From NCBI GenBank assembly GCA_041660605.1, contig JBAZWB010000002.1, forward strand, positions 66,216-130,215: DNA of 64,000 nt, in the 5' to 3' direction. Below, in pieces: positions 1 to 64,000 of the stretch. A program made the position numbers and the translations under genes. Under the pieces are notes generated by a model. It was not told the origin of the DNA. It worked only from the letters and a program-made list of their open reading frames with translations, and made no database searches. This stretch comes from Patescibacteria group bacterium. Its GTDB lineage: Bacteria; Patescibacteriota; Patescibacteriia; UBA10025; JAHIVO01. Positions within the stretch are counted from its first letter, which is position 1, and the number at the start of each line of letters is the position of its first letter.

Positions 1-77
1 CAGATCGCTTTCAAAAAAGGGTAAAAAATAACCGACTAAAAAACCCATTGAGTTTAATTTTGGGTTTTTTGTTATTT

Positions 78-770
78 TTAATTACCGCCAAACCGGCGAT
101 TTCTCTTTTTATATTCATCCACGGCGGTTTCCATGTCCCGGCCGGAAAAATCCGGCCAATGCTTAGCGGTAAAATAATATTCAGCGTAAGCCGCTTCCCA
201 TAATAAAAACCCTGAGGTGCGCATTTCACCCGAAGTCCTGATAATCAAATCCGGATAAGGCACCGTCGGATCATAAAGATTCTGCCGGATGGCTTCTTCC
301 GTAACCTGAGCAGGCTTGATCCCACGTTTAACCAGCTTTTTGACCGCGTCAATTATTTCCGCCTGGCCGCCGTAATTTATACCCACGTTTAACACCGCTT
401 TTTTATTGTCTTTCGTCCTGGCCATCGCGTTTTCCAGAGCTTGTCGCGATTCTTTTGGCAGCTCCTCGAGGCGCCCGATAATATTTAGTTTGGTGCCGTT
501 TTTTATGAACCAATCAAACTCTTTAATTACCGCCTCCCTGATCAATTTCATTAAAAAACCGACTTCTTCTTTGGGGCGCGACCAGTTTTCCTGGGAAAAA
601 GCCCAGACTGTCAGGAATTTAATCCCCTTTTTAATGCACCAATCGCCAATCCGTTTTAACGCCTGGACGCCCTCGCGGTGCCCCATAAAAGCGGGCAAGC
701 CGTGTTCTTTGGCCCAGCGCCGGTTGCCGTCCATGATTATGCCGATGTGTTTTGGCAGTTTATTTTCCAT
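78..770 (-). CDS. uppS: Undecaprenyl-diphosphate synthase (cis-isoprenyl transferase)
   Basis: 230 aa; N-terminal HIGIIMDGNRRWA motif and C-terminal RTSGE...SGFLLWE block typical of UPP synthase. Confidence 0.9.
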   Translation of the reverse strand: MENKLPKHIGIIMDGNRRWAKEHGLPAFMGHREGVQALKRIGDWCIKKGIKFLTVWAFSQENWSRPKEEVGFLMKLIREAVIKEFDWFIKNGTKLNIIGRLEELPKESRQALENAMARTKDNKKAVLNVGINYGGQAEIIDAVKKLVKRGIKPAQVTEEAIRQNLYDPTVPYPDLIIRTSGEMRTSGFLLWEAAYAEYYFTAKHWPDFSGRDMETAVDEYKKRNRRFGGN

Positions 771-829
771 AAATATAAATCCGCTTTCCCTGTTATTATC
801 GGGGATATGGAAATAAAAGGCAACCGCGC

Positions 830-1894
830 TTATTTTTCGCGATCCGCCATATATCCCAGCAGATCGGCCAATACTTTCTTATAGCTTTGGCTGATTTTCA
901 GCTGTTTGATAATTTTCAGGGCTTGCTCCCTGTAGCCGCTGACCCGCGTTTCTACAGCCTCAATTACTCCCAGTTCAATGATCAGCTTCTGCACGTAGCG
1001 CAGCTGCTGCTGGCTGATTTTGTCCCTGTCGAAAATTTTGTACAGCCTGGCTTTTTGCGCAGGGCTGGCCCGCTTGAAAAGAAAATGGTAGTAAAATGTT
1101 TTTTTATTTTCCCGAATATCCACGCCTACCGACTTGCCAATGCCGCTCTCCCTGCCAAAAAGGCCGAGATAATCATCCCTGATCTGGAATATTACTCCGA
1201 TATATTCACCCAGTTTCATTAATAGCTTGACGATTGACTGGGGCTGCCCGGCCAGCAACGCGCCTAACATTAATGGCAAAGAAACGGTGTAGCGGGCGGT
1301 CTTATACTGATAAATGGCGGCTATCTCCCGCTGGCTCGTCTCCCTCGCGGCATACCCCAGATACATTTCACTGAGCTGAGCCAGGCCTACCGAGGCCATT
1401 TCCTGGGCAAAGGTCCTGATAATTTTTTCCTTCTGCTTCTCCTTGATTTTTAATCCTGACAAAAGCTCAAAGGTAATCAAAAAAATCACGTCCCCGGCGC
1501 ATAAAGCGCTGCTCATCCCGAAATGCCCGGCTTTCTCAAATCCCTCTTTTTCCCCCAACCGCTGGTACTGCAGATGCATAGCGGGTTTGCCTCTGCGCAG
1601 AGCGCTGTTATCCATAATGTCATCATGCACCAGCAGGGCTGAATGGAAAAGTTCGATAGCGCCGGCCGTTTTGATAACCTCCTGATTGATTTTCTTCCCG
1701 AACATCTGGTAAGCCAGGATAATCAGGCTGCCGCGTATCATCTTGCCGCGCCGGGTGAATTCCAGCAGCCGGCCCATGACATCGCGGCTCCAGCGCTGGT
1801 GGACAGCCGAATACTGTCTAGTTTTCTCGCTTAAAAAAACCTTTAAAAACCTGACGATTATTCTTTTGTGCCGGCTGATAATTTTGTCTTCCAA
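830..1894 (-). CDS. Polyprenyl diphosphate synthase (trans-isoprenyl diphosphate synthase family)
   Basis: 354 aa; first Asp-rich motif LLVHDDIMD and second motif FQIRDDYLG; chain-length product not determinable. Confidence 0.8.
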   Translation of the reverse strand: MEDKIISRHKRIIVRFLKVFLSEKTRQYSAVHQRWSRDVMGRLLEFTRRGKMIRGSLIILAYQMFGKKINQEVIKTAGAIELFHSALLVHDDIMDNSALRRGKPAMHLQYQRLGEKEGFEKAGHFGMSSALCAGDVIFLITFELLSGLKIKEKQKEKIIRTFAQEMASVGLAQLSEMYLGYAARETSQREIAAIYQYKTARYTVSLPLMLGALLAGQPQSIVKLLMKLGEYIGVIFQIRDDYLGLFGRESGIGKSVGVDIRENKKTFYYHFLFKRASPAQKARLYKIFDRDKISQQQLRYVQKLIIELGVIEAVETRVSGYREQALKIIKQLKISQSYKKVLADLLGYMADREK

Positions 1895-1951
1895 TTTTTT
1901 GCCTTAAAAATATTAAGAAATTACTTGCCCTGGCCCGGTGGCCAGAAAAAG

Positions 1952-2554
1952 TCAATCCATTATATTCAGCCGCAGGAAGTCCTTCAGCTTCTTAAAAGCC
2001 AGCCCCCGATGGCTGATATCATTTTTCTCCTGGTCTGTCATTTCGGCAAAAGTTTTCTTGCCGCCCTGCGGAATAAAAACCAAATCATAGGGCAGGCTGG
2101 GTCTGTCCTGACCTGCTGTTTTGCCTGCAATAGACCCCTCAATCTTGCCGCTGAAAACCCAGTTCCGGAGCTCCGGACTGACCAGAACCAATACGCTTTC
2201 AAAATACGCCTGGCGCTTGCCAGCTGGAATTTTTTTCATTTCCTGCAGAAGTTTTTCTACGATCTTTTCACCGCTGGCGTTCTCACCTGCCCAGCGCGCG
2301 GAACGCACGCCCGGTTCTCCGCCGAGCGCTTCGACAAACAATCCGGAATCATCCGCTACGGTCCACTCTCCTGTTTGTTCGGCCACCAGCCTGGCTTTTT
2401 TCAGGGCGTTCTCCGCCAGGGTCGTGCCGTCTTCGGAAATTTCCTGCGTGACGCCAGCCGCTTCGGCACTTTTTATTTCTACTCCCAGATCTTCCAATAA
2501 ATTTTGCATTTCAATCATCTTGCCGGGATTTTTCGTGGCCATGACGATGATCAT
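1952..2554 (-). CDS. rdgB: Non-canonical purine NTP pyrophosphatase (RdgB/HAM1 family)
   Basis: 200 aa; ATKNPGK N-terminus, DDSGL, SHRG motif near C-terminus. Confidence 0.85.
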   Translation of the reverse strand: MIIVMATKNPGKMIEMQNLLEDLGVEIKSAEAAGVTQEISEDGTTLAENALKKARLVAEQTGEWTVADDSGLFVEALGGEPGVRSARWAGENASGEKIVEKLLQEMKKIPAGKRQAYFESVLVLVSPELRNWVFSGKIEGSIAGKTAGQDRPSLPYDLVFIPQGGKKTFAEMTDQEKNDISHRGLAFKKLKDFLRLNIMD

Positions 2555-2572
2555 GGAAATTTATTATTTTAA

Positions 2573-3274
2573 TTATAAGCTATTAAATTCCTTTTCTATA
2601 TAATCTTTCTCCAGCGCGAGTTCCTGGGGAGCAAGCCCGCTTTCGCAAATAAATGGCACGTCTAAACCTTTAGCTGCTTTTATAATTTCAGTTTGCCTGG
2701 TTTTAAAGAGCGGGTAATGCACGTTCTCAGAGTCTAGCCCGCTGATATGAATTTCCGACAAACGCTCAGAAAATTCCTTTATAAAATCCGCGGCCAATTT
2801 CATGGTCGGATCATTGTCCCAGATATGATTCACATCCAGAATAAAGCGAAATAAAGTATTTAACGTAAGCAGCTTGGACAGATCCTCCGGCTTCTTCCCG
2901 AAATTCTTAGCCTTGTCCATATTTTCAAACCCCACGGGGAAAGGCAGGTCATCAAATATATCAATATCTATAACGTTATCCGGATGAATAACTACCACAT
3001 CCAGCGGCCGTAGCTTGTGCGTTTCGGAAATGGCCTGGAAGATTTTAAATGTTTCCTGATTATCGGCATAATCCATTCTGGGCGCGTGCAGGCTGACATA
3101 ATCAAAACCGGCCAAATCCTCCTCGGTAATGGCCGCCAACTCTCCGGCCTCAATGCGCTCTTTGCGCACAAAACCCAGCTCTACCGCCCGGCAGCCGATC
3201 TTTTTAAATTCAGCGATAGCCTGCTTGGGCTCCATATAATCATGCAAATCACCGGTAGAAAATCCAAATATCAT
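2573..3274 (-). CDS. TIM-barrel protein, sugar-phosphate isomerase/epimerase (xylose-isomerase-like) family, putative
   Basis: 233 aa; alternating beta/alpha pattern with conserved His/Asp/Glu positions; no specific motif recognised. Confidence 0.4.
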   Translation of the reverse strand: MIFGFSTGDLHDYMEPKQAIAEFKKIGCRAVELGFVRKERIEAGELAAITEEDLAGFDYVSLHAPRMDYADNQETFKIFQAISETHKLRPLDVVVIHPDNVIDIDIFDDLPFPVGFENMDKAKNFGKKPEDLSKLLTLNTLFRFILDVNHIWDNDPTMKLAADFIKEFSERLSEIHISGLDSENVHYPLFKTRQTEIIKAAKGLDVPFICESGLAPQELALEKDYIEKEFNSL

Positions 3275-3289
3275 AGGTGGTTGTTAGAT

Positions 3290-3375
3290 AATGGCGAATG
3301 GGTTATGGTTAAAAGCATGTGGTTAAATTACTATAAGCTATTAGCTATATGCTATTAGCCAACCGCTATACGCTA
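3290..3375. repeat. Short tandem ~7-nt repeat (NAGCTAT units, about 7 imperfect copies) in an intergenic region
   Basis: agctat tagctat atgctat tagcc aaccgctat acgctat aaactat gagcta seen directly. Confidence 0.5.
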
Positions 3376-3379
3376 TAAA

Positions 3380-4294
3380 CTATGAGCTAAACTTAAACCT
3401 AATAAATAAATCCGCGAAATATTTAAAATTATTCGCTATCTGTTCAACCGCCTGTTCGCGGGTAATCTTCTCTGATTTGAAATCCACCAGTGCCTGCCAA
3501 AAAACCGTCCTGCCGACCGCAAAACCGATGACCCCGTCCACCCTGGCGCCGGTCTCAATCCATTTTTCTACCAGCTCGCGGGTCTCGCCGCGTCCCAACA
3601 CGATCATGCAGACCTGCCCGCGCCGCCCCTTGCGCATCTGCTTGATGACGTCCTGGTAATTTTCCATTTCCTGAAATCCCTCAATTTTCCAGACATCCGG
3701 ATCCACTCCGCCTTTTTGCAATTCTTTGACCATTTTTATTGCCAGGTCCGGACGCATTTCCAGATTGTACCGGCGATGGTCGGCCTGCACTTTGTTCAGC
3801 TGGTCCACAGTCGGAGGCACCAGAACTTCTAGCATGAATTTATAACCGTGAGTGCGGCAATAATCGCTTAACTTTGCTAATCGCTGGCGCTGTCGTTCGT
3901 TTAATTCCTCATCTCCGCCGGGATTGTAGCGTAGTAAAGCTTTGGCAAACTGCGGCCGGTATTTATCCAGGTGTTCGCCGAATTGGTGGTTAAATTCAAA
4001 ATCAAATTCAGCCTGCCCGCTTTTTTCCGTGCACATGCAGACAATAAAACCAGCCTGTCTGGCTTGGCGCAAAATCAAATCACCGCACTGCTCGTCCACC
4101 AGTATGGCCGCGGATTCTTTCGGCACCCCGCGGCTGACGGCCAGAGCAAAACCTTCGTAGATTATCTGCTTGTATTCCGCCAGCTTGGCCACGCGTTCAA
4201 TGGTAAACAAATCCTCCCAGCCGAACATCTTTTCAGCAAAGCTTTGGCGGTGGTCAAATGGCAATATGTATAATGGTTTGTTATATCCGAGCAT
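3380..4294 (-). CDS. Aldolase-like TIM-barrel protein (DUF2090 / 5-keto-2-deoxy-phosphogluconate aldolase-like), putative
   Basis: 304 aa; N-terminal LYILPFDHRQSF resembles the DUF2090/IolC-C-terminal-type aldolase family; family call from memory only. Confidence 0.4.
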   Translation of the reverse strand: MLGYNKPLYILPFDHRQSFAEKMFGWEDLFTIERVAKLAEYKQIIYEGFALAVSRGVPKESAAILVDEQCGDLILRQARQAGFIVCMCTEKSGQAEFDFEFNHQFGEHLDKYRPQFAKALLRYNPGGDEELNERQRQRLAKLSDYCRTHGYKFMLEVLVPPTVDQLNKVQADHRRYNLEMRPDLAIKMVKELQKGGVDPDVWKIEGFQEMENYQDVIKQMRKGRRGQVCMIVLGRGETRELVEKWIETGARVDGVIGFAVGRTVFWQALVDFKSEKITREQAVEQIANNFKYFADLFIRFKFSS

Positions 4295-4367
4295 TTTTTA
4301 TGGATTAACTTGTGTGTTTATTATAGATTAAGAGGAGATATTTTCATAATTTAATATTATAATTGCC

Positions 4368-4943
4368 CTAAAATATCTCTATTAACGATTGTCTTACCAA
4401 AGTTCTGATTTGCTCATCCGAAAATTTTATTTGGCTATTCAGCTCCTTGGCTGTTGGCGAAAGCCTATTGTACATAAATTGGATTTTTTGCTTGGCTTTT
4501 TCCTCGCCATTTCTTTTCAGGTAAAAAGGAATATTATACTCAAAAAACGCCAGGCTATCAGCGTTCATTAAAACATTAATTTCTTCGCCGCCGCCGATTT
4601 CGTGATTTTCAATAAGATATCGGGTTTTATCAATAATTTTTTCTTCAAAATGGCATTCGCTCATTAACTCAGAAATGATCTTTGCAGAAACAAATGAATG
4701 TTGTTTCTTGTACTCATTGTAATCCTTAAAATCTTCTTTTTTTACTCTTCTTTCCGGAAAGCTCCTGTCAATATCATGCCCAAGAGCAGCCACCTGAAGC
4801 GCAATGTCAGCATTTGTCTTTAATTTCAAAACGTTTTTCCAGGTCAACTGCGAATGGACGTAATCTTCTTCTGCAACAGATTTCTTGGTTAGTTCTTCTA
4901 TCTTCTTCTTTACGATTTCAAATTTATCGTTTAAATATACCAT
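4368..4943 (-). CDS. HD-domain protein (putative metal-dependent phosphohydrolase)
   Basis: About 190 aa from internal Met (MVYLNDKF...), which abuts the Fic stop; H...HD motif (AALGHDIDR); the longest ORF would overlap Fic by about 40 nt. Confidence 0.5.
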   Translation of the reverse strand: MVYLNDKFEIVKKKIEELTKKSVAEEDYVHSQLTWKNVLKLKTNADIALQVAALGHDIDRSFPERRVKKEDFKDYNEYKKQHSFVSAKIISELMSECHFEEKIIDKTRYLIENHEIGGGEEINVLMNADSLAFFEYNIPFYLKRNGEEKAKQKIQFMYNRLSPTAKELNSQIKFSDEQIRTLVRQSLIEIF

Positions 4944-4944
4944 A

Positions 4945-6003
4945 TTATTTGTTGGGAATATAAATAGTTGCTTTACCTTTGCCAACCGATTTAATCATTC
5001 TAATTTTTTTCAGTCGCTGTAAATGCAATTGCGCCGTGCGCCGGGGGCAGTTTAACACCTCTTCCGCGTCCTTAACGGTCATACGGCTGACCTGATCCAA
5101 AAAATCAATAATTTTAAGCTGTTCAGGGCTTAAATATATTTGGGACTTAACCCTCGTACCTTTGGAACGCGCTGCCAAAGACAATATCCTTCCCTTAACG
5201 CGGTCAATTTCGTCTTTAAATCCGGTTATAAAATAATCCAGCCACGGCGTGCAGTCCTTTTGCCGTTCATCATAATTTTTACCCTGATTAATGGCTTTAT
5301 AATATGCCGGCCGGTCTGTATTATAATAATCTTCCAGAGCAAATAATCGGCGGAAGTCATACCCCCGCTGATACAAAATCAAGGTGGCCAGCGCTCTAGC
5401 CGTACGGCCATTGCCGTCTGTAAACGGATGTATCGCGGCAATTTCCAGATGCGCCACTGCCGCGACGATCACCGGATTAATCTGTTTTTTTTCGCTGTCT
5501 CTGAGCCAAGCCACAAAATTATTCATCAATTGTGGCACGCGCTTGGCTTCCGGGCCGGTGTACATTATTTGCGCCGGCAGACCGAGACGCCGTCGTACTA
5601 CGTAAATCGGCCCCGGGCGGTAGTGCCCGCTGGATCGCGGAGCCAGCGTATTGCTGGTAACCAGGTTATGAATTTTAAGTATAACTTTTTCACTTATCAA
5701 CTGGCGCTGCGCCACGACTTTTTCGATGTATTCCAGTGCTTTCAGATAATTTTTTACCTCATAAATATCGCGAGCCGGCGCGTCTATCTTCCTATGAGCA
5801 TAGAGCGCCTCTACTTGGGCGATGTCCAAACGGTTGCCTTCAATTTCCGTGGAATGGTGCGTCATGCGAATGACGGCCTGGCGGCGTAAACGCAATTCCT
5901 GCTGGGGCAATATCCGGGCATGCTCAATTACGGCTTTGGCTTCCGCAATAGCCGTCAAATCGCGCAAAATATTGTCGGATAAAGTATAGACGGGTTTAAA
6001 CAT
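4945..6003 (-). CDS. Fic/Doc family AMP-transferase-like protein with N-terminal inhibitory motif and C-terminal winged-helix domain
   Basis: 352 aa; canonical Fic motif HPFTDGNGRTARAL; SxxxEG inhibitory motif (STEIEG); basic C-terminal wHTH-like tail. Confidence 0.85.
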   Translation of the reverse strand: MFKPVYTLSDNILRDLTAIAEAKAVIEHARILPQQELRLRRQAVIRMTHHSTEIEGNRLDIAQVEALYAHRKIDAPARDIYEVKNYLKALEYIEKVVAQRQLISEKVILKIHNLVTSNTLAPRSSGHYRPGPIYVVRRRLGLPAQIMYTGPEAKRVPQLMNNFVAWLRDSEKKQINPVIVAAVAHLEIAAIHPFTDGNGRTARALATLILYQRGYDFRRLFALEDYYNTDRPAYYKAINQGKNYDERQKDCTPWLDYFITGFKDEIDRVKGRILSLAARSKGTRVKSQIYLSPEQLKIIDFLDQVSRMTVKDAEEVLNCPRRTAQLHLQRLKKIRMIKSVGKGKATIYIPNK

Positions 6004-6048
6004 ATATATTGGATGCTTTCTGTATGCAGTATATCATATAATCCCGAA

Positions 6049-6078
6049 TCGCGCAAGATACGCGCAACAATCGCGCAA
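6049..6078 (-). promoter_or_regulatory. Three direct repeats TTGCGCGA (minus-strand reading) spaced exactly 11 bp, immediately upstream of a TATATGAT -10-like box of the Fic-HD operon; putative operator
   Basis: aatcgcgcaagatacgcgcaacaatcgcgcaatatt; period 6049/6060/6071. Confidence 0.4.
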
Positions 6079-6104
6079 TATTATTTAAGTCAAAAATAAA
6101 AATT

Positions 6105-6167
6105 CTCGGCAAAGCTTTGGCGGTGGTCAAATGGCAGAATGTATAATGGCTTGTTATATCCGAGCAT
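6105..6167 (-). pseudogene. Duplicated 5' fragment (first 21 codons) of the aldolase-like gene at 3380..4294
   Basis: Translates MLGYNKPLYILPFDHRQSFAE then diverges to a stop; about 94% identical to 4231..4294; all 4 differences are synonymous. Confidence 0.6.
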
Positions 6168-6234
6168 TTTTATATTTAGTACTTACGCTGGTTATTATAT
6201 CAGATTTAAATATTTAACTATGCCTACAATTTGA

Positions 6235-6498
6235 TTACTTGCTATTCCTTCTTTTAAGATGATAAGAGATTTTGGTTAATAACTCCGAACCAAATCCAAT
6301 CAATGTTCCCACAACTGCAATTTTTCCAATTAAAGACCATTTAAATCCATTTCCAATCAAAAAAACAATAACCGCAACTATTAATCCAATAATAGCACCG
6401 ATTGAAAAACCTCCCCAAACTGCATTTTTCGTTTTAAAATATTTAATTAATAACAAGATTGAAATTACTGCGAGGATAATCCAAATAGTGTTCATCAT
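6235..6498 (-). CDS. Small membrane protein (two predicted TM helices), hypothetical
   Basis: 87 aa, strongly hydrophobic; lies in the more AT-rich block. Confidence 0.4.
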   Translation of the reverse strand: MMNTIWIILAVISILLLIKYFKTKNAVWGGFSIGAIIGLIVAVIVFLIGNGFKWSLIGKIAVVGTLIGFGSELLTKISYHLKRRNSK

Positions 6499-6515
6499 AA
6501 AAATTTAATTAATTT

Positions 6516-6713
6516 TTAGTTGATGTCTCCAAAATATTTTTTTCGTGCCTCATACCAATTTTTTTCTGCGTAGTTAAGTTCTTCGGATGCTTTTATTTCT
6601 TCCTTCGTCAACCATTCCTTGTTATTATTGAGAAATGGCATATAATTTTTTATTGCCTCCTTTAAGAAATTGACTGCCCGTTTATACTCCAATTCAAACT
6701 TAGTATTTAACAT
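6516..6713 (-). CDS. Hypothetical small protein
   Basis: 65 aa, charged/helical; no similarity recognised. Confidence 0.3.
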   Translation of the reverse strand: MLNTKFELEYKRAVNFLKEAIKNYMPFLNNNKEWLTKEEIKASEELNYAEKNWYEARKKYFGDIN

Positions 6714-6749
6714 ATACGATATACTTATTTAATATCCGTGAGCACTGTC

Positions 6750-6947
6750 TTATAGTTTATAAGTTACGATATCTGCGCAAACATTACTTAAGTTAAGATT
6801 TTTTTCTGTAATATTAATTAAGCAATCAGCTCTCTTTGATTCGGCATCAATTTCATTTTTATCTCGGAAGTATATATTTAAAGAAAAAACTAAAAATAAA
6901 CCTAATGCCAGTACTATTAACTGCCAAATGATGATTTCTTTTTTCAT
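6750..6947 (-). CDS. Hypothetical small protein with N-terminal TM/signal segment
   Basis: 65 aa; MKKEIIIWQLIVLALGLFLVF hydrophobic N-terminus. Confidence 0.3.
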   Translation of the reverse strand: MKKEIIIWQLIVLALGLFLVFSLNIYFRDKNEIDAESKRADCLINITEKNLNLSNVCADIVTYKL

Positions 6948-7024
6948 AAATTTTAATGGGAATTAACTAATGGGTAATGATATTACTTTACCGATATTCT
7001 CAATTTTATTGTGCTTCATATTGT

Positions 7025-7462
7025 TTAATTAAATTTATATTCATTAGGTAAATTTTTTTTAAATATTTTTGTTAATACAATAAAATCCAATAGGATGTCA
7101 ATATCCCATGACTTTTCCGGAGGTATACCACTAATTCTTTTATCTGTTAAATGCATAAGTTCATTGTCGATACGTTTCTGCAACTTTATTATCCGTGCTG
7201 TTTTTTTGGGTAGTAATTTTTCCCATTGTTTTGATTCAATAAAATCAATAGCCCTTATATATGATTTTCCATTCTTACGATAATAAAAAAATTCTAATAA
7301 ATTTCTTGCATGCAGTAGAAAACACTCCAATGCCATCTGAAGACTTTTTTGTTCTTGTTGTTTGAGACATTCAAATATTTTATTAAAAGAAAAATTGAGC
7401 ATATCGTCTTCATATGCGAAGTGTTCAATAAGCCATGCTTTTTTATCTGAATTCTGTAACAT
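7025..7462 (-). CDS. Hypothetical protein
   Basis: 145 aa; AT-rich codon usage differs from neighbours; no motif recognised. Confidence 0.35.
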   Translation of the reverse strand: MLQNSDKKAWLIEHFAYEDDMLNFSFNKIFECLKQQEQKSLQMALECFLLHARNLLEFFYYRKNGKSYIRAIDFIESKQWEKLLPKKTARIIKLQKRIDNELMHLTDKRISGIPPEKSWDIDILLDFIVLTKIFKKNLPNEYKFN

Positions 7463-7532
7463 TTTTATTTTATTAAAGTATGAAAAGTTTTAATAATAGT
7501 ATTTTTTGATATCCCCTCATAATCCAACAACC

Positions 7533-8069
7533 CTACTTACCTTTCTCAAATATTGAAGCAAAACGGGCTTCACTAATGATTTTCATCACCTCTTCAGGCG
7601 AAAAAACTTTTCCATTTATAGCAACGTAAATGCCAGGCTTAAGATGTTCAAGCTGCGCTACGGCATACCCCAGATTAAATGGCCCATCTGAGGGTGAAAA
7701 ACCGCTAATTGGAACGGCAGATGCCGTCAGAACTATTGTCTGATCATTTCGTTTAAGATTTGCTTTCAGGAAACGGGCAGTATCAGGCATGGTGTATGTG
7801 CCATGGGTAACAATTATTTCAGTATGCGCACTATTTTCAATGATTTTTAGAATATTATCTAAATCTTCGCGTTTCAAATCACGGCTGTCTTTCATGCAAA
7901 CGGTTGTAAACTCAGCGCCATGATAAATCTTTAAACCATTAATAAAAGATGGGATTACCGAAATTTCATTTGGGACAGCCGTGTCTTTGCTGGCATCATA
8001 ATGAGAATCAATTGTCCCGCCGGTAATTATAAAATGGATTGTGCTTTTTTGTTTGCTCATATTATTCAA
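7533..8069 (-). CDS. L-asparaginase N-terminal-domain-like protein (asparaginase/glutaminase family, stand-alone short form)
   Basis: 178 aa; IITGGTIDS threonine-nucleophile motif and THGTYTMPDTA block. Confidence 0.6.
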   Translation of the reverse strand: MNNMSKQKSTIHFIITGGTIDSHYDASKDTAVPNEISVIPSFINGLKIYHGAEFTTVCMKDSRDLKREDLDNILKIIENSAHTEIIVTHGTYTMPDTARFLKANLKRNDQTIVLTASAVPISGFSPSDGPFNLGYAVAQLEHLKPGIYVAINGKVFSPEEVMKIISEARFASIFEKGK

Positions 8070-8072
8070 TAT

Positions 8073-9908
8073 TTATCTATTATTTAAAGTTAACTTAATC
8101 GCCTTTATTATTCCACTTTTATCAATTCCTTCATAGCTTAATAGTTCTGCTGGTTTCCCACTTTTCGGCATTTTCGTCACTGCCAACTTAACCACGTGTG
8201 CCTTGGCATGCCTTAGCGCGCTCAACACCGCCTCTCCCAAGCCGCCTTGCGGATAATGATCCTCAACCGTAATAATGGCTTTTGTTTCTTTGGCCGCCTT
8301 TTGCAAAGTGGCGACATCAACCGGCTTGATGCTATATAAATCAATTACTCTAATATTAATTCCCTGCTTTTTTAATTCATCATAAGCTTTCAATGCCTCA
8401 AAAACCGTGATGCCGGCAGTAACCACAGTGGCCGTGTCATTCTGGCTTTGGCGCAAAACTTTGCTTCCGCCAATGGGGAATTGCTCATTCTGCTTGTAAA
8501 TAACCGGCGTCTCTGCCCGTGTCGTGCGCAGATAAACTATGCCTTTGTGCTTCACCATTTCCTCCACCATTTTATCGCAGGACACCGGGTCGCAAGGATA
8601 TAAAACCACGCTGTCTAAAACCGACCGGAACATGGCAATATCCTCAAGTCCCATTTGCGACGGGCCATCCTCGCCAATAGACACGCCGGCGTGCGAGCCG
8701 ACGAACTTGATGTTGGCTTGCGAATAGGCGCTCATCCTGATCTGGTCAAAAGCCCGTGTGAAAAACGCGGCAAAGGTGGAGACGAACGGGATCTTCCCGC
8801 GGCGCGATAAGCCAACGGCAGCGCCAACCATATTCTGCTCGGCAATAAACATTTCAAAAAATCTTTTGGGATAATTTTTCTGGAAAATTTCAGAATAAGT
8901 GGAGTTGCTGACTTCCGCGTCCAGCGAGACAATCGGATAATTATTAGCGAGCCGCGTCAGCGCGTAACCAAACGCCTTCCGGGTGGCTATCGGATTATTA
9001 AAAATCATTGGCTCTGGTTTGCCGGAAGTAAGCGGTGCCGGTTTGAAGGTTTTTGACAAAGCAATAGAGCCGCGCACCGACGTGTCTACTTTTCCCAAAT
9101 CTTTTAGGGCTTTTTCCAATTCATCAGGTTTTAATGCCTTGCCATGCCAGCCGTCTTTATTCTCTATTAACTTAACGCCTTTACCTTTGAGCGTTTTGGC
9201 AATAATCATTACCGGCCTCCCCTTAGATTTTAAAGCTTTCGCGAAAGCATTTAAAATTGCCGGCAATTTATGCCCGTCTATAACGATAGTCTGCCACCCA
9301 AAGGCTTTGATCCTCTTTTCATATTCCAAAACTTTATGGCCGTACATGGTCTCGCCTCTTTGGCCCAGGCGGTTAACATCCAAAATGCCAATCAAATTAT
9401 CCAGCTTGTAATGCGTTGCCAATTGAATGGCCTCCCAAACCTGGCCCTCGGCCATTTCGCTGTCGCCTAATAATACATAGGTTTTATACGGCAATTTATC
9501 TAAATACTTGGCATTTAAAGCTAAACCAACGCCGACTGACAGCCCCTGGCCGAGCGAACCGGTAGCCGCTTCGCAATACGGAAATGACATGACCGGATGG
9601 CCTTCTAAACGCGAACTAAACTTGCGTAAAGTCATTAACTCCTGCTCTGTTATGGCACCGGCTGCCGCCCATAACGAATAAAACAGCGGCGAGGCATGGC
9701 CTTTGGAAAATATCAACCGGTCGTTATTGGGATTGCTCGGGTCTTTGAAATCAAAATTAAAATTACCGCCAAATATCAGGCCAGTCATTATATCCGTGGC
9801 TGACAGCGAAGACGTCGGATGGCCGGAACCGGCCGCGCTGGTGGAACGCAAAATCCAGTAGCGTATCAATTTCGCCATTGCCGGTAAATTTTGTTTATTC
9901 TTAATCAT
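8073..9908 (-). CDS. tkt: Transketolase
   Basis: 611 aa; GHPTSSLSATD ThDP motif, GDSEMAEGQVWEA, full N/middle/C domains. Confidence 0.9.
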   Translation of the reverse strand: MIKNKQNLPAMAKLIRYWILRSTSAAGSGHPTSSLSATDIMTGLIFGGNFNFDFKDPSNPNNDRLIFSKGHASPLFYSLWAAAGAITEQELMTLRKFSSRLEGHPVMSFPYCEAATGSLGQGLSVGVGLALNAKYLDKLPYKTYVLLGDSEMAEGQVWEAIQLATHYKLDNLIGILDVNRLGQRGETMYGHKVLEYEKRIKAFGWQTIVIDGHKLPAILNAFAKALKSKGRPVMIIAKTLKGKGVKLIENKDGWHGKALKPDELEKALKDLGKVDTSVRGSIALSKTFKPAPLTSGKPEPMIFNNPIATRKAFGYALTRLANNYPIVSLDAEVSNSTYSEIFQKNYPKRFFEMFIAEQNMVGAAVGLSRRGKIPFVSTFAAFFTRAFDQIRMSAYSQANIKFVGSHAGVSIGEDGPSQMGLEDIAMFRSVLDSVVLYPCDPVSCDKMVEEMVKHKGIVYLRTTRAETPVIYKQNEQFPIGGSKVLRQSQNDTATVVTAGITVFEALKAYDELKKQGINIRVIDLYSIKPVDVATLQKAAKETKAIITVEDHYPQGGLGEAVLSALRHAKAHVVKLAVTKMPKSGKPAELLSYEGIDKSGIIKAIKLTLNNR

Positions 9909-9915
9909 AAATTTT

Positions 9916-10548
9916 TTATGACATCTGGTCTTTCAGCTTTTGCAGATTGTCCGCCAGGTCGCCGGAAGCGAAAATCGCCGAACCGACGCAGATATTATTC
10001 ACCCCAGCGCTGGCCACTTCGAAGATATTGCTCTCATTAATTCCGCCGTCAATAGAAATATCAGTATCCGGATATTCATGTTCAAATTCCTTAATTTTTT
10101 CCACCACTTCAGGATGGAATTCCTGGTTCTGCCAGCCGGGCTTCACCGACATGAATAATACCCCGTCCACGTATTCCGCCCATTCCTGAATGGCTGATAG
10201 CGGCGTTTCAATATTTATGGCAATGCCCACTTCAAATCCCATCTGCCTGACTTTCTTCAGCATCTCATCAGGCGCTGGTACCGCCTCAATATGGAAATAA
10301 ACACGTTTGAAGATATCAGGGTTAAGGCTTGGCAGCCAGGCTTCAGGATCGGCCACCATCAGGTGCGCTTCCAGGCTAAGGGTGGTTTTTATCTGCAACA
10401 ATTCCTCGGGAGTGATGGATTTATTATTTACAAACTTTCCGTCCATCAGGTCAATCTGCGCCCATTCAACCACGTCGGTCAGCAAATTTAATTTATCCTG
10501 CACCTCATTTAAATCATTGCTTAAAATTGCCGGAACAATCTGGCTCAT
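9916..10548 (-). CDS. rpe: Ribulose-phosphate 3-epimerase
   Basis: 210 aa; IDLMDGKFV, HLMV, SIDGGIN motifs. Confidence 0.9.
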   Translation of the reverse strand: MSQIVPAILSNDLNEVQDKLNLLTDVVEWAQIDLMDGKFVNNKSITPEELLQIKTTLSLEAHLMVADPEAWLPSLNPDIFKRVYFHIEAVPAPDEMLKKVRQMGFEVGIAINIETPLSAIQEWAEYVDGVLFMSVKPGWQNQEFHPEVVEKIKEFEHEYPDTDISIDGGINESNIFEVASAGVNNICVGSAIFASGDLADNLQKLKDQMS

Positions 10549-10552
10549 ATAT

Positions 10553-10996
10553 TTATTTCTCCGCGCGTTTAATCATATTAACTCTCCGGTGGTGCCTGGC
10601 TGAGGCGCTGAATTTGGTTTTTAACCAAACGGCCACCATTTTTTTTGCTTCAGCCAAAGATATGTAATCGGCACCCAGGCATAACACATTGGCATCATCA
10701 TCAACCCGGGACATCTTGGCCGAGCGCAGGTTAAACGCCTGGCAAGCCCTGATGCCCTTAACTTTATTGGCCGCGATGCACCCGCCGGCGCCGGAGCGGC
10801 AAATAAAAATGCCGCGGCCATCGCGTGTCTGGGCCACCTGCCGTGCCATTTTAAAGGCGAAAACGGGATAATCGTCCTGCGGATCTACTGCTGTATTGCC
10901 TACGTCTGCCAGACTGTATTTATTCTTAATTAAAAATTTCTTCAGCTCCTCCTTGTATTTATATCCGCCGTGATCTGCTCCTAAGAATATTTTCAT
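10553..10996 (-). CDS. rpiB: Ribose-5-phosphate isomerase B (RpiB/LacAB family)
   Basis: 147 aa; MKIFLGADHGGY...ICRSGAGGCIAANK. Confidence 0.9.
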   Translation of the reverse strand: MKIFLGADHGGYKYKEELKKFLIKNKYSLADVGNTAVDPQDDYPVFAFKMARQVAQTRDGRGIFICRSGAGGCIAANKVKGIRACQAFNLRSAKMSRVDDDANVLCLGADYISLAEAKKMVAVWLKTKFSASARHHRRVNMIKRAEK

Positions 10997-11151
10997 AAAT
11001 TAAGCGCTTTACCACACCATTATAGCATATTTTGGGCAGGATTAAAGTGCCGCCACTCTACTGTCATTGTAATTGACTTTTTTTAATAACGGAATTAAGC
11101 TGGAACTGACTAAATAAAAAATACAAACTACCGCAAGAAAGTAGGCGAATC

Positions 11152-11640
11152 ATGAGAGCTTGTTTAATGGCATTTGTTTCGACTGTATTGCTTCTAGCTT
11201 CTGCTGGCTATCCTAATGACAGTACTAATACGCTGGCCAAGCAGGACACCTCAATTAACCTGGGGCAGGTGGTTGCGCCGGCTCAAACACCTGTTGTTGA
11301 AGATTCCACGCTGATTGCCACTCGCCGGCTACTGGCTCAAGGTGGCGGATATCTGGATCTTTTCGGCAAAGTCATGGAGGATGAAAAAGGCGGAGCCGAG
11401 TTTGGCGGGAGTTACCGCCTAATATCAAAACGAATGCGCGAATTGGCGAAAACGCTGGGCATGCCGCAGGATGAATTCATTGAATACGTGCGTCGCGGAA
11501 TAACAGAAGCCATGAATGACATTAATTCGCATGACGTCCAACTAGTCACGCGCAAGCTATCGCAATACGAGGATGCCGGCATAAACATTCTCGTACGACA
11601 TTCAATTGTGCGCAGTGATTCCGCAAAAACCGTACATTAG
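11152..11640 (+). CDS. Hypothetical secreted protein (signal peptide); the only plus-strand gene in the window
   Basis: 162 aa; hydrophobic N-terminus MAFVSTVLLLASAG; followed by a terminator. Confidence 0.5.
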   Translation: MRACLMAFVSTVLLLASAGYPNDSTNTLAKQDTSINLGQVVAPAQTPVVEDSTLIATRRLLAQGGGYLDLFGKVMEDEKGGAEFGGSYRLISKRMRELAKTLGMPQDEFIEYVRRGITEAMNDINSHDVQLVTRKLSQYEDAGINILVRHSIVRSDSAKTVH

Positions 11641-11665
11641 CTACCATTTTAGAGGTTACTCCACA

Positions 11666-11696
11666 CCCCGCCTGCAACAGCAGACGGGGTTTTTTA
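11666..11696 (+). terminator. Rho-independent terminator (CCCCG...CGGGG stem + T7)
   Basis: ccccgcctgcaacagcagacggggttttttat directly after the 11152..11640 stop. Confidence 0.6.
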
Positions 11697-11808
11697 TGGA
11701 TTGGAGCGCACCCAGTCTTCGACCCTGTCTTCGATCCCGATAGTCCTCAGACCGAGGGGAGGCTCAGACCCGAAGGGGGACTAATTACTAGTGGCTAACA
11801 ACTAACCA

Positions 11809-12363
11809 CTAAACTTCATACTCCCACCACGGCTGCCAGACGAATTCCTCATTGACGCACTGCTCCAGCGTACGGCGGGCGGTCAGGACGTCCAGGGCAT
11901 AATAGGTGGCGCGGTGGTCAACGATTAAAATAATTTTGTCCGGGTATTTATCTTTTATTTCCAATAAAAAACCCTGCACCCGCTCTACTGCCTGCTCATA
12001 GCTTTCGCCATTGGGAAACGGCTCTTTTATTTTTTTCGGTTTAAGGGCATAAACTTCCTTGGTGGTATGGCCGTTTAAATCCCCGTAGCTGATCTCCCGC
12101 AAGCGCCGGTCATAAATGACCGGAATTTTTTCGCCAAAAGCGATGGCTACCGTATCTTTCGCCCGTTGCAAATCCGAGGTAAAAATCAGATCAATTTTAA
12201 TATTTTTAAACCTCTCTCCCATTTCCGCTGACTGCTTTCTGCCCAATTCCGAAAGCTCCCCGGGATTTTGGCCGGTAGCCAGCCCTCTGGCATTATCGGT
12301 GGTTTCTGAATGCGTGGCGAAATATATTTTCATAAAAAAATTGTTATGCACCGCCACTCCCAC
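11809..12363 (-). CDS. Histidine phosphatase family protein (phosphoglycerate-mutase-like)
   Basis: 184 aa; N-terminal catalytic-His context MKIYFATHSETTDN, PGM-like fold pattern. Confidence 0.75.
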   Translation of the reverse strand: MGVAVHNNFFMKIYFATHSETTDNARGLATGQNPGELSELGRKQSAEMGERFKNIKIDLIFTSDLQRAKDTVAIAFGEKIPVIYDRRLREISYGDLNGHTTKEVYALKPKKIKEPFPNGESYEQAVERVQGFLLEIKDKYPDKIILIVDHRATYYALDVLTARRTLEQCVNEEFVWQPWWEYEV

Positions 12364-12483
12364 CCTGTCATTCTGAGGAGTCCCGCCGCAGGCGGGCGAC
12401 GTGAGAATCTCCTGGGTTCAGGCACCGCGGGGATTGTCACGTCATTCGCTTCGCTCATTCCTCACAATGACAGTAGAGTGGCG
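12351..12483. repeat. ~130-bp element with ~25-bp terminal inverted repeats (CGCCACTC..CTGTCATT); a solo copy of its terminus lies at 11051..11070
   Basis: 12351 ccgccactcccaccctgtcattctgagga ... tcctcacaatgacagtagagtggcg 12483; 11051 cgccactctactgtcattgt is the exact reverse complement of 12464..12483. Confidence 0.45.
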
Positions 12484-12484
12484 A

Positions 12485-13192
12485 TTACTTTTTCAAATAC
12501 CCCAGCCTTTTACTCTCCGGAAACCTCTCAATCGCGTACCTCAGCATAGTCCGCGGCATTGCTTTATAATGCCGTTGCAAAAACTTTTCTTCAGCCGCTT
12601 GGTCGCGCTTGCCCATCTCCCGGAGCATCCAACCCACTGCCTTGTGGATCAAATCGTGCTGGTCATTTAATAATATTTCAGCTATTGCTAATGCATCTTT
12701 AAAATTTTTATTCCTGAGAAAAGTAAAAGTGGCCAGCATAGCCACCCGCCTTTCCCACAAACTCGTTGACCGCGCCAGCTTATATAAAATTCCCCTGGGC
12801 TTGTCCAGTAAATATGTGCCAACGATATTTGGCGCGGACAAATCCACCAAATCCCAATTATTGATAAAGGCGGTATTCTTTAAATAAATATTAAAAATAG
12901 AACGGCGCTTTGCTTCGTCGGCTTTATTAAACTGGTCAACTAAAATCAGTAAAACCACCAAACGGTGTTCGTGGATTTTGCTTCTTAACAAAGATTCTGC
13001 GTCTTTTAAAGGCAAATCTTGGTACTTCTTAACTACCTGCCTTTGTACCGGCACTTTGATGCCCAGAAAAATATCTCCCTCGCCGTAATCTCCTTTGCCG
13101 GTTTTGAAAAAGCGCGACAGGTTTTTAGCCTGCTGAGGATTGGCGAGTTTTTTTAATTCGGCTATAACTTCAGCGAGATTACTCATAATCAA
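12485..13192 (-). CDS. DNA alkylation repair enzyme (AlkD-like HEAT-repeat glycosylase family)
   Basis: 235 aa; helical repeats, WMLRE motif characteristic of the DNA_alkylation family. Confidence 0.7.
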   Translation of the reverse strand: MIMSNLAEVIAELKKLANPQQAKNLSRFFKTGKGDYGEGDIFLGIKVPVQRQVVKKYQDLPLKDAESLLRSKIHEHRLVVLLILVDQFNKADEAKRRSIFNIYLKNTAFINNWDLVDLSAPNIVGTYLLDKPRGILYKLARSTSLWERRVAMLATFTFLRNKNFKDALAIAEILLNDQHDLIHKAVGWMLREMGKRDQAAEEKFLQRHYKAMPRTMLRYAIERFPESKRLGYLKK

Positions 13193-13359
13193 ATTTTAAC
13201 ATATTTACGGGCAATTAAAAAAGAGGAGGACTCCAAATAGATGTACGGCGGTGAACAATTTTACTCATTCAATCGCTATAATCATGTTGGAATCCGCCTC
13301 TGTGTTGGCAATTTGGCACTTCGGTTGGCAGTTACATTTCTTTTCTTTGGTTTGGGAGT

Positions 13360-13893
13360 CTATTCAGACTTCACTTCGGCTGGCTTGTCCCAAGGCTCAG
13401 TGGGCTTGGCGTTACCCTTGCGGATTTCGTGATACAGGTCCCACGCGCTGCGTAGCTTAGTGCTGCGCACTTCGATCCGGAAAACCATGAAACCATCTAA
13501 ATAATGGCTGTCCACTACGGCCCGGGCGTTGGCGGTAGAATATATGCCGCGAACTGGGGCGATCGCGTTTCCGTCTAAACAGGCATCTTCGGAAATAACA
13601 TATTCCGGCTTCATTCCCTGTTCCAGCCAGAGGCTTTTCTCGACCTGCTCCATGTCACTCAAAGTTGGATTGTCGTACAAGCAGTAGATTGCATTATACT
13701 TTTCCTCAATTTTATAATGCACTCCTTCAATTTTGACACCCGTACCAGCAGATCCGAATCCTAATTTGACATCGCGCTGTATTTCTTCCGCCAGTTCTCC
13801 AATCTTAAATCTCACTTTTACTTGCATTGTGCATTCCTTTCTCATCTCATCTCTTGATTTTGTGTTTTCTCCGCTGCCTGCCTGATATGCCAA
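13360..13893 (-). CDS. Hypothetical protein (true start probably an internal Met, MQVKVRF)
   Basis: 177 aa ORF; no motif recognised. Confidence 0.35.
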   Translation of the reverse strand: MAYQAGSGENTKSRDEMRKECTMQVKVRFKIGELAEEIQRDVKLGFGSAGTGVKIEGVHYKIEEKYNAIYCLYDNPTLSDMEQVEKSLWLEQGMKPEYVISEDACLDGNAIAPVRGIYSTANARAVVDSHYLDGFMVFRIEVRSTKLRSAWDLYHEIRKGNAKPTEPWDKPAEVKSE

Positions 13894-13997
13894 TATGCCA
13901 AAGAACGATCAACTAGGCTACCACAAAAAAAATCACCCTGTCAAGGGCGACCATCCACAAATACTTATTTTAAAGGCGTTTTATTAAATTATTCTCA

Positions 13998-14771
13998 TTA
14001 TATCAATTCTAAAATTTGTTTATGCAGTTTAGTGCCGTTGCTGATCAAGAATTTTTCATTCAAATCTTCTTTCTCCGGTTTGCCTCGCAAATCAGTGACT
14101 AAAGCGCCAGCCTCCCTGGCAATCAATTTCCCAGCCGAGTAATCGTATATTTCACAGCCATTATTGATAATCGCTTCAATTTTCCCCTGGGCTAAATAGC
14201 AGAAATCCAGGGCTGGCGACCAATTTATCAGAATCCTTTTTACTTTTTTGGCTAAAACATTTTTTAATACTCTGCCTTCCATCATTTTCGCCTGGAGCCG
14301 GTAGCTGCTATTATAGGCAATACTGGCTTTCCTGATATCCGCCACGCGTTTGACATTCAGTTTCTTGCCGTTTAAAAACGCGCCTCTGCCTTTTTTCGCG
14401 TAAAATGTCTGGCCAGTGATGGGGTTATGAACCACCGCCGCCACTATCTCGCCCAGGCGGATCAGGGAAATGGAAACGGAAAAAACCGGTATGCCCAGTA
14501 TAAAATTGTTCGTGCCGTCTAGGGGGTCAATCAAAAAAGTATAGTCCGAGCCTTTTTCCCTGGCTCCGCTTTCCTCAGCAAAAATATTGTATTTGGGGAA
14601 ATCGCGGGTCAACCGGCGGATAATTTCTTTTTCTGAATTAATATCCGCCAAAGTCCGAAAATCAGCCGGCGTTGATTTGGGCATCAGGCGCAGGCTCCGT
14701 CCGAAATATTTCTTCAAGACGCGGCCGCCGGCCTGGGCCGCCCTGGTAATATTTTTTATATCCTTATCCAT
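13998..14771 (-). CDS. Inositol monophosphatase family protein (SuhB/IMPase/FBPase-like)
   Basis: 257 aa; LIDPLDGTNNF metal-binding motif. Confidence 0.85.
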   Translation of the reverse strand: MDKDIKNITRAAQAGGRVLKKYFGRSLRLMPKSTPADFRTLADINSEKEIIRRLTRDFPKYNIFAEESGAREKGSDYTFLIDPLDGTNNFILGIPVFSVSISLIRLGEIVAAVVHNPITGQTFYAKKGRGAFLNGKKLNVKRVADIRKASIAYNSSYRLQAKMMEGRVLKNVLAKKVKRILINWSPALDFCYLAQGKIEAIINNGCEIYDYSAGKLIAREAGALVTDLRGKPEKEDLNEKFLISNGTKLHKQILELI

Positions 14772-14777
14772 ACCTCA

Positions 14778-15845
14778 TTACATCCACTTTTTTCTTTTGA
14801 AATAAATAAGCATGACGATTCCCACCGCGAACATCACCGTGATAATCATGGGATAGCCGAACCGCCAGCCCAGCTCGGGCATAAACTCAAAATTCATGCC
14901 ATAAACTCCAGCAATCCAAGTCAGGGGGATGAAAATCGTGGCAATCACAGTCAGCACTTTCATCACTGAATTCAGCTTATTGCTGACGCTGGAAAGATAA
15001 AGGTCGACCATGCCGGATAATATGTCGCGGTAAGTTTCGATCGCTTCAATCACCTGGACCGTGTGGTCATAGACATCGCGGATGTATATGCGCGTGCCTG
15101 GCTGCACTAAAGCATTTTCGTCCCTTTCAAAGCGGTTAACCACGTCCCGCAGCGGCCAGATAGAACGCCGGAGAATAATCGCCTCCTGCCTGATGCTGTT
15201 TACCTTATGCAGAGTTTTCTGGTCAGGATCGGCCAAGAGCTCATCCTCCAATTCTTCAATCCGCTCGCCGATCTGCTCCAGCACCAGGAAATAATTATCC
15301 ACGATTGAATCCAGGATCATATAGGTAATATAATCCGGCCCACGGCGGCGCACGCCCTTGCCGTCACGGATTCGCTGCCTGACCGGCTCAAACACGTCTC
15401 CCGGCCGCTCCTGCAAAGAAATCACAAAATGTTTGCCGAGGATCAGGCTGATCTGCTCGCTGTTGATTTTATTTTCTTTTTTATCCAGCGAAAACATTTT
15501 CACCACGATATAAAGCACATTGTCATAATTCTCAAACTTCGGCCGCTGCTCCGTGTGCAGGACATCCTCCAGAATCAATGGATGCAAATCAAATAACTTT
15601 CCCAATGCTTCAAAAACTTTCATATCGCCAAGGCCGACAATATCAATCCAGGAAACTGATTTCGAGCTGGCCAGGCCTTTGAGGTCATTCACTGATTTTA
15701 CCGGTTTCTCCACATAATTCGTATCAGTGAAATCAAAAAGCCTGATGCTGGTTTTAGACACCTTTTCCCTTGAAGCATTGACTAAAGTGCCTGGCGGTAA
15801 TCCCGGCTGCTTGGGTTTGCCTCTCAATAAACTTAGTGGCGGCAT
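14778..15845 (-). CDS. corA: Magnesium/cobalt transporter CorA
   Basis: About 355 aa from internal Met (MPPLSLLRGKPKQPGLPPGTL); near-collinear with Thermotoga-type CorA; YGMNFEFMPEL GMN motif and two C-terminal TM helices. Confidence 0.9.
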   Translation of the reverse strand: MPPLSLLRGKPKQPGLPPGTLVNASREKVSKTSIRLFDFTDTNYVEKPVKSVNDLKGLASSKSVSWIDIVGLGDMKVFEALGKLFDLHPLILEDVLHTEQRPKFENYDNVLYIVVKMFSLDKKENKINSEQISLILGKHFVISLQERPGDVFEPVRQRIRDGKGVRRRGPDYITYMILDSIVDNYFLVLEQIGERIEELEDELLADPDQKTLHKVNSIRQEAIILRRSIWPLRDVVNRFERDENALVQPGTRIYIRDVYDHTVQVIEAIETYRDILSGMVDLYLSSVSNKLNSVMKVLTVIATIFIPLTWIAGVYGMNFEFMPELGWRFGYPMIITVMFAVGIVMLIYFKRKKWM

Positions 15846-16128
15846 ACAAACATCATTAAATATTATTGAATTTATTATACACCTATTGGTATTAATTGAA
15901 TATTGCGGACTCGCCTGGTTGGTTCGCAAAAAACCCGCCGCCGATTGAACGGGCGACGGGAATTTATCACCATGAGGTGATTTACCGACTAGCTAGAATT
16001 GTTAGCAACAACCACCTGGGAATCCGGATCCTATTTGAAGCCGCATATAGTTTAATTCGTTTAATTATTAAATACCCGCCTATTATACACCGTCTTGCCG
16101 GCCCAAGTCAAAATCTGCATTATGCCTA

Positions 16129-17343
16129 TCAGGGCGTAACATCCAATTTTCTGGCAATCAGCTTTAATAATTTTCGCTTAAAGCGCCATTCATTGATATA
16201 GCTGGAAAAAATTACGGTCAAGCCGGCCACGATTGATTCGGTGGAGCCGATGCCGGCCAAAATCCAGCCGTTGTGCATCAAATGGAGAACCGAGCCGAGT
16301 ATGCCCATGACCGGCGCCATGGAGACGCCGATTAACAAACCGAGGCGTGCGGGGTTGGTGAAGTCCTGGATAATAGCCAATTTTGTCAGCGGCCAGCCGT
16401 CGTTAACCATTATCTTTTTCTCATCGCGCAGCTTGATCAGATTATGGCGATACATAAAAACCGACTGGATGGCTGTAGTTAATGACAGAGCTACCGCGGA
16501 AACGCCGAAAATAACGCCGGCCCAGACCAGCTGATTTCTAACAATGAATCCTTCCACTGAAAACGCGCCCCAAGTAGCCAGGGCAAATACGGGGATAAGT
16601 ATGCGCGAGCGTTTCACCAATTCTTTCCAGCTGAAACCAGAGCCGCGCAAAGCCATCAGCTCTGCTGATTCTCCCAGCAGATCGTCGGCCGAGGCGGCAA
16701 AAATCTTACCTACGCCCCTGACCCAGTGCTCCAGCACATGGGCGATCGGTCCGATAAATAGAAGTGCCTTAATGATTGACTGGGCGATTTTAGTGCGCTC
16801 ACGCGCGTTATCGGCAATCACCCGGAATACCGAATAATCAACGGCCAATGGATAAATAATCTCAGACAGCTCAGACATAAATTGCTGCTCCTGGGCGGTG
16901 ATGCCGATATTTTCCTCGTCAATCAGAACTAGCCGCTTGAAGCTCAGGCGGTCCTTCAAAATTATCTGCAGTGATTTATCCAGATCCTCGCCATGCGTCC
17001 CTGCCCTGACTCTATCTTCATCTGCAAATATTGGGAAATGTTTTTCTTTCAGCAATTTTGGCAGCCAGGTAACGATATAATTCTTCTGGCTGTAAATGCT
17101 GATCGCATTGACCGCTTTCAGAATATTTTCCGGAGTCCGTAAGACAGTACGCACTCCGATGGCCTTTCCTCTCGTCAGGATAGCGCGTATTTTTTCCTTA
17201 TACTCAGGATAACGGCTGAAAATGAAACGAATCTCTGTCGGTAAATATTCATTCCAATCGCATTCCTCGGGGAGTGAAATAACCTCGAGCCGGTAAGAAC
17301 CAATTGGTGATTTTTTTGGCGGCCTGGTAAAACCTTCAAACAT
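16129..17343 (-). CDS. Hypothetical membrane protein (N-terminal soluble domain, C-terminal multi-TM region)
   Basis: 404 aa; hydrophobic C-terminal half; no family recognised. Confidence 0.45.
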   Translation of the reverse strand: MFEGFTRPPKKSPIGSYRLEVISLPEECDWNEYLPTEIRFIFSRYPEYKEKIRAILTRGKAIGVRTVLRTPENILKAVNAISIYSQKNYIVTWLPKLLKEKHFPIFADEDRVRAGTHGEDLDKSLQIILKDRLSFKRLVLIDEENIGITAQEQQFMSELSEIIYPLAVDYSVFRVIADNARERTKIAQSIIKALLFIGPIAHVLEHWVRGVGKIFAASADDLLGESAELMALRGSGFSWKELVKRSRILIPVFALATWGAFSVEGFIVRNQLVWAGVIFGVSAVALSLTTAIQSVFMYRHNLIKLRDEKKIMVNDGWPLTKLAIIQDFTNPARLGLLIGVSMAPVMGILGSVLHLMHNGWILAGIGSTESIVAGLTVIFSSYINEWRFKRKLLKLIARKLDVTP

Positions 17344-17504
17344 ATAATTTCTTCTGCTCTTATTATACCATTAAAAGCTATTTTTTTCTAATAAAAAATT
17401 AGATTAACTAGAATCCAATTCTTTAATAATACTCAAACCCTCCCATTACGGAGTAATCATAATAAAATTGTTTAATCCGCCGATTACAAAGAAATGTTAC
17501 GAAA

Positions 17505-17762
17505 ACAGAGCGAGGAGGAATGGTTGCCCATGGGCAACCGCGTTGTACTGTTTGAGCGAACGCAGCGAAGTCTCGCCGCAGGCGGACGAAGCGAGGAGCG
17601 AGTTTACAACGCGGAATGACAACGAGCCTGTTTATGCCTGCCCCGTACCTGGAGCGAAGCGAAATGGTGCGGGGTTAATTTCTTTGTACCGGCGCAGCTC
17701 TTTTGCTTCTTTGGCGCCTGCCCCGCTGGATAGCGGGGTTTGCACAGAAAAGAAGAAATAAA
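17505..17762 (+). ncRNA. Structured intergenic repeat element, copy 1 (candidate ncRNA; strand uncertain)
   Basis: About 95-nt core identical (3 substitutions) to 24805..25005; closed by a perfect 10-bp stem CCGCGTTGTA/TACAACGCGG; 5' GAGGAGGAATG plus hairpin; 3' hairpin carrying a nested insertion. Confidence 0.4.
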
Positions 17763-17812
17763 ACTAAACAAAAAACTGCTCTTCCGCAGTTTTTACTTAT
17801 ATATTGAAATAC

Positions 17813-19060
17813 TTAAGCCAAACCAAGAATAGACGAGATTACCAAGGCAACCGTGGCCACAATAATACCGCCGATGGTCAGCCAGGAGACTATATTGCCA
17901 ATCGGTTTATTGACGTGCTTGCCCATGATGCGCTTGTTGTTGAGAATCTTGACGACAAAAATCAAGATGAATGGCAGGAGTATGCCGTTTAAATCCTGGG
18001 ACAAAATCATCACCCTGACTAACGGAATATGAGGTATCAAGACAAATAAACCCGAAATAATAATAGTGCCCAATATTATGGTATAAAAAGCCCGCCCGTT
18101 TTTCCAGGTAGTATTAAAACCCGACTCCCAGCCGAAGGCTTCGCAAAAAGCGTAAGCCGTGGTCGTCGGCAGAATAAAAGCGCCCAGCATTGAGGCGCTG
18201 AACAAGCCAAAAGCGAATAATAATTGCGCCATGCCTCCCGCGAGCGGCCGCAGGGCGATGGCTGCATCACCGGCATCATTTATCTGTATGCCAAATTTAT
18301 AAAGAGTGGCGGCCGCGCAGATTATTATAAAAAAACTGACAATATCTGTTATAAACGCGCCCATGAAAACTTCCGCCCGCTCAGCCCGATAGTGTTTTAT
18401 GGCCAGACCCTTGTCAACTACGTATGATTGTATAAAAAATTGCCCCCAGGGAGTGATAGTCGTTCCTATTAAAGCTATCATGGTCAGTAAAAATGGCGAG
18501 GTCCACTCAATTTGCGGGATAAACAGGCTGGAAACTGCCTGGCCGAAATCGGGTTTAATAACAAAGCCGTTGATGATATAAACGATATAAAAAGCGGAAA
18601 ATATTAAAAAAATCTTCTGGGTTGTCCTGAAAGACCCCTTATATAAAATAAACCAGATGATCAGTCCGGCCAGCGGAACGGCGATGTACTTGCTGACTCC
18701 GATAATTGAAAAAGCGGCGGCAATGCCGGCAAACTCAGCGATAACAGTGCCGACGTTCGCCACCAGCATGGTAACCATCGCAAAGGTCGTCCAGCGGATA
18801 CCGAAATTTTCACGGATTATACCGCCCAGTCCCTGCCTGGTAACAATGCCCAGCCTGACGCCCATCTCCTGGGTAACGGCCAGAGAAATCGTCACTAATA
18901 AAAGCACCCAGAGCATCTTGGTACCGAAATGAGCGCCGACGTAGGTGTAGGTAGTGATGCCACCGGCGTCGTTATCAGCGTTGGCCGAGATGATTCCCGG
19001 ACCGACAACGCTCACGAAGAAAACTATTCTTAACCAGAGCTTACGCCATTTTTCTTGCAT
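17813..19060 (-). CDS. mntH: Nramp-family divalent metal (Mn2+/Fe2+) transporter
   Basis: 415 aa; GPGIISANADNDAGGITTY signature; about 11 TM segments. Confidence 0.85.
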   Translation of the reverse strand: MQEKWRKLWLRIVFFVSVVGPGIISANADNDAGGITTYTYVGAHFGTKMLWVLLLVTISLAVTQEMGVRLGIVTRQGLGGIIRENFGIRWTTFAMVTMLVANVGTVIAEFAGIAAAFSIIGVSKYIAVPLAGLIIWFILYKGSFRTTQKIFLIFSAFYIVYIINGFVIKPDFGQAVSSLFIPQIEWTSPFLLTMIALIGTTITPWGQFFIQSYVVDKGLAIKHYRAERAEVFMGAFITDIVSFFIIICAAATLYKFGIQINDAGDAAIALRPLAGGMAQLLFAFGLFSASMLGAFILPTTTAYAFCEAFGWESGFNTTWKNGRAFYTIILGTIIISGLFVLIPHIPLVRVMILSQDLNGILLPFILIFVVKILNNKRIMGKHVNKPIGNIVSWLTIGGIIVATVALVISSILGLA

Positions 19061-19070
19061 AATGCATAAA

Positions 19071-20285
19071 TTAAGCTTTAGGCAGTAACTGGCTCATCAC
19101 GTCATCAATCGTTACTATCCCCAGCAGACGATGCTTGCTGTCCAGCACCGGCGCGGTCAGCAAATTGTATTTCGTCATCGTAGCGGCAATGTCCTTGATT
19201 TTTTGATGCGGGTGCAGAGGCTGAGGGTGAGGATAATGCTTCAAAATATCCCTAATCTTCATCTCCGGAGGCGAGATAACCAGCCAACGCAGTGAAAATT
19301 TTCCATGATAATATCCGTCCTCGTCAGTCACATAAACATAAAGCACGGATCTCAGTTTTGGCGAGGCATTTTTGACCTCCTTCAGCGCCTCTTGGATTGT
19401 CCAGCCAGGTCTGACCGTGGCAAAATCGACATTCATCAATCCGCCGGCGGTATTGTCGGGGTAAGACAACAATTGCTCAATTTTTTTTAGCTGGCCGCTC
19501 TTTATCTGGGATAAAAAAAGACGCGCTTCATTGCGCGGCAACACTTTTACCAAGTCAACGATTTCCGAGTCTGTCATTTTGGTTAATATCTCAGCGACTT
19601 TTTCCGGGCCAAGATACTTGACGAGAACTTTCTGCAAATTTGGGTCAACCTCCTCCAGCACCCTGGCGGCTGAATCAGCGTCCAATGAGACTACCAGTTT
19701 GCTGCCGTGTCTCAGGTTAAGATCCTCAACAATATTGGCCAAATCAGCGGGATGCAGTTTATTGAGCTTCTGCTGAGCTCTATCTAGTTTAAGTAGCCCA
19801 TGCATAAATTTTGTCTGGCGCCAGTCAATCAGATTAACTTTTAGCAGTCCTGTTTTCCCCAGCCAATCAATGCCTAAACGACGTAAAATTCCTCCCATGC
19901 CAACATCGATTCCGAGCACGCTCATTTGATCATTGACTACACCGATACGTAAATCATTTACGCGTACCACCCGCACCCCGGCGATATCGACTATCTGCTG
20001 ATCAAGCACGTCTTTTTTCAGATAAACCAGGCCTTCGGCCACTCTCTCCTGGACATGAACGGAATTATAGAGATTCTTCAGGGTAATTTCTTCCCGGCTG
20101 ATAGTCTCGACATATTCATAAGGAATAAAAATCAAATCTTTGCTTTTTGCCTTTAAAATTGCTAAAAACTCCAAGGCCGGGTATTCACCGGATTTTGGAA
20201 TGACTAAAATATCCTGCAGTTTACCTACTTTCTCGTCAGAGCTGTCTTTGACTTGTCTGTTTAATAAATGGCTTAAATAAGGCAT
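19071..20285 (-). CDS. MgtE-like cytoplasmic regulatory protein (PRC-barrel-like + MgtE N-domain + CBS pair), with no transmembrane pore domain
   Basis: 404 aa; YPDNTAGGLM CBS-region motif of MgtE; no hydrophobic C-terminal segment; stop 11 nt before the Nramp start. Confidence 0.65.
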   Translation of the reverse strand: MPYLSHLLNRQVKDSSDEKVGKLQDILVIPKSGEYPALEFLAILKAKSKDLIFIPYEYVETISREEITLKNLYNSVHVQERVAEGLVYLKKDVLDQQIVDIAGVRVVRVNDLRIGVVNDQMSVLGIDVGMGGILRRLGIDWLGKTGLLKVNLIDWRQTKFMHGLLKLDRAQQKLNKLHPADLANIVEDLNLRHGSKLVVSLDADSAARVLEEVDPNLQKVLVKYLGPEKVAEILTKMTDSEIVDLVKVLPRNEARLFLSQIKSGQLKKIEQLLSYPDNTAGGLMNVDFATVRPGWTIQEALKEVKNASPKLRSVLYVYVTDEDGYYHGKFSLRWLVISPPEMKIRDILKHYPHPQPLHPHQKIKDIAATMTKYNLLTAPVLDSKHRLLGIVTIDDVMSQLLPKA

Positions 20286-20475
20286 AGCTATTTGCCATTA
20301 ATGGCCAATAATTGTAGAAAAGAATTTAAGGGGGAGTTTTTAAACTCCAACTTCCTAGCTTAGGTCGGGGTGCCGGGACCCCGCACCACTGCTGGGTACG
20401 GGGCAAGCTTGTCACCCTTCGGGTGATCCCCCAAAGGGGGAAACTTGCGATCTCAAGCATATTTTTTCCGAAAAT

Positions 20476-20515
20476 CGGGGTACTGGGACTCGAACCCAGG
20501 GTCTTCCCGCAACAG
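20476..20515 (-). pseudogene. tRNA 3'-half fragment (T-arm CTGGG-TTCGAGT-CCCAG + acceptor TACCCCG-A) followed by a T-run
   Basis: Reverse complement reads CCACTGTTGCGGGAAGACCCTGGGTTCGAGTCCCAGTACCCCGATTTT; same acceptor 3' strand as the adjacent tRNA-Pro. Confidence 0.5.
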
Positions 20516-20592
20516 TGGTCGGGGTAGTGGGACTTGAACCCACGGCCTCATGCACCCCATGCATGCGCGCTAGCCAACTGCGCCATACCCCG
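20516..20592 (-). tRNA. tRNA-Pro (anticodon GGG) with encoded CCA
   Basis: Manual fold: acceptor CGGGGTA/TACCCCG, D-arm GCGC-AGTTGGCTA-GCGC, anticodon arm CATGC-ATGGGGT-GCATG, T-arm GTGGG-TTCAAGT-CCCAC, discriminator A, CCA. Confidence 0.8.
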
Positions 20593-20689
20593 ACCACTGT
20601 TGCGGGACGCGCTACGCCTCAGCCAAAGGCTGATCCCCGCCCACCTGCTATCGCAGATAGCGGGCGCGGCGCCTATGGTGGAAACTTCG

Positions 20690-20945
20690 CTATACCCCGT
20701 TTTTTGGAAAAAACATGCGCGATAGTTTACCCCGTATCCCGAGTGAAACGAGTGGTACGGGGCCAACGGAGTTTACCCCGCCGTATGGCGGGGCCATACC
20801 CCGACCTGAGCTATGAAAAATCTTGCACCTTTACCCCGCATCATCTGACCCTGAGCGGAGTCGAAGGAGAAGAATGGTGCGGGGCCATGCATGCTCGTTA
20901 GTTTACCCCGACCTAAGTTATGAAAAACCTTACACTTTTGGCCCA
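20690..20945. repeat. Tandem direct repeats (~120-bp period) each carrying copies of the tRNA acceptor/5'-flank (TACCCCGACC) and a 35-nt unit CCCCGACCTRAGYTATGAAAAAYCTTGCAC
   Basis: taccccg occurs at least 6 times; gccataccccgacc at 20582 is duplicated near 20775; 35-nt unit at about 20786 and 20905. Confidence 0.5.
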
Positions 20946-21061
20946 GTTATTTTTTCGGTACCTACGGCGTTTCTATTATTTAATGATGCTTTTTTAAAAT
21001 TATTTACCTAAATCGCCAAACTGAATAACAATTATAGCGTAAAATATTGTATTTGTAAAAT

Positions 21062-21090
21062 AAAAATCCCGACATGGAGCCGGGATTTTT
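21062..21090 (-). terminator. Bidirectional rho-independent terminator hairpin (A-run / stem / T-run)
   Basis: aaaaatcccgacatggagccgggattttt just downstream of the 21129 stop. Confidence 0.5.
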
Positions 21091-21128
21091 GGGCAAAACA
21101 AGGTGACGTTACAGGCTCAGCTGTCTGC

Positions 21129-21326
21129 CTAATCAGTAGTTTCGACCGGATCGCGAACAATCGTTCTGCGAAAACCACAGGGATTACTGACAGTACAAAC
21201 AAGCTCCTCGCCGTTTCCCGCCATCGCGTCATGCGTTGGACGGATTATCAATGTGCCGCGCCCACATGTGCAGCCCTTACCTTCGTTAGACAAAGCCTCG
21301 CTTCTGATGATCTCCTGTGCTGGCAT
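21129..21326 (-). CDS. Small Cys-containing protein, hypothetical
   Basis: 65 aa; strong SD (AGAGGAGG) 6 nt upstream of ATG; GKGCTCGRG...CTVSNPCGF; second gene of a two-gene operon. Confidence 0.45.
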   Translation of the reverse strand: MPAQEIIRSEALSNEGKGCTCGRGTLIIRPTHDAMAGNGEELVCTVSNPCGFRRTIVRDPVETTD

Positions 21327-21348
21327 TGCTACCTCCTCTTGAGTAAAT

Positions 21349-21558
21349 CTAAGGTACTATCTTTCTTTTTTCTACTTTTAACGAATATTTGCGGGATCCC
21401 GGTACCCGTTTCAGGAGATAGGCGTCCCCGCATTGCTGACACATGACGCCAATCTCCGTTTCTGTGTCAATTATCTTACGTGCTGCTCCGTGGCAGGTTG
21501 ATGGCTGCTGGAGCATGTGTGCAATCATCTCCCGATAACACTCTGGGTGCTTGCCCAT
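21349..21558 (-). CDS. Small zinc-ribbon-like protein (C/H x4), hypothetical
   Basis: 69 aa; SD GAGGAGG 5 nt before ATG; C7, C22-H23, C39-x2-C42; basic C-terminus. Confidence 0.5.
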   Translation of the reverse strand: MGKHPECYREMIAHMLQQPSTCHGAARKIIDTETEIGVMCQQCGDAYLLKRVPGSRKYSLKVEKRKIVP

Positions 21559-21825
21559 TAATCCTCCTCAAAAGAAATTTGGTTCTTCCCTCATAATAAA
21601 AAAATTAGCCACCTGATGGCTAATCTGTAAGTCCTTTATTTTATTAGAAAACTACAGACTAACCATCAAGCCGCTAATTATAATAATAATTGCAATAACA
21701 ATACCCGCACCTATCAGGGTGAAATTCTCGTTATATATTTTGGCACTGTTTAATTGCATATTTTTTTCCACAATTTGGCTGAAATCAGTATAGCAAATCC
21801 CGCAAAACTGTCAAAATTACATTTT

Positions 21826-22422
21826 TTAAAACATTATTTCCTCGTCAGCCCGCCTGTAATCATGAATCTCATTCTTTCGGAACCAAAGCTGTTCTTCAAA
21901 TTTCGCCTCTTCAACATTTCCGGAAGCGTGGATCAGATTTTTAACCGTTCGCTTGTTCCTATTGGCTAATATCGGCGAATCAAGGGAATAATCGCCGCGG
22001 ATGGTACCGGGCTGGGCAAAGCGAGGCAAGGTATTACCCACCATCATTCTGACCGCATCAACCGCGTGTATGCCCTGTAATAAAATAGCCACTACCGGGC
22101 CGGAGCTTAAGAATTCCATATTCCACTTCCTGACCATTTTTCCAATTTCATACGGATCCTTTGTGCCCAGCTCTTCATTCGGATCCTGTCCGTATTCTTC
22201 ATAGCTTTTCAGAGTTTTTTGTCCGACATTAGTTAAATATATTTTTTCATCCGGGTAATGCTTGGCTACCATATCCTCATTCACCCAGACCATTTTCAGG
22301 GCGGCAATCTTAAAACCTGCCTTTTCAAAGCGCGATAATAATTCACCCACAAGAGCTCTTTTTACCGTATCAGGTTTAAATAAAACTACCGTTTTTTCTA
22401 ATTGCGGGTTTTCGCCTGGCAT
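21826..22422 (-). CDS. ndk: Nucleoside diphosphate kinase (long form with insertion)
   Basis: 198 aa; KTVVLFKPDTVKRALVGELLSRFEKAGFKIAALK and NLIHASGN active-site His context. Confidence 0.8.
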   Translation of the reverse strand: MPGENPQLEKTVVLFKPDTVKRALVGELLSRFEKAGFKIAALKMVWVNEDMVAKHYPDEKIYLTNVGQKTLKSYEEYGQDPNEELGTKDPYEIGKMVRKWNMEFLSSGPVVAILLQGIHAVDAVRMMVGNTLPRFAQPGTIRGDYSLDSPILANRNKRTVKNLIHASGNVEEAKFEEQLWFRKNEIHDYRRADEEIMF

Positions 22423-22426
22423 ATTT

Positions 22427-22849
22427 TTATTTCTTCTCTCTCTTAGTTAATAAATATTTTACTTTTTCCACGATTTCAGCCGGCGTGTGGTTGGCTTTGA
22501 TGAAATAGTCATCAGCTCCCAATTCCTGCCCTTTTTCCACGTCTTCGGACTGGCCCAGGTTGGTCAGCAATAAAATATGCGTACTGCCCATGCTGGGATC
22601 TTTTTTCAATTCACGCAGTACGGCAAAACCGTCAAGCTTGGGCATAATGATATCCAATAATATAAGATCGGGTTTTTCTTTTTTGGCGATTTCCAGTCCC
22701 TGTGCGCCGTCTTCCGCTCTGATAACTTTCAGCCCCTCTTTGGAAAACTTAGTGATATACATGTCTGCCAGCATCTTATCGTCTTCAACCAGCAATATCT
22801 TTGATTTAAATTTCCCTGAATCGCTGGCAATGTTTTTTTTATCGGCCAT
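22427..22849 (-). CDS. Stand-alone response-regulator receiver domain protein (CheY-like)
   Basis: 140 aa; ILLVEDD...LILLDIIMPKLDGF phospho-acceptor Asp context; conserved Lys. Confidence 0.8.
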   Translation of the reverse strand: MADKKNIASDSGKFKSKILLVEDDKMLADMYITKFSKEGLKVIRAEDGAQGLEIAKKEKPDLILLDIIMPKLDGFAVLRELKKDPSMGSTHILLLTNLGQSEDVEKGQELGADDYFIKANHTPAEIVEKVKYLLTKREKK

Positions 22850-22908
22850 AGTTTTTATATATTACGTTTTTATTGAATTTATTATAACAGTATTTAAATC
22901 TTTGTCAA

Positions 22909-24387
22909 TCAATCGCCCGGCTTATTTTTATGCCATACAGTCGCCTGTTCGTACTGATTGCCTGCTCTGAAAAGCAGCTCCTCGTCAAATGGCTTGGCAA
23001 TCAGCTGCAAGCCAACCGGCAAATTATTCACCGGTCCGCATGGCAGGGAAATGGCGCAAACACCGCCAATATTCGCTGGGCAGGTATAAATATCGGATAG
23101 ATACATCATCAGAGGATCATTGAATTTTTCGCCAAGCTTGAAAGCCACGCTGGGTGCTGTTGGAGTCGCCAGGCAGTCAACTTTCTTGAAAATATCTCTA
23201 AACTCCTTGGCAATCAGCTGGCGTAATTTTTGAGCTTGCACGTAATACTGGTCATAATACCCGGCTGATAAAGCAAAGGTTCCCAGGATAATCCGGCGCT
23301 TGGCTTCCGGCCCGAGGCCTTTCTCTTTTGACTGGGCGTACACCTCTTTTAAACTCGGGGCGTCAACGGACAAGCCATAGCGGATGCCGTCAAAACGCGC
23401 CAGGTTGGCGGAAATTTCCGAAGTAACTGTTATCTGATAAACAGCCAATGCGTATTTCGTTAACGGCAAACTAACTTTAACAATTTTTGCACCAATCTTC
23501 TTCAGCTGGGCGATGGCGGCTTCCACGCTTTTTTGCACTTCCGGATCCATGCCCTCGATAAAATATTCTTCTGGTACTCCAATCTTAATTCCTTTGATAT
23601 CTTTATCTAAACCCTCGATAGAAACTTTTTTATTTACCGAGGTGGAATCGCTAGCATCATAACCGGCTATGGCCTGGTATAAAATGGCGTTGTCTTTGAT
23701 ATTTTTTGTAATCGGCCCGATCTGGTCCAGTGAAGACGTCATAGCCACCAGGCCATTGCGCGAAACCCGTCCATAGGTCGGTTTTAACCCCACTACTCCG
23801 CAAAAAGACGCTGGCTGCCTGACCGAACTGCCGGTGTCGGAACCTAGCGCACCTAGGCACATATCAGCAGCCACGGCTACCGCCGATCCGCCGGAGGAAC
23901 CGCCAGGCACCCTGGTCTTGTCCCACGGATTTTTTGTTTTTTTGTAAGCGGAATTTTCCGTTGACGACCCCATGGCGAATTCATCCATATTTGTTTTGCC
24001 CAGAAAAACCGCCCCGCTCTTTCTCAATCTTTTAACCACTTCTGCATCGTAAGTAGCGATATAATTTTTCAGAATTTTTGAACCGGCCGTGCATTCATGA
24101 CCTTCGATCAGCATGTTATCTTTGATGGCCAGCGGTATGCCGGTTAAATAACTAAAATCACCAGCCTTAATCTTTTTATCAGCGTCAGCAGCCTGAACCA
24201 GCGCTTCTTTTTTAAAAACATTTAAAAAAGCATCCAGCTCTGGATCTTTTTTGTCTATTTGCTCCAGACAGTCGCGGGTCAGGTCAGCAGAGGAAAATTC
24301 CTTTTTCTTCAGTCCCTGGTGAGCTTGTTCGATTGTAAGCTTGTTCAAAGGCATAAACGCTTGTTGCAAGTAAAAATTATTTATCAC
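22909..24387 (-). CDS. gatA: Glutamyl-tRNA(Gln) amidotransferase subunit A (amidase signature family)
   Basis: 492 aa; GGSSGGSAVAVAA amidase signature; adjacent gatC. Confidence 0.9.
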   Translation of the reverse strand: MINNFYLQQAFMPLNKLTIEQAHQGLKKKEFSSADLTRDCLEQIDKKDPELDAFLNVFKKEALVQAADADKKIKAGDFSYLTGIPLAIKDNMLIEGHECTAGSKILKNYIATYDAEVVKRLRKSGAVFLGKTNMDEFAMGSSTENSAYKKTKNPWDKTRVPGGSSGGSAVAVAADMCLGALGSDTGSSVRQPASFCGVVGLKPTYGRVSRNGLVAMTSSLDQIGPITKNIKDNAILYQAIAGYDASDSTSVNKKVSIEGLDKDIKGIKIGVPEEYFIEGMDPEVQKSVEAAIAQLKKIGAKIVKVSLPLTKYALAVYQITVTSEISANLARFDGIRYGLSVDAPSLKEVYAQSKEKGLGPEAKRRIILGTFALSAGYYDQYYVQAQKLRQLIAKEFRDIFKKVDCLATPTAPSVAFKLGEKFNDPLMMYLSDIYTCPANIGGVCAISLPCGPVNNLPVGLQLIAKPFDEELLFRAGNQYEQATVWHKNKPGD

Positions 24388-24424
24388 TTATACTAGTTAC
24401 TAAAAACTAGTGGCTAATTACAAC

Positions 24425-24712
24425 TTATTCTAAAACCGGCTTAACTTTATTTAAATTTCCGGACTTGTGCGGAAACTGCTTAATAATTTTTCCCACGTCT
24501 TTAAATTGCTGAACCTTGTCTTCGCGCCAGACATTTTTCAAATCAGGCAGATAAGACGCATCTTTTACTTTCGTGGTGTCTACCTCCTGGATTTGTTTGA
24601 CGTAATCTAAAATGGAAGAAATCTGCTCGGCAAATTTCTCTTTTTCACCTTCGGTTAATTTTATTCTGGCAAGCGTGGCCAGCTTTTCAATATCCTTTTT
24701 TTCGAAATTCAT
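24425..24712 (-). CDS. gatC: Asp/Glu-tRNA amidotransferase subunit C
   Basis: 95 aa; typical GatC N-terminus (DIEKLATLARIKLTEGEKEKF). Confidence 0.8.
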   Translation of the reverse strand: MNFEKKDIEKLATLARIKLTEGEKEKFAEQISSILDYVKQIQEVDTTKVKDASYLPDLKNVWREDKVQQFKDVGKIIKQFPHKSGNLNKVKPVLE

Positions 24713-24804
24713 AACAAAATTATACCATTTAATATTTGACGCTACAAACTAACCGGAGAATAAAACTCTTCAGAGACCGCCATTATAAAAAATTTAAAAG
24801 AAAA

Positions 24805-25005
24805 AGGAGTGAGGAGGAATGATCCCGCCGATAGGCGGGACCGCGTTGTACTGTGTAAGCGAACGCAGCGAAGTCTCGCCGCAGGCGGACGAAGCGAGGA
24901 GCGAGTTTACAACGCGGAATGACGACGAGCCCTTTTTCGATAATTTTTTATACAGGCGGCAACTCTTTTGCTTCTTTTCTGTTTGCACAGAAAAGAAGAA
25001 ATAAA
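24805..25005 (+). ncRNA. Structured intergenic repeat element, copy 2 (candidate ncRNA; strand uncertain)
   Basis: Same ~95-nt core as 17505..17762; the 5' hairpin has different sequence but conserved hairpin structure (tcccgcc-gata-ggcggga vs ggttgccc-atgggcaacc); perfect 11-bp 3' hairpin cttcttttctg/cagaaaagaag. Confidence 0.4.
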
Positions 25006-25032
25006 TTAATACCAAGAAAAGTAAAACCAAAA

Positions 25033-27066
<2,034 letters not shown>

Positions 27067-27117
27067 TTATAATTCTTAATGTATATTTTATTAATTATTC
27101 ATTATACATTATTAATT

Positions 27118-28455
27118 TTACCGACAATCCTCAAAAATCTTATAACTGCTGATCTGATACCAGTCAATTTTAACCGGATTAATAGTCTTATTTTCAAATC
27201 TGATGGTCCGGCCGGGCTGGGCGCTCAGGCTGAACGGTTCGGAAATAGTGCAGGTCTGGAAAGTGGCGCTGGCGGGTAAGGTAATTACCAACCCGGTTTC
27301 GCCAGTTTCCGGGTCATTTATCAGCGTTTCCAATGATGAACCCGCCGCAGAACTGACGCGTAAACTGACGTAGTACTCTGAACCAGCCAGTATCGTATCG
27401 GCCAATGGCATGGTAAAGGAGGCGCCGTTATTATTTCCCATTGAGCAATAAGTCGGCGGGGTGGCATCTGTACAGGAAACAGTATCCACGCAGCTCAGCC
27501 AGCTCGCTCCGCCAGTAGTACAGCTATCGCAATCTATACACTGGTCAGTCAGCCCGCTCTCAACCTGGACTGTGCCTGAACTGTAAATCGGCTGGCCTAA
27601 AATTATTGTTTTATAGATTTCCCCTTCGCTGAATAGCACGTAATCATACAGCCCGAACAGCGGAACTTTCCAGGGCACCTGGGCGGTCAGAGACTGCTTG
27701 AAGTTCCCCCGCGTACCCACAGATTTTATCAAAATCTGCGAAGGAAGATCATCAGCAGACAATGGATCAACGCCATTGGGCTGTTTAAATGGCGTTACTG
27801 TCAAATCCGACAAATCACCGGACATGGCCTTTATTCTTAGCCTATAGCCAGTTGGCGTAATGTCAGTAAAAACATTCAAATTAATAGGATACCCATTAAC
27901 CATCTTTAAATCTGTCGGACCGATAATTCTTCTCGCCCGGTCAGAATAACCCAATAGGCCATTTTCATTCCAGGCAGTCCAGGAAACATCCGCCCAGGAA
28001 CCGAGATTATCACCTTCATTGATAATTCTTATTGATTCTACGGTGAATAACGGGTTTAGGGAATTATCAATATCATAATAATCCGCTTGAACGTATTTAT
28101 TCTCCAGAATATTTTCATTCTCTATTTGTGTTGATTTTTTACTTGTGCCCGCATTAGAATAAGAGGCGTTATTGCTCTGAACACTGCTGAAATTATCGGC
28201 TTGGGCCAGTATCGCTGTCACAGTTTGGGTTAGATTATTGCTGTTATCAGCACGCATTATTTTTACGGTAAAAAGTCCCCGTTCAATCCCCGATTCGGCT
28301 GCGTAATAGGCCATGGTAGAGTTGGAGGCGGTGCTGGTCAGCGCCAATTCATTGACTACAATTATAGAAACTGTCAGGGCGATGGCGGTAATCAGCGACA
28401 TTATTAAAAGCGCATATAGCAGAACCGCGCCTTGATTGTCATTCTTTAAGCTCAT
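27118..28455 (-). CDS. PilX-N-domain-like pilus-associated protein (large minor-pilin-like, Cys-rich C-terminus)
   Basis: 445 aa; N-terminal TM then AAESGIERGL motif resembling PilX_N; C-terminal CIDCDSCTTGG...C cluster. Confidence 0.5.
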   Translation of the reverse strand: MSLKNDNQGAVLLYALLIMSLITAIALTVSIIVVNELALTSTASNSTMAYYAAESGIERGLFTVKIMRADNSNNLTQTVTAILAQADNFSSVQSNNASYSNAGTSKKSTQIENENILENKYVQADYYDIDNSLNPLFTVESIRIINEGDNLGSWADVSWTAWNENGLLGYSDRARRIIGPTDLKMVNGYPINLNVFTDITPTGYRLRIKAMSGDLSDLTVTPFKQPNGVDPLSADDLPSQILIKSVGTRGNFKQSLTAQVPWKVPLFGLYDYVLFSEGEIYKTIILGQPIYSSGTVQVESGLTDQCIDCDSCTTGGASWLSCVDTVSCTDATPPTYCSMGNNNGASFTMPLADTILAGSEYYVSLRVSSAAGSSLETLINDPETGETGLVITLPASATFQTCTISEPFSLSAQPGRTIRFENKTINPVKIDWYQISSYKIFEDCR

Positions 28456-28457
28456 AA

Positions 28458-29192
28458 CTAATCATAATTTAAATTCAAAACCTGGCCGGAGGCTCGCCGC
28501 AGAGAAATAGTGGTCTGCATGGAAACCGTCCGCGATTTTTCTGGCAGGGGAATTTCCGTGGCCATGGCCGTCATGGAGATCCGGACTTTTGGCTGAAAAT
28601 TACCTCCATCGGAATAATACTGGCAAAAGCACGGATCAACGGTGCAGCTGCAGCTGTAGCCATAAATGTTCAGACATTCCAGTGTTTTGGCGCTTCCGGC
28701 CGTACACGCTACAGCTGTGCTGGGTGTGAAGGGATTAGCACTGGGAGTAATAATGAACTGTAGCTGGCTGATAGAAACGCCGACTGGGGTAATGTCAAAC
28801 CAGCCAGTGCCGGTAGCCAGATCGCAATCACCGGCGATCTCCACTTTGCAATACTGCACACCGTCTCCTTCCTGACGGAAATAGATTTCCTCTCCCGACT
28901 GATTGAAAATGGCCAATATTTTATTCGTCACGCCGGCTTGGGGGTACAGTTCAATGCCGTTATCAGCATAAAAAGAATAATTTATACTGCCCAAGCGCAC
29001 CTGCTGAGCCAAAGTCTCGAATACATAGCGCAGATCGTCCTGCACGCGCTGCATGGCCACCACTTTGCGCTGAGAATTATTGATAATCAGATAGACGTTG
29101 ATCGCCGCCAAAATTGTCATCACAAAAATCGACAGAGAAATAATCATTTCTATGAGGGTAAAGCCGTTTTGATTTTTTGACAGATGGTTCAT
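28458..29192 (-). CDS. Type IV minor pilin / pseudopilin (prepilin-type N-terminal cleavage/methylation domain)
   Basis: 244 aa; NGFTLIEMIISLSIF class III signal sequence. Confidence 0.65.
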   Translation of the reverse strand: MNHLSKNQNGFTLIEMIISLSIFVMTILAAINVYLIINNSQRKVVAMQRVQDDLRYVFETLAQQVRLGSINYSFYADNGIELYPQAGVTNKILAIFNQSGEEIYFRQEGDGVQYCKVEIAGDCDLATGTGWFDITPVGVSISQLQFIITPSANPFTPSTAVACTAGSAKTLECLNIYGYSCSCTVDPCFCQYYSDGGNFQPKVRISMTAMATEIPLPEKSRTVSMQTTISLRRASGQVLNLNYD

Positions 29193-29352
29193 TGTTTCTT
29201 TCTAATTTAATCCAATATTCCTTTCAAGCTTTAACTCCATTGGATTTGACGCACTCTATGACAGGTACGCTCGGAGCTAAAATTATTCCCGCCCGCCTGA
29301 CTTCGTCAGGCGAAGTCGGGCGCGGCATTATAAATTTTAAATTATTAATTAA

Positions 29353-29961
29353 CTACAACGCCAGCCAATTATACAATCTATCCTCAATGATAATTTTCTT
29401 ACTGGAACTGGCATCCGGCCAATGCACTTCGGAAATTATTCGTACACCGACTTTTGCATAGCCGAGACCGAAAGCAGTGCAGTCATCAGTTGAGGTTTTG
29501 ACGGGTATTTTTTCATCGCCATCCGTGTCCAGTCGGCAGATGGGATTCAAATACAAAATTCTGAAAAATTCCGTCCGGCTGCCGCTAGCTGAACTGCCCT
29601 GCAAAAATTGGTCCAAAGCATCGCTGTATTTAAGATTTGTCGGTGCCGTAATGCTAAAATCTAATGTGATATTCGATGTCCCGTCGATTACCGGCTGCGC
29701 CATGTTGTCATTTCCAGAAACCAATCCGCTGTCCCAAGCTGGATGGCTGGGGTCCGACCAATTGCTATCGCGGATATTGCGCACTATTTCTATGCCCTCG
29801 CGCGCCAGGCTCGAGCCGATCAGTTTATTCCTGCTATCCCGGCCGGCGTTAATACTGGTAACAACCAAAACGATCGTCGCTGTCAGTGAAATCAATAAAA
29901 CTGAGACGGCGATTATTACTTCTAGCAAGCTTTGGCCTTTTTTGTTAAAAATAATTTTCAT
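29353..29961 (-). CDS. Type IV minor pilin (PilV-like)
   Basis: 202 aa; KGQSLLEVIIAVSVL prepilin N-terminus. Confidence 0.6.
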   Translation of the reverse strand: MKIIFNKKGQSLLEVIIAVSVLLISLTATIVLVVTSINAGRDSRNKLIGSSLAREGIEIVRNIRDSNWSDPSHPAWDSGLVSGNDNMAQPVIDGTSNITLDFSITAPTNLKYSDALDQFLQGSSASGSRTEFFRILYLNPICRLDTDGDEKIPVKTSTDDCTAFGLGYAKVGVRIISEVHWPDASSSKKIIIEDRLYNWLAL

Positions 29962-29966
29962 ATTTT

Positions 29967-30656
29967 TTATAAACTGCAGGGATTCTGGACCTCGCTTATC
30001 TGGCCGGAGATGCGGTTAATGGATATTTTCCGGCAATTTTCGGTGACAAAATTGCTTTGGACCAGTAAATCGAGGGTATTTATCAAGTCACCGTCCCCGT
30101 CCACTGCAGGCACCTGATGCAGATAAAAATGAATATCGCCATTAGGCGGCTCAAAAGTAATGTCCAGGGGATTTATAGGGCTTGGTGCCAGCGCCACCCC
30201 ATTCCCCAATTTAAACTGCAAAATATAAAGCCCCTTAATGGAAATATCTTTCAGTAAAATTGCGGCATCTACATTCGAATCATCATAGAATTGATTTTTT
30301 GTCGTATCGCCAAATAGTAAATAAGATCCGGTTGACTCCAGATGAATCCCATAGCCTCCCAAAGGCACGGAAGTTATGCAGCTATTTGGCGCGCAATAAG
30401 TGTCATCAGCGCAGGGTTTGAATGCATTGGGTTGGGGTATAGAGCCTCCCTCGCAGTATTTAATGCTGTTGCCTCCGGTAGTGTACCCCTGGGCCAGACG
30501 AAGATTTTGTAGCAGCTCAGTGCCGGCTCGCCGGAGCTCATTAGCCCGCCGGCCGTATTGGAAATTTGCCATTACCAGCACTGACATAATGCCAATAATA
30601 CTGATGGTAATCAGCAACTCTAGCAATGTAAATCCCCGGCTGTCGCGATTTTTCAT
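29967..30656 (-). CDS. Type IV minor pilin / GspH-FimT-like pseudopilin
   Basis: 229 aa; RGFTLLELLITISIIGIM prepilin N-terminus. Confidence 0.65.
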   Translation of the reverse strand: MKNRDSRGFTLLELLITISIIGIMSVLVMANFQYGRRANELRRAGTELLQNLRLAQGYTTGGNSIKYCEGGSIPQPNAFKPCADDTYCAPNSCITSVPLGGYGIHLESTGSYLLFGDTTKNQFYDDSNVDAAILLKDISIKGLYILQFKLGNGVALAPSPINPLDITFEPPNGDIHFYLHQVPAVDGDGDLINTLDLLVQSNFVTENCRKISINRISGQISEVQNPCSL

Positions 30657-31435
30657 AAGATAAGCAGATTCTTATAAAACAAAATTACCGCTGAACCAAT
30701 TAAAAAAGCTGCAAAGGTGGCCAGGCTCAGGAAGGTTCCAAAAGGTACCTGGCTTTTCCATTTTTTTCTGCCTGAAAAGATCAGCCCCAGCCCGCCTAAG
30801 GAGCCAGTAAAATAAGCAATGAATAAAGCTACCAGCAAAGCCTGATAGCCCAGCATTGCCCCCATCATCAAGCCCAGCCGGATATCGCCTCCGCCGATCC
30901 ATTTACCGCGCGAGACCAGATACTGCAGCAGAAAAAAACCTCCGCCGATCAGCAGGCCTAATAGCAGGCTAAGCAATGAAATTTTCAAAACGAAAAAAGA
31001 CAATAGGAAAGCGATAACAACCGCCGGAATCGATACCTTGTCCAAAACCAGATAATACCGCCAGTCAAAGACAAATATTATTATTAAAAATACTGTATAA
31101 ATCAGATAAACCGCGAAAGTCGCGGATAAACCGAATTTGAAATAAAGCAGTAAAAAAGCCATCGCCGTGGCCAACTCCACCAGTGGATACTGCCAGGAAA
31201 TTTTTTTCCGGCAGTAACGGCATTTGCCTTTTAGAAAAATAAAGCTAAAAACGGGAAATAAATCGCGAAAATCCAAATTGTGCTTGCAAAAAGGACAATA
31301 CGAATGCCCCTTCATAAAACTTACCCCAACATGCAGACGGTAAATGACCGCGTTTAGAAAACTGCCGATAACCAAACCTAAAATTATTACGAAAAATTCA
31401 ATCATACCAGTGTATATTATAACAGAAAAAGGCAA
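30653..31435 (-). CDS. pilD: Prepilin peptidase (A24 family)
   Basis: 260 aa; N-terminal CPFC...CRYC zinc motif, multi-TM, GGGDIRLGLMMG catalytic Asp region. Confidence 0.85.
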   Translation of the reverse strand: MPFSVIIYTGMIEFFVIILGLVIGSFLNAVIYRLHVGVSFMKGHSYCPFCKHNLDFRDLFPVFSFIFLKGKCRYCRKKISWQYPLVELATAMAFLLLYFKFGLSATFAVYLIYTVFLIIIFVFDWRYYLVLDKVSIPAVVIAFLLSFFVLKISLLSLLLGLLIGGGFFLLQYLVSRGKWIGGGDIRLGLMMGAMLGYQALLVALFIAYFTGSLGGLGLIFSGRKKWKSQVPFGTFLSLATFAAFLIGSAVILFYKNLLIL

Positions 31436-31484
31436 ATAAAAACAGATATGATTTTTTCATACCTGCTCTATTATTTAAATAGTT

Positions 31485-31898
31485 TTAGTTAATACCTTCG
31501 GGTGAAAGAGTGTGTTTGCCGGATTTCAAGCTGCCGTAATTCTTCTCCAGATTAAAGGTAATTTCATAGCCATCTTCCGCCGGTACCTTGGTTACCAGAT
31601 AGCTGGACTGACCTGGATCCGTAAATTGGCTTACGTTATTGACGTAATTCTTCAGATTGCACTGGCTGGCCAGCATATTCAGCTGATCACAGCCCCCTTC
31701 GGCTGCCCCGGCGTAACTGGCCGTATCTTTATACAGAAATTCAAAAGCTGCCTGCAGTCTGGCTATATCCGACAGCCGGCGGGCATCCCTGGTTTTGGCT
31801 TTTTCCTGGTTCAATAATACGAAGCCGCCGCCGATGAGCACGCCGAAAACTATGATTAAGACCAATATTTGAATCAGTGAGACTCCCTTTTTATTCAT
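31485..31898 (-). CDS. Pilin-like protein with non-canonical N-terminus (Gln instead of Glu at +5)
   Basis: 137 aa; KKGVSLIQILVLIIVFGVLIGG then RRLSDIARLQAAFEFY pilin-like alpha1 motif. Confidence 0.45.
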   Translation of the reverse strand: MNKKGVSLIQILVLIIVFGVLIGGGFVLLNQEKAKTRDARRLSDIARLQAAFEFLYKDTASYAGAAEGGCDQLNMLASQCNLKNYVNNVSQFTDPGQSSYLVTKVPAEDGYEITFNLEKNYGSLKSGKHTLSPEGIN

Positions 31899-31916
31899 AT
31901 CATTTAGTAATATTTA

Positions 31917-32414
31917 TTAAGTCGCTGGCAGGGTTGGGCAATGATCGCCCTCGCCGTAGATGCCGGTTGAATAAAAATAGAACCACATTTTCGTATCCGC
32001 TTCCTTATGAAAACAGATAACATAGTTCCGATGATTCACCGCGCTGTTCTCATTAGTATCATAGAAATAATAATAGTTGCTGTTGTTAATCGGATCTTTA
32101 AACGGCGCACTGATATATCCCGGATACAAAGGATTATTATGATTATTATCTGAAAAAATGGAGTTATCAATGGCCAAATCGCTGTCATCCGGGCCAGCGC
32201 CTCCGTTCGTAGCCGGTACAGGATACTGTTCGTGATCCGCGTAATAAAGGGCTAGTCCTGAACGCAACTCTGCTAAATCTGCCATACGGTGGGCATCGCG
32301 GGCCGAAGCGCGCGCGCCGTCCAGGGTCGCCAGGCCGATAACCGCCAAAATGCCTATAATCGCGATCACTACCAGCAGCTCAATTAAAGTAAAAGCTTTG
32401 TTATTTACTCCCAT
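31917..32414 (-). CDS. Type IV pilin (candidate major pilin)
   Basis: 165 aa; [19 protein letters not shown]; RDAHRMADLAELRSGLALYY motif. Confidence 0.8.
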   Translation of the reverse strand: MGVNNKAFTLIELLVVIAIIGILAVIGLATLDGARASARDAHRMADLAELRSGLALYYADHEQYPVPATNGGAGPDDSDLAIDNSIFSDNNHNNPLYPGYISAPFKDPINNSNYYYFYDTNENSAVNHRNYVICFHKEADTKMWFYFYSTGIYGEGDHCPTLPAT

Positions 32415-32456
32415 ATTATGATGCGCTTTACTTGCCTATTTATTTTACCATAAAAG

Positions 32457-35423
32457 CTAATTATTTTCCTGTGGATTCTGGTTTTTTGAATATTCCATCA
32501 ATTTCTCCTTGGCTAAAGCATTGTCGGGATTATATTCCAGGGCCGCCTGAAAATCTCTTCTGGCAGAATCAGTATTTCCCAGCTCGGACTCGATCACACC
32601 CAGGTCAGTCTGTATCATAGATATGTCACTAAGAATTTTTGCTCGGTCATTAACCACCCAGATGACTGAATTAACAATCTCCGGCGAATAATGGCCAGCC
32701 GCAGCTTCTAATATCGTCCTGGCTTTTTCTTTATCCCCAGACTGATAATACGCCGCGGCAAAATAACGGTGCAAAACAGGCTTGCCGACGGGATTCAATG
32801 TCACTGCTTTCTCAAGTATTTTTTCCGCTTCCGTATATTGCTTGGACCTTAAATAATACAAACCTAATTCCTCATACGCCTGGTAATCACCCGGGCTTGA
32901 GCTGATTGTTTTATTCAACTCATCCAAATATTCTTTTGTGTAAAACTCTTTATTATCGGGTATTAATAAATATTCGGTCCGGGCCAACCCATAATGCAGA
33001 TTGTAATTAAGCGGATCAAATTTCAGCGCACTTCTATAAATACTCTCGGCCTGCGCCAATTCCATGTTATCAGTTTTTTGTACGGCTGACTCCGCCGAAT
33101 TTGTTGAATAGAAGAAAATTAAGCCGCCAACCATGACCAACAGGGCAACCGTACCAATAACCGCTTTTGCCGTTTTTGAAAAAAGGAAAGTATCCCGCTG
33201 ATTAACATTACTAATGCCGGCTTGCCGGTTTATCAGGAAAATTTTATAGAAAACACCGAGTACGGTAAAAAAAACTATAAGGTTGGTAGGAAACTGCCAG
33301 TCCAGCTCCACGAAATTATGGATCAGGCTGCCAACCAACCCCATACCCAACCCCGCTATCAGTGCTTTATCTTCATTATTCTGAATATTTTTCAAGCCTT
33401 TCATGGCCTGGAAGACCATCAGCAGAATTATCCCGACAAACCAGAAAAAAGCCAGACCGCCAGCTACCCCGGTTTCCGCCAAAACTTTCAGATAAATATT
33501 ATGAGGATCAATGGAATAATATCTGATATCGCTTAAATACTGGCGATAGGCAATGCGATATGTGTCAAAACCTGTGCCAATAAACGGATTATGCAGAATT
33601 ATTTCTTTCGCTCCCTGCCAAAAATACAGGCGAGCAACCACGGCGTTTTCCTCGCTGGTCTCAATGGAGTAATTGATGGCCGAGCTGGTCTGATTTTCAC
33701 TGGCGGAAACCTGCGCTTGATGGGTCTTCAGCTGATTCAGCCCCCACCAGCCAACTGCCACCGCCGCGGCAACAATAACCACCGCCAGCGCAATAAAACG
33801 CCAATTTTTCCGGTAACTGCCGGCCAGCCAGCATATTACGCCCAAAGGTATGATAATGCTTAGCCAGCTGCCTCGGGAATAAGTCAGCACAAAAACCAGA
33901 GTAATAAGGATAGCAATTAATATCAGGCCGATTTTTGCTTTTTTATTTTTTATAAAAAACAAGTACGAATAAACTAACGGCAGGACGAAGAGCAAAAATC
34001 CGGCAAAAGGGTTATGCTGGTAAAAAGTCGAGGTGGCACGCAGATAATTGAAGATTTCCGTAGTCGTGAAAAAATAAATGCCGATCAGCGACAAAATAAC
34101 GCCCAGCATTATGATCAGATAGGCGATCTTGTGAGCCTCAGAAACCGCCGCGATCAGGTAGAAAACCCCGAAAAAAATAATAATATAAGACAGCCAATGC
34201 AGCAGCTGGTAATAGCCGTCATACGGCGAGATGGAGAAAAAAATTGAGATAACCGTTACTAAAAGGAAGGCCGCCAATGGCAAAATTAAATTATGCTTCC
34301 ATGGTATCTTGCCCTGGAGAGCGGGTTTTTCTGAACGCAGAGCGAAAAACACCAGCGGAAAAGCCAGAATAAACACGAAGGTGCGGGCGATCAGATCCCG
34401 GCCGCCGGTAAAAAAACTTGGTACCACGACGATTAAGGCCAGCATTATGATGGATATAAGTTCTCTGAAATTTCTGATTTCAAAAAAGTAATAAATAATC
34501 CCGAATCCCAGCGATAGCGAACGGCCTAAAATGAAAAATGGCATTGTTATGCCTTCAATAAAGCCACGCCTAAAAGCCCGCCAGGTCAGAGGAGCAATAG
34601 CTAATAAAAAAATCAGAGCTTCCGCCAGCATTATATACTTGGCAAATGGCACCATCGGCCACAGGCAAAGCGTAAACAAAAATATAAAAACTGCCGCAAT
34701 CTGCAGTTTCAATGTCTGGGGGGTGTAAGAATCACGCAGAATTTTTTTCGGATAATTTTTATACACATCCATGCGCCAGTATGAGCGCCAAAATTTCACC
34801 TTTAAATAATTCCTGAAATTATGCGGGTGCTGGTGATAGACGGCCCCATCTTTAATAAATACTATTTTGTGTCCGGCATTGGTCAGTTTATAGGCAAACT
34901 GCACGTCTTCACTCATTTTCAGATCTTCTTTGAAGCCGCCTAATTCCAAAAATAATTTTTTCCTGACAGCACCGGCGGAAAAATCCATAAAATCCAGGCC
35001 TTTTGATCTGGCCATTTTGCTGTATCTTTCCTCAAATTCCACCTGTACTAACCGGGAAATTAATCCAACTTGCTTTGTTTTATAAACTCCTTTTACCGCC
35101 GCAACTGACTGCTCGGCAAACGGCCTGGTCATTTTTTCAATCCAGTTTTCTGCTGCAACGCAATCAGAATCTATGAATAATAAGATATCGCCGGCTGCCT
35201 CTCTGGCGCCATAATTCCTGGCTGAGGCTGGCCCGGCATTTTTCTTCAGTAGATGCTTAACATCTGAAATCTTCCCGACAATCCGCCGTGTCTGGTCATA
35301 AGAGCCGTCATCAACAACAATAATTTCATAATTATCTCTGGAAACGGTCTGCTTTTCCAGTGATTTTAAGCAGTCTTTTATTGTTTTTTCAGCGTTAAAA
35401 ACTGGGACGACTACCGAGATCAT
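32457..35423 (-). CDS. Tripartite fusion: GT2 glycosyltransferase + polytopic O-antigen-ligase/Wzy_C-like domain + C-terminal TPR repeats
   Basis: 988 aa; N-terminus VVVPVFNAEKTIKDCL...IIVVDDGSYDQT...FIDSDC (GT-A DxD); about 12 TM helices in the middle; TPR-like YQAYEELGLYYLRSKQYTEAEKILEKA at the C-terminus. Confidence 0.7.
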   Translation of the reverse strand: MISVVVPVFNAEKTIKDCLKSLEKQTVSRDNYEIIVVDDGSYDQTRRIVGKISDVKHLLKKNAGPASARNYGAREAAGDILLFIDSDCVAAENWIEKMTRPFAEQSVAAVKGVYKTKQVGLISRLVQVEFEERYSKMARSKGLDFMDFSAGAVRKKLFLELGGFKEDLKMSEDVQFAYKLTNAGHKIVFIKDGAVYHQHPHNFRNYLKVKFWRSYWRMDVYKNYPKKILRDSYTPQTLKLQIAAVFIFLFTLCLWPMVPFAKYIMLAEALIFLLAIAPLTWRAFRRGFIEGITMPFFILGRSLSLGFGIIYYFFEIRNFRELISIIMLALIVVVPSFFTGGRDLIARTFVFILAFPLVFFALRSEKPALQGKIPWKHNLILPLAAFLLVTVISIFFSISPYDGYYQLLHWLSYIIIFFGVFYLIAAVSEAHKIAYLIIMLGVILSLIGIYFFTTTEIFNYLRATSTFYQHNPFAGFLLFVLPLVYSYLFFIKNKKAKIGLILIAILITLVFVLTYSRGSWLSIIIPLGVICWLAGSYRKNWRFIALAVVIVAAAVAVGWWGLNQLKTHQAQVSASENQTSSAINYSIETSEENAVVARLYFWQGAKEIILHNPFIGTGFDTYRIAYRQYLSDIRYYSIDPHNIYLKVLAETGVAGGLAFFWFVGIILLMVFQAMKGLKNIQNNEDKALIAGLGMGLVGSLIHNFVELDWQFPTNLIVFFTVLGVFYKIFLINRQAGISNVNQRDTFLFSKTAKAVIGTVALLVMVGGLIFFYSTNSAESAVQKTDNMELAQAESIYRSALKFDPLNYNLHYGLARTEYLLIPDNKEFYTKEYLDELNKTISSSPGDYQAYEELGLYYLRSKQYTEAEKILEKAVTLNPVGKPVLHRYFAAAYYQSGDKEKARTILEAAAGHYSPEIVNSVIWVVNDRAKILSDISMIQTDLGVIESELGNTDSARRDFQAALEYNPDNALAKEKLMEYSKNQNPQENN

Positions 35424-35429
35424 ACTGTC

Positions 35430-36293
35430 TTAACTGGTTAACTCTTTCTTATAACTGTCCAGTGATTCGCTTTCTGGAATATCCGCTAAGAATAACTCTA
35501 TTCTAAGTAATTTTTTCAAAATTTTTGTTTTATGAGGAGTGTAAAATTTCTGAAAAAAATAGATCATGCCTAATCTTTGCCTGATAAATTTATTATACCT
35601 TCTTTGCTCTGATTTTCCCAGGTCATAATGCACAGCGCTGGCTTCCGGATAATAAGCCACTTTCCAGCCGGCTTTTTTTATCCGATAACAAAGGTCAACT
35701 TCCTCCATATACATAAAATATTTTTCATCAAAAAAGCCTATCTTTTTCAAAACCTCCGCCTTAATTGCGAAAAACGCGCCAACCACCCAATCAGGATAGC
35801 TGATTTTTTTATAAAATCCCCGGCTTCTTATAAAATAAGCAGGAAAAAATATATTTAATAATGCTAGCTTATCTAATAAAAGATTTTTAATGTTGGGGAA
35901 TCGTCCGGCAGAATATTGAAGTTTCCCATTCGGATTATTCAGCCCGCCTCCGACCGCACCCAGATCCTGATGTGCCGATAAATAAGCGACAATTTTTTCA
36001 ACAGCCTTCTCTCCAACCATCGTATCTGCATTTAGCAATACTATAATATCCCCTATCGCCTGCTTAATGCCGATATTAACCGCTTTGGCAAAACCAAAAT
36101 TTTTTTCATTCTGAATCAGCCTGACATTACTGAATTCTTTGACGACAAAAACGGCATTATCCGACGAATTATTATCAACCACGATTATCTCATAATCAAG
36201 ATTTTCCGCTGACTTCATGCAGGTGGTGAGGCATTGGCCGATGTATTGAGCAGCTTTATAAGTAACAATTATTATTGAAGTTTTTTTGTTCAT
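35430..36293 (-). CDS. Family 2 glycosyltransferase
   Basis: 287 aa; IIVTYKAA...IIVVDNNSSD, LNADT DxD-like. Confidence 0.8.
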   Translation of the reverse strand: MNKKTSIIIVTYKAAQYIGQCLTTCMKSAENLDYEIIVVDNNSSDNAVFVVKEFSNVRLIQNEKNFGFAKAVNIGIKQAIGDIIVLLNADTMVGEKAVEKIVAYLSAHQDLGAVGGGLNNPNGKLQYSAGRFPNIKNLLLDKLALLNIFFPAYFIRSRGFYKKISYPDWVVGAFFAIKAEVLKKIGFFDEKYFMYMEEVDLCYRIKKAGWKVAYYPEASAVHYDLGKSEQRRYNKFIRQRLGMIYFFQKFYTPHKTKILKKLLRIELFLADIPESESLDSYKKELTS

Positions 36294-37288
36294 TCAGTTT
36301 TAGAAAATTTTTCTGCCCATTGTGAAAATATTTCATTGCCAAATTTCCTGCTACGGCGGATGTTGCGCCTTTTACCAAGCATTGACGGAATTTTGACTAA
36401 AACCGAAAAAAATAATTTTGTGTAAAAAAAGGCATTTTCAAAGAGGCCTGTACCGCCGGCCTGATAGGTAAACGGATTTTTCAGTGCCTTCGGCCACCAG
36501 GCCAGAGGATAAATTTTTATCATGACGAAAATCCTGCTTCTGGCAGTTAAGAACTTTTTTCTGTTGTTTTTCATCTGGGAAAAAGTCGCCGAGACTTTAT
36601 GATAAACAACCGCTTCCGGAACAAAAACGCATTTCCACTCCATCAATCGGATACGCAGTGATAAATCCGTATCCTCAATATAGGCAAAATGGTCGCTATC
36701 GAAAAAATCGTTACCCAGCCTGGACTGTTCCAGAGCTTCACGGCGGTAAAGTGCTGCTCCGGCGCAGGCGCTCAGACATTCCTCGGTTTGAAAGTATTTA
36801 TCAGATTTGCCATGACCGCGCGGAAATACTTTCAGGCTGCCGGTAAAATAAAAATCGCCGGCTGAATCAACAATATTTCTTTGATCAAAATAAAGCAATT
36901 TACTGGCACAAGCGCCGATATCTTCATCCGATTCTGCCACTTTTACCAATTTTTTCAGCCAATCAACCTTAACTTCGGTATCATTATTCAAAGTAACAAT
37001 ATATTTTACCTCGGGATTTCTTAAGGCTTCTCTGATGCCGATGTTATTTCCCTCGGCAAAGCCATAATTTTTACCCGCTTCAATTATTTTTACTTGAGCA
37101 AAGTTTTTTCTCACATATGCTATAGAGCTGTCAGATGAACCATTATCAACCATAATAACATCAAACTCGCGATAGGTTTGTTTAAACAGCGACTGCAAGC
37201 ACGTTTCCAGGTGCTGGCGGCCGTTGTAATTGAGGATGATGATTGTTGCAGGAGAGTTCATAGTTTCTTCTTGGTTAAAATATCGCAA
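36290..37288 (-). CDS. Family 2 glycosyltransferase
   Basis: 332 aa; IIILNYNGRQHLETCLQSL...VIMVDNGSSD. Confidence 0.8.
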   Translation of the reverse strand: MRYFNQEETMNSPATIIILNYNGRQHLETCLQSLFKQTYREFDVIMVDNGSSDSSIAYVRKNFAQVKIIEAGKNYGFAEGNNIGIREALRNPEVKYIVTLNNDTEVKVDWLKKLVKVAESDEDIGACASKLLYFDQRNIVDSAGDFYFTGSLKVFPRGHGKSDKYFQTEECLSACAGAALYRREALEQSRLGNDFFDSDHFAYIEDTDLSLRIRLMEWKCVFVPEAVVYHKVSATFSQMKNNRKKFLTARSRIFVMIKIYPLAWWPKALKNPFTYQAGGTGLFENAFFYTKLFFSVLVKIPSMLGKRRNIRRSRKFGNEIFSQWAEKFSKTE

Positions 37289-37303
37289 GTGCAGAATATA
37301 AAA

Positions 37304-38251
37304 TTATACTTTTTTAAGCCATAGGCTGCCTCCGATGTTTTCTAAACAGCGCGGCATATGTTCTCGCAGCCAATTTTCTTGGAATAAACCGATATAATTT
37401 CCAAATAACATTATTTGGAACTGCTTGTTATACTGCAGAAACGCCCTAATAATATAATCCTCGTTCCAGGCAATCCCTTTATAGACCCACTCAGATGGAT
37501 ATTCAAATGGATAAAAAATATCATGAATATGGATAACTACTCCCGGAGCCAGGCAGGGCAATATTTCGAATAAATAATAATTTACATCACTGCCAATCTT
37601 AGAAACATGCGTTGAATCGATAAATAAAATGTCATTTTTTTGTAATTCCCGAAAAGTATCAAGGGGTATTTCCTGCAGATCTTTCTTGATAATCTGGCAC
37701 CTTTCATGATCACCCTGTTTAAGCAAACTTAGGAGCCGTTCTGGATAGGGCTCAATAAAAATACAATTTATTTCATTATTGAAAAATAATTCGTTAGTGT
37801 CCAGCGTCACTGCAGATGAAAAGCCTGACCCCACTTCAATTATTTTTTTTGGGCGCAAATGCCTAATCAAGCTGTAGAGATAAATTGCATCAGCATAGCT
37901 ATAGCAGTCATTACGGAAATAATACCTGCCTTCCTCATTTTTCAAATCTTGAAACGGTAAATCGGCATAATGCTTGGCTAAATCCTCAAGTAATCTCACT
38001 TGTGCCTCTTCGCGTAAATCAACACCGGCAATTATTTTTTTCTGTCTGTTAAAAAGTCGATTTTCGTGCTTTTTGATTTCCTGAAGCGAAGGTATCGGGC
38101 TGTGGTAATGGCCGGGTGGATACATACCATTTGACTGGGCTGCATCGCGGCTCTCATGTAATGTATTTTTTCCATGGCGCAAATATTGCACTTTTTTCTC
38201 TATATAAGGCAGTTGGTGTAATGCTTTTTTAATTTGGTGCTTAATCGTCAT
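37304..38251 (-). CDS. Putative class I SAM-dependent methyltransferase (macrocin/TylF-like fold?)
   Basis: 315 aa; KKIIEVGSGFSSA glycine-rich motif I; acidic residue after beta2; weak call. Confidence 0.4.
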   Translation of the reverse strand: MTIKHQIKKALHQLPYIEKKVQYLRHGKNTLHESRDAAQSNGMYPPGHYHSPIPSLQEIKKHENRLFNRQKKIIAGVDLREEAQVRLLEDLAKHYADLPFQDLKNEEGRYYFRNDCYSYADAIYLYSLIRHLRPKKIIEVGSGFSSAVTLDTNELFFNNEINCIFIEPYPERLLSLLKQGDHERCQIIKKDLQEIPLDTFRELQKNDILFIDSTHVSKIGSDVNYYLFEILPCLAPGVVIHIHDIFYPFEYPSEWVYKGIAWNEDYIIRAFLQYNKQFQIMLFGNYIGLFQENWLREHMPRCLENIGGSLWLKKV

Positions 38252-38260
38252 ACTCTATCA

Positions 38261-39613
38261 TTAAAGCTCTCCTGGGTGATTAATTTTTTCGTAAATCTCA
38301 ATTATTTCCTGCGCCTGATCAGTCTGGTTACGCACTGGCCGTATGGAAAGTGTAAGATCGTTTATTTTATCCGGATTTTTTATGATCTCCTGAAGTCGCT
38401 GGCGCAGCGAATCTACATCACGAAATGCATACATCAATCCGCCGCGATACTTTTCAATAATTTCCCTTGGGCCGCTAGTATCTGGAACAATAGCGGGAGT
38501 CTTGCTGGCCAACGATTCCAACAGGGTCAAAGGGCCTGTTTCCCAGCAAATTGAGGAAATAACTGTTGTATCAATGCTTTTAAAGATATTTGCCAAATCT
38601 TTGGGCGAATACGCGCCATGAAAAAAAATAAATGGGTGCTTGCTTATTTTCTTACATTGGCGGTAATACACCGGATCAAATGAATAATCACCATGGATAT
38701 GAAGCTCTGCGGTCTCGCGTGGTAACTCATTGAAGGCCTTGATTAGCAGATGCAAACCTTTGTGCTTTAAGACGCTGCCAAAAAAACCAAATCGTACTCT
38801 GGGGCTTTCAATCTTGCTTATGCCCGCATACTCATCTGTAATAATACCATATGGTACTAATTTAATTGCGTCAACTTTTATAAGTCCAAGGCTTGCGTAT
38901 TTTTTTTTCATAAAATCTGAAGGTGTCAAAATCTGATCTACCTGTGATAACATTTCCTTCATAAATTGCTGTCGTTCCTGGATAAACCACTTTCCTTCTT
39001 GTAAATTTCGGCGATTTGCTCCGTTTAGAACAGAGATTAGCCGCTTGATGTTTTGCTTTAATAGAACTGGAGTAATTTTTTTAATAATCTGTGGAATCGG
39101 CAAATTTGTCGGTGCTGCTTCTGGCGGATGCTGACTATAAAAGCATTTCAAACAATCTAAACCCGCGTTTTGACTACACAATTTTCCATCAGCCGACAGC
39201 ATCGTGATTGACGGGCAGGCATACCAATAATCATGCAAAGTCAGAACGGTAGGATAACCGGCCTGATGCGCGATACTTATTAAATTTGCACTTAATAAAT
39301 AACAATGCTGGAAATGGACAACGTCTGGTTTTACTTCATCTAAATATCGCGAAAAAACTTTATCGATTTCAGCATTCTGATAACTCCCTACAAATGATAA
39401 TGGCGGCAGTAAATTATTTACAATCTGCGTTATTTTTAAACCATTCCTATTCTCCTGAATAATCGAATAATCTTCTTTAGACCGGTCGGACAATCTGGTA
39501 AATACAAAAACCTCATGCTTTTTCGCTAATTCCTTAGCCAAAGCATATGTATATAATTCAACTCCAGCCAGAGAGTAAGGCGGGAATCCATGTACGACTA
39601 AGACTATCTTCAT
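38261..39613 (-). CDS. Family 4 (GT-B) glycosyltransferase
   Basis: 450 aa; MKIVLVVHGFPPYSLAGVELYTYALAKEL N-terminus; C-terminal Glycos_transf_1-like E...E region. Confidence 0.7.
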   Translation of the reverse strand: MKIVLVVHGFPPYSLAGVELYTYALAKELAKKHEVFVFTRLSDRSKEDYSIIQENRNGLKITQIVNNLLPPLSFVGSYQNAEIDKVFSRYLDEVKPDVVHFQHCYLLSANLISIAHQAGYPTVLTLHDYWYACPSITMLSADGKLCSQNAGLDCLKCFYSQHPPEAAPTNLPIPQIIKKITPVLLKQNIKRLISVLNGANRRNLQEGKWFIQERQQFMKEMLSQVDQILTPSDFMKKKYASLGLIKVDAIKLVPYGIITDEYAGISKIESPRVRFGFFGSVLKHKGLHLLIKAFNELPRETAELHIHGDYSFDPVYYRQCKKISKHPFIFFHGAYSPKDLANIFKSIDTTVISSICWETGPLTLLESLASKTPAIVPDTSGPREIIEKYRGGLMYAFRDVDSLRQRLQEIIKNPDKINDLTLSIRPVRNQTDQAQEIIEIYEKINHPGEL

Positions 39614-39618
39614 AAATT

Positions 39619-40590
39619 TTAGCTTTTTTTCTTTTTAGAAACAGAAGAAAAATAATTTTCCAGCCATCGGGGCCACATTTTATAATTATAGCCCGCTAAA
39701 ATTCCAAACATAAAAGATAACCGGGCAACCGGCGTAAATACCGTCCAAAACGCTTTTCGCGGCAAAGAAATTCCTTGTCTCCAGGTATAAACTACATCTC
39801 TGATGCACCAGCCAAAAAATCTCAGGATCAATGAAAACGGATTGGTTCTGAATAGCTTGCCAAAAGTTTTTACTAAAAATTTTGAATCATCATACAGCAA
39901 CCGGAAAGTCTGGCTGGGTGACCGATAAAAATTATGTGAATGAATGACCGAATTACTAGGATCATAAGCTATCGCTTTTCCATTTAGCAGCACTTCCCTT
40001 GCCCAGGCTACATCTTCACCGAACTCAATCACTTTGAATGGATGTTCTAAAAAATAAGATCTTTTCACGATACTGCAGACAGTGGTAAAGACGCAGGCAT
40101 AGCGCTTTTCGGCATTGGTCAGCGCTTCAAAATTTTTGGGATCGTCAAGGCGTTGTAAGCGTGGTTGCTCGGGAAAATCATTTTCCAACTCACGCTTGCG
40201 CAAAGGGTTAAGACCGGGGCGAGGTAGATTTTTTAAATACACAGCGACTACATCTTGGGATATAATCTCCTTAAAAAGTTTTTGCAGCCATTGGCTTCCA
40301 ACTGGCGTGACGTCCTGATTCATAAATACGATAAATTCACCTCGTGCCTTTTTGGCGCCCAGGTTGCGCGTACCGCCATGGTTAAAAGATTCGGGCGGTA
40401 TTTGGATAAGTTGAATCGGAAATTTTTTAATAATATCTAAAGTGCTGTCCCGCGATCCCGAATCAATGATTATTACTTCATATTTAAAGCCAACCTTCTG
40501 GGTATAAATTGACTCCAGCACTCCCCCTAAGTATTCCTCCCCATTTTTCGTTAGAATGATAATTGATACTTTAATGTCTTGAGTGCCCAT
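39619..40590 (-). CDS. Family 2 glycosyltransferase (rhamnosyltransferase-like)
   Basis: 323 aa; VSIIILTKNGEEYL...VIIIDSGSRDST. Confidence 0.75.
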   Translation of the reverse strand: MGTQDIKVSIIILTKNGEEYLGGVLESIYTQKVGFKYEVIIIDSGSRDSTLDIIKKFPIQLIQIPPESFNHGGTRNLGAKKARGEFIVFMNQDVTPVGSQWLQKLFKEIISQDVVAVYLKNLPRPGLNPLRKRELENDFPEQPRLQRLDDPKNFEALTNAEKRYACVFTTVCSIVKRSYFLEHPFKVIEFGEDVAWAREVLLNGKAIAYDPSNSVIHSHNFYRSPSQTFRLLYDDSKFLVKTFGKLFRTNPFSLILRFFGWCIRDVVYTWRQGISLPRKAFWTVFTPVARLSFMFGILAGYNYKMWPRWLENYFSSVSKKKKS

Positions 40591-41725
40591 TTTTTATTTT
40601 TTTTATGCCAGGTATTTTCATTCTCAATTTATGCAAAAACGCTGCTAGCCTAAAGGATGGTGAAGTTATAATTTTATTAATTTCTTTACTCAAGTCGTCT
40701 ATGCGTTTTTTTGCTTCATTATTGTATTTTAATCGCTCTATAAAAGTAGAAATTAAAAAATCTAATTTTCTCAATTGGCTGACGGCTTTTTTATCAACAG
40801 TAGCGTCTCGATTCTCTCTATATATATCAACTAATCGCTTGGCTGCGTTTTCCAGGCAATGTTCTTTTTCTATTATTTCACGATTTTTTACGGCCAGTCG
40901 AGGGTCATATTTTTGCATTTCCTTAACTAATTGATCGGCATTATATCGAATACCATATTGCCGCCCGGAAAAATTTTTTTTCCTTATCTCATAATAATTG
41001 TCTTGACGAAGCATACCGTCGCCTCCGTTATAGTCATAAACGATCACGTCTCGGTTACAGGACATGGCCTGCAAGACTCCTTTACCCAAGCTAATTACCA
41101 AATCAGCTTCATTTATGTATTCCTCAACTGGCCATACTGAATTTACATTTAAACCAATCACCTTTAAGTTCAAGCCTAATTTGCTGCAAGCACTTTCAAT
41201 AATCCCTTTATGATCACCAAAATAATGATTGCTGATTACCAATACATTTTTTAATTCCTTGCTGACTGGCTTGGTGGGCTTAAATCTTCCAGTCTCAGTA
41301 AAATTCCTTATTATCTCCAAGTCTTTTTCGTTTACAAATTTATTTTTCAGCATGCTCTCCGTGACTTCTTCACTCACAGCTAAATATTTGGCAATGCCTA
41401 TATCAAATTCTGGCAAATGTTCTAACTGAGGCAAAACGCCATGCTGCAAATAAACCATGGGTACTGCGGGGAAAAAATACCTAGCCAGCAATGCGCTTAC
41501 ATTATGATGCGCGTGAATTATATCAAACTTTGTACCTATAATTTCCTCTAGATTATCTACCACTGGGATGCCGCAGCCCTCTATCCTTTGCGAGACCTCG
41601 CCTTTAAATAATGTAAATACCACGACAAAATGGCCCAAAGCTTTAAGTTCATTGGCTAATTCGTATGTATATAATTCCGAACCGGCGTAATTTACAAGAT
41701 GATAATTTGTCAGTAATATCTTCAT
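40571..41725 (-). CDS. GT-B fold glycosyltransferase (GT4-like)
   Basis: 384 aa; MKILLTNYHLVNYAGSELYTYELANEL N-terminus. Confidence 0.55.
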   Translation of the reverse strand: MKILLTNYHLVNYAGSELYTYELANELKALGHFVVVFTLFKGEVSQRIEGCGIPVVDNLEEIIGTKFDIIHAHHNVSALLARYFFPAVPMVYLQHGVLPQLEHLPEFDIGIAKYLAVSEEVTESMLKNKFVNEKDLEIIRNFTETGRFKPTKPVSKELKNVLVISNHYFGDHKGIIESACSKLGLNLKVIGLNVNSVWPVEEYINEADLVISLGKGVLQAMSCNRDVIVYDYNGGDGMLRQDNYYEIRKKNFSGRQYGIRYNADQLVKEMQKYDPRLAVKNREIIEKEHCLENAAKRLVDIYRENRDATVDKKAVSQLRKLDFLISTFIERLKYNNEAKKRIDDLSKEINKIITSPSFRLAAFLHKLRMKIPGIKKIKNGHSRH

Positions 41726-43111
41726 CTACTCTTTTTTAGCAATAATAATATATTCGGGCAGGTCATCCAATTCTAATGAATCGGCATACCCGGCTAATCT
41801 TCCTCTGGATATTTTATATTTATTGAACCCTCCCGCCATCATCATCTCCTTGATCTCCTGCTGGCTATAACGATGGGTAAATCCTGCAAGTTCTGAGGTT
41901 TTATAGTAATCCGACAACTCATTCGGCATCACCATGTAAAGGGTACCATCTTTTATCAAGACCCTCTTGGCTTCCTGGATGTATGAAATAATATCGATTT
42001 TTTGTAAATGTAGAAAGGTATTTATAGAATAAACTAAATTAATTTGCTTATCCCCGACGGGTATTCGGCAACCATTTGTGATGAATAATTCAAACGATTT
42101 AATTTGCCTGTCTTTTTTAAAATTAACGCGCGCTTGGTTCAAATATTCCTGACTCACGTCAATACCAATTATTTTTTTTGCCCGATAGCCTATGTATTTT
42201 AAAATTCTGCCTACGCCAACTCCAATTTCTAAAACAATTGAATTAGAATCATAAAAATCTTTCAGCTTATCTGCTTCTTGCCGTCCCTCAAGCCAAAAGC
42301 GCTCTTCGTTACGGTTTGGTAAAATGTAATTAATGCTATTATCAGAACGCGCGAGCTCATTCCAATACATTTGGTAATAGCTCTTATGGGATTGGTAAAA
42401 CTCGATCACCTCGGCTGGAGTGCCTTGTCGAACCATCTTGCCGCTTTCTAGCAAAATCACCCTATGGCAAAATTTATTTACGGTAAATAAATCATGGCTG
42501 ACAAAAATTATCGTCTTGCCTTCATCACGTAAACGCTTAAAAACATCGTAGCATTTTTTTCTAAAATCCAAATCCCCCACGGCCAGCACCTCGTCCACCA
42601 ATAAAATATCCGCCTCAGCCTGGATAGCCGTGGCAAAAGCCAAACGCACCTGCATGCCGGAAGAAAAATTCTTCAGCTTCTGGTCGACAAATCTTTCCAG
42701 CTCGGCAAACTTTATTATATCGCTAAACTTTCCATCAATCGTACTGCGCGATAAACCCAGAATCGCGCCATACAGATAAACATTGTCGCGAGCCGATAAA
42801 TCACCCTGAAATCCCACACCCAGCTCAAGGAATGGCGCGATTGTACCGTTGACAATCACCCGGCCGGAATTTGGTTTCAAAATACCGGCAATGATTTTTA
42901 AGAGTGTCGATTTGCCCGAACCGTTGCGTCCGATAATACCGAGAAACTCGCCTTTTTTTACATTAAAACTTACCTCTTGCAAAGCCTTCAACCTTTCTGC
43001 CTGGCTGCGCTTAAGCATCCCTAAAAAATGCTCTTTCAGAGTATTTCTGCGCTCATGCGGCAGTTTGAAAATCTTGCTGACGTTTTGAATTTTAATAATT
43101 TCTTCTATCAT
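41726..43111 (-). CDS. Polysaccharide ABC exporter ATP-binding protein (Wzt/TagH-like) fused to a C-terminal SAM-dependent methyltransferase domain
   Basis: 461 aa; Walker A GRNGSGKST, signature LSGGMQVRLAFA, Walker B LLVDEVLAVGD, then VLEIGVGVGRIL methyltransferase motif I. Confidence 0.8.
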   Translation of the reverse strand: MIEEIIKIQNVSKIFKLPHERRNTLKEHFLGMLKRSQAERLKALQEVSFNVKKGEFLGIIGRNGSGKSTLLKIIAGILKPNSGRVIVNGTIAPFLELGVGFQGDLSARDNVYLYGAILGLSRSTIDGKFSDIIKFAELERFVDQKLKNFSSGMQVRLAFATAIQAEADILLVDEVLAVGDLDFRKKCYDVFKRLRDEGKTIIFVSHDLFTVNKFCHRVILLESGKMVRQGTPAEVIEFYQSHKSYYQMYWNELARSDNSINYILPNRNEERFWLEGRQEADKLKDFYDSNSIVLEIGVGVGRILKYIGYRAKKIIGIDVSQEYLNQARVNFKKDRQIKSFELFITNGCRIPVGDKQINLVYSINTFLHLQKIDIISYIQEAKRVLIKDGTLYMVMPNELSDYYKTSELAGFTHRYSQQEIKEMMMAGGFNKYKISRGRLAGYADSLELDDLPEYIIIAKKE

Positions 43112-43114
43112 TTT

Positions 43115-43882
43115 TTATAAATCTTCCGCAAAAAAAGGTTCGCGTTTTTTAAATACTAAGTAGCCGACAACAAAAACTGCCACAGTAATAAGGATAGAAC
43201 CAAAAATACCTTTTAAATCCGGGGTCTGGCCGTATATGACCGCCTCACGTGAATATTGGATAATCCGGGTCATCGGATTAAGGAAAACCCAAAAATGGTA
43301 TTTTTCCGGGATCATGGCTAGTGAATAAATTATCGGCGTGGCCCAAAAACCTGCCTGCAGCAATATTTCCCAGATATGTGATAAATCACGGAATTTTATG
43401 TTTAACGACGAAATTAAAAAACCCAGTCCCAAAACAATAAGATAAAGCTCTGCTAAAAATAAAATCAACAGCAAAAACGCCGGTGTCAACTGCACTCCGG
43501 AAAAAATAAAAAAAACGACGAAGACAATTAGATTAAGAAGTAAAGTTAAAAGAGAGGTAATTGTGGAAGCAATGACAATCAAAGTGCGGGGAAAAAATAC
43601 GCGGGAAATCAGCCCACCCTTGCTGATCAAGCTGTTTACCGCATTGGTCGTCCCTTCTGCCAGATAACCCCATAAAATTATACCGAGCAGTAAATATAAA
43701 TTATAATGTTCAATGTTAAAACGCAAAAAAATAGAAAAAACTAGATACGATATCCCGAATAAAAGCAACGGCTTAATAAAAGACCAAACATAACCCAGGA
43801 CAGAACTCTGGTATTTCAGTTTGAAGTCAGAGATCGCCAGTTCACGGATCAAATTTATTTCCTTCTGGTTTATTATCTTCAT
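43115..43882 (-). CDS. ABC-2 type polysaccharide exporter permease (Wzm/TagG-like)
   Basis: 255 aa; 6 TM helices; immediately upstream of and co-oriented with the ATPase. Confidence 0.8.
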   Translation of the reverse strand: MKIINQKEINLIRELAISDFKLKYQSSVLGYVWSFIKPLLLFGISYLVFSIFLRFNIEHYNLYLLLGIILWGYLAEGTTNAVNSLISKGGLISRVFFPRTLIVIASTITSLLTLLLNLIVFVVFFIFSGVQLTPAFLLLILFLAELYLIVLGLGFLISSLNIKFRDLSHIWEILLQAGFWATPIIYSLAMIPEKYHFWVFLNPMTRIIQYSREAVIYGQTPDLKGIFGSILITVAVFVVGYLVFKKREPFFAEDL

Positions 43883-44082
43883 GAATATCCGTCCACTTTT
43901 AATTAACTATCTCTTGATCTTTAAAAAATATTTAGCCTAATAGCTAACGACTAATTACTAGTGACTAATCTTCCAAATTATACCATTTATAAAGGCTTAT
44001 ATTCAACCTTGCCTCGAGCGAAGCCCCCGCGTGGGGGGCGGAGTCGAGAGGACCCGATAATCCACCACCTTGCTTGCCCTAG

Positions 44083-44235
44083 CCGAGACTTCTCCATTCC
44101 TCTTCGGCTACGCTCAGAGTCAGTCGAAGTGACAAGCGTTTGTTCAGGTAAAACCCTTATGATAGGCACCAGCGCTTGTCATGTCGACCATAGGCCCTGA
44201 GCTTGCCGAAGGGCCGAAGTGGAGACATCTCAGTC
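44083..44235. repeat. Palindrome-bearing intergenic repeat, copy A
   Basis: GTCGAAGTGACAAGCG (44123) and CGCTTGTCATGTCGAC (44173) form a 16-bp inverted repeat; leader GAGACTTCTCCATTCCTCTTCGGCTACGCTCAGAGTCAGTCGAAGTGACA is repeated at 44805. Confidence 0.55.
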
Positions 44236-44244
44236 AACTGCACC

Positions 44245-44538
44245 TTACCCATACCACCCCTCACTCAAATCATTCCAGCAGGGATTCATGCTATTAATCA
44301 ACCATTCTTTTTTCTCCCGGCGCCACCGTTTTATCTGTTTCTCCCTTTGTATTGCCACAAAAATATCGTCGTGCACTTCGTAATACACTAGCTTGTTAAC
44401 ATTATACTTACTTGTAAAACCCGGATATACTTTATTCTTATGCTGCCAAACACGACTTTCAAGATTTGAAGTAACCCCGACATATAAAACACTCTTCATT
44501 TTATTAGTCAGTATATAAACATAATATTGCCAGGCCAT
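44245..44538 (-). CDS. GIY-YIG nuclease superfamily protein (YhbQ/UPF0213-like small stand-alone form)
   Basis: About 97 aa from internal Met (MAWQYYVYILTN...SVLYVGVTSNLESRVWQHK...KLVYYE...REKQIKRWRREKK); the longer ORF extends to 44604. Confidence 0.8.
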   Translation of the reverse strand: MAWQYYVYILTNKMKSVLYVGVTSNLESRVWQHKNKVYPGFTSKYNVNKLVYYEVHDDIFVAIQREKQIKRWRREKKEWLINSMNPCWNDLSEGWYG

Positions 44539-44620
44539 AATAAAAATTCCTTCCGTTTGAGGAAGGCTATGGTCTAATAGTAGTATATTAATTAACTTTG
44601 TCAATCATACTAGCGTTTTT

Positions 44621-44775
44621 AACTCCAAGTCGAGATTTCTCCATTCGTCCTCGTTCCACTCGGGCTCAGTCGAAATGACATGCGTTTTTTGACGACAAAC
44701 AACACCTGATAAAACCACCCAAGTCTGTCATATCGACCCCCTCGACTACGCTCGGGGCAGGCTTCGCGGAGACAT
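44621..44775. repeat. Palindrome-bearing intergenic repeat, copy B (diverged)
   Basis: gtcgaaatgaca ... tgtcatatcgac; shares the GAGACATCTCRG tail with copy A. Confidence 0.5.
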
Positions 44776-44804
44776 CTCGGCTAAGCCCCACCCACGTTGT
44801 TTAT

Positions 44805-44862
44805 TCCAAAAACGAGACTTCTCCATTCCTCTTCGGCTACGCTCAGAGTCAGTCGAAGTGAC
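44805..44862. repeat. Partial copy C of the same repeat (left arm only, 50/50 identical to the copy A leader)
   Basis: cgagacttctccattcctcttcggctacgctcagagtcagtcgaagtgaca. Confidence 0.5.
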
Positions 44863-44883
44863 AGGGCGTATACCCCCAACACA

Positions 44884-44912
44884 AAAAGCGCCCAAGAAAT
44901 GAGCGCTCTTTG
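44884..44912 (-). terminator. Rho-independent terminator downstream of the pilin gene (minus strand)
   Basis: Minus-strand reading AAAGAGCGCTCATTTCTTGGGCGCTTTTTG. Confidence 0.5.
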
Positions 44913-44937
44913 ATTATAATAAGTCTGCTTTTTTACA

Positions 44938-45459
44938 TTATCCCTCACATTCTAAATCAGCAGCTAAATCGCCACAAACTGGCGCAGTAGTAGATACCCA
45001 GTTTGAACAGGAAGTACCATCCCCTTTCAGCCAATACCAGTGCGAAGTGCTAGTACTTGGTGATTCCATTAATGCATAGACTATGTAATATGGTTCGAGT
45101 TCTCCTGGGGTTGCGCCACAGGCAACATATTCATAGTTATATAGATTTGAATCCGCTCCCGCAGATCCTGCTTTTGGATCATCCGGTACTACTGAAATAT
45201 AATCCGTTGCCAATAGCGTGCCTAAAACGGATTTAGCATTATCTAATGCCGCAATCGAAGTAACATTTGGATAAGTACTGGAATTATCGTCTGAATACAG
45301 CACTAACCCGGTCCTAATCTGACCGAGGTCTGATTTTCTAGACGCGTCGCGGGCTTTTTCTCTAGCACCGTTCAGGGCCACCAAACCGATGGTAGCCAAA
45401 ATACCGATGATGGCGATAACCACCAATAACTCAATGAGTGTAAAACCTTTCTTTTTCAT
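44938..45459 (-). CDS. Type IV pilin (candidate major pilin)
   Basis: About 173 aa from [22 protein letters not shown]; [19 protein letters not shown]; C-terminal Cys pair. Confidence 0.8.
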
Positions 45460-45689
45460 GAATTCACCCCCTTTCATATGTTGAGAACGGTGAATCTTTT
45501 AATTGACTTATAACGATTCACAGATCACGGATCCGAGCTGACCCGTGATAATTATGAGCCAAAAAAGTATTACCGGTCTGCTGTTAATTTTTATTATTGA
45601 CCAAAGAACTATTGATAATATTGAATAAGTGATATATAAATAATATCATATTTTACCGTAATTGTCAAACAATTATCCACTATTTCCCT

Positions 45690-46895
45690 TTAAATAGCAC
45701 TGGAAAGGTTATACATCGGCAGTATAATGGCGGAAATGAGGAAGGCTACCCCGATACCCATGATAATCATGACTATCGGCTCAATCAAGGTGGTCATATT
45801 GCGTATTGAATTTTCCAGTTCCCGGGTGTAAAAATCTGAAACTTTTCCGAGTATTTTGTCCAATTGCCCGGACTGCTCTCCCACGCTCATCATCTGGGAA
45901 AGCATCAATGGCACTTCTTTATGCTGCACAAAGACCGTGGTGATGGAAGCGCCTCCCTCAACCTGCTCAATTGTCTCCCGGATTATATCGCGATACAAAG
46001 TATTCCCCACTACATCAGCTACGATGTCCAGGGACTTGGTCAGTGGCACGCCGGAAGCCAACAGTGTTGACAAAGACTGCGCAAAGCGGGAAATATAGGT
46101 CCGATTAAAAATTGGTCCGGCAATGGGAACTTTTATTTTCAGTAAATCAACCGTATGGCGCCCATTTTCCGTTTTTACATAAGCCCGGTAGCCGATTACA
46201 CATCCGATAATAGCCAGTATCATCAGCCACCAGAAACTACGCAGGAAATCCCCCATGCCCATGAATATCCTGGTAGTCACCGGCAGTTCCGCGGAACCCT
46301 CCTCAAAAATTGAGGTGATCTGAGGCAGGACGAACATCAGCATCAGGGAGCCGACCAGGAGCAAAGCGGATAAAATGAAAACCGGATAAATCATGGCGCC
46401 CTTGGCTTTACTGCGGAGATCATAATCCTTTTCCAGCTGATCAGCCAGATACACCAAAATCTCATCCAAACGGCCGGTTGTTTCCGCTGAGCGCACCATC
46501 TGGATGTAAAAATTGCTGAAGACTTTGGGATACTTGCCTAATGATTGCGATAATTTCGCGCCGCCATCCACTTCGTCGGCCAGATCGGAAATAACGCTCT
46601 TCAATCTGTTATTATCCGTTTGGCGCACCAGCACCCGCAAAGCGCGGACGATCGGCACGTTTGAGGAAATCATGACCGACAGCTGGCGGGAAAAAACTAC
46701 GATATCTTTCGCCTTGACGCCGGAACCGAAAGACAGGCCTTTTAGAAATTCCCTGGCTTTCTTTTCTTTCAAATCGACAATCACAAGATCCTTATCCCTT
46801 AGAATTCCATAGGCGATATTTTCGGTTGGCGCGACCACCATTCCATTGATTACCTCTCCGGTTTTATTTCTGGCTTTATAATTAAAATTGGCCAT
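45690..46895 (-). CDS. pilC: Type IV pilus assembly platform protein PilC (GspF family)
   Basis: 401 aa; two GspF repeats, 3 TM segments. Confidence 0.9.
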   Translation of the reverse strand: MANFNYKARNKTGEVINGMVVAPTENIAYGILRDKDLVIVDLKEKKAREFLKGLSFGSGVKAKDIVVFSRQLSVMISSNVPIVRALRVLVRQTDNNRLKSVISDLADEVDGGAKLSQSLGKYPKVFSNFYIQMVRSAETTGRLDEILVYLADQLEKDYDLRSKAKGAMIYPVFILSALLLVGSLMLMFVLPQITSIFEEGSAELPVTTRIFMGMGDFLRSFWWLMILAIIGCVIGYRAYVKTENGRHTVDLLKIKVPIAGPIFNRTYISRFAQSLSTLLASGVPLTKSLDIVADVVGNTLYRDIIRETIEQVEGGASITTVFVQHKEVPLMLSQMMSVGEQSGQLDKILGKVSDFYTRELENSIRNMTTLIEPIVMIIMGIGVAFLISAIILPMYNLSSAI

Positions 46896-46922
46896 AATTT
46901 ATATTTTGTTTTTTGATTTTTT

Positions 46923-47309
46923 TTAGCTAACCAGCTTTTTTACTTTTTCCACCACTTCGGAGGGCATAAAATGTGCCTTGATCAGATAGTCATTTGCACC
47001 GAGTGCCAATCCCTTATTTACATCCTCGCGCTGCCCGAGATTAGTCAGTAAAATTACTGGAATATTGCGGGTTTTTGCCTGTTTTTTCAGGGTTTTCAGG
47101 ACGTCAAATCCGCTCATTTTTGGCAGGATTATGTCCAATAATATTAACTGGGGCATCTCCTCTTGCGCCATTTTCAGGCCTTTCTCTCCATCATTGGCCT
47201 GCACCACTTGGAATCCCTCTAAATTAAGCTTGGCCTGATACATTCCCGCTAAAAAAGTATCATCCTCGACTAACAGAATTTTTGTTTTTACTGATTTATT
47301 TTTTGGCAT
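46923..47309 (-). CDS. Stand-alone response-regulator receiver domain (CheY/PilH-like)
   Basis: 128 aa; ILLVEDD...LILLDIILPKMSGF. Confidence 0.8.
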   Translation of the reverse strand: MPKNKSVKTKILLVEDDTFLAGMYQAKLNLEGFQVVQANDGEKGLKMAQEEMPQLILLDIILPKMSGFDVLKTLKKQAKTRNIPVILLTNLGQREDVNKGLALGANDYLIKAHFMPSEVVEKVKKLVS

Positions 47310-47328
47310 ATTTTTATAAAATTTGGAA

Positions 47329-49080
47329 TTAATCTTTTGTTGCCCTGATTACCTCTGATAAAGAAGTTTTTCTCTCTAACGCCTTGAGGATGCCGTCTTG
47401 GCTCATCGCTACCATATTCTGCCGCTTGGCGGTTTCCTTGATGGCATCAATGGTAGGATTAGTGACAATGACATTCCTCAGCTCGTCATCAACTGCCAAT
47501 ATTTCATCGATTAACACCCGGCCCTTATAACCGGTGTTTTCACATTTCGTACATCCCTTGCCCTCATAGAATTCCAGTTTTGGTTTTTCCTTGCCAAACC
47601 GTATTTTTATTATTTCCGGCGGGATGGTTGATAGCTGCCTTTCCACTTCTTTGACCATTATCTCGGGCAGTTTAATCTTCTCCTGGCAGTACGGGCATAA
47701 ACGCCGCACCAGGCGTTGGGCAACGATAGTGGATAAGGCGGAGGTGACCAGGAAAGGTTCAATTTTCATATCAATCAAGCGCGGTATAGCGCCAAAAGAA
47801 TCATTGGTATGCAGAGTGGAGAGTACCAAGTGGCCGGTCAGCGCGGCATGGACCGCCAATTCCGCTGTTTCATTATCGCGAATTTCACCGACCATGATGA
47901 TATCCGGATCCTGGCGCAGGATGGAACGCAGACCGGCGGCAAATGTCAGACCGACATCAGGATTGATTTGGGACTGGTTAACGCCGTCAATATAATACTC
48001 AACCGGATCCTCCAGGGTAATAATATTGATGTCTTCCTTGTTCAAAATGGTCAATAATGCCGAAAGAGTAGTGGATTTTCCTGAACCAGTCGGCCCAGTC
48101 AGCAATATCATACCCACGGTTTTTTTGATTGACTGGCGCATTATTTCCAGATGTTCGCCTTCAAAGCCTAATTTTTCCAGGTCCAAAACTACTGCCGCCC
48201 GGTCTAAAATACGCATCACCACTTTTTCATTGCTGAACAGCGGCAGGGTGGAAACACGGTAATCAATGACCCTCCCGTCCCATTCAGTGCGGAAACGCCC
48301 GTCCTGCGGTACGCGGGTCTCGTCCAGTTTCAAATTGCATAGTACTTTTATCCTGGCCACGATGGAAGAATGCACGTATTTGGGTAAAACCAGCGAGGTA
48401 TGCAGGATACCGTCAACGCGATAACGCACCCTGGTCTCATTCTCTACCGGCTCAATATGTATGTCAGAAGCATTGCCCTCAACCGCGTGCTTCAAAATAA
48501 CTGAAACCATTTTTGAGACTGGGGCGCTTTTTACCACCTCTTCCATGCCCTTTTCCTTGCCGAGAATGGCGTCTAAATCGTTACCGTCAACTTTTTCCGT
48601 GCCAGCCAGCGCCTCTTCGACTTCAGCGCCCAGCGTGGCGTATTGCTTATGGGCAAAACGGAAACCGCTTTGGGAGATTATATAATACTTAATCTTAAAA
48701 CTATTTTTTCTGGCTATAAACTCAATGGCTTCAATAGCTTTGAAATCGCTGGGGTCAACCATGGCTACTCCCACCTCGCCGCCGTCCCGGCCGAAGGAAA
48801 CGATATGGTAATTTTCTGCCAATTCGCGGGGTATCACGTGCAGGACGGACTGTGAAATAGTCTTGCCAAACAGGTCGATATAGGGCACGCCAATTATTTT
48901 ACCGCGGACTTTCGTCAGATCTTCCTCGGAAACAATGCCCTTGCGGTTTATCAGATTCAATAATTCATCCTCATCTTTCACCTCCACTCTTAGCTCAGCC
49001 AATTTTTCTGCAGTCAGGTAGCCTTCCTCGACCAATATATCGAGAAAAGATTTTTTTGCTTGTATTTGCGTGTTTTCCAT
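47329..49080 (-). CDS. pilB: Type IV pilus assembly ATPase PilB (GspE family)
   Basis: 583 aa; N-terminal GSPII_E_N, Walker A LLTGPTGSGKSTTL, tetracysteine CPYC...CTKC. Confidence 0.9.
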   Translation of the reverse strand: MENTQIQAKKSFLDILVEEGYLTAEKLAELRVEVKDEDELLNLINRKGIVSEEDLTKVRGKIIGVPYIDLFGKTISQSVLHVIPRELAENYHIVSFGRDGGEVGVAMVDPSDFKAIEAIEFIARKNSFKIKYYIISQSGFRFAHKQYATLGAEVEEALAGTEKVDGNDLDAILGKEKGMEEVVKSAPVSKMVSVILKHAVEGNASDIHIEPVENETRVRYRVDGILHTSLVLPKYVHSSIVARIKVLCNLKLDETRVPQDGRFRTEWDGRVIDYRVSTLPLFSNEKVVMRILDRAAVVLDLEKLGFEGEHLEIMRQSIKKTVGMILLTGPTGSGKSTTLSALLTILNKEDINIITLEDPVEYYIDGVNQSQINPDVGLTFAAGLRSILRQDPDIIMVGEIRDNETAELAVHAALTGHLVLSTLHTNDSFGAIPRLIDMKIEPFLVTSALSTIVAQRLVRRLCPYCQEKIKLPEIMVKEVERQLSTIPPEIIKIRFGKEKPKLEFYEGKGCTKCENTGYKGRVLIDEILAVDDELRNVIVTNPTIDAIKETAKRQNMVAMSQDGILKALERKTSLSEVIRATKD

Positions 49081-49100
49081 AAACTAAAACGTCAAAATAT

Positions 49101-50117
49101 CTAAAATTCTATCGGCTCAAAGGGATTATAATTGTAAGGGGAAGCTAATATATCCTTCGATGATTCATTGCCGCTATTGTCAACGCTGGTTATCGTATAA
49201 TAATAAGTAATATTCGGATCAATGGCCACCATCGCGCAGCTGCGCCCTGTTTTCTTATCAACGCTGATCTTCTCTAAAATGGCCGTATCAGTAACGCAGT
49301 CCAACGCCTCTACGCTTTCTTTAAGCACATGAGCTTCGACGCCGGGAGTTAATTTTTCCATCAGTTGACCAACCTGGCCTTTTATTTTTGATTCATAAAT
49401 CCTGATGCCGCTGGCATCATTTTCCGGCGGTTCCACCCAGGAAATCATCAGCTGGTCATTGCCAATATCGCTTATCTTCACATTGCTGGGTGCTGTGGGC
49501 GGAAATTCATCGTTAGGAATCGCGCTATACTGCTGAATATTCAATGAGCTTAAACCGTCCTGTTTATCGTCCGGTATATTAGGGTCATAGATGGCGCTTT
49601 TCACGGTATAAAAATAAACGGTGCCATTTGTTAAATCTGCATCCTCGAGGCTCATGCGCGTTTTGGCCGGATCAACAGGCATCAAGGCGACTGATTTTCC
49701 AAGAGTACCGGCTTTTTCGGAACGGAATATTTTTATTTTATTGAAATTCACCTGCTCAGGCAGTTGCCAGCTGATCAATAGTTTCCCCCCGATCCTGAGA
49801 TTATTCACGGATATATTCACCGGTGCCAGAGGAACCTTCTCGTCCAGCGCCATCCCCTCGTACTGTTCGGTGAAGCCGGCAAATTTCTTTCTTTCCAGAC
49901 TTAGAAACTGCGTATCAGAAAAAATTGAATCCTCAATCGCCGGCACTATTTTTCTGTCAGACAAAATCGCGGTGCTAAGAGACGAATTTACGGCCTTTGG
50001 CTTGGCCGCGGCAAAATAGCTTTTATAAACAAAATATCCGGCCGCGACTATAAAAACCGCCACGACTACCAATATTATTTTTGTTTTTTTATTAAATTCT
50101 GTTTTTTTGACCAACAT
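49101..50117 (-). CDS. Hypothetical membrane-anchored protein with FN3-like beta-sandwich repeats (pilus-associated?)
   Basis: 338 aa; N-terminal TM; PSNVKISDIGNDQLMISWVEPPENDASGIRIYESK FN3-like. Confidence 0.4.
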   Translation of the reverse strand: MLVKKTEFNKKTKIILVVVAVFIVAAGYFVYKSYFAAAKPKAVNSSLSTAILSDRKIVPAIEDSIFSDTQFLSLERKKFAGFTEQYEGMALDEKVPLAPVNISVNNLRIGGKLLISWQLPEQVNFNKIKIFRSEKAGTLGKSVALMPVDPAKTRMSLEDADLTNGTVYFYTVKSAIYDPNIPDDKQDGLSSLNIQQYSAIPNDEFPPTAPSNVKISDIGNDQLMISWVEPPENDASGIRIYESKIKGQVGQLMEKLTPGVEAHVLKESVEALDCVTDTAILEKISVDKKTGRSCAMVAIDPNITYYYTITSVDNSGNESSKDILASPYNYNPFEPIEF

Positions 50118-50120
50118 ATT

Positions 50121-50738
50121 TTATTTATAATAGGTGGTGAGATTTAGCGCGTAAACGTCCGTTTCCGGGGAGTATGAAAGGGAATTCAGCTCTAAGAGCG
50201 GCAGGCGCTGGCTCATATTATCCAGAAAATCTTTTAATTTGAAATAGCTGTCAATGCCTTTGATGCCGAGAGTGATGTTCAGGCTGCTGACTGCGCTGCC
50301 CTTGGCGGCGGTGTCGCCCAAAGTATTGCCCAAAGGACCGCTTTCTATGCTGTTCAGAACCAATTTATTTTCTGTAATAAAATCTTTTATTTCAATCATT
50401 AAGAAAGGTATTTCTGATTCGCTGGGCAAAAAATAACTCAGTTGATCCAGCTTTTCTTTCTGTATGCCGGAATATTTTTCCTTGAGCTTATTCAATTTAT
50501 CCAGGGTCAATTGCTTTTGCTGCAAGACACCCTCTTCCGTCCGCAGACTAGTGATGCCGGTATTGTTTATCTCTGTCAGCGTATCCTTGACAAACAGCAT
50601 ATAAGCTCCGCCCAGTATTATTAAAACTACCAGGGCAACAATAATTATAAAATATTTATTGAAGATATAGGCTATTTTTGTTTTTATTGATGCTAGTTTC
50701 ATATTTTTATCGCGGGAAAAGATAAATTGTCGGATCAA
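50121..50738 (-). CDS. PilO-like type IV pilus inner-membrane component
   Basis: 205 aa; single TM, coiled coil, then ...LPSESEIPFLMIEIKDF...LVLNSIE PilO-like block. Confidence 0.5.
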   Translation of the reverse strand: MIRQFIFSRDKNMKLASIKTKIAYIFNKYFIIIVALVVLIILGGAYMLFVKDTLTEINNTGITSLRTEEGVLQQKQLTLDKLNKLKEKYSGIQKEKLDQLSYFLPSESEIPFLMIEIKDFITENKLVLNSIESGPLGNTLGDTAAKGSAVSSLNITLGIKGIDSYFKLKDFLDNMSQRLPLLELNSLSYSPETDVYALNLTTYYK

Positions 50739-52602
50739 TCATTAATTCGGCATTAAAAAGAACGGGTTTTTCCACATTGGAATTTTCTGCGCCCTCCTCG
50801 GCTGCCTGCCCGAGATTATCAGAAAACACAATATTAGAAACGGTCGCCGCTTTTATTACATCCTTAGCCTGCTCATAAATCATTAATTGCTTGATGGCCG
50901 AATCATAGTCTTTGCCAGCCGCCGATAATTTTATATAGCCATTTACATCGGCAGTCATGTTGGTGTAGTAAACATCTGGGGTCGTATATTCTTCCAAAAT
51001 TTCAAATAACTTTGACCAGTATATATGCTGCGACATTAAGGTGGTGGTATCCTGGATATCCTGATTCAGGCTTTGAACGTTTTGCAGCAACTGATCGTAT
51101 TGCTTGATCCGGGCGTCAGCCTCAAATATTTTTTGTTTTACATCACCTATCTGTGCGGTAATATTATTTTTATACCAGTCTGACCAGACCCAGCCGCCAA
51201 ATGACAAGCCGAAGGCGATTATAATAAACAATGCCAGATACAGCCAGCGCGAAGCCAAAACTTTTACCTCAACCGCATCTTCTGGAATGAGATTTACTTC
51301 CCACTCCATATTTTCGTTTGTAGCTGGTTCGGTTCTTGGCTCGGTCATATTCATGCCGTCTTTTCCGCTTTTTGGCGGAGGAGGGGGCGGGATAGTATTT
51401 GCTATTTTTTCTTCCGGCTTTTCTTTTATAAATGTAGCTGGCCCCGCCTCTGACGGATGCAATAAATCAATTTTATCCAGCGGCTTTCTTTCCTTTGGTG
51501 CTGGCTCTGGAACTATTTCCGATTTAACTTCCGATACCATTGCTTCAGAGGGAATAGCTTTCTTCTTCCCGGCGAATATTCCAGTCAGCTTTCCCCATAT
51601 TTTTTTCAGCCAGATCGAAAACTTTGAAGGCCCCTGAAGTTTACCGGGTTTTTCTTTTTTTATTTGAACAGCTGGAGCAGGCGGTGGCGGAATTAATTCA
51701 AAACTGGGCAGTTCCTTCTTAATAGCTTCCGGTTTTGGCAAAACCGAAGCAGCTGCTTTTTTAGCTTCCTTCTCATTTTTTGGCTGCCGCTTAAAGGTAA
51801 ATATTTTTTTTATTGACTCCAATAAAGACTTCCACCAAACGGCCAGCTTTGATGGCCGTTTTATCTTTTTCTCCACTAGCTTTTTTATCTCCGGTTTAGA
51901 ATGTATAGAGGGCTTTATCAGCTCAATTGGTTTCAGTTTTTCCTCAACCTTGATCACCTCTTCCTTAGCAGGCGGATAAGTCTTCCTGACTGGCAGTATG
52001 AATGGTGCTGGTTCGCTTGCCGGTTGTACTATCTGGCTTTGCGGCTTGGTATCTGATTCACCGCTGCCATTTTTTACATACTCAGTGGTAATATTAATAA
52101 TCTCACCGCGGCGAGGTTTGATGTCGCTGGGTTTGAAAATCTTTTCTGATCTGACCGGCTTGTATTTAGGAAACTGATCTTCCGGATACTGGCCAAAATA
52201 CTTCTTCTCCGGCTTAGCCTGAATGTTTCTTTTTCTGGAAAATATTCCAGATATAAATTTCCAAAATTTCTGCCATAGACTTTCTCTGGAATCCATCCTC
52301 ATGGATTCCGGCTTGGTCGTGTATAATTTGACTTCTTTCCTGACCGGTGCCGGTGCGATTGGTTCGCGTATAATTTCCTTCCTGATATAAATCTTCTTTT
52401 GAGGAAAAATTTTCTCCTTTTTGCTCTCTGCGCTGGGCCGCTGGAATGCCTGTTTGAAAAACATCAAAACGCCCGACTGCTTGACAGCCGGCCTGATTTT
52501 TTCCGCTTTGACAGGTCCCATTAATTCAATATGCGTTACTTCCTGCCGTTTGAAATTTTTGATTTTTAATTTTTCCTCATCAGGGAGGAGATTAATAGGC
52601 AT
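50707..52602 (-). CDS. PilN-like pilus assembly protein with about 450-aa K/P/E-rich low-complexity N-terminal extension
   Basis: 631 aa; C-terminal TM + PilN-like domain; the N-terminal region carries three Trp-containing amphipathic repeats. Confidence 0.55.
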   Translation of the reverse strand: MPINLLPDEEKLKIKNFKRQEVTHIELMGPVKAEKIRPAVKQSGVLMFFKQAFQRPSAESKKEKIFPQKKIYIRKEIIREPIAPAPVRKEVKLYTTKPESMRMDSRESLWQKFWKFISGIFSRKRNIQAKPEKKYFGQYPEDQFPKYKPVRSEKIFKPSDIKPRRGEIINITTEYVKNGSGESDTKPQSQIVQPASEPAPFILPVRKTYPPAKEEVIKVEEKLKPIELIKPSIHSKPEIKKLVEKKIKRPSKLAVWWKSLLESIKKIFTFKRQPKNEKEAKKAAASVLPKPEAIKKELPSFELIPPPPAPAVQIKKEKPGKLQGPSKFSIWLKKIWGKLTGIFAGKKKAIPSEAMVSEVKSEIVPEPAPKERKPLDKIDLLHPSEAGPATFIKEKPEEKIANTIPPPPPPKSGKDGMNMTEPRTEPATNENMEWEVNLIPEDAVEVKVLASRWLYLALFIIIAFGLSFGGWVWSDWYKNNITAQIGDVKQKIFEADARIKQYDQLLQNVQSLNQDIQDTTTLMSQHIYWSKLFEILEEYTTPDVYYTNMTADVNGYIKLSAAGKDYDSAIKQLMIYEQAKDVIKAATVSNIVFSDNLGQAAEEGAENSNVEKPVLFNAELMIDPTIYLFPR

Positions 52603-52830
52603 TATTTTTGTTTTATTTTGGTTTTTTGGTTGAACTCCGGTAAAAAACAGCCTTTTGCCTATAAAATAAGGCGATTCATATCCCCTATGCAGGGAGACTA
52701 TGAGTCTTTTACCTCTGTATATATTTTAGCACATTTAAAAAAATAAGTCAACCCTTTTTAGCTTTTTCGACAAAATAAAACCGCTATCACTACCCTGCCT
52801 GATAGCTATAGCACATTTTAAAAATAACTT

Positions 52831-53949
52831 TTAAACAATCTCGCGCATAGCCAAACCGATGGCGACAGATAATTTTGGCCCTAATTGTTTAAGCATTTTA
52901 TCTATTTCAACCGGATGTATGACCCTGGCCCAGGGATCACCGACAAATGACTTGATATTGAATATGTTCTGGATGTAATCCGTCATATTGACCAGGAAAG
53001 ACGAACCGCCGGTCATGATCACCTTGGAGATCGGCTGTTTATTCTGATTTTGGTAAATATTCAAAATATACCTGACCTCATTTATTATAGAATTGATCAG
53101 ATAAGCGACCGGCTCCGGAAGATTTTCAATTTTTTCTTTCATTACCGCCATACCCATATCTCTCTTGAATTGCTCTGCCTGCCCTTCTGACAAACCCATG
53201 ATATCAACCAGTGATTTGGTGATATTCTTGCCGCCAACGTCGATACTGCGGTTGAGGATGGGCACGCCGCCGGAAAAAATTATAATACTGGTAGAAGCGC
53301 TGCCGATGTCAATTACCATTATCGGATTGCGATCGTTGCCTACCAGCGATCTCTCCAGAGCGAATGATTCGGTTTCCAGGCCAACCAGCTGGATGCCAAC
53401 TTCCTTAAAAATCTCTACATAGCGATTGACCAGATTTTTCGGAGCCGCTGTCAGCAATACTTTCAAATTGCCTTTTCTGGGCGGATTGTCCGATTCCCCA
53501 TCTTTATCTTTTTTATTTTTCTTGCCAGTTTTTTTATCATCCAAATCTTCCTTATTTATTCCTGCCTGGCCAGGCTCTTTCAGTATCTCCCAGTCCAAAA
53601 TCATCTCTTCCAGTGGAATTGGTACAAACTTCTTTGCCTCCCAGCGCACGGCGGAAATAAGGTCCTTCTTATTCATTTCCGGCAGGCTGATGATCGAGCT
53701 GAATACGCTGAAACTGGGCATGGCGGAAATCGCCCGGTCGGAAGAAACTTTTGATGTTTTCAGCAATTCCTTCAGATGGCCGGCCAGCGCACGGCGAGCC
53801 TCCGGACTGTCGTCTTTAATAATATTATATGTTTCATCTATAAAACCGTAGGTCACCAGCTGCGGCCGGTTGTTGACGCTTTTTAACTCCACTACTTTCA
53901 GGCTCGATCCTCCCAGATCAATGCCGACATAACTTTGTTTTTTTGCCAC
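52831..53949 (-). CDS. pilM: Type IV pilus assembly protein PilM (actin-like ATPase fold) with insert
   Basis: 372 aa; SYVGIDLGGSSLKVVELK N-terminus; DIGSASTSIIIFSGG. Confidence 0.85.
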   Translation of the reverse strand: MAKKQSYVGIDLGGSSLKVVELKSVNNRPQLVTYGFIDETYNIIKDDSPEARRALAGHLKELLKTSKVSSDRAISAMPSFSVFSSIISLPEMNKKDLISAVRWEAKKFVPIPLEEMILDWEILKEPGQAGINKEDLDDKKTGKKNKKDKDGESDNPPRKGNLKVLLTAAPKNLVNRYVEIFKEVGIQLVGLETESFALERSLVGNDRNPIMVIDIGSASTSIIIFSGGVPILNRSIDVGGKNITKSLVDIMGLSEGQAEQFKRDMGMAVMKEKIENLPEPVAYLINSIINEVRYILNIYQNQNKQPISKVIMTGGSSFLVNMTDYIQNIFNIKSFVGDPWARVIHPVEIDKMLKQLGPKLSVAIGLAMREIV

Positions 53950-54000
53950 GGGATTTAATTAATAATGAATAATGTATAATTCATAATGAAAAAGTTGTAA

Positions 54001-54369
54001 TTATTTTGTTTTTGATTTGATAATAATAGTTGTAAGAATTTTTATAATCTCCTGAGATTTATCTTTTAGCATCACCTTGGATTCCTTGGTAACTCTGTTG
54101 ACCGAAAATATATATTCAAGCCAGTTATCAGTTTCAATAGCTGATTTCCTGGCATAATGAAGATAATTAATAAAATCCTTCCTGCTTGTTGCCCCGGAGC
54201 CTTCAGCCAAATTACCAGAAATCGAGGTCGCTGAACGCACAATCTGACCAACTAAAACCTTAATAATGGAATTATATGGGATCTTCTTGCAAAGATTAAA
54301 AACCATTAAACTCAAACTAAATGATTTCTTCCAAATATCCAAATCCTTATAATTTTTAAACGTACCCAT
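54001..54369 (-). CDS. Four-helix-bundle protein (23S rRNA intervening-sequence protein family)
   Basis: 122 aa; YKDLDIWKKSF...IVRSATSISGNLAEGSG...ARKSAIETDNWLE family signature. Confidence 0.8.
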   Translation of the reverse strand: MGTFKNYKDLDIWKKSFSLSLMVFNLCKKIPYNSIIKVLVGQIVRSATSISGNLAEGSGATSRKDFINYLHYARKSAIETDNWLEYIFSVNRVTKESKVMLKDKSQEIIKILTTIIIKSKTK

Positions 54370-54420
54370 CTTAATCTACAAATTATACATTATAAATTAT
54401 GAATTATGAATTATAAATTA

Positions 54421-57400
54421 CTATGGTATGACCTGCTGATATACCGGCAGCGCTTTTGTAAAGTCTGATAAACCCGGCGGCGTATTGGCTACCACCCTTC
54501 CATCATACACAATCTGTTCAGACGGAGCAAGATCTTTGGAATACTTCCTGTCAAAACTGTAACCCTTGGCTACGAACAAACCGGAGACCTGGAGAGGTAA
54601 TCGATAATTAACCACCAGATTACCGGTCCCCTCCTTGAGGCCACGGTATTCGCCATCTCCGGCTGTTGTCTCAACTGTATCGTTGCCGCGGCGCAGCCGT
54701 AATACCATTTCAGATTTGCCGCTGACGCCTGGCTGGTAATCACCCCTGCCGATAAAAGACTCTACTAAAGTGGTAATATCCCGCAGATAGACCGTCTCAT
54801 CAGTAGTCCATTCGGTATCGCTGATATTTTGGGCAGTTTCCGAGACATCATCAGTCATTAGCGCGCCATAAGGATTTGAGCTGAAATCAGGATAATCTCT
54901 CACCAAACCCTGCCTGGTCTGGAATCCCACTCCTCCGCTGTCGCAAACACTGGCACGTAAGTGCGCATCTAATATTTCCACATTGGCAGGCAGATTAATT
55001 CCTTTAAACCGTAAATATGTCCTTTCGGCGCTACCGGCATTCCAGCCGATATTCATGCAGGCGGCACCCTGATCATAACTGCCTGGTAAGGCCGCAGTAT
55101 CATTGCCTAGATCTGTTATATCATAATTCACCTGTTGCGGTGAAAATTCTATTATTAATTCTGCCGGGGAACCATCCTCAACTGAACTAAAACTGCGATA
55201 TTCATCGCCACTGGCATCACCCTCTTTCAACACGACTCCCATATATGAAGTTGCATTATCATAATATGTCTTTTCATACTCATCGGAATTTATATACTTC
55301 TGTACCAAAGACTTGATGTCCGGAGTGATGTTTTCGCCATTATCAACCCAATCAGTAACATCATAGCTGACGCTATTGGAGGTGGGTATATCATACAAAT
55401 TCTGGGCGTTAGGATTCTGAAAACTTGGAGGAGGAACAGTATGATTAAAAGCATAAATGTCATTATAATTAGCCAGATATATCCTACCGATAAAATCACC
55501 AGCGACCGCATTGTCACCTGTTAATTTTATTTTAGCGGATTTAATTTCCGAGTTGGGCGGGATATTCAAGCCGCCGGTGCCAAAACCCCAGCGCAAGTAC
55601 GAACGGTAGGTGACGCCAGCATCTAAACCGAACTTTAATGAATCGCCGTCATTTACATTATTATAAACAGCTCCAGCTTTTGAAACATAAGCGTCGTCAA
55701 CGCCAGCCTGGACTGTCTGCGATACTGGCAATCTTCTGCCAGTACTGATAACGCCCTTTACAACATCATCCGTGGTATCCGGATCAATAGCCACAAACAC
55801 GCCAGCCAGCTGGTCAACCGTGGAATTAATGTAAATATTGCCGCGCACGATTACCGCCGCTGAAGCCATCTCGCTGATGGAATCAAGCGTGCCGGAATTA
55901 TAATAAGTATTGTCGTTGATTTCCAGATCGCCATCAATCACAATCAATCCATTGCCAGAAGTTCCATTAAAACCATTTTCAAAAGTCATTTCATTATTTA
56001 TGACGTAATGGTCCGCTCCGCTAAAATGATAAATCTGGCCGTCTAATGCCATACTGCCGTGAGTGATGCTGCAGTTACTGATATCAACTACGCTGCCGCT
56101 GGCGTCTACCTGCGTCTGAACTCTATTGCCATTACGATTCAGACCTCCAGTATTTGCAACTAAACCATCTATATCCAAAGTTTCCAAAACATTTTGCCCA
56201 AGCGGGAATCCCGCGCCCGCCGTCCACGAACCGCCGTGGTCCGCGCAGCTGATCTCGGAAACATAAGCGGGAAGGCTGCACTTACCGCCGATCAATGAAT
56301 CCAGGCCCTGCTGATAAAAACCGCTGGTTGGCAATCCGGTCTGGGTCTGAGAGTAATAGCTAGGGATGCCCTGAATGCTGCCGTCTGCCAATATTAAATA
56401 TGTTGAAGTAAAATCTTCAGAACCTCTGGGCGGCGGCGCCAGCTGGATATTCTCCTGGGCGTAAATATCGCTGTACATAGTATTGACCCAGGGGATGCCG
56501 ATCAAAGCGCCTACCGGCATGACCTCCAGCCAACCCAGGCCGGATTTAAACTTGCCGGGAGTCCAGCGGTTGTATTTCAAATCAGAGGCTACACAATATT
56601 TTTCTGCGCTCGATGGCCAACTATAAGTAATACAATAAGGATATTGGGGATTAGTGCAATCAAGTGATGACCCAAAATTATCCAGCGCGCCGGTAGTCAG
56701 CCAGCGTTTTTCCGTTCGCCAATTGCCATCATCCCCGGAACCGACAATATACATATACGCAGTATCAATAGCCATCCCATTGACATATTTACTCGCCGCC
56801 GCGCCAGTTACCACCCCACTGCCGGCATCGCCAAAGTCACCGGCTGGACAGGCGCCTGCAGTGCAGAGCGCGCCGGTATTAATATTATATTTTTCAATTC
56901 TCAAATCTTCTTCAAACTCATCATTTCCTGCAATATAAATATATTCCTGGTCAATATCCAGCTCACCGAGAATAAGGGTGGCAGACTGCCCGGCAATCAC
57001 CCCACCAGTCCCAAAATCACCGGCTGGACAGGCGCCTGCAGTGCAGAGCGCGCCGGTATCCAAACGGCGTTTTTCGATATGCCAGTCATTAGCAACGGTG
57101 CCGCCAATATACATGTATTCACTGTCGATTTTTATTGAATACAGCGTAACATTCGTCCCTGCGACAGTGATTATTCCGCTCCCGGCATCGCCAAAGTCAC
57201 CGTCTGAACAAGTGCCAGCGGTGCAGAGCGCGCCGGTATCCAGGCTGCGTTTTTCGATACGCCCTTTATTAGAATCATTGAAGCCTGCTACATATAAATA
57301 ATTATCATCAATAACAATATCTTGAGCCTTATTACTATCGCTGGCACCGGTTATTATTCCGGCAGTGCCGAATGAATCAACCAATGAACCATCTGACAGA

Positions 57401-60400
57401 CGGCGTTTTTCGATACGCCAGTTATTAGAGTCGTCCTTTCCAGATATGTACATATAACTGCCATCAATAGCTATGCCACCTGCATTCATCCCATCAACAC
57501 TGGTAACGGTTCCACCTGTACCAAAACTTGCGTACAAAGAGCCGTCGGATAACAACCTTTTTTCTATACGCCAGTTACTGGGCGGCGTAGTCGCGCCAAA
57601 CACATACATATATGTTGAGTCAATGGCGATTCTTCTAGCACCATTGCCTCCAGCAGGTCCATTTACTACCCCCCCAATGCCAAAGGTCCCAGCTGAACAG
57701 ACGCCAGCAGCACATAATTCCCCGTCAGCTGACCGGCGTTTTTCTATATGCCACGTTGCGTCATCATTCGAACCTATGGTGTACATATAATCAGTTTCAA
57801 GGGCTACGTCATTCGCACTTGACGTTGAAGCTACTTCCACTATTCCATCTCCATCAAACGCTCCGCATTGCAGGCCGCCGGCAAAAGCGACCGGATCAAC
57901 CTGCGTATCAATCCAAATAATATGCGGATTGCCCAAGGCATCCAGTTTAACGCTGTTTAAGCGCGAATGCCAGTCTGATGACGCGTCAACAGTCAAATAT
58001 AGATCATCATAATTTAATAGGCCGCCGGAATCCCCAGATGCCGTTACCCAGGCGCCGCTGCCACCGGAAGACAAAGGGCTCCAATAGCGGTAGCGCACAT
58101 CAGCGATCCCGCGCCAAGCCAAGTCGTCGCCCCAAACCACGTGTGGCCTGTCTTGGTCATCAAACGTCAAATCCATGGAATGGCTGGCATGAACCGTCAT
58201 TTCCGGTTCACCCACAGCCGGACGATTAGGCCAGATATCATCAAACTGCCCATCTACTGGATTTGCATCCACCCAATCCTTAGCGGCCGTATCCCACTGC
58301 AAAAAGATTAAACGCCCCGGATCGCGCCAGAGCAAGCCCGGTCGGTTGTCAGAAGTCAGGGCAATTTTGGGATCAGCGCCTTCTGGATTAGGAATACCGA
58401 TGCCCCAACTGTTTGAATCAATATTAGCCGATACGTCATCATCAGGGCCGTCAGCAGGGTCAGCGTCCACCCAACCGCTACCATCCCACCAGCGGTAAAA
58501 AATTTCTTCGCCCGAAGCAGTACTGGCCGCGGTATTTTCCTGCCAGACAATGTGGGGCCTTTGCTCCGGCGTCTCATTGCCCAGGGCCAGTCTGGGATTA
58601 TTAGATTCAGTAGCGGTATTGCTGACATTAACAAAACCATTGGCCGTACCGTCAGCCGTCACCCAAGCCGTGCCATTATTCCAGCGGTAATATATTTCCG
58701 CTAAAGCATATGAATCTTTTCGATAAACAATATGCGGATGATTGTTTCGGTCTATTTCCATAGAGGGCATATAACTCCCCGTATCAACCTGGCTCGGCGC
58801 TTGCCAGGACCTCGCCGTACTGTCCCAGGATGAATAATAAACAATGCTATTTTCGTCCCAAGCCAGATGCGGCAGGTCATTGCCGTCCAGCGCTAAAGAG
58901 AGACGTTCGGCATCCTCGCTCTCTTTACCGGCCGGTTTTGCAACCTGGCCGTTAACGCCCGGCTGGTACTCACTGTCGTCCGCGGTCAGCCAGCGGCCAT
59001 TTTTGTATTTAATATAATAAATGACATAACTGGCGGTGGCATCGTTATAATTCACCCAGGCCAGATGCGGATCTCCGGCTGAATCAATGGCGATGTCCGG
59101 ATATCCCGGATTATCATAAATATTAGTGGCTACTTTTTTTGTATTACTGACATTAACGGCCGGCAGCCAGCGCGAGCGCGTGCTGAAATCGTTCTTTTCC
59201 GCGTTCCAGCCCCATCCGAACAGGCTATATAACGGTATTTCATCGGGATTCAAATCCGGATCGCCAAGGTACGACTGGGTATCTACGCTAGTGCCAACCG
59301 TACTGTAGCTCCCCTTATTACCCTGCCCATCGTCATACTCTCCGCTCCAGCTGATCCAGCCCCAGGCACAAGGCTGTGTTGAGCCAGCGATACCGCAGTT
59401 ATAGCCGGCGCCGATGTCTTTCAAGGACATAATGCGGGCCCAACCGTCTATGCCATGCGTCGTGCCGTTAAAATTGGAAGTAGCAAAAGTATGGCACACG
59501 TCATTTACCGGATCAATCGTACAGGTGCCTGCTTGCCCACCCGAGGCGCTACGGCTACAGGTATATCTTTTGTCATAATCAAACAAACAAGTGGCCGATG
59601 CCGGCACGGCGCAATGAGTCAAATTCACCGTGGTGCACCAAGCGCTATTATCGGAGCACTGGCCGTACATATTACCGTCTTTATCATAGCAGTAGCCATA
59701 AGTAACTCCATCCGGCGGACTGCCGGCGCTCTCATTGCAAGTGTTTGCCACGCCACAATCAATGTCAGTGTAACAACCCTTTTGCGAATCATTACTGCAG
59801 ACGCTCTCATATGAACTTATCCAGCCTAGGCCGGTGGTAACTGGTTCTGCTGCTGGTGATATTTTATAAATAAAATTTGTACCATAATCTGTTGACCAGA
59901 TACTGGATCCGTCATTTATGATCTGCTTAGGCTCTGACGGATTTCCAAAGTCAAACCTTTTTATGGTGCTCTGATTAATGGGATCTATTTGATAAACAGA
60001 ATGTTTCTGCGCATCCCCCAGCCATAAATTACCGTGAAAATATTCCAGCCCATACATGTCATCGCCAGTCCAGTCGCCATCAGTTATTTGAATAACATTG
60101 CCATTTGCTGGATCGAGCCTGGTCAGTCCCGACTGGCGAGCTACCCATAGATATCGGTTGTCAAAAGCCAAGTCATACGGCTTAGTTATGCCTGCGCCTA
60201 AATTGTAAGTATTATTTACTGAACCATCTAAACCAATTCGTGAAATAAAATTACTGCCGTAGTTTGGCGCCCAGACATACTTGCCGTCAAACAGCGGCCA
60301 GGTAGGCGAACTGCCGACTCCATAACGGGCTGATTCTACGCCGTCACTCACCCGGATTCGCGATACTTCCCCAGCCACCACATTATGAGTCACCCACAGC

Positions 60401-63400
60401 TCTGCTTCAACATAAACAATCCCCTCTAAATTGCAGGCGCCGGTATCGCAGCCGGAAATCGCTATAGAACCGCCAGTCTGAACCGGAAAAACCGCGCCAT
60501 TGCTTGGATCAACTTTGTATATTATCCCGTCGCCAGCTGAAACCACCCACAGATTGGTGCCGTCATAGGCTAGGCTCCGTAAATTATTACCAAACGCAGC
60601 GCATGGTGTAGTAGGCGGCAATAGAAGATGATCTTCTCCGTCATCACAATCCAACTCATGCCCCGTTGCCTTACTAATACGGGCCAAACGGCTGTTGGTG
60701 CCCGATTCCGCGCCCAGTACCACCCATATTTCTCCCACGCCTACTTTAGCTACGCCAAAACCCTGATCCATGCCCAGATCAGCACTGTCGCTTTTAGTCC
60801 ACTCGTCCTCTAATGCCTGACCGGAGGCGCTCCAGGCATAGCCCTCCAGCGGATTAAATTCCCGCGACTCCACGAAATGGGTATTCAGTCCCCAGTGATT
60901 GGCCGCACCGCAGCTGTAATCGCTCTGGTCATAGCGGTTCAGGCAGTTAAATGACACCCAGCCGATATTTGACGACCAGGCCCAGCCGACCACGTTGTTT
61001 TTCACCAGGAATAATGTCGCTTCACTCCCGAAATTAGTCGGCACGCAGCTGCGGTCCTGGACACAGCCAGTGGAATCTATGACAGAATCTTCGCCATTGC
61101 GGGCTTTAACTTTAAAATCATATTTGACGGAAGCCTCCAGGTTGGTAATATCCACTCCCGCGTCTCCGCCCCAGTCCGCCCGCGATCCCCAGGCAACGAC
61201 ACCTGGCGCCGGATCATAACCATTTGCGCAGTCGGGATTATTCACCGGGTCAACGGTGGTAAAGTCTATCGAACCATCAGATTTAACATACTTTTCCCCG
61301 GCCACTGTGCCGTCGGCATTATACTTGGTAACGCAAATGGCGTACTGGGTATATTCAACCGGTACGGTAGGATTGTCATCAGAGCGCAGGCGCAGGTTCA
61401 TGGTCGTACCGTCAACCGTATAAATGAACGGCCGCCTTGGCGCCCAGGCCAGCGTATAAATGCATTCTCCCGGATTAGGGGGGATAAAACCGCTGTAATC
61501 TCCGGTACCGTCATTCGGATTTGAGCAATCGCCGTTGCATGACTGCACCTGGTAGCAATACTCCCTGTTTCCCTCTAGGCCATTATCAGTAGCCTTGGGG
61601 TTCTTGCGGTATTCATGGAATCCCGGATCACTCCCGGCTCCATAATTACCGCTATTTTTTATTTCTTCAAAAATAATTCCCGAACTGCTCTCCAATAAAT
61701 TTGAGTAGTCACTGACCTCGCCGGCATCCAGGCTGATCGTTTGCTCTGCGCGATCTAAAAATTGTATAGACGCAGGTGTTTGAATTGAAGTATAGGCCGA
61801 AGCGGTCGATGACTGCGGCCCAGCGCCAGAAGCATTGGAGGCCTTGACATATACCTGATATCTGGAATTTGGATTCAGCCCTTCCTGTAAATATTCATCG
61901 GTAAATATCGGCACTTTTCCATTGAGGGACAGGCCGGTCAGTGCATCAAAAATTTCATATGAGGTAGGTAAGGGAAGTCCTAGCGGTGGACTCCAGTTCC
62001 ATCTGATTGAACTCAAATCCTGGGTGGTATGGTTAGGCGCAGGCAAGACAGGCCAGAGCGGAGCGCACGGCGGGGTCAGTCCCTGTGCAGTACTGCCACC
62101 GCTATAGCTGGTGCAATCATTCAAATGAGGGAGATCATTGAGACATGCCCCGGTGTCATCCTGATTTTTCGCCCTCATATGGAATATATAGGTCGTATTG
62201 CACAGAGATAAATCTTTAAATGTCAATATTCCGCCATCCGCGCCGGCCAGTCCTAAGCCGCCTGAACTAGTTGGCTCAGTCTTAGTCCTCCAGCCATCAT
62301 ACCCCGGATAATCATTCCAGCTTGTTCCGCCGTTGGTTGAGTATTGAATCTGATATTTTGTAAGGTGGGGATTGCCGGTAAGGCCAGTGACGGTTACCTT
62401 ACAATTTTGATTGTCTGTTGTATCATACTTACATTCTACCCCGATCAAAGGTTTTTTAGCGGCTGTAAAGGCTGAAATAGTAGCAGTCTTTTGGCCCTCC
62501 CTGCCCCGGGAATCAACTGCCCGCAAATATGCCGAATACTGCGTATTCGGCGTTAAGGAACCGCCCCATCTGTCTAACATCTGCGTAAAACTAGTTAGTC
62601 CTCCAAAGATGTCTGCTCCTATTTGCGTACCACCAAAATCATAAAACTTGTAATAATCTACGGCTAATCCACCCACCGGTGCTTGCCATGACCATCGCAG
62701 AATGGTATATACTGGATTGTCGGCATGGGCAAAACTGCTTGGCGGGCAGGGCGGCAGAGTGTCGTACCGCGAGGTGGCAGAATATGCCGTCTCTACCAAA
62801 TCAAAATTTCTTGCTTTGACTCGATAATGATAAAAATAATTCGCGTCACAGGTTATTCCTCCGGATTCCCTATGGGTAAAAGTGAAATTGCGCGGCTGCG
62901 CGGTCCAGTCCATCGCCGTTTTTCCGCTGCCCCAATTTGGCGTAGTACTAGTGGTATTGCTATATTGAATAAAATAATGAGTACCATCAGGATTATTGGC
63001 GGTATTTATGGTCACCCTACAATAATATCCAAGCGCGTCATAGCCGCACGTCACCGCACCAACATCTAGCAAGGGCTGGTCCGCTAAGGAGCAAAAATGG
63101 GTGACCGCTGACATGGGGGTATAGAGAGTGCAAGGTCGGTCTTCGAGAGCGCAATCAAGATCGTTTTCGCAAACGTAGTTGTTTCCACATCTGCCAGCTA
63201 CTTCTCCCTCGACTTGCGGAGTATCGCGGTTCCGTGATTTGGTGGTGAAATCAAGGCAGGTATTCGGACCGATAGCGCTCCCGTCCACCTTTGTGGACAC
63301 GGTCACGGGCGCGGATAGCGGCACGTTAGTCCCGGTAGGGGTAGGATCCCACTGGCACAACCCGTCAAAATCAGCATCAGTTGGATCATAGAGATCGCAC

Positions 63401-64000
63401 CAGACACCGGCATCAGCGGGATTCGTTGTCCAGCTGCCATTGTTCTTCAGGTAATGGCCGCAACTGGTTGAGTCACAGATGGCATAATCGGTATTAGTGG
63501 GGTTAATAGCTTCGGGAGATGATGGCGGATCCGTATTGATCTGGACCTGTATCGAATTCACTGTGACCGCACCAATCTGTGGCGCACTCTGGTTGCGTGC
63601 GCGGGTGGTCTCCATGGAGAAGGCCGTCGGCGCAGTCCTTATGGCATCACCGTTTGTCGCGTAGGCGCCAATCGAATAATAGGTGGTGTCCGGCGAAAAA
63701 TCATTGGGTGTCGAGTCATATCCAACCAAATTTAGATACGGGGGCATATCCATGCCAACATGCGGAATAGTGCCCTCCATGTTATTCCATTCATCTAATG
63801 TTTGGGTGACTATACTATTACTGTTAAGCAAAAAAACTGGATAAAATCCAAAGTGGGCTCCTGTTCCGCCAGCTATGCTCCTGCCGTTCCAGCTGAAAGT
63901 AAAATCCTGGAGAGGTGGTATCAAGCCGGGATTAGTAACGTTCTTAATACGAAATTGGGAGTATTCGATCGAATCAGTAACCGGCGCGACATTTCCCAGG
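54421..64000 (-). CDS. Giant extracellular repeat protein (>3,190 aa; N-terminus lies beyond the window) with delta-60-type and propeller-like repeats
   Basis: The ORF tracker start at 63924 is a TTG; the frame stays open to position 64000; about 8 tandem ~60-aa units (YMYIxG...W[RH]IEKRRLxDGxL...FG.GG); NHL/propeller-like YLWV/NLWV repeats; Cys-rich segments. Confidence 0.85.
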   Translation of the reverse strand, partial: LGNVAPVTDSIEYSQFRIKNVTNPGLIPPLQDFTFSWNGRSIAGGTGAHFGFYPVFLLNSNSIVTQTLDEWNNMEGTIPHVGMDMPPYLNLVGYDSTPNDFSPDTTYYSIGAYATNGDAIRTAPTAFSMETTRARNQSAPQIGAVTVNSIQVQINTDPPSSPEAINPTNTDYAICDSTSCGHYLKNNGSWTTNPADAGVWCDLYDPTDADFDGLCQWDPTPTGTNVPLSAPVTVSTKVDGSAIGPNTCLDFTTKSRNRDTPQVEGEVAGRCGNNYVCENDLDCALEDRPCTLYTPMSAVTHFCSLADQPLLDVGAVTCGYDALGYYCRVTINTANNPDGTHYFIQYSNTTSTTPNWGSGKTAMDWTAQPRNFTFTHRESGGITCDANYFYHYRVKARNFDLVETAYSATSRYDTLPPCPPSSFAHADNPVYTILRWSWQAPVGGLAVDYYKFYDFGGTQIGADIFGGLTSFTQMLDRWGGSLTPNTQYSAYLRAVDSRGREGQKTATISAFTAAKKPLIGVECKYDTTDNQNCKVTVTGLTGNPHLTKYQIQYSTNGGTSWNDYPGYDGWRTKTEPTSSGGLGLAGADGGILTFKDLSLCNTTYIFHMRAKNQDDTGACLNDLPHLNDCTSYSGGSTAQGLTPPCAPLWPVLPAPNHTTQDLSSIRWNWSPPLGLPLPTSYEIFDALTGLSLNGKVPIFTDEYLQEGLNPNSRYQVYVKASNASGAGPQSSTASAYTSIQTPASIQFLDRAEQTISLDAGEVSDYSNLLESSSGIIFEEIKNSGNYGAGSDPGFHEYRKNPKATDNGLEGNREYCYQVQSCNGDCSNPNDGTGDYSGFIPPNPGECIYTLAWAPRRPFIYTVDGTTMNLRLRSDDNPTVPVEYTQYAICVTKYNADGTVAGEKYVKSDGSIDFTTVDPVNNPDCANGYDPAPGVVAWGSRADWGGDAGVDITNLEASVKYDFKVKARNGEDSVIDSTGCVQDRSCVPTNFGSEATLFLVKNNVVGWAWSSNIGWVSFNCLNRYDQSDYSCGAANHWGLNTHFVESREFNPLEGYAWSASGQALEDEWTKSDSADLGMDQGFGVAKVGVGEIWVVLGAESGTNSRLARISKATGHELDCDDGEDHLLLPPTTPCAAFGNNLRSLAYDGTNLWVVSAGDGIIYKVDPSNGAVFPVQTGGSIAISGCDTGACNLEGIVYVEAELWVTHNVVAGEVSRIRVSDGVESARYGVGSSPTWPLFDGKYVWAPNYGSNFISRIGLDGSVNNTYNLGAGITKPYDLAFDNRYLWVARQSGLTRLDPANGNVIQITDGDWTGDDMYGLEYFHGNLWLGDAQKHSVYQIDPINQSTIKRFDFGNPSEPKQIINDGSSIWSTDYGTNFIYKISPAAEPVTTGLGWISSYESVCSNDSQKGCYTDIDCGVANTCNESAGSPPDGVTYGYCYDKDGNMYGQCSDNSAWCTTVNLTHCAVPASATCLFDYDKRYTCSRSASGGQAGTCTIDPVNDVCHTFATSNFNGTTHGIDGWARIMSLKDIGAGYNCGIAGSTQPCAWGWISWSGEYDDGQGNKGSYSTVGTSVDTQSYLGDPDLNPDEIPLYSLFGWGWNAEKNDFSTRSRWLPAVNVSNTKKVATNIYDNPGYPDIAIDSAGDPHLAWVNYNDATASYVIYYIKYKNGRWLTADDSEYQPGVNGQVAKPAGKESEDAERLSLALDGNDLPHLAWDENSIVYYSSWDSTARSWQAPSQVDTGSYMPSMEIDRNNHPHIVYRKDSYALAEIYYRWNNGTAWVTADGTANGFVNVSNTATESNNPRLALGNETPEQRPHIVWQENTAASTASGEEIFYRWWDGSGWVDADPADGPDDDVSANIDSNSWGIGIPNPEGADPKIALTSDNRPGLLWRDPGRLIFLQWDTAAKDWVDANPVDGQFDDIWPNRPAVGEPEMTVHASHSMDLTFDDQDRPHVVWGDDLAWRGIADVRYRYWSPLSSGGSGAWVTASGDSGGLLNYDDLYLTVDASSDWHSRLNSVKLDALGNPHIIWIDTQVDPVAFAGGLQCGAFDGDGIVEVASTSSANDVALETDYMYTIGSNDDATWHIEKRRSADGELCAAGVCSAGTFGIGGVVNGPAGGNGARRIAIDSTYMYVFGATTPPSNWRIEKRLLSDGSLYASFGTGGTVTSVDGMNAGGIAIDGSYMYISGKDDSNNWRIEKRRLSDGSLVDSFGTAGIITGASDSNKAQDIVIDDNYLYVAGFNDSNKGRIEKRSLDTGALCTAGTCSDGDFGDAGSGIITVAGTNVTLYSIKIDSEYMYIGGTVANDWHIEKRRLDTGALCTAGACPAGDFGTGGVIAGQSATLILGELDIDQEYIYIAGNDEFEEDLRIEKYNINTGALCTAGACPAGDFGDAGSGVVTGAAASKYVNGMAIDTAYMYIVGSGDDGNWRTEKRWLTTGALDNFGSSLDCTNPQYPYCITYSWPSSAEKYCVASDLKYNRWTPGKFKSGLGWLEVMPVGALIGIPWVNTMYSDIYAQENIQLAPPPRGSEDFTSTYLILADGSIQGIPSYYSQTQTGLPTSGFYQQGLDSLIGGKCSLPAYVSEISCADHGGSWTAGAGFPLGQNVLETLDIDGLVANTGGLNRNGNRVQTQVDASGSVVDISNCSITHGSMALDGQIYHFSGADHYVINNEMTFENGFNGTSGNGLIVIDGDLEINDNTYYNSGTLDSISEMASAAVIVRGNIYINSTVDQLAGVFVAIDPDTTDDVVKGVISTGRRLPVSQTVQAGVDDAYVSKAGAVYNNVNDGDSLKFGLDAGVTYRSYLRWGFGTGGLNIPPNSEIKSAKIKLTGDNAVAGDFIGRIYLANYNDIYAFNHTVPPPSFQNPNAQNLYDIPTSNSVSYDVTDWVDNGENITPDIKSLVQKYINSDEYEKTYYDNATSYMGVVLKEGDASGDEYRSFSSVEDGSPAELIIEFSPQQVNYDITDLGNDTAALPGSYDQGAACMNIGWNAGSAERTYLRFKGINLPANVEILDAHLRASVCDSGGVGFQTRQGLVRDYPDFSSNPYGALMTDDVSETAQNISDTEWTTDETVYLRDITTLVESFIGRGDYQPGVSGKSEMVLRLRRGNDTVETTAGDGEYRGLKEGTGNLVVNYRLPLQVSGLFVAKGYSFDRKYSKDLAPSEQIVYDGRVVANTPPGLSDFTKALPVYQQVIP

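Follow-up and report, generated by a model that had tools for sequence, protein, structure and literature searches.

How a single tRNA gene comes to lie inside several broken copies of itself is the question raised by a 64,000-nt stretch of DNA from a Patescibacteria group bacterium (GCA_041660605.1, JBAZWB010000002.1:66216-130215), hereafter the window, to whose positions all coordinates refer. An intact tRNA-Pro(GGG) gene with an encoded CCA occupies 20516..20592 on the minus strand. ARAGORN returns the same coordinates as a preliminary description made from the sequence alone, and the Rfam tRNA model agrees (RF00005, 63.4 bits against a gathering score of 29). The gene and its surroundings may be viewed as a fossil 'tRNA nest': around one intact tRNA-Pro(GGG) lie degenerate tRNA-Pro copies that form at least three shells. 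The answer towards which we lean is that this nest, now devoid of an ORF, was left by repeated nuclease-driven insertion or duplication, with an intact tRNA kept in each round.

Read along the tRNA strand, the pile is preceded by a candidate sigma-70-like promoter at 21031..21059 (TTTACA, 17-nt spacer, TATAAT), which is a consensus match only, at 11 of 12 positions. It is the sole promoter-like site within 20200-21200 and lies just downstream of the hairpin and T-run that terminate a pair of Cys-rich ORFs, about 90 nt upstream of the first tRNA-derived unit. The two adjacent Cys-rich ORFs (21129-21558), already noticed in the preliminary description, are called as genes in the public annotation; neither matches a Pfam family, homologues are absent from every locus fetched, and hence no link to the nest is demonstrable.

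The outermost upstream unit (20874..20944, minus strand, as are all parts that follow) consists of a spacer or leader at 20911-20944 ending CATAACTTAGGT and an internally deleted tRNA-Pro copy. By-eye alignment of this copy, CGGGGTA-AA-CTAACGAGCATGCATGG|CCCCGCACCA, equates it with about positions 1-7, 19-35 and 68-76, including CCA; nhmmer with a tRNA-Pro profile gave no match for 20874..20944. Within the unit, a 41-nt block is 83% identical to 20797-20837 and a 21-nt block is 90% identical to the shell-3 piece described below. At the break of the copy, following anticodon position 35, sits hairpin 'A' (20834..20884), with arms CCCCGCACCAT and ATGATGCGGGG (11 nt, 91%) that form helices in the MFE fold. 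Equivalents of this hairpin (CCCGCC...GGCGGG) are present at the same place in L145, L140, L172, L198 and L142, where L numbers denote the loci and contigs used for comparison. The next segment (20786..20833) holds the motif TAAAGGTGC, an AT-rich spacer, the leader CATAGCTCAGGT and a second truncated copy, CGGGGTATGG|CCCCG, of which 20803-20792 corresponds to tRNA-Pro positions 1-12 by a weak nhmmer match (E 0.54). A leader of this design, TAAAGGYGC, then spacer, then tRNA, is present in 7 of 103 tRNA-Pro loci. A mini-copy made up of acceptor strands and CCA only (CGGGGTAAACTCCGTTGGCCCCGTACCACT, 20751..20781) is apparent from the sequence, and its 3' part pairs with 20377-20390 in the MFE fold as a 14-bp helix (20764-20751 with 20390-20377). 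The upstream 230 nt is a mix of internally deleted copies rather than a set of clean shells. Tandem units of ~120 bp had been proposed for 20690-20945; repeated blocks of 41 nt (83%), 26 nt (77%) and 21 nt (90%) do exist there at spacings of 107-176 nt, but Tandem Repeats Finder is negative and the array is not a clean tandem. The blocks make more sense as a series of tRNA-Pro copies with internal deletions, every one with a leader of its own.

Closer to the gene lie the 5' sides of two shells. The 5' piece of shell 3, CGGGGTAAACTATCGCGCATG (20711..20741), covers about positions 1-34 with a D-arm deletion (nhmmer, weak, E 0.2) and pairs with 20394-20409. Shell 2 begins with the leader arm GCATGTTTTTTCCAAAAAA and continues as the 5' piece CGGGGTATAGCGAAGTT, positions 1-17 (20683..20718; nhmmer E 0.028); this side is complementary to 20457-20482 over 26 nt at 88%. 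The piece breaks in the D-loop, at a breakpoint identical to that in L141, L174, L095, L206 and L215. The sequence and MFE fold of the D-loop insertion (20608..20682) comprise a long hairpin at 20634-20682 (TCCACC...GGGGA) and the hairpin TCAGCC-TTT-GGCTGA at 20619-20633, after which come the remaining D-loop and the 3' strand of the D-stem (GGCGTAGCGCG). The insertion is homologous to inserts that follow AGTT in L174 and L141. The intact gene is then reached through the leader arm TCCCGCAACAGTGGT (20593..20607), which is a mismatch-free reverse complement of the discriminator together with CCA and the 11 trailer nucleotides after it. Within this arm, TCCCG matches the anticodon-stem position of pseudo-tRNAs elsewhere (the TCCCG...CGGGA family).

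Downstream of the gene, the shells are closed in reverse order. The trailer arm ACCACTGTTGCGGGA (20505..20519), part of a 22-nt inverted repeat, overlaps the discriminator and CCA. The 3' side of shell 2 (20457..20504) reads AGACC-CTGGGTTCGAGTCCCAG-TACCCCGA, positions 44-73, and ends in the trailer arm TTTTCGGAAAAAATATGC, which contains a T-run; the piece is 87% identical to the tRNA with its T-stem change compensated (nhmmer E 6e-9). An orphan T-arm and acceptor followed by a T-run had been reported at this point, and 20475-20505 indeed matches tRNA-Pro positions 44-74 (E 6e-9), with TTTT after it. The 3' side of shell 3 (20394..20456), delineated by a double-hairpin scan and the MFE fold, contains a T-arm-like sequence, GCAAG-TT[...]CAAG-CTTGC, interrupted after GTT by a double-hairpin element at 20412-20441 (TCCCCCTTTGGGGGA and TCACCCGAAGGGTGA), and then CCCCGTACCC. 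Shell 3 shares CAAGCTTGCCCCGTAC with the syntenic relative L084. The outermost 3' end (20352..20393; 20 nt of pairing at 90%) holds an acceptor-only minihelix and also CACCCCG-ACCTAAGCTAGGAA, and weakly matches tRNA positions 60-74 (nhmmer, E 5.2). On the plus strand the minihelix reads CGGGGTGCCGGGACCCCGCACCA and is located at 20366-20388, no more than 2 nt from the 20364..20389 first proposed for it. The sequence CACCCCG-ACCTAAGCTAGGAA is complementary to the two upstream leaders, and similar sequences serve as native trailers in the nest-free relatives L178 and L122; the leaders of nest-free relatives are not complementary to their trailers. A small terminal hairpin in the MFE fold, GGAGTT-TAAA-AACTCC (20333..20348), is followed by a T-rich stretch before an MgtE-like gene and may act as a terminator, one absent from the terminator-scan list. 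Several of these piece assignments carry weak scores (E 0.03-5) or come from by-eye alignment. An outer shell acting as a second working tRNA was considered for shell 2, in which acceptor, D- and T-arms are all present, and was rejected: where the anticodon arm should be, shell 2 has a closed helix bearing the inner tRNA, and it is unable to decode.

All fragments lie on the tRNA strand. In the nhmmer searches with the tRNA-Pro profile, the 5' fragments (positions 1-12, 1-17 and 1-34) fall upstream of the tRNA and the 3' fragments (positions 44-74 and 60-74) downstream, so that the helices formed by acceptor, leader and trailer strands are concentric. The innermost helix joins 20505-20526 to 20586-20607 over 22 nt at 100% complementarity and consists of 15 nt of leader and trailer, including the -1/discriminator pair, and the 7-bp acceptor stem. 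The 14-bp leader/trailer inverted repeat of the preliminary description is borne out by this perfect 22-bp helix, the acceptor stem included; its 22-mer arm occurs once per strand, with none expected from 100 shuffles. Further concentric pairings had been overlooked, namely 20457-20482 with 20693-20718 (26 nt, 88%), 20394-20409 with 20724-20739 (16 nt, 81%), and 20352-20371 with both 20905-20924 and 20798-20817 (20 nt, 90%). Five nested helices of 22, 26, 10-16, 14 and 20 bp have the common core CGGGG/CCCCG. Their complementarity going outward is 100, 88, 81 and then 90%, a decay that is not strictly monotonic, and leaders end in NGGT facing ACCN in five of six units. The minus-strand RNA of 20330-20960 has a predicted fold of -316 kcal/mol versus -235 +/- 7.6 for shuffles (z = -10.6), which retains the inner cloverleaf and the shell-2 T-arm.

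Three loops mark the points at which the shells of the window are broken: the D-loop, following AGTT; the anticodon loop, following position 35; and the T-loop, following GTT. Short GC-rich double hairpins fill the breaks in the D- and T-loops, and a single hairpin fills that in the anticodon loop. Across tRNA-Pro loci the breakpoints recur at linear positions 17/18, 35/36 and 56/57, and double-hairpin inserts after GTT in D- or T-loops are found in nine other loci. Copies of the double hairpin are present in L095 (two), L126 (two), L129, L145, L170, L174, L206, L207, L210, L215 and the window (20412-20441). In an alignment of ten copies of this ~30-nt unit, 12 of 12 pairs are always paired and 5 have changed on both sides, most copies having come from a search that demanded perfect stems. 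The inserts are seen in either orientation, which points to DNA-level insertion. Adjacent short GC-rich hairpins that recur at many sites and in both orientations with their stems kept despite sequence change have, by analogy, the properties of a mobile mini-element.

To place the window among its relatives, 106 full tRNA-Pro genes (105 metagenome loci and the window) were surveyed. Pieces resembling tRNA-Pro lie within 900 nt of 38 of the 106 genes, some of these pieces being parts of neighbouring tRNA genes. Pieces of 5' type, found at nine loci including the window, are all upstream; those of 3' type are downstream, except where they are part of another full tRNA gene. Similar piles with D-, anticodon- and T-loop breakpoints occur in a minority of Patescibacteria, and most relatives have a plain gene. 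In L198, L141 and the window, the outer halves are complementary parts of one copy, split by an arm-flanked full tRNA, and in L142 an arm-flanked full tRNA is accompanied by outer 5' and 3' pieces. The arm sequences of these four loci vary from locus to locus. A 112-nt upstream shell distinguishes L141 from L194/L099. An exact pair of empty and filled sites was not found for the window's own locus. A relative with 75% MgtE identity has no tRNA locus upstream of MgtE, a 72% relative has a differently built nest, and a synteny search with the MgtE-like neighbour (19071-20285) across one genome per GTDB species yielded only 47-48% relatives with no tRNA nearby. Carriage by phages was considered and rejected: viral contigs gave no matches to the tRNA 3' half, and their nine matches to a pattern of D-loop plus hairpin are all coincidental coding sequence without a tRNA.

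Pairing this extensive could have been kept as a useful RNA, in which the helix and shells guide folding, a regulated release of the tRNA, or its processing, for example by RNase III ahead of RNase P and trimming of the 3' end. The strong promoter-like site upstream of the entire pile would suit this explanation, as would the extreme fold with its retained cloverleaf and T-arm. The minimal substrate of RNase III is a perfect helix of about 22 bp, which the innermost helix is long enough to provide, and the helix is comparable to the RNase III stems of rRNA operons, where the two flanks of a stable RNA pair over at least 20 bp. L142, L198 and L141 also have leader/trailer helices, 14-17 bp long and unrelated in sequence (the last recognised by eye as 17 bp offset by a 2x2 loop), the design of 5' piece, hairpin, TAAAGGYGC, AT-rich spacer and tRNA is found in several diverged lineages, and the T-stems of outer pieces stay paired through compensated changes. 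Nevertheless, we regard a useful RNA as unlikely. These 3 are the only long helices in the 105 metagenome loci; the other 102 are without one, including loci with 96-100% identical tRNAs and their own adjacent promoters. Locus L122, whose tRNA is 100% identical to that of the window over 78 nt, is a plain promoter-proximal gene. Since the gene is plain in most relatives, even with an identical tRNA, the helix is no conserved processing signal, contrary to one suggestion of the preliminary description; nor are the repeats a conserved regulatory region, as relatives present a mixture of plain genes and differently built nests. Unlike the rRNA-operon stems, the helix is not conserved in relatives, is continuous with the acceptor stem and is perfect in the youngest shell only. 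The mismatches of the outer helices (88%, 81% and 90%) are uncompensated, the double hairpins occur in both orientations, and perfect arms produced by a DNA mechanism imitate covariation. Complete pairing of leader and trailer is, moreover, expected to hinder rather than help bacterial RNase P.

A gene that recurs in related piles encodes a small GIY-YIG nuclease. The 761 kb of tRNA-Pro loci contain 13 small GIY-YIG ORFs, 9 of which abut tRNA-Pro, in a zone that makes up 12.8% of the bases. The ORF of L174 has 31 homologues; wherever an organism is named for them, the name is one from the Patescibacteria group. In this subfamily, seven unique contexts have retrievable DNA, and each of them abuts a tRNA, which is tRNA-Pro in L174, L206, L207-9, L210 and L215-8 and tRNA-Ile(UAU) in L211 and L213/4; four of the seven show, besides the ORF and a full tRNA, a partial copy into which GC hairpins are inserted. 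The ORF lies within or abuts an interrupted tRNA in L174, L098, L095, L123/130, L141, L206, L207-9, L210, L213 and L215-8. Nest-type ORFs encode 82-86 aa, and the 82-aa proteins are the catalytic domain only. In L206, the acceptor stem of the inner tRNA (CAGGGCA) differs from that of the outer shell (CGGGGTG...CACCCCGACCA), which indicates that the tRNA of the cassette is no local copy. The order of ORF, full tRNA and partial copy varies among loci, and no single cassette structure is therefore established. That relatives' piles surround a small GIY-YIG gene points to an apparently undescribed selfish element that would invade tRNA genes and bring a spare copy with it; searches of the available literature on nested tRNAs, tRNA-carrying inserts and Patescibacteria GIY-YIG proteins found no description of the nested arrangement.

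The nest of the window holds neither the nuclease ORF nor a credible remnant. A candidate for a decayed ORF, a tblastn match at 20928-20800 (HNLGRGKLTS...FF...VG, best E 7e-4, reached by 0 of 60 simple shuffles), scored only 2.4 bits with the family profile, a value attained by 27 of 150 shuffles, and was therefore rejected. The window has only one GIY-YIG gene, at a distance of 24 kb from the nest; its product is of another subfamily, with 34-42% identity to nest-type proteins.

The favoured explanation, repeated insertion or duplication driven by a nuclease, would account for the pile by DNA-level events of a kind seen in active form in other Patescibacteria, where an 82-86-aa GIY-YIG ORF lies in the pile between a hairpin-bearing partial copy and a full tRNA copy. 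Such a cassette would use the resident tRNA promoter and would keep a working tRNA available to the host. Cuts made in the tRNA gene by the nuclease, its putative role in pile building, would drive insertion or segmental duplication, and in the window the ORF would have been lost or have been absent from the latest events. On the simplest reading, the perfect arms would be inverted copies of 'ACCA plus native trailer', conceivably made by acceptor-stem-primed fold-back synthesis or by quasi-palindrome template switching, and with age the arms would have dropped to 88% complementarity (shell 2) and 81-90% (outer shells). At present, transcription from 21059-21031 probably runs through the entire pile and yields a single, highly structured precursor that would release the tRNA by cleavage.

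Comparable behaviour is known from phages. SegB, a free-standing GIY-YIG homing endonuclease encoded in the tRNA gene cluster of T-even phages, cuts inside tRNA genes and drives a recombination-dependent segmental amplification of the full tRNA gene, truncated copies and segB, whose homologues are significantly co-located with tRNAs (PMC13096335). As in the SegB system, the nests combine a nuclease gene among tRNA genes with full and truncated tRNA copies. SegB is a phage protein of more than 200 aa with a DNA-binding part, whereas the nest-type proteins, compared with it only at the shared Pfam domain, have 82-86 aa, consist of the catalytic domain only and reside in cellular Patescibacteria chromosomes. 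The nest copies also differ in being nested, broken at loops and furnished with GC double hairpins and palindromic arms. The SegB motif RAWTSGAAC would, as we read it, be the complement of the T-loop GTTCSAWTY.

The hairpin inserts have analogues in mitochondria, in double-hairpin elements (Paquin et al. 2000, as cited in PMC3787672), GC clusters and repetitive hairpin-forming elements (PMC2800124; PMC4478555). All are short GC-rich units of one or two hairpins in an AT-richer genome, are apparently mobile, occur in either orientation, and are sited in structured-RNA genes and beside endonuclease ORFs. The likeness is an analogy only, as the nests have a bacterial host and, in the cases seen, their double hairpins lie strictly after GTT in tRNA D- or T-loops. 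Mobile endonuclease ORFs of fungal mitochondria, such as that in Allomyces atp6, bring a duplicate end of the essential gene that they disrupt, which replaces the disrupted part, and the displaced original becomes a pseudogene. In the nests, by contrast, a tRNA would be targeted, replacement would extend to the entire gene, and several shells would result from repeated rounds.

It is improbable that the pile arose with no element or nuclease, by spontaneous replication slippage, template switching and unequal recombination in a hairpin-rich tRNA gene, with local partial duplications and palindromes as the outcome and GIY-YIG ORFs that merely tend to land near tRNA genes. Partial tandem duplication alone places 5' pieces upstream and 3' pieces downstream and copies leaders too; L213 has 8 nt of leader duplicated, and in L194 the neighbouring tRNA-Leu, too, is partially duplicated. 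Template switching at quasi-palindromes is known to need no nuclease. Spontaneous events do not, however, fit breakpoints that recur at three loop positions together with a conserved 30-nt double-hairpin unit, an inner tRNA foreign to its outer shell in L206, or an adjacency of ORF and tRNA that holds for 7 of 7 contexts when the search starts from the protein and for 9 of 13 ORFs when it starts from the tRNA, where 12.8% would be expected.

Serial integration and excision by tyrosine-recombinase elements at tRNA-Pro, in which the gene is regenerated and a copy of the att core displaced, was the model of the preliminary description and is very unlikely. The nests resemble such elements in their use of a tRNA hotspot, the regenerated gene and the displaced 3' copies downstream. 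Downstream of the gene, in the window (20475-20505) and in many loci, there are partial copies of the 3' part that run as far as the tRNA 3' end; pieces of positions 57-73 are located at +200 to +250 in L107, L123, L130, L134, L137, L171, L174 and L205, with an array of at least six such pieces in L130. Positions 57-73 correspond to the classical T-loop att sublocation, one of the sublocations of tRNA/tmRNA integration sites reportedly described by Williams in 2002. The idea of a tRNA-gene hotspot at which events in the DNA restore an intact tRNA, with partial copies left over, stands, but att scars are a poor fit to the placement of the fragments, the intervals of tens of nucleotides, the loop breakpoints and the gene that the related piles actually contain, a GIY-YIG nuclease. 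Upstream 5' fragments are as common as downstream 3' fragments, whereas att scars would duplicate one tRNA end only, as direct repeats bounding an element, and the spacers between copies measure 13-110 nt rather than kilobases. The split halves of L198, L141 and the window require the insertion of a whole tRNA inside a tRNA, not an att crossover, the inserts are tiny, and GC hairpins occupy the D-, anticodon- and T-loop breakpoints. Among the 59 non-overlapping window ORFs of at least 70 aa, 57 were scanned with Pfam, and none of these encodes an integrase, recombinase or transposase, in agreement with the earlier statement that no integrase is present.

Interruption at the anticodon loop is also a property of introns. 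Group I introns at 35/36 have been reported in Patescibacteria tRNAs for Asn and Asp, not for Pro and with no nested copies (Nakagawa et al. 2026, PMC13011429). The nests share with them the phylum, the 35/36 position and interrupted tRNA genes missed by annotation, and differ in that their interrupted copies have been truncated or have decayed and enclose a further tRNA, which is intact. Such an intron was rejected for the window: Rfam Intron_gpI has no match at E <= 10 in 20250-21050, and the base preceding the break is G35, whereas a U before the 5' splice site is needed for the P1 wobble pair. Archaeal-type bulge-helix-bulge introns and split or permuted tRNA genes were likewise rejected, as no such motif is present, the inner 22-bp helix has no bulge and the host is a bacterium of the Patescibacteria. 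In the Rfam gathering scan tRNA is the sole family above threshold, everything else that matches at E <= 10 is noise, and neither this nor the permissive scan finds a group I intron, a GOLLD/ROOL-type large RNA, a Y-RNA-like RNA or tmRNA.

A broader proposal, which we advance tentatively, is that Patescibacteria harbor undescribed parasites of tRNA genes, each made of an ORF of ~82 aa for a GIY-YIG protein, GC double hairpins and its own tRNA copy. They would insert at D-loop 17/18, anticodon 35/36 and T-loop 55/56, hijack the promoter and rely on the following tRNA for 3' processing; repeated invasion and fold-back repair would then yield Russian-doll genes with palindromic arms, of which the window would be an ORF-less end state. 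If this is true, the tRNA genes of the smallest bacterial genomes are a battleground for a compact selfish element that offsets the loss of an essential target by bringing a spare tRNA, a cellular counterpart of the tRNA-gene cutting and amplification by phage SegB. It would also provide minimal GIY-YIG nucleases with possible loop- or structure-directed specificity, and explain why Patescibacteria assemblies contain 'tRNA-like' fragments and a class of odd intergenic islands that are rich in GC and hyper-structured. Such GC-rich islands also break short-read assemblies. For annotation, a nested or interrupted tRNA copy beside an intact one should not be taken for an intron-bearing gene, and perfect leader/trailer helices can arise by DNA repair rather than by selection on RNA.

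The pile is real sequence and no assembly artefact. The genome is present in three metagenomes (ERZ27249449, SRR18595301 and SRR6484324). Logan contigs from two other samples are 100% identical to it, one (L082) over 20286-20566 and the other (L212) over 20645-22826, so that three samples agree at all but 78 nt and independent support is missing only for 20567-20644. An artefact or chance has a negligible probability given this agreement, a 22-mer not expected by chance and the fold at z = -10.6, even though both short contigs stop within the repeats, which marks the region as difficult to assemble. In base composition, the pile is an island of GC 0.59-0.65 between flanks of 0.33-0.42.

The tRNA-Pro locus at about 20330-20960 consists of an intact gene that sits within decayed tRNA-Pro copies, and similar piles with the same breakpoints are present elsewhere. 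The intact tRNA-Pro(GGG), located at 20516-20592 on the minus strand, is called by both ARAGORN and Rfam, and its CCA is encoded. The inverted repeat that the preliminary description placed around this gene is borne out, as TCCCGCAACAGTGGTCGGGGTA occurs once per strand (20505-20526 and 20586-20607) and forms a perfect 22-bp helix of 15 leader/trailer pairs, with the -1/discriminator pair counted, and the acceptor stem; no such 22-mer repeat is expected by chance. A tRNA-Pro profile aligns through its positions 44-74 with the orphan T-arm and acceptor copy reported beside it (20475-20505; E 6e-9), and the minihelix-like string is found at 20366-20388. The tandem units described at 20690-20945 hold only as diverged blocks with 77-90% identity and spacings of 107-176 nt; Tandem Repeats Finder returned nothing. 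Three more inverted-repeat pairs (I1, I3/I4, and I6) surround the inner one, each built on the CGGGG/CCCCG acceptor core.

A search with the tRNA-Pro profile revealed a strict order of fragments on the tRNA strand, in which 5′ pieces upstream are followed by the full gene and then by 3′ pieces downstream. The upstream pieces, all on the minus strand, cover positions 1-12 (at 20803), 1-34 (at 20741), and 1-17 (at 20699), while the downstream pieces on the same strand cover positions 44-74 (at 20505) and 60-74 (at 20379). An additional, internally deleted minus-strand copy was identified by eye (20910-20874), and several of the outer assignments rest on weak scores or eye alignment. The clearest layer, shell 2, resembles a tRNA-Pro gene interrupted twice: an insert occupies the D-loop, and the working tRNA stands in place of the anticodon loop. 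The 5′ part of shell 2 reads CGGGGTA TA GCGA AGTT and leads into a hairpin insert (20619-20682), the middle reads GGCGTA GCGC G TCCCGC followed by AACAGTGG-T-tRNA-CCACTGTT, and the 3′ part reads GCGGGA AGACC CTGGG TTCGAGT CCCAG TACCCCG A. In shell 3, the T-loop holds a 30-nt double hairpin (20412-20441).

The nest is a GC island (0.59-0.65, compared with 0.33-0.42 in the flanks). The minus-strand transcript of 20330-20960 is predicted to fold into a rod of nested helices that retains the inner cloverleaf, with an energy of -316 kcal/mol compared with -235 ± 7.6 for shuffles (z = -10.6). A promoter-like site with 11/12 consensus matches (21059-21031, minus strand) lies upstream of the entire pile. 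The pair of Cys-rich ORFs noted earlier as a neighbour ends at a hairpin and T-run just ahead of this site (21129-21326, 65 aa, and 21349-21558, 69 aa, both minus strand). These ORFs carry a public gene annotation, and a second sample (contig L212) has them unchanged; the ORFs match no Pfam family and have no homologue in any comparison locus.

Synteny through the MgtE-like neighbour gene is weak. The tRNA locus is absent at the corresponding position in a relative with 75% MgtE identity; in a relative with 72% MgtE identity, related hairpins in a different arrangement come after the same 3′ half of the tRNA, and the string CAAGCTTGCCCCGTAC is common to this relative and the window. A metagenome scan with the T-arm/acceptor string yielded 119 loci, the majority of which are plain tRNA-Pro genes; in L122, a tRNA 100% identical to that of the window lies right behind its own TATAAT box. 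Among these loci, a long leader/trailer helix is present only in L142 (15 bp), L198 (about 14 bp), and L141 (17 bp); the L141 helix has a 2x2 loop that shifts it, and was therefore spotted by eye. The three helix sequences are mutually unrelated, and outer tRNA-Pro halves are present in each locus. The outer copy of L198 breaks precisely behind anticodon position 35 and that of L141 in the D-loop after AGTT, and in both the halves are complementary parts of a single gene.

Pieces resembling tRNA-Pro lie near 38 of 106 full tRNA-Pro genes (105 loci and the window), a count in which some pieces are parts of neighbouring tRNA genes. All 5′-type pieces are upstream (nine loci, window included), and 3′-type pieces are downstream, except those of another full tRNA gene. 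The same breakpoints are seen repeatedly, at linear positions 17/18, 35/36, and 56/57. A leader design consisting of a 5′ piece to position 35, a hairpin, TAAAGGYGC, an AT-rich spacer, and the tRNA is found in L140/L175, L142, L145 (twice), L172, and L198, and also in the outer units of the window. Pseudo-tRNAs with a closed, often perfectly palindromic anticodon-arm hairpin (TCCCG...CGGGA) occur in L098, L123/130, L149, and L202; in shell 2 of the window this TCCCG/CGGGA arm recurs, but the tRNA lies within it.

Long downstream arrays of tRNA-like pieces comprising the 3′ two-thirds are present in L130 (reverse strand, oriented 1150-1900) and L098 (6390-6560). The anticodon arm of these pieces is a loopless perfect DNA palindrome (TCCCGATGTACATCGGGA, TCCCGACGTACGTCGGGA, TCCCGATGATCATCGGGA), and such centre-spanning palindromes hint that the pieces arose at the level of DNA or are bound by a dimeric protein. 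L141 differs from L194/L099 by one upstream shell; for the window, no exact empty site was recovered. When L194 (oriented 5380-5525) is compared with L141 (oriented 2100-2190), one haplotype also has the 3′ part of the adjacent tRNA-Leu partially duplicated, and hence partial duplications reach neighbouring tRNAs at the same locus.

A mini GIY-YIG ORF and double hairpins show a strong association with the piles. L174 and L098 each have a GIY-YIG ORF of 82-83 aa (Pfam E 1e-13 and 6e-16), with the outer 5′ piece on one side and the full tRNA on the other. A total of 13 small GIY-YIG ORFs was counted over the 119 loci (761 kb); nine of them adjoin tRNA-Pro, whereas the adjoining zone represents 12.8% of the bases. 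A protein-side test that started from the L174 ORF, independent of the tRNA search, retrieved 31 homologues with Patescibacteria-group names wherever the sources name an organism, and a tRNA adjoins the ORF in every unique context retrieved. The order of cassette parts differs among loci: the 5′ piece and double hairpin precede the ORF and full tRNA-Pro in L206, L210, and L215-8, and the full tRNA-Pro precedes the ORF and a partial copy with double hairpin in L207-9 and L095. The ORF-plus-hairpin design is also present on tRNA-Ile(UAU) in L213/4. In L213 (1090-1535), a 5′ piece that extends through the anticodon is followed by GC hairpins, TAAAGTCC, the GIY-YIG ORF, and a full tRNA-Ile, with 8 nt of the leader duplicated as well; the contig of L211 ends in a gene resembling tRNA-Ile(UAU) (1750-1826), and the ORF is immediately upstream of it. 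The phenomenon is thus not confined to tRNA-Pro. In L206, the acceptor stem of the inner tRNA differs from that of the outer shell, and therefore the inner tRNA came from elsewhere. In L207/L208 (1131-1761), from a Magasanikbacteria genome, tRNA-Pro(UGG) lies between two GIY-YIG ORFs, the first of which overlaps a tRNA-Phe call position.

The window nest contains no nuclease gene and no credible ORF remnant. A small GIY-YIG nuclease gene is present at window 44245-44604 (minus strand; Pfam E 5e-17), with a likely start at ATG 44536 (~96 aa); it shares 34-42% identity with the nest-type ORFs and belongs to a different subfamily. It is flanked by a perfect 51-nt direct repeat (44084-44134 and 44813-44863, ~730 nt apart), with a third copy of 75% identity in between (44614-44680), and the region looks like a mobile GIY-YIG cassette.

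The 30-nt double hairpin consists of two hairpins with 6-bp stems and 3-nt loops (consensus TCCGCC-NNN-GGCGGA + CCNGCC-NNN-GGNNGG), and is located after GTT in D- or T-loops in either orientation. Every stem is paired and five pairs are changed on both sides, a count biased by the fact that most copies came from a search demanding perfect stems.

The nest was probably formed by a nuclease that cuts the DNA of tRNA genes, with repair inserting or duplicating a unit and always leaving one intact tRNA; repeated rounds would generate the shells. In active-type cassettes, the ORF comes after the old promoter and the 5′ piece, with its end no more than about 12 nt from the full tRNA, and probably owes its expression to the tRNA promoter and its trimming to tRNA processing. 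The leader arms may be inverted copies of 'ACCA plus trailer'. NGGT leader ends lie opposite ACCN in 5/6 units, and nest-free relatives have native trailers (e.g. ACCAATTAAGCAGC in L178) similar to the outermost window trailer, ACCTAAGCTAGG, and leaders that are not complementary to them. An acceptor-stem 3′ end that folds back and copies the opposite side would produce inverted arms of exactly this kind. The arms are perfect in the inner pair (100%) and imperfect in the outer ones (88% and 81-90%), which fits decay with age, though non-monotonic. At present, the ORF-less window locus would simply work as a tRNA gene whose precursor is long and structured.

Slippage independent of a nuclease accounts for piece orientation but is an unlikely builder of the pile, as it leaves unexplained why the breakpoints are fixed, why the hairpin unit is conserved, why the inner tRNA of L206 is foreign, and why ORF and tRNA are adjacent. 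It is similarly doubtful that the helix or shells serve an RNA-level function, such as the processing determinant initially considered for the helix: conservation across tRNA-Pro loci is lacking, older helices carry uncompensated mismatches, and hairpin inserts are found in both orientations. The scars of integrases at a tRNA gene, proposed in the preliminary description, are a very improbable source, given the absence of an integrase among 57 of the 59 window ORFs of at least 70 aa, the presence of 5′ pieces, the tiny spacers, and a whole tRNA inside a tRNA. An assembly artefact within this 960-kb Patescibacteria contig is hardly conceivable, since other samples yield two short contigs that match the window without any difference over 20286-20566 (L082) and 20645-22826 (L212). 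Both break off inside the nest, at window 20566 and 20645, respectively, one of them at the anticodon-arm palindrome CATGCATG; assemblies are probably fragmented by such nests, which short contigs would then under-represent.

For nuclease-driven growth of the piles, the closest system in working appears to be SegB-type homing-endonuclease activity at tRNA genes, which offers a tested precedent for the nuclease step. SegB, a phage GIY-YIG enzyme, cuts within tRNA genes and causes segmental amplification; its cut motif, as read here, is the T-loop-coding sequence (PMC13096335). The locus would also work like tRNA-targeting mobile DNA in general, and the likeness of the hairpin units to double-hairpin and GC-cluster elements of mitochondria is one of analogy only. 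The window locus is no member of the integrase-att class. An intron site at 35/36 was recently reported in Patescibacteria tRNA-Asn and tRNA-Asp (PMC13011429); a group I intron identity was rejected for the locus despite one breakpoint matching this site. In the literature searched, no account was found of Patescibacteria in which nested copies of a tRNA accompany mini GIY-YIG ORFs.

A short motif, CTTCGACTC...CTCAGGG / CTTCGACTGACTCTGAGCG, is present in the loop of nest hairpin A (window 20840-20866), in the repeats flanking the window GIY-YIG gene (44084-44134), and downstream of the L179 tRNA-Pro (oriented 1135-1190), which could be chance or a common element. Two copies of a GC-richer intergenic element (window 17461-17770 and 24777-25005) share about 85-88% identity over about 150 nt, shorter blocks, and spurious ORFs with the common peptide 'SERSEVSPQADEARSEFTTRND'; the element matches nothing in Rfam and bears no relation to the tRNA nest. 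A gene of the '23S rRNA-intervening sequence protein' family (window 54001-54369, minus strand; Pfam E 7e-27) adjoins a 3167-aa ORF (54421-63924, minus strand).

Follow-up and report, generated by a model that had tools for sequence, protein, structure and literature searches.

The 64-kb stretch of DNA analysed here (the window) comes from a Patescibacteria (CPR) genome and carries, next to the gene for the major pilin of a type IV pilus, a small GIY-YIG gene embedded in hairpin repeats. According to the original prediction, this gene lies between two copies, A and B, of a palindromic repeat of about 150 nt, and copy C duplicates the leader of copy A. The gene is present in that position, the inverted repeat of copy A was recovered with its arms at 44123-44143 and 44168-44188, and 44813-44863 is the same as 44084-44134 at 51/51 bases, the leader string having 2 matches in the window vs 0.00 expected. 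The repeat itself had to be redefined. By covariance model R1, the unit is an oriented hairpin of ~56 nt with the layout TGTCAYTTCGAC, variable GC stem and then GGAGAARTCTCG; each 150-nt "palindrome" (copies A and B) is composed of two such units head-to-head, and copy C is one unit. The 150-nt pair as the unit was dropped in view of solo units of 45-56 nt in other phyla and of the doublet statistics. The locus holds five units and one remnant, and in the whole window units were detected by R1 at this locus only, plus one weak variant. The features are given below, with the units named as SRM-like after the Ssn-related motifs (SRMs) of a published nuclease system.

44014-44049, (+): decayed remnant of a unit core, with the inner G·A loop and the GC stem and without the outer boxes (R1 20.6 bits, E = 0.0014, aligned only over model positions 12-45)
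44080-44138, (-): SRM-like unit, one arm of copy A (R1 51.7 bits, E = 2e-12)
44173-44236, (+): SRM-like unit directly 3' of the gene, the other arm of copy A, decayed (R1 39.7 bits, E = 5.5e-9)
44245-44538, (-): ssn gene, predicted from its sequence to encode an SsnA homologue of 97 aa, a GIY-YIG nuclease with a single domain
44549-44604, (-): combined promoter-like and 5'-UTR segment of the ssn gene
44566->44549, (-): 5'-UTR hairpin of the ssn gene, CCTTCCTCAAACGGAAGG and then a T-run, including the GGAAGG Shine-Dalgarno sequence
44604->44577, (-): promoter-like site of the ssn gene, TTGACA-16-TACTAT
44627-44684, (-): SRM-like unit, right arm of copy B in the gene sense, a (+)-type unit upstream of the gene (R1 58.3 bits, E = 2.8e-14)
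44722-44783, (+): SRM-like unit, other arm of copy B, decayed (R1 26.5 bits, E = 3e-5)
44809-44867, (-): SRM-like unit, copy C (R1 53.3 bits)
44879-44910, (-): terminator-like hairpin and T-run after the pilin gene, as read from the sequence; context, outside the cassette

Units stand on both sides of the ssn gene (44627-44684 upstream and 44173-44236 downstream, the latter ending 8 nt from the stop codon), with more beyond, and the copy C unit forms a convergent doublet with 44722-44783 across a 25-nt spacer. When folded, copy A (44084-44232) gave a near-perfect 149-nt hairpin (-70 kcal/mol, z = -7.6, 0/200 shuffles as good), and copy B (44631-44779) is a decayed version of it (~75% identical, z = -1.8). 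For the 5'-UTR hairpin of the ssn gene we infer a regulatory role.

As had been predicted, the cassette separates a glycan island from the pilus core, with type IV pilus genes upstream and an ABC transporter and glycosyltransferases downstream, the promoter-like site of the ABC operon being at 44006->43977. Further pilin-like genes and a prepilin peptidase are found at 28.4-32.4 kb, and the glycan genes, which include one for a Wzy_C-domain protein, could be a part of the pilus locus that serves pilin glycosylation. Nothing indicates that the cassette split the pilus locus, as had been proposed: there is no unit at the other glycan-gene boundary and no empty site was found. Weak Rfam alignments place their terminator part over the hairpin at 44879-44910, which was unlisted by a simple terminator scan.

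The GIY-YIG protein and the Ssn family

The Ssn/SRM system was described for SsnA and the NTS repeats of Neisseria meningitidis (Chenal et al. 2025, Nat Commun 16:2388; PMC11893778). SsnA is a single-domain GIY-YIG enzyme of ~94 aa. It binds its hairpin repeats in the form of ssDNA and in no other, does not bind RNA, and makes its cut a few nucleotides upstream of the repeat; ssn genes typically have their own hairpin repeats (SRMs) alongside (PMC11893778). The Ssn enzymes are the first site-specific nucleases reported to cut only ssDNA, each enzyme/repeat pair being a potential molecular tool (PMC11893778). The terms 'Patescibacteria' and 'Candidate Phyla' do not occur in the main text of that paper.

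In the 97-aa protein, Pfam PF01541 (GIY-YIG) was matched at residues 4-77 (E = 2.8e-17) and no second domain was detected, the protein stopping directly past the catalytic domain; a T5orf172 match was weak and below cut-off, and the TIGR01453 match was weak as well (25.5 bits vs a cut-off of 56). Neither for the 97-aa protein nor for the pilin ORF of 179 aa did protein look-ups give a match on record. Ssn membership was measured on the Neisseria gonorrhoeae orthologue in place of the N. meningitidis reference SsnA (CAX49033.1); this orthologue has 94 aa, carries Y6/Y17/E64 and sits among nine canonical NTS repeats. The published definition of the family asks for a blastp/tblastn match to Neisseria SsnA with E < 1e-10 and cover >= 75%, for a single-domain GIY-YIG protein of about 90-150 aa, and for cd10448 (GIY-YIG_unchar_3) as the top CDD match (PMC11893778). 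With the gonococcal orthologue, the 97-aa protein lies within the match limits (tblastn over 7.3 Gb, E = 1e-17, 91% coverage) and the size range, and the pairwise identity is 46% over 93 aa (query residues 4-96, E = 6e-27). Its residues Y8, Y19 and E66 align with the catalytic Y6, Y17 and E64 of SsnA and are, together with R29, H33 and N85, invariant in 34 homologues. A homologue at locus L167, 61% identical, has canonical published SRMs on either side, at -19 (+) and +17 (-), and homologous proteins are 60-70% identical between phyla.

The earlier label "YhbQ-like" was probably a misnomer. The protein resembles the UPF0213/YhbQ type (cd10456; PDB 1zg2, 1ywl) in being a stand-alone GIY-YIG domain of ~100 aa, whereas the similarity in sequence is remote only: the family profile gave E = 4e-7 and 7e-4 (33 and 23 bits) against the structures 1zg2 and 1ywl, vs E = 6e-27 for the Neisseria SsnA. 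To our knowledge, no associated hairpin repeats have been reported for UPF0213.

Fold and distribution of the repeat unit

Covariation supports a fold of the unit class in which tandem G·A mismatches occur, and this fold is absent from the Ssn paper. The ~56-nt stem contains two tandem G·A loops, a bulged pyrimidine and a usually hypervariable GC apical stem; 92.6% of cells are paired, vs 77% in shuffles and 32-64% in slid controls, and the fold is supported by 161 doubly-changed cells vs 48. At pair 17-51, 85 sequences have C-G and 9 have U-A, and a further swap, C16-G53 to G16-C53, is contributed by the doublets. Since T17 is invariably accompanied by A51, the RNAalifold register C17-G53 was rejected in favour of C17-G51, which leaves Y52 bulged. 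The GA...GA loops are direct repeats and give G·A pairs on just one of the two strands. Among the loops, the C[GNA]G triloop class is the most frequent (33/105), GNA triloops outnumbering GNRA tetraloops by 33 vs 10, and GNA triloops are typical of DNA mini-hairpins. Both properties would be consistent with ssDNA cleavage on one strand. In the apical stem, G·T vs A·C pairs were about 13 vs 8, counts which are few and alignment-dependent and do not identify the folding strand.

Like the NTS, the unit has a 5' GTCAT box, a hairpin and a 3' ATC, including the C past the palindrome and the GTC preceding it; the NTS layout is CGTCATTCCCGCG-MAV-GCGGGAATCYRG, in which the C after and the GTC before the palindrome are critical (PMC11893778). 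Like SRMs, the units are multi-copy, intergenic and enriched beside the gene, which is itself embedded among oriented repeats. Unlike published SRMs, they measure ~56 nt vs 28 nt and have the two tandem G·A loops and the bulged pyrimidine, and the (+)gene(-) orientation of the units differs from the arrangement at gonococcal ssnA. The published definition looks for SRMs within 500 bp on both sides of the gene by the expression HGTCWYN(0-2)YYVSBRHN(0-5)WNVSBRGN(0-2)RNCYNB; this expression matches a canonical NTS (positive control), and gave 0 matches in the whole window and 0 among the 225 collected units. Because no unit matches this expression, cognate recognition is argued from architecture and association.

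The original prediction had named uniqueness of the repeats to this locus as evidence against itself, and the repeats proved to be widespread. The exact boxes occur in >118 stretches of DNA (~0.3 chance matches estimated), are identical across at least ten phyla, and belong in this set to units with many copies per genome. For the association with ssn genes, 80 loci were picked by protein alone: unit density was 1.67/kb at <=100 bp from the gene vs 0.02-0.05/kb beyond 300 bp, which is a 40-80-fold enrichment within 100 bp of homologous genes, and a unit was present within 300 bp of the gene in 23/80. Among repeat-selected loci a gene was nearby in only 3/118, most units being solo and far from any ssn gene. 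At homologous genes the recurrent geometry places the (+) unit on the upstream side and the (-) unit on the downstream side. Among paired units, 27 are convergent (+)(-) doublets with a narrow gap of 5-28 nt, vs 9 divergent pairs, in which the gap varies. In compact loci of ~360 bp the gene is bracketed by inverted units (L121 603-960, L126 4036-4393), and the unit carries the gene's Shine-Dalgarno sequence and is therefore transcribed there.

No tie between GIY-YIG proteins and RAYT/REP or other short palindromic repeats was found in narrower literature searches, the Ssn paper coming from a broader one; searches by the repeat sequence strings gave unrelated primers only.

Terminators, structured RNA and mobile elements as readings

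The palindromes could be taken as ordinary intrinsic terminators or mRNA-stabilising hairpins, with the GIY-YIG gene as an unrelated passenger. Such a role would suit the position of the cluster between the terminator-like hairpin of the pilin gene and the promoter-like site of the ABC operon, as well as the many units elsewhere that stand close behind stop codons. It is scarcely credible, however, and is effectively refuted by the lack of a T-run after any unit (the sole terminator-like site in the scan was the ssn 5'-UTR hairpin), by boxes that stay identical in at least ten phyla and by the 40-80-fold enrichment beside homologous GIY-YIG genes; the characterised SsnA proteins, moreover, do not bind RNA (PMC11893778). 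Very improbable as well is a non-coding RNA reading, in which the unit represents a structured small RNA or ribozyme family and lies near GIY-YIG genes by chance. The strong covariation of the apical stem, conserved purine-rich internal loops that recall RNA motifs, and the transcription of the unit in compact loci all speak for an RNA. Against it, the units occur in both orientations as doublets, GNA triloops outnumber GNRA tetraloops, and binding and cleavage of the homologous NTS take place on ssDNA, not on RNA (PMC11893778). Rfam gave no gathering-threshold match in the window or in 18 loci, and nothing relevant at E up to 10 in 43900-44950.

Weightier, and in our judgement still unlikely, is an autonomous GIY-YIG mobile element, IS-like or homing-like, with (+)unit-ssn-(-)unit of ~360-510 bp as its unit; gene-less (+)spacer(-) doublets and solo units would be MITE- or REPIN-like derivatives or homing sites, and recombination control would be secondary. 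This overlaps with the Ssn/SRM explanation and does not exclude it. It would account for the inverted units around the gene in the compact loci, for the dominance of tight convergent doublets, in which the gene would occupy the spacer position, and for homologues 60-70% identical across phyla; many homologues come from very short contigs, which is what genes flanked by repeats would give, and the insertion-sequence-like architecture of Ssn loci was remarked on by the authors themselves (PMC11893778). At locus L002, a 92%-identical gene is found with the same units and the same 5'-UTR hairpin and RBS segment among unrelated neighbouring genes, collinear homology with the present locus ending at 44083, within unit 44080-44138; this occurrence fits mobility or transfer. 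Against a mobile element, neither a target-site duplication nor a conserved insertion site is visible, no empty/occupied site pair was found, most units are solo and far from ssn, with the gene near only 3/118 of the repeat-selected loci, and the unit pattern had 0 exact matches in 2.9 million viral contigs. GIY-YIG enzymes cleave by hydrolysis and are not known to pass through a covalent intermediate, which leaves such an element short of a mechanism for strand transfer. Exact-protein look-ups with the flanking permease, PilC and pilin gave the same genome or contigs breaking at 44113 and 45421; these breaks are repeat-induced, and so no empty site was obtained. L001 was rejected as an independent relative, since it belongs to this very genome (20,255 bp at 100% identity).

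As in REP/BIME or REPIN + RAYT systems, short oriented hairpin repeats occur as solos, inverted doublets and mosaic clusters, one small nuclease gene is flanked by its own repeats, ssDNA would be recognised, and doublets contain two alternating unit subtypes, comparable with the Y and Z REPs in BIMEs. Unlike RAYT (TnpA_REP, an HUH Y1 transposase; Y1_Tnp), the protein has the GIY-YIG fold, so no covalent tyrosyl intermediate is expected; unlike REPs, the units have no GTAG/CTAC tetranucleotide, and their boxes are near-identical across phyla whereas REPs are lineage-specific. With IS200/IS605 (TnpA Y1, subterminal hairpins) are shared the small size, imperfect end hairpins, probable ssDNA substrates and the absence of a visible target-site duplication, while the protein family is another one and there is neither a conserved tetranucleotide target nor a TnpB or omega RNA partner. 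GIY-YIG homing endonucleases, whether free-standing or intron-encoded (I-TevI, SegA-E), share the catalytic domain and a selfish-element-like genomic behaviour; they are proteins of 200-300 aa whose C-terminal domain binds DNA and which cleave duplex DNA at the homing site, and the 97-aa protein corresponds to the catalytic domain alone.

A probable Ssn/SRM module in Patescibacteria

The locus is very probably an Ssn/SRM module in Patescibacteria, in which an ssn gene with its own promoter and 5'-UTR hairpin lies among cognate oriented hairpin repeats. The analysis shows that the protein is homologous to SsnA and keeps the catalytic residues, that covariation supports the unit fold, that the units are present in many copies in multiple phyla and enriched beside ssn genes in a recurrent geometry, and that the cassette occurs in two unrelated neighbourhoods. 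That the 97-aa protein cleaves ssDNA specifically, and where it cuts, we infer by analogy with SsnA. The unit would turn single-stranded during replication, DNA uptake or recombination, and the strand reading TGTCAYTTCGAC...GGAGAARTCTCG would fold into the hairpin, which the protein would recognise by sequence plus structure, cutting that strand a few nucleotides to the 5' side of the TGTCA box; on duplex DNA and RNA the protein would be inactive, judging from its homology with the characterised Neisseria and Wolbachia enzymes. As regards the nuclease activity on the palindrome raised by the original prediction, SsnA homologues do bind and cut ssDNA beside flanking hairpins (PMC11893778), and for the present protein the activity is predicted through homology only. 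The view of the GIY-YIG protein and the palindromes as a mobile or recombinogenic cassette is upheld as far as they appear to form one functional unit with insertion-sequence-like geometry, and unsupported in the role of splitting the pilus locus.

The module could limit the recombination of incoming unit-bearing ssDNA, as in Neisseria; alternatively, it could be selfish, with REP/RAYT-like propagation of gene and repeats. In Neisseria, SsnA modulates natural transformation, where ssDNA enters the cytoplasm. A link between that role and the position beside the pilin gene here is speculative, and this position is not obligatory, because L002 has other neighbours. Unlikely as well is the specific proposal that the repeat class, with its two-tier hairpin, and its Ssn subclade constitute a self-propagating GIY-YIG element, in which ssDNA cleavage and copy-repair would carry the ~360-bp module into gene-less (+)spacer(-) doublets, seeding solo and doublet units as non-autonomous derivatives. 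If this is true, a stand-alone GIY-YIG domain would for the first time be seen to drive a class of prokaryotic transposable or homing elements.

The locus adds a Patescibacteria member to the Ssn family and exposes a large, phylogenetically very broad, cognate-type repeat class that goes undetected by the published motif definition. Among the ssn homologues, 29% were reported to be without a detectable SRM (PMC11893778), and the unit class may explain some of these. Its fold, with two tandem G·A loops, a bulge and an apical stem of free sequence, predicts what the protein reads, and the (+)gene(-) geometry together with the tight (+)spacer(-) doublets offers a concrete handle on the mobility of such systems.

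Repeats and genes at the window locus

Two genes border the locus, one for a type IV pilin and one for an ABC-2 permease; the relevant features of the window are listed below.

Features of the window (R1, covariance model of the repeat units; SRM, Ssn-related motif)
12362-12416 (+): solo SRM-like hairpin of a different subclass, a 13-bit variant (R1 13.4 bits, E = 0.17)
28.4-32.4 kb: three pilin-like ORFs and a prepilin peptidase, on the other side of the glycan genes
32457-35423 (-): protein of 988 aa (GT2, Wzy_C and TPR domains), with pilus genes on both sides
43115-43882 (-): ABC-2 permease gene
43883-44937: intergenic gap holding the locus
44245-44538 (-): GIY-YIG ORF of 97 aa (PF01541, E = 2.8e-17, sole domain)
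44631-44779: copy B, a decayed relative of copy A
44938-45477 (-): type IV pilin gene with an N_methyl motif

The repeats of the original prediction were recovered as described: either strand of copy A (44084-44232) gives a 149-nt hairpin that is almost perfect (-70 kcal/mol, z = -7.6), copy B is a decayed relative of it, and copy C (44813-44863) duplicates the left arm of copy A with 51 of 51 nucleotides identical. No Rfam family matched the window repeats. By R1 the locus was resolved into five oriented units and one remnant, copies A and B each consisting of two head-to-head units and copy C of one, and no further convincing unit was found outside the locus in the 64-kb window. The order is 44173-44236(+), gene, 44627-44684(-), and next to the gene and these adjoining units lie two doublets, (+)25-nt(-) at one end and remnant(+)30-nt(-) at the other. 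The three best-scoring units within 44080-44867 are all on the minus strand, which is the coding strand for essentially all window genes and is G-rich by GC skew, so that the lagging-strand template would expose the sequence of these units.

The GIY-YIG gene has a promoter-like site of its own (TTGACA-16-TACTAT), and its 5′-UTR carries a conserved hairpin and T-run that include the Shine-Dalgarno sequence, which suggests that its expression is tightly limited. Short-read contigs from other samples (SRR6484324 and SRR18595301) matched the window at 100% identity as far as 44113 and 45421, where they end. One of these positions falls in the exact duplicate of 51 nt, the other in the conserved N-terminus of the pilin, and both ends are repeat-induced assembly breaks; such breaks are also the reason that many homologues are found on tiny contigs.

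Fold and distribution of the repeat unit

The search pattern taken from the conserved arm, TGTCAYTTCGAC-N20-35-GGAGAARTCTCG (22 exact and 2 two-fold degenerate positions; an estimated ~0.3 chance matches in 596 Gb), matched more than 118 DNA stretches of bacterial assemblies (one genome per species) from Planctomycetota, Bacteroidota, Chloroflexota, Actinomycetota, Bacillota, Pseudomonadota, Synergistota, Omnitrophota, Riflebacteria and Patescibacteria, and single genomes often carried many copies. The element in these genomes is oriented and 45-60 nt long; a GC-rich stem whose sequence is free lies between its 5′ box and its 3′ box. Units arranged in long tandem arrays with a period of ~140-195 bp, resembling BIME-like mosaics, were observed at L026 3254-3732 and L042 33-879 (CP170502.1, Pseudomonadota MAG), the CP170502.1 genome being complete (5.85 Mb).

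The fold was derived from an alignment of 102 distinct units. An outer stem of AUUUC with GAAAU is followed by tandem G·A/A·G, a C-G pair, a bulged pyrimidine, a covarying Y-R pair (C-G in 85 sequences, U-A in 9), a second, inner purine loop (GA/GA, GAA/GAA or GGA/GGA) and an apical stem with heavy covariation. Paired cells amounted to 92.6%, versus 77% in shuffles and 32-64% in slid registers; doubly-changed cells numbered 161 versus 48 in shuffles, and the doublets showed an additional C16-G53 to G16-C53 swap. The commonest loop class was the C[GNA]G triloop (33/105), with GNRA tetraloops in 10. The G·A pairs form on one strand only, which, together with the C[GNA]G triloops, points to a unit that would act as a single-stranded DNA hairpin.

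Relation to the Ssn nuclease system

In N. meningitidis, SsnA is a GIY-YIG protein of 94 aa with a single domain (cd10448); it binds the NTS repeat CGTCATTCCCGCGMAVGCGGGAATCYRG on one strand only and solely as ssDNA, and cuts a few nucleotides 5′ of it; the critical bases are the three preceding the palindrome and the C following it (Chenal et al. 2025, PMC11893778). At least one SRM lies near 71% of ssnA homologues and SRMs lie on both sides of 42%; in Neisseria the enzyme reduces transformation by NTS-bearing DNA, and the NTS-ssnA-NTS layout was likened by those authors to an insertion sequence, with the REP/RAYT analogy noted (PMC11893778). The window unit has the layout of NTS in common, namely a GTCAT box, a palindrome and ATC.

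A PLSDB "plasmid" record (L206, NZ_CP119140.1) was found to be an N. gonorrhoeae chromosome of 2.17 Mb on which only 12 features are annotated. Among nine canonical NTS copies it carries an unannotated 94-aa ssnA orthologue with Y6, Y17 and E64, to which the window protein is 46% identical over residues 4-96 (E = 6e-27 pairwise; E = 1e-17 by tblastn over 7.3 Gb), with Y8, Y19 and E66 aligned to the catalytic residues. Tested against this orthologue, the window protein qualifies as a homologue by the criterion of PMC11893778. The family profile reached UPF0213/YhbQ-type structures only as a remote match, and the earlier label "YhbQ-like" is therefore a misnomer.

Among 118 repeat-selected loci only 3 had a GIY-YIG gene close by; most units are therefore solo. 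In 80 metagenomic loci selected by protein similarity alone, the association was strong: the unit density was 1.67 per kb at ≤100 bp from the gene, versus 0.02-0.05 per kb at >300 bp, and 23 of the 80 had a unit within 300 bp. The recurrent layout is a (+) unit just 5′ of the gene and a (-) unit that directly adjoins the stop codon or overlaps it. The entire module measures ~360 bp at two loci (L121 603-960 and L126 4036-4393), where a minimal 28-nt upstream unit provides the Shine-Dalgarno sequence of the gene (GGAGAAATCTC-ATG); the 3′ end of the ORF overlaps with the inverted unit downstream. In several homologues the C-terminal tail is translated repeat (RDFS..., DFSLQSK). Pairs in the repeat-selected loci were convergent (+)(-) with 5-28-nt gaps in 27 cases, versus 9 divergent with variable gaps; the gene thus occupies the usual spacer position of a doublet, a pattern that the window follows. 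Canonical published SRMs stand in matching geometry on both sides of a 61%-identical homologue (L167).

The solo hairpin at 12362-12416 reads TGTCATTCTGAGGAG-[TCCCGCC GCA GGCGGGC]-GACGTGAGAATCTCC, and its box TGTCATTCTGAG recurs on a Planktothrix agardhii plasmid (L207, NZ_LR882964.1 17356-20616) beside a GIY-YIG gene that is 65% identical. That Ssn-like gene lies between an MmeI-type restriction-modification enzyme and DrmA, the DISARM helicase, which is a defence-island context.

Homology, fold, association, geometry and the presence of the cassette in two neighbourhoods make it very probable that the locus comprises an Ssn nuclease and ssDNA hairpin repeats of its cognate type. We infer that the window protein would cleave ssDNA specifically, 5′ of TGTCA; the biological role of the module is likewise putative. 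The feature originally predicted is real and was read in the right direction; a system published in 2025 (PMC11893778) explains it.

Mobility, the pilus locus and an unrecognised repeat class

L002, another contig of the same metagenome, carries a 92%-identical GIY-YIG gene that has the same 5′-UTR hairpin and is surrounded by full and partial repeat copies among unrelated neighbours (helicase, PPDK); the collinear block common to both (44823->44083) stops exactly at a unit edge, and the outer flanks are unrelated. No target-site duplication was found, nor any empty site for the cassette or viral copy of the unit. The module may be selfish and mobile, or it may have been domesticated.

The cassette had also been proposed to have mediated a rearrangement that split the pilus locus. 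Pilus genes do stand on both sides of the glycan genes, with PilM, PilB, PilC and pilin upstream; the R1 scan found no unit at the far boundary of the glycan genes. The proposal is unsupported, although the cassette may have played this part. Wzy_C is a domain of pilin O-oligosaccharyltransferases, and since the glycan block includes a Wzy_C-domain protein, it may be a functional part of the pilus locus, a pilin-glycosylation module, rather than an intrusion.

The published degenerate SRM expression, which found canonical NTS, matched none of the window units and 0 of 225 collected units, so the class is an SRM-like variant that would escape the published survey. It differs from published SRMs in its tandem G·A loops and bulge and, usually, in a hypervariable apical stem that is inserted; at least 10 phyla share identical boxes of this class. 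The terms "Patescibacteria" and "Candidate Phyla" are both absent from the main text of PMC11893778. The residual novelty lies in an unrecognised repeat class with its structure, and in a CPR host.

Follow-up and report, generated by a model that had tools for sequence, protein, structure and literature searches.

The window analysed here, a 64,000-nucleotide stretch of DNA from a Patescibacteria group bacterium, carries a type IV pilus operon, complete and of the monoderm type, in which pilM, a long pilN and pilO stand in that order, with pilB, pilC and a pilin gene after them; a response regulator gene belongs to the operon as well. The elements of the locus considered here are as follows.

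52831..53949, minus strand: pilM (Pfam PilM_2, 6.8e-40; TIGR01175, 1.7e-54), presumed ligand of both docking motifs of the long PilN
52723..52751, minus strand: predicted sigma-70-type promoter (TTGACT, 17 nt, TG-n-TAAAAT) in the 228-bp gap between pilM and pilN
50707..52602, minus strand: long pilN, whole gene, a single ORF of 631 aa plus stop codon (50707-50709)
50121..50738, minus strand: pilO-like partner gene (Pfam PilO, 7.4e-5, above the gathering score), in the same position in relatives L001, L002 and L003

A synteny comparison found the pilM-pilN-pilO order kept in these three relatives, and the PilM encoded next to the long PilN matches the T. thermophilus PilM (2YCH) with E = 1.5e-27. 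The pilN ORF begins at the first ATG past an in-frame stop, and its 631 codons and stop fill the listed interval exactly. A database protein 100% identical to the product is labelled 'hypothetical protein [Patescibacteria group bacterium]', and its family members are likewise labelled merely 'hypothetical protein', with scores below the Pfam PilN threshold. The promoter predicted in the pilM-pilN gap is a 10/12 match with an extended -10 element, and L001 has a block of ~40 nt identical to the one found there; judged by this sequence, pilM and pilN are predicted to stand on separate transcription units at this locus. An Rfam scan of the locus returned nothing credible.

The C-terminal third of the long PilN consists of three features.

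51184..51246, minus strand: transmembrane (TM) helix, aa 453-473 (Kyte-Doolittle windows > 1.4 solely at 443-475; continuous AlphaFold2 helix from 452)
51031..51183, minus strand: extracytoplasmic long helix (coiled-coil segment), aa 474-524 (AlphaFold2 pLDDT 95-98; aligned to the M. xanthus PilN helix)
50710..51027, minus strand: PilN/GspL-type ferredoxin-like core, aa 526-631 (alpha-beta-beta-alpha-beta-beta)

A family profile built from the C-terminal part only (A4) was needed to reach PilN by sequence; it matched chain Na of PDB 3jc8, the M. xanthus PilN, with E = 2.3e-5 over 137 aligned residues, and also P0153, a PF05137-bearing protein, with E = 8.4e-5, while a word-indexed homolog search with the same profile gave 2 matches. 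The full-length family profile (A3) found just a low-complexity chance match among PDB sequences, and the single sequence of the long PilN had no Pfam match at E <= 0.1 and stayed below the PF05137 gathering score, Pfam PilN being matched by 3 of its 21 relatives (best E 0.0065). In the AlphaFold2 model of the C-terminal part, helix 18-91 is followed by the alpha-beta-beta-alpha-beta-beta core, with a mean pLDDT of 88.5, and the best Foldseek matches of this core were the periplasmic domains of PulL, EpsL and XcpY (TM-score 0.62-0.73, probability 1.0), PilO also appearing among the top fold matches. GspL is treated in the literature as the structural counterpart of PilN (PMC4471445). Taking together the position in the operon, the profile matches to PilN and the GspL-like fold, we conclude that the last ~200 residues are PilN; the original prediction had assigned ~180 C-terminal residues to PilN, which the M. 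xanthus profile match and the GspL periplasmic fold bear out. The protein has one hydrophobic segment, and 452 residues precede its TM helix; the net charge of +37 carried by aa 1-436 points to an N-in topology.

Two copies of a predicted PilM-docking peptide are found in these 452 residues, one at either end.

52564..52602, minus strand: motif 1, aa 1-13 (MPINLLPDEEKLK), predicted N-terminal copy of the INLLP-type PilM-docking motif
51268..51303, minus strand: motif 2, aa 434-445 (WEVNLIPEDAVE), predicted PilM-docking motif at the canonical position directly before the TM helix

The peptide reads MPINLLPDEEK at the N-terminus and WEVNLIPEDA before the TM helix. The VNLIP of motif 2 (aa 436-440) lies 12 residues upstream of the TM helix, and in the family profile this region ('dvNLiPee') pairs with residues 4-9 of M. 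xanthus PilN, RINLLPVR (PDB 3jc8). Motif 1 occupies residues 3-7 counted from Met1, as in canonical PilN; that of T. thermophilus begins MVIRLNLLPK, as taken from a primer (PMC6325625). Among 21 members of the subfamily, M1, I3, N4, L5, L6 and P7 of motif 1 and N437, L438 and P440 of motif 2 were invariant, and motif 1 was 76% identical to 13 relatives. Across 104 proteins with both motifs, motif 1 follows the consensus M-x-[DE]-I-N-L-L-P-[DE]-E-L-[RK], and [DE]-[IV]-N-L-[LIV]-P-[DE]-[ED]-L is common to both. Aligned with hhalign to the PilN profile, motif 1 pairs solely with motif 2 (P = 6e-5, at a probability of just 65%); a 27-column motif-1 profile searched against the PDB gave chance matches at E >= 0.3, with no PilN among them, motif 1 alone being too short for such a search. 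The N, L and P of motif 2 are present in 100% of the 104 proteins, whereas the proline of motif 1 is replaced by K, Q, R, N or H in 18 of them, and the laxer motif 1 could have a weaker or different function.

In the P. aeruginosa PilM-PilN chimera 5EOU the PilN peptide is C-terminal, at residues 356-372 past the PilM alignment, and because the crystallised chain carries the peptide at its C-terminal end, an internal motif should be able to bind PilM as well. From their sequences, both motif 1 and motif 2 are putative PilM-binding sites. PilM by itself is soluble and depends on PilN to reach the membrane; together the two stimulate the assembly ATPase (PMC6325625).

The family to which the long PilN belongs comprises 2,575 cluster representatives at E <= 1e-3, and those members carrying a name are all Patescibacteria. 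Both motifs were present in 104 of the best 151 representatives, which were the ones examined, separated by a spacer of 113-569 aa, and in 13 of 13 species-level genomes retrieved, ranging from 30 to 55% GC, the genome scan with the A3 profile reaching the close subfamily only. A long tail had originally been called unusual; this holds against model organisms and fails within the family, where such tails are the rule among the representatives examined. No description of a dual-motif, long-tailed PilN was found in the literature searched.

Between the two motifs lie the following features of the extension.

52435..52473, minus strand: U0, aa 44-56 (GVLMFFKQAFQRP), short conserved aromatic-basic motif ~40 residues past motif 1
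52228..52284, minus strand: U1, aa 107-125 (ESLWQKFWKFISGIFSRKR), predicted amphipathic helix (muH 0.60, z +5; AlphaFold2 helix 109-121; hydrophobic face LWFWFIIF)
52141..52185, minus strand: conserved linear motif, aa 140-154 (PEDQFPKYKPVRSEK), P145 and Y147 invariant in the subfamily
51784..51852, minus strand: U2, aa 251-273 (SKLAVWWKSLLESIKKIFTFKRQ), predicted amphipathic helix (muH 0.68, the maximum of the protein; AlphaFold2 helix 252-268; D = 2.11)
51559..51627, minus strand: U3, aa 326-348 (SKFSIWLKKIWGKLTGIFAGKKK), predicted amphipathic helix (muH 0.57; AlphaFold2 helix 327-343; D = 2.36)

The extension is rich in lysine, proline and glutamate (16.7%, 12.2% and 10.9% of aa 1-450) with a net charge of +35 over these residues, in agreement with its earlier description as basic and of low complexity; lysine and arginine together make up 21% and acidic residues 13%. 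AlphaFold2 gives pLDDT < 50 throughout aa 1-450 outside three helices, and the region is predicted to be disordered. Those three helices, at 109-121, 252-268 and 327-343, are the ones in U1, U2 and U3, and the same units contain the top three 18-residue hydrophobic-moment windows of the protein (protein mean 0.23, sd 0.12). Three such proline-free windows were observed, whereas 500 shuffles of aa 1-450 gave 0.11 on average and never more than 2. The units are also related to one another, with BLOSUM62 local scores of 46, 46 and 29 against 17 +/- 4.4 for a null of independently drawn shuffled windows, and none of 5000 shuffles reached 46. The original prediction had quoted three units with the properties of interfacial amphipathic helices; their sequences were recovered verbatim, and the top moments, the shuffle test and the AlphaFold2 helices uphold that reading. 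What it overlooked in its account of the extension was the second INLLP-type docking motif at the N-terminus.

The values for U1-U3 (<H> 0.52-0.57, muH 0.41-0.68, z +3 to +6) are comparable to, or above, the <H>, muH and charge of the membrane-targeting sequences (MTS) of E. coli FtsA (0.41, 0.61, +3) and MinD (0.27, 0.41, +4). Both the FtsA MTS (GSWIKRLNSWLRKEF) and the MinD MTS (KKGFLKRLFGG) resemble the units in combining an aromatic or aliphatic face with a face or tail that is cationic. Their role is to hold an actin-like or ATPase protein at the membrane, stable binding requiring multivalency, and a single MinD MTS binds weakly, at least 2 copies being needed (PMC6803595). They differ from U1-U3 in being single and C-terminal, whereas the units are internal, repeated and supplied in trans by a bitopic partner. 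Homology was rejected: local alignment scores of U1-U3 against the FtsA or MinD MTS equalled the shuffled null, so the resemblance is one of analogy alone, and Pfam FtsA_C was hit by 1 of 21 members with E = 0.11. Because there is no significant similarity to these sequences, the argument for membrane binding is a purely physicochemical one; by this analogy, U1-U3 may bind the membrane.

Across the family, amphipathic units were found in 86 of the 104 dual-motif proteins against 17 of 104 shuffled ones, the first unit lying a median of 43 aa past motif 1, and longer spacers carry more of them (rho = 0.64, p = 3e-13, 104 proteins). When the criteria are tightened, roughly half of the family is without strong amphipathic helices. 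As for the conservation of the units in relatives, their kind and number are kept and their sequence is not, positional identity being 12-21%. The best-conserved islands are instead motif 1, GVLxFFKxAFxRP, FPKYKP and motif 2. In U0, all subfamily members share G44, V45, L46, F48 and P56, and identity to relatives is 73%; AlphaFold2 predicts no helix there (D = 1.03), and motifs of a similar kind, 'PSxFxRLFxKK', occur in distant family members. Identity to the 13 relatives is 57% over residues 140-154 and 5-21% on either side of them. Since the long units show 12-21% identity and aa 44-56 and 140-154 are better conserved, the main function of the extension may reside in these two short segments.

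Several known systems share parts of this architecture. The canonical PilN of T. thermophilus, M. xanthus and P. aeruginosa (PF05137) is likewise encoded between pilM and pilO and shares the INLLP-type motif ~12 residues ahead of its one TM helix, the coiled coil and the ferredoxin-like core in the periplasm, but its cytoplasmic tail is ~20-30 residues long (PMC7613929) as opposed to 452 here, with a putative second docking motif at the tip and predicted amphipathic helices along the tail. GspL/EpsL/PulL/XcpY of type II secretion have the same fold of the C-terminal core and GspL likewise has a sizeable cytoplasmic region ahead of one TM helix; in GspL that region is a folded domain with the actin-like fold of PilM, so that the protein amounts to PilM and PilN fused, whereas in the long PilN the region is predicted to be disordered and to offer docking peptides to a separate PilM. 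The NCBIfam scan of the long PilN matched NF045709 alone, the Amuc_1101 PilM-PilN fusion family, of which model positions 352-484 align to aa 431-563, from motif 2 on; this match reached 16.2 bits (E = 0.0036) against a curated cutoff of 650 bits, and the long PilN differs from that family in having no PilM domain, PilM being a separate upstream gene. Similar, too, is the divisome pair FtsN-FtsA, in which the IA-IC cleft of FtsA, an actin-fold protein, receives a short N-terminal peptide of the bitopic membrane protein FtsN (PMC7613929). FtsN differs in having one motif, a short tail and another binding mode. We know of no description of a motif duplication or a long tether in FtsN.

The explanation that we consider best, and to which we give about an even chance, is that the extension is a membrane-surface tether recruiting a second copy of the actin-like ATPase PilM per PilN. 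A complete PilN, with docking motif, TM helix, coiled coil and ferredoxin-like core, would have gained a cytoplasmic N-terminal extension of ~430 residues, of which U1-U3 would lie in the cytoplasmic leaflet and anchor the linker at multiple sites on the membrane surface, the multivalency of the helices providing for stable binding. Each PilN would then offer two PilM-docking sites, one beneath the TM helix and one at the tip of a membrane-bound tether that may be tens of nanometres long, suggesting a PilM:PilN stoichiometry of 2:1. Such an arrangement could gather more PilM protomers, at a higher local concentration, about the PilNO platform or connect adjacent PilMNO units, and the purpose of the second site might be to stabilise a cytoplasmic PilM ring, coupled to the PilB ATPase, in cells without a PilP/PilQ alignment scaffold. 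A more far-reaching proposal is that across much of the Patescibacteria every PilN has two PilM bound simultaneously, one beneath the TM helix and one on a tether pinned to the membrane by FtsA/MinD-like amphipathic helices supplied in trans, to give a double or laterally cross-linked PilM lattice; we advance it tentatively and judge it rather doubtful.

The near-identity of the two motif consensuses leaves room for a reading with one PilM per PilN. Both motifs should therefore compete for the same IA-IC cleft, and motif 1 could be an intramolecular competitor or a hand-over site on a regulatory 'fishing line', the tethered motif catching soluble PilM for the TM-proximal site or setting PilM occupancy and hence PilB activation. 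The greater degeneracy of motif 1 would suit a lower-affinity capture site, PilN binding alters the partners and the ATPase stimulation of PilM in model systems (PMC6325625), and the predicted separate transcription units of pilM and pilN would allow control of their ratio. However, capture is not obviously in need of up to 569 residues or of several membrane pins, and the close subfamily shows no variation in motif 1; we regard this reading as unlikely.

The conserved islands beyond motif 1 could instead mean that motif 1 binds a partner other than PilM, such as an FtsA-like actin-fold protein with an IA-IC cleft, or PilB/PilC, and so links the platform to the divisome or the motor, with GVLxFFKxAF and FPKYKP as real functional sites. 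FtsA does take the cytoplasmic peptide of FtsN in the interdomain cleft that PilM uses for PilN, but the binding modes of FtsN and PilN differ (PMC7613929). Motif 1 fits the PilM-docking consensus residue by residue and the locus holds nothing that points to the divisome, which leaves this reading improbable.

A nucleic-acid-binding tail, offered as an alternative in the original prediction, gained no specific support. A basic disordered tail might bind, for example, incoming DNA in pilus-dependent transformation; its net charge of +35 to +37 and content of basic residues would suit this, PilMNO is part of the Thermus DNA translocator (PMC6325625), and CPR bacteria show an enrichment of type IV pili and competence genes (PMC6744442). 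Pfam scans of the long PilN and 21 relatives nevertheless found no known nucleic-acid-binding domain or motif, nor any other Pfam domain, in the extension, in which 13% of the residues are acidic. DNA binding would also leave the aromatic-faced helices and the protein-docking peptide unexplained, and the scaling of these helices with spacer length, as for membrane pinning, favours the membrane, so that we think this reading very improbable. An artefact, whether a frameshift or assembly fusion of two genes, which had been named as grounds for refutation, or a short, canonical-looking PilN starting at Met432, two residues ahead of motif 2, with a spurious frame upstream, was rejected as having a negligible chance of being right, because M432 is unconserved (relatives show L, F, I, G or R there), the full-length ORF runs unbroken in 13 independent genomes at the species level, one of them a closed chromosome, and in ~100 cluster representatives, conserved islands occur all along the extension, a conserved promoter lies upstream of Met1 and the base composition is without discontinuity.

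The arrangement of PilM and its coupling to the PilB motor are still debated, even in model systems. The dual docking peptide and predicted membrane-hugging tether yield a testable hypothesis on PilM:PilN stoichiometry, an example of a predicted membrane-targeting helix given in trans to an actin-like protein, and an annotation rule for the family, namely dual [DE][IV]NL[LIV]P[DE] motifs around a K/P/E-rich spacer. If true, a two-PilM lattice would be a cytoplasmic type IV pilus architecture unseen in any model organism, and it might offset the missing PilP/PilQ alignment complex in ultra-small, host-dependent cells. Type IV pili count among the few machines that are both conserved and enriched in CPR, and in Patescibacteria they have been linked to episymbiosis, twitching and DNA uptake (PMC6744442, PMC12206443). 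In practical terms the impact is moderate, since a known machine is modified and no new system is revealed.

At the DNA level, repeats within the long pilN itself were at chance level. In relative L007, where TRF reported no repeats, gap-free repeat finding did detect them, and we conclude that the number of units changes by tandem duplication.

The window protein, a long PilN of 631 aa, is encoded by a single ORF at 50707-52602 (minus strand), which opens at the first ATG that follows an in-frame stop and whose GC content is even along its length (0.41-0.45). One database protein, recorded as 'hypothetical protein [Patescibacteria group bacterium]', matches the window protein with 100% identity. 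The gene is a member of a minus-strand type IV pilus operon whose gene order is also seen in relatives. No secretin gene was found in the window's operon, an absence already reported for CPR bacteria (PMC6744442).

Genes of the type IV pilus operon, with supporting matches
52831-53949, minus strand: pilM (PilM_2 6.8e-40; TIGR01175 1.7e-54)
50707-52602, minus strand: long pilN (profile and fold evidence for PilN)
50121-50738, minus strand: pilO-like (Pfam PilO 7.4e-5)
49101-50117, minus strand: TM and fibronectin-III protein (fn3 2.9e-6)
47329-49080, minus strand: pilB (T2SSE 2.7e-127)
46923-47309, minus strand: response regulator (Response_reg 1.5e-23)
45690-46895, minus strand: pilC (T2SSF 1.8e-62)
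44938-45477, minus strand: pilin (N_methyl 2e-9)

The pilO ORF as listed has a TTG start and a 32-nt overlap with the 3' end of pilN (window 50702-50738), but its true start is probably the alternative ATG 12 codons further down (nt 50702), which lies 5 nt after the pilN stop; in the related locus L001, pilO starts 6 nt past the end of pilN. Between pilO and pilB, 49101-50117 (minus strand) encodes a 338-aa protein that combines a TM helix at its N-terminus with a fibronectin type III domain and could be an extracytoplasmic part of the platform specific to this lineage; a 384-aa gene occupies the matching position in L001 and in a second related locus, L002. PilM itself (52831-53949) carries a Lys-rich insertion of ~38 residues at aa ~124-161 (...KEDLDDKKTGKKNKKDKDGESDNPPRKG...) relative to T. 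thermophilus PilM, so that both its Pfam and its PDB alignment are split in two. The 228-bp gap between pilM and pilN (52603-52830, minus strand) contains a hairpin and T-run directly past pilM (-14.6 kcal/mol, z -1.9), a promoter downstream of the hairpin (TTGACT-17 nt-TGcTAAAAT; ~40 nt identical in L001) and, beyond it, a 5' leader of ~114 nt that folds more stably than its shuffled versions (-25.3 kcal/mol, z -2.7), with no Rfam match. Based on these features, pilM appears to be transcribed separately from pilN-pilO-pilB-pilC.

A Pfam scan of the window protein alone matched no family, the Amuc_1101 PilM-PilN fusion model gave only a 16-bit match to its PilN-like part, and Pfam PilN matched only 3 of 21 relatives (best E 0.0065). 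A profile of 34 C-terminal regions (A4), however, matched M. xanthus PilN (PDB 3jc8; E = 2.3e-5 over 137 residues) and a Pfam-annotated PilN (8.4e-5). In the high-confidence model of the C-terminal 199 residues (pLDDT 88.5), the TM helix runs on without a break into a long helix, and an alpha-beta-beta-alpha-beta-beta core comes after it. The model's top structural matches were the GspL periplasmic domains of PulL, EpsL and XcpY (TM-score 0.62-0.73, probability 1.0), with PilO next, and the GspL periplasmic domain is taken as the structural counterpart of PilN (PMC4471445). On the profile matches, the fold and this equivalence, we accept the window protein as a divergent PilN. GspL has a folded cytoplasmic domain and the window protein does not, so it is a PilN and not a GspL; nor is it one of the PilM-PilN fusions.

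The N-terminal peptide of canonical PilN docks in the IA-IC cleft of PilM (PMC7613929; PMC4471445). The window protein has two copies of this peptide, a feature that the original prediction overlooked: MPINLLPDEEK at its N-terminus (motif 1) and WEVNLIPEDA 12 residues before the TM helix (motif 2). Because the family sequence dvNLiPee aligned with RINLLPVR, residues 4-9 of M. xanthus PilN in the PDB alignment, and T. thermophilus PilN begins MVIRLNLLPK, as read from a cloning primer (PMC6325625), motif 2 is the positional homolog of the canonical N-terminus, and all that lies upstream, motif 1 included, is an addition before a complete PilN. Neither motif varied among the first five homologs found or among 21 members of the subfamily. 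When a 27-residue N-terminal profile was compared with the 197-column PilN profile, motif 2 was the only place where the two aligned (11 columns; hhalign P = 6e-5, probability 65%); searched alone against the PDB, the motif 1 profile, which is too short, did not retrieve PilN. An internal start at the Met two residues before motif 2 was rejected as a family feature because this Met is unconserved.

Between the two motifs lie the three similar amphipathic units of the original prediction, found verbatim at aa 107-125, 251-273 and 326-348 (U1-U3). Their hydrophobic faces are LWFWFIIF, LWWLLSIIF and FSWLIWLIF; Lys, Arg and Ser lie opposite these faces or in the tail. The observation is genuine and beyond chance, since the units are the top three windows of hydrophobic moment (muH) in the whole protein (0.60, 0.68 and 0.57; protein mean 0.23), shuffles of residues 1-450 gave a mean of 0.11 such windows and never three, the units score 46, 46 and 29 against each other (composition-matched random peptides, 17 +/- 4.4), residues 1-450 are as basic as had been claimed (K 16.7%, P 12.2%, E 10.9%, net charge +35), and AlphaFold2 placed helices in this part only at 109-121, 252-268 and 327-343, with the remainder at pLDDT <50. 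The sole TM-quality hydrophobic segment of the protein is at ~453-473. Conservation of the units in relatives held as a physicochemical class but not as sequence (12-21% positional identity to 13 relatives). Two short linear motifs within the disordered extension were better conserved, aa 44-56 (window 52435-52473; GVLMFFKQAFQRP; consensus GVLxFFKxAFxRP) at 73% and aa 140-154 (window 52141-52185; PEDQFPKYKPVRSEK; consensus PEDQFPKYKPVxxEK) at 57%, with motif 1 at 76% and motif 2 at 78%. The motifs at aa 44-56 and 140-154 may serve to dock PilB, PilC or a second surface of PilM.

For comparison, the actual C-termini of E. coli FtsA and MinD, which hold membrane-targeting sequences (MTS), were retrieved. 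The HeliQuest-type discriminant D is 0.944 muH + 0.33 z, where z is net charge, with a lipid-binding threshold of 1.34.

Properties of U1-U3 and of E. coli membrane-targeting helices (<H>, hydrophobicity)
FtsA MTS (GSWIKRLNSWLRKEF): <H> 0.41, muH 0.61, z +3, D 1.57
MinD MTS (KKGFLKRLFGG): <H> 0.27, muH 0.41, z +4, D 1.71
Window U1-U3: <H> 0.52-0.57, muH 0.41-0.56, z +3 to +6, D 1.5-2.4

By these measures U1-U3 lie inside the range of proven membrane-targeting helices or exceed it. They have no significant sequence similarity to the E. coli FtsA or MinD MTS; homology was therefore rejected, and the likeness is one of analogy.

Searched exhaustively with a profile, 1.84 billion cluster representatives yielded 2,575 proteins at E <= 1e-3, of which 281 reached E <= 1e-30; named members were all from Patescibacteria or Candidatus Nomurabacteria and all called 'hypothetical protein'. 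Among the best 151 of the 2,575, 104 complete proteins had both motifs, with consensus M-x-[DE]-I-N-L-L-P-[DE]-E-L-[RK] for motif 1 and [LFW]-[DE]-V-N-L-[IV]-P-E-[ED]-L for motif 2. Their spacers were 113-569 aa long (median 216), with 16% K, 12% P and 10% E, and net-positive in 94%. Aromatic-basic units occurred in 86/104 spacers versus 17/104 shuffled, or 49/104 versus 1/104 under stricter criteria, and their number grew with spacer length from 0.85 at 100-200 aa to 3.6 at 450-600 aa (rho = 0.64, p = 3e-13). The median distance from motif 1 to the first unit was 43 residues, a position occupied in the window protein by aa 44-56. At 3973-4270 of L007, the locus encoding relative P0002, a unit-bearing module of ~213 nt is recently tandemly duplicated (85 nt at 89% DNA identity), with four in-register copies of the helix-coding core; thus unit number varies between lineages by tandem duplication. 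The window's own units show no DNA repeat and are old.

A scan of GTDB species representatives found 13 close-subfamily genomes, one of them a closed 1.31-Mb Candidatus Kerfeldbacteria chromosome, each with an uninterrupted ORF of 582-735 aa containing both motifs. The N-terminal part is therefore no separate gene joined by a frameshift, a check set beforehand, nor a fusion artefact, and the chance that the long PilN is an artefact is negligible. Because GC content at these loci spans 30-55%, the K/P/E-rich composition is not a by-product of base composition. Four MAGs titled 'uncultured Gammaproteobacteria bacterium' in bulk co-assembly submissions (loci L006, L008, L014 and L015) carry this Patescibacteria-type locus; the titles probably reflect placeholder or wrong labels and not an occurrence of the family outside CPR.

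Canonical PilM is soluble, and binding to the PilN tail is its only route to the membrane; once bound to PilN, it stimulates the assembly ATPase (PMC6325625). The PilM cleft can accept a PilN peptide that is internal and has no free N-terminus: in the crystallised P. aeruginosa chimera 5EOU, the peptide is placed at the C-terminal end of PilM (residues 356-372, beyond the PilM alignment). One MinD-type helix alone binds membrane weakly, and at least two copies are needed for stable binding (PMC6803595). On the basis of these three precedents, we propose a pinned two-site tether. The cationic extension would be cytoplasmic, by the positive-inside rule and PilN precedent, and held against the inner leaflet by its several amphipathic helices. 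Each PilN would offer two PilM-docking peptides, motif 2 directly under the TM helix and motif 1 at the tether end, ~40 residues beyond the outermost membrane pin. The tether's contour length, ~150 nm (430 x 0.36 nm), would be on the scale of these ultra-small cells themselves. We give about even chances to the outcome that PilM valency is raised or that cross-bridges form around the PilNO platform. The main rival, which we consider unlikely, is capture-and-hand-over or competitive regulation with one PilM bound at once; in its favour, pilM appears to be transcribed separately and motif 1 is more degenerate than motif 2 (Pro replaced in 18/104 versus 0/104 proteins). Recruitment of a partner other than PilM by motif 1 is very unlikely, and nucleic acid binding is more doubtful still.

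The window protein is a genuine PilN whose docking motif is duplicated and which would supply putative membrane-targeting helices in trans. A CPR-enriched PilN family was reported by Méheust et al. with its architecture undescribed (PMC6744442), and a Saccharibacteria pilus study named PilN1 and PilN2 only as alignment proteins (PMC11623550). In the open-access full-text literature we found no long or dual-motif PilN described, and earlier mention elsewhere is possible. The dual-motif PilN offers a testable idea about a widespread family and modifies a known machine.

Directly upstream of the pilus operon is a giant ORF of 3,167 aa (54421-63924, minus strand), possibly encoding a pilus-associated surface or adhesin protein; in L001, too, a gene of at least 1,356 aa lies upstream of pilM. 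The gene at 54001-54369 (minus strand), which separates the giant ORF from pilM, encodes a 23S rRNA-intervening-sequence family protein (Pfam 6.6e-27) and is markedly low in GC (~0.31-0.34 vs 0.41-0.50 nearby). Downstream of the pilin gene, a cell-envelope glycan cluster (38261-43882, minus strand) contains an ABC-2 permease, an ABC ATPase fused to a SAM-methyltransferase domain (41726-43111) and three glycosyltransferases.
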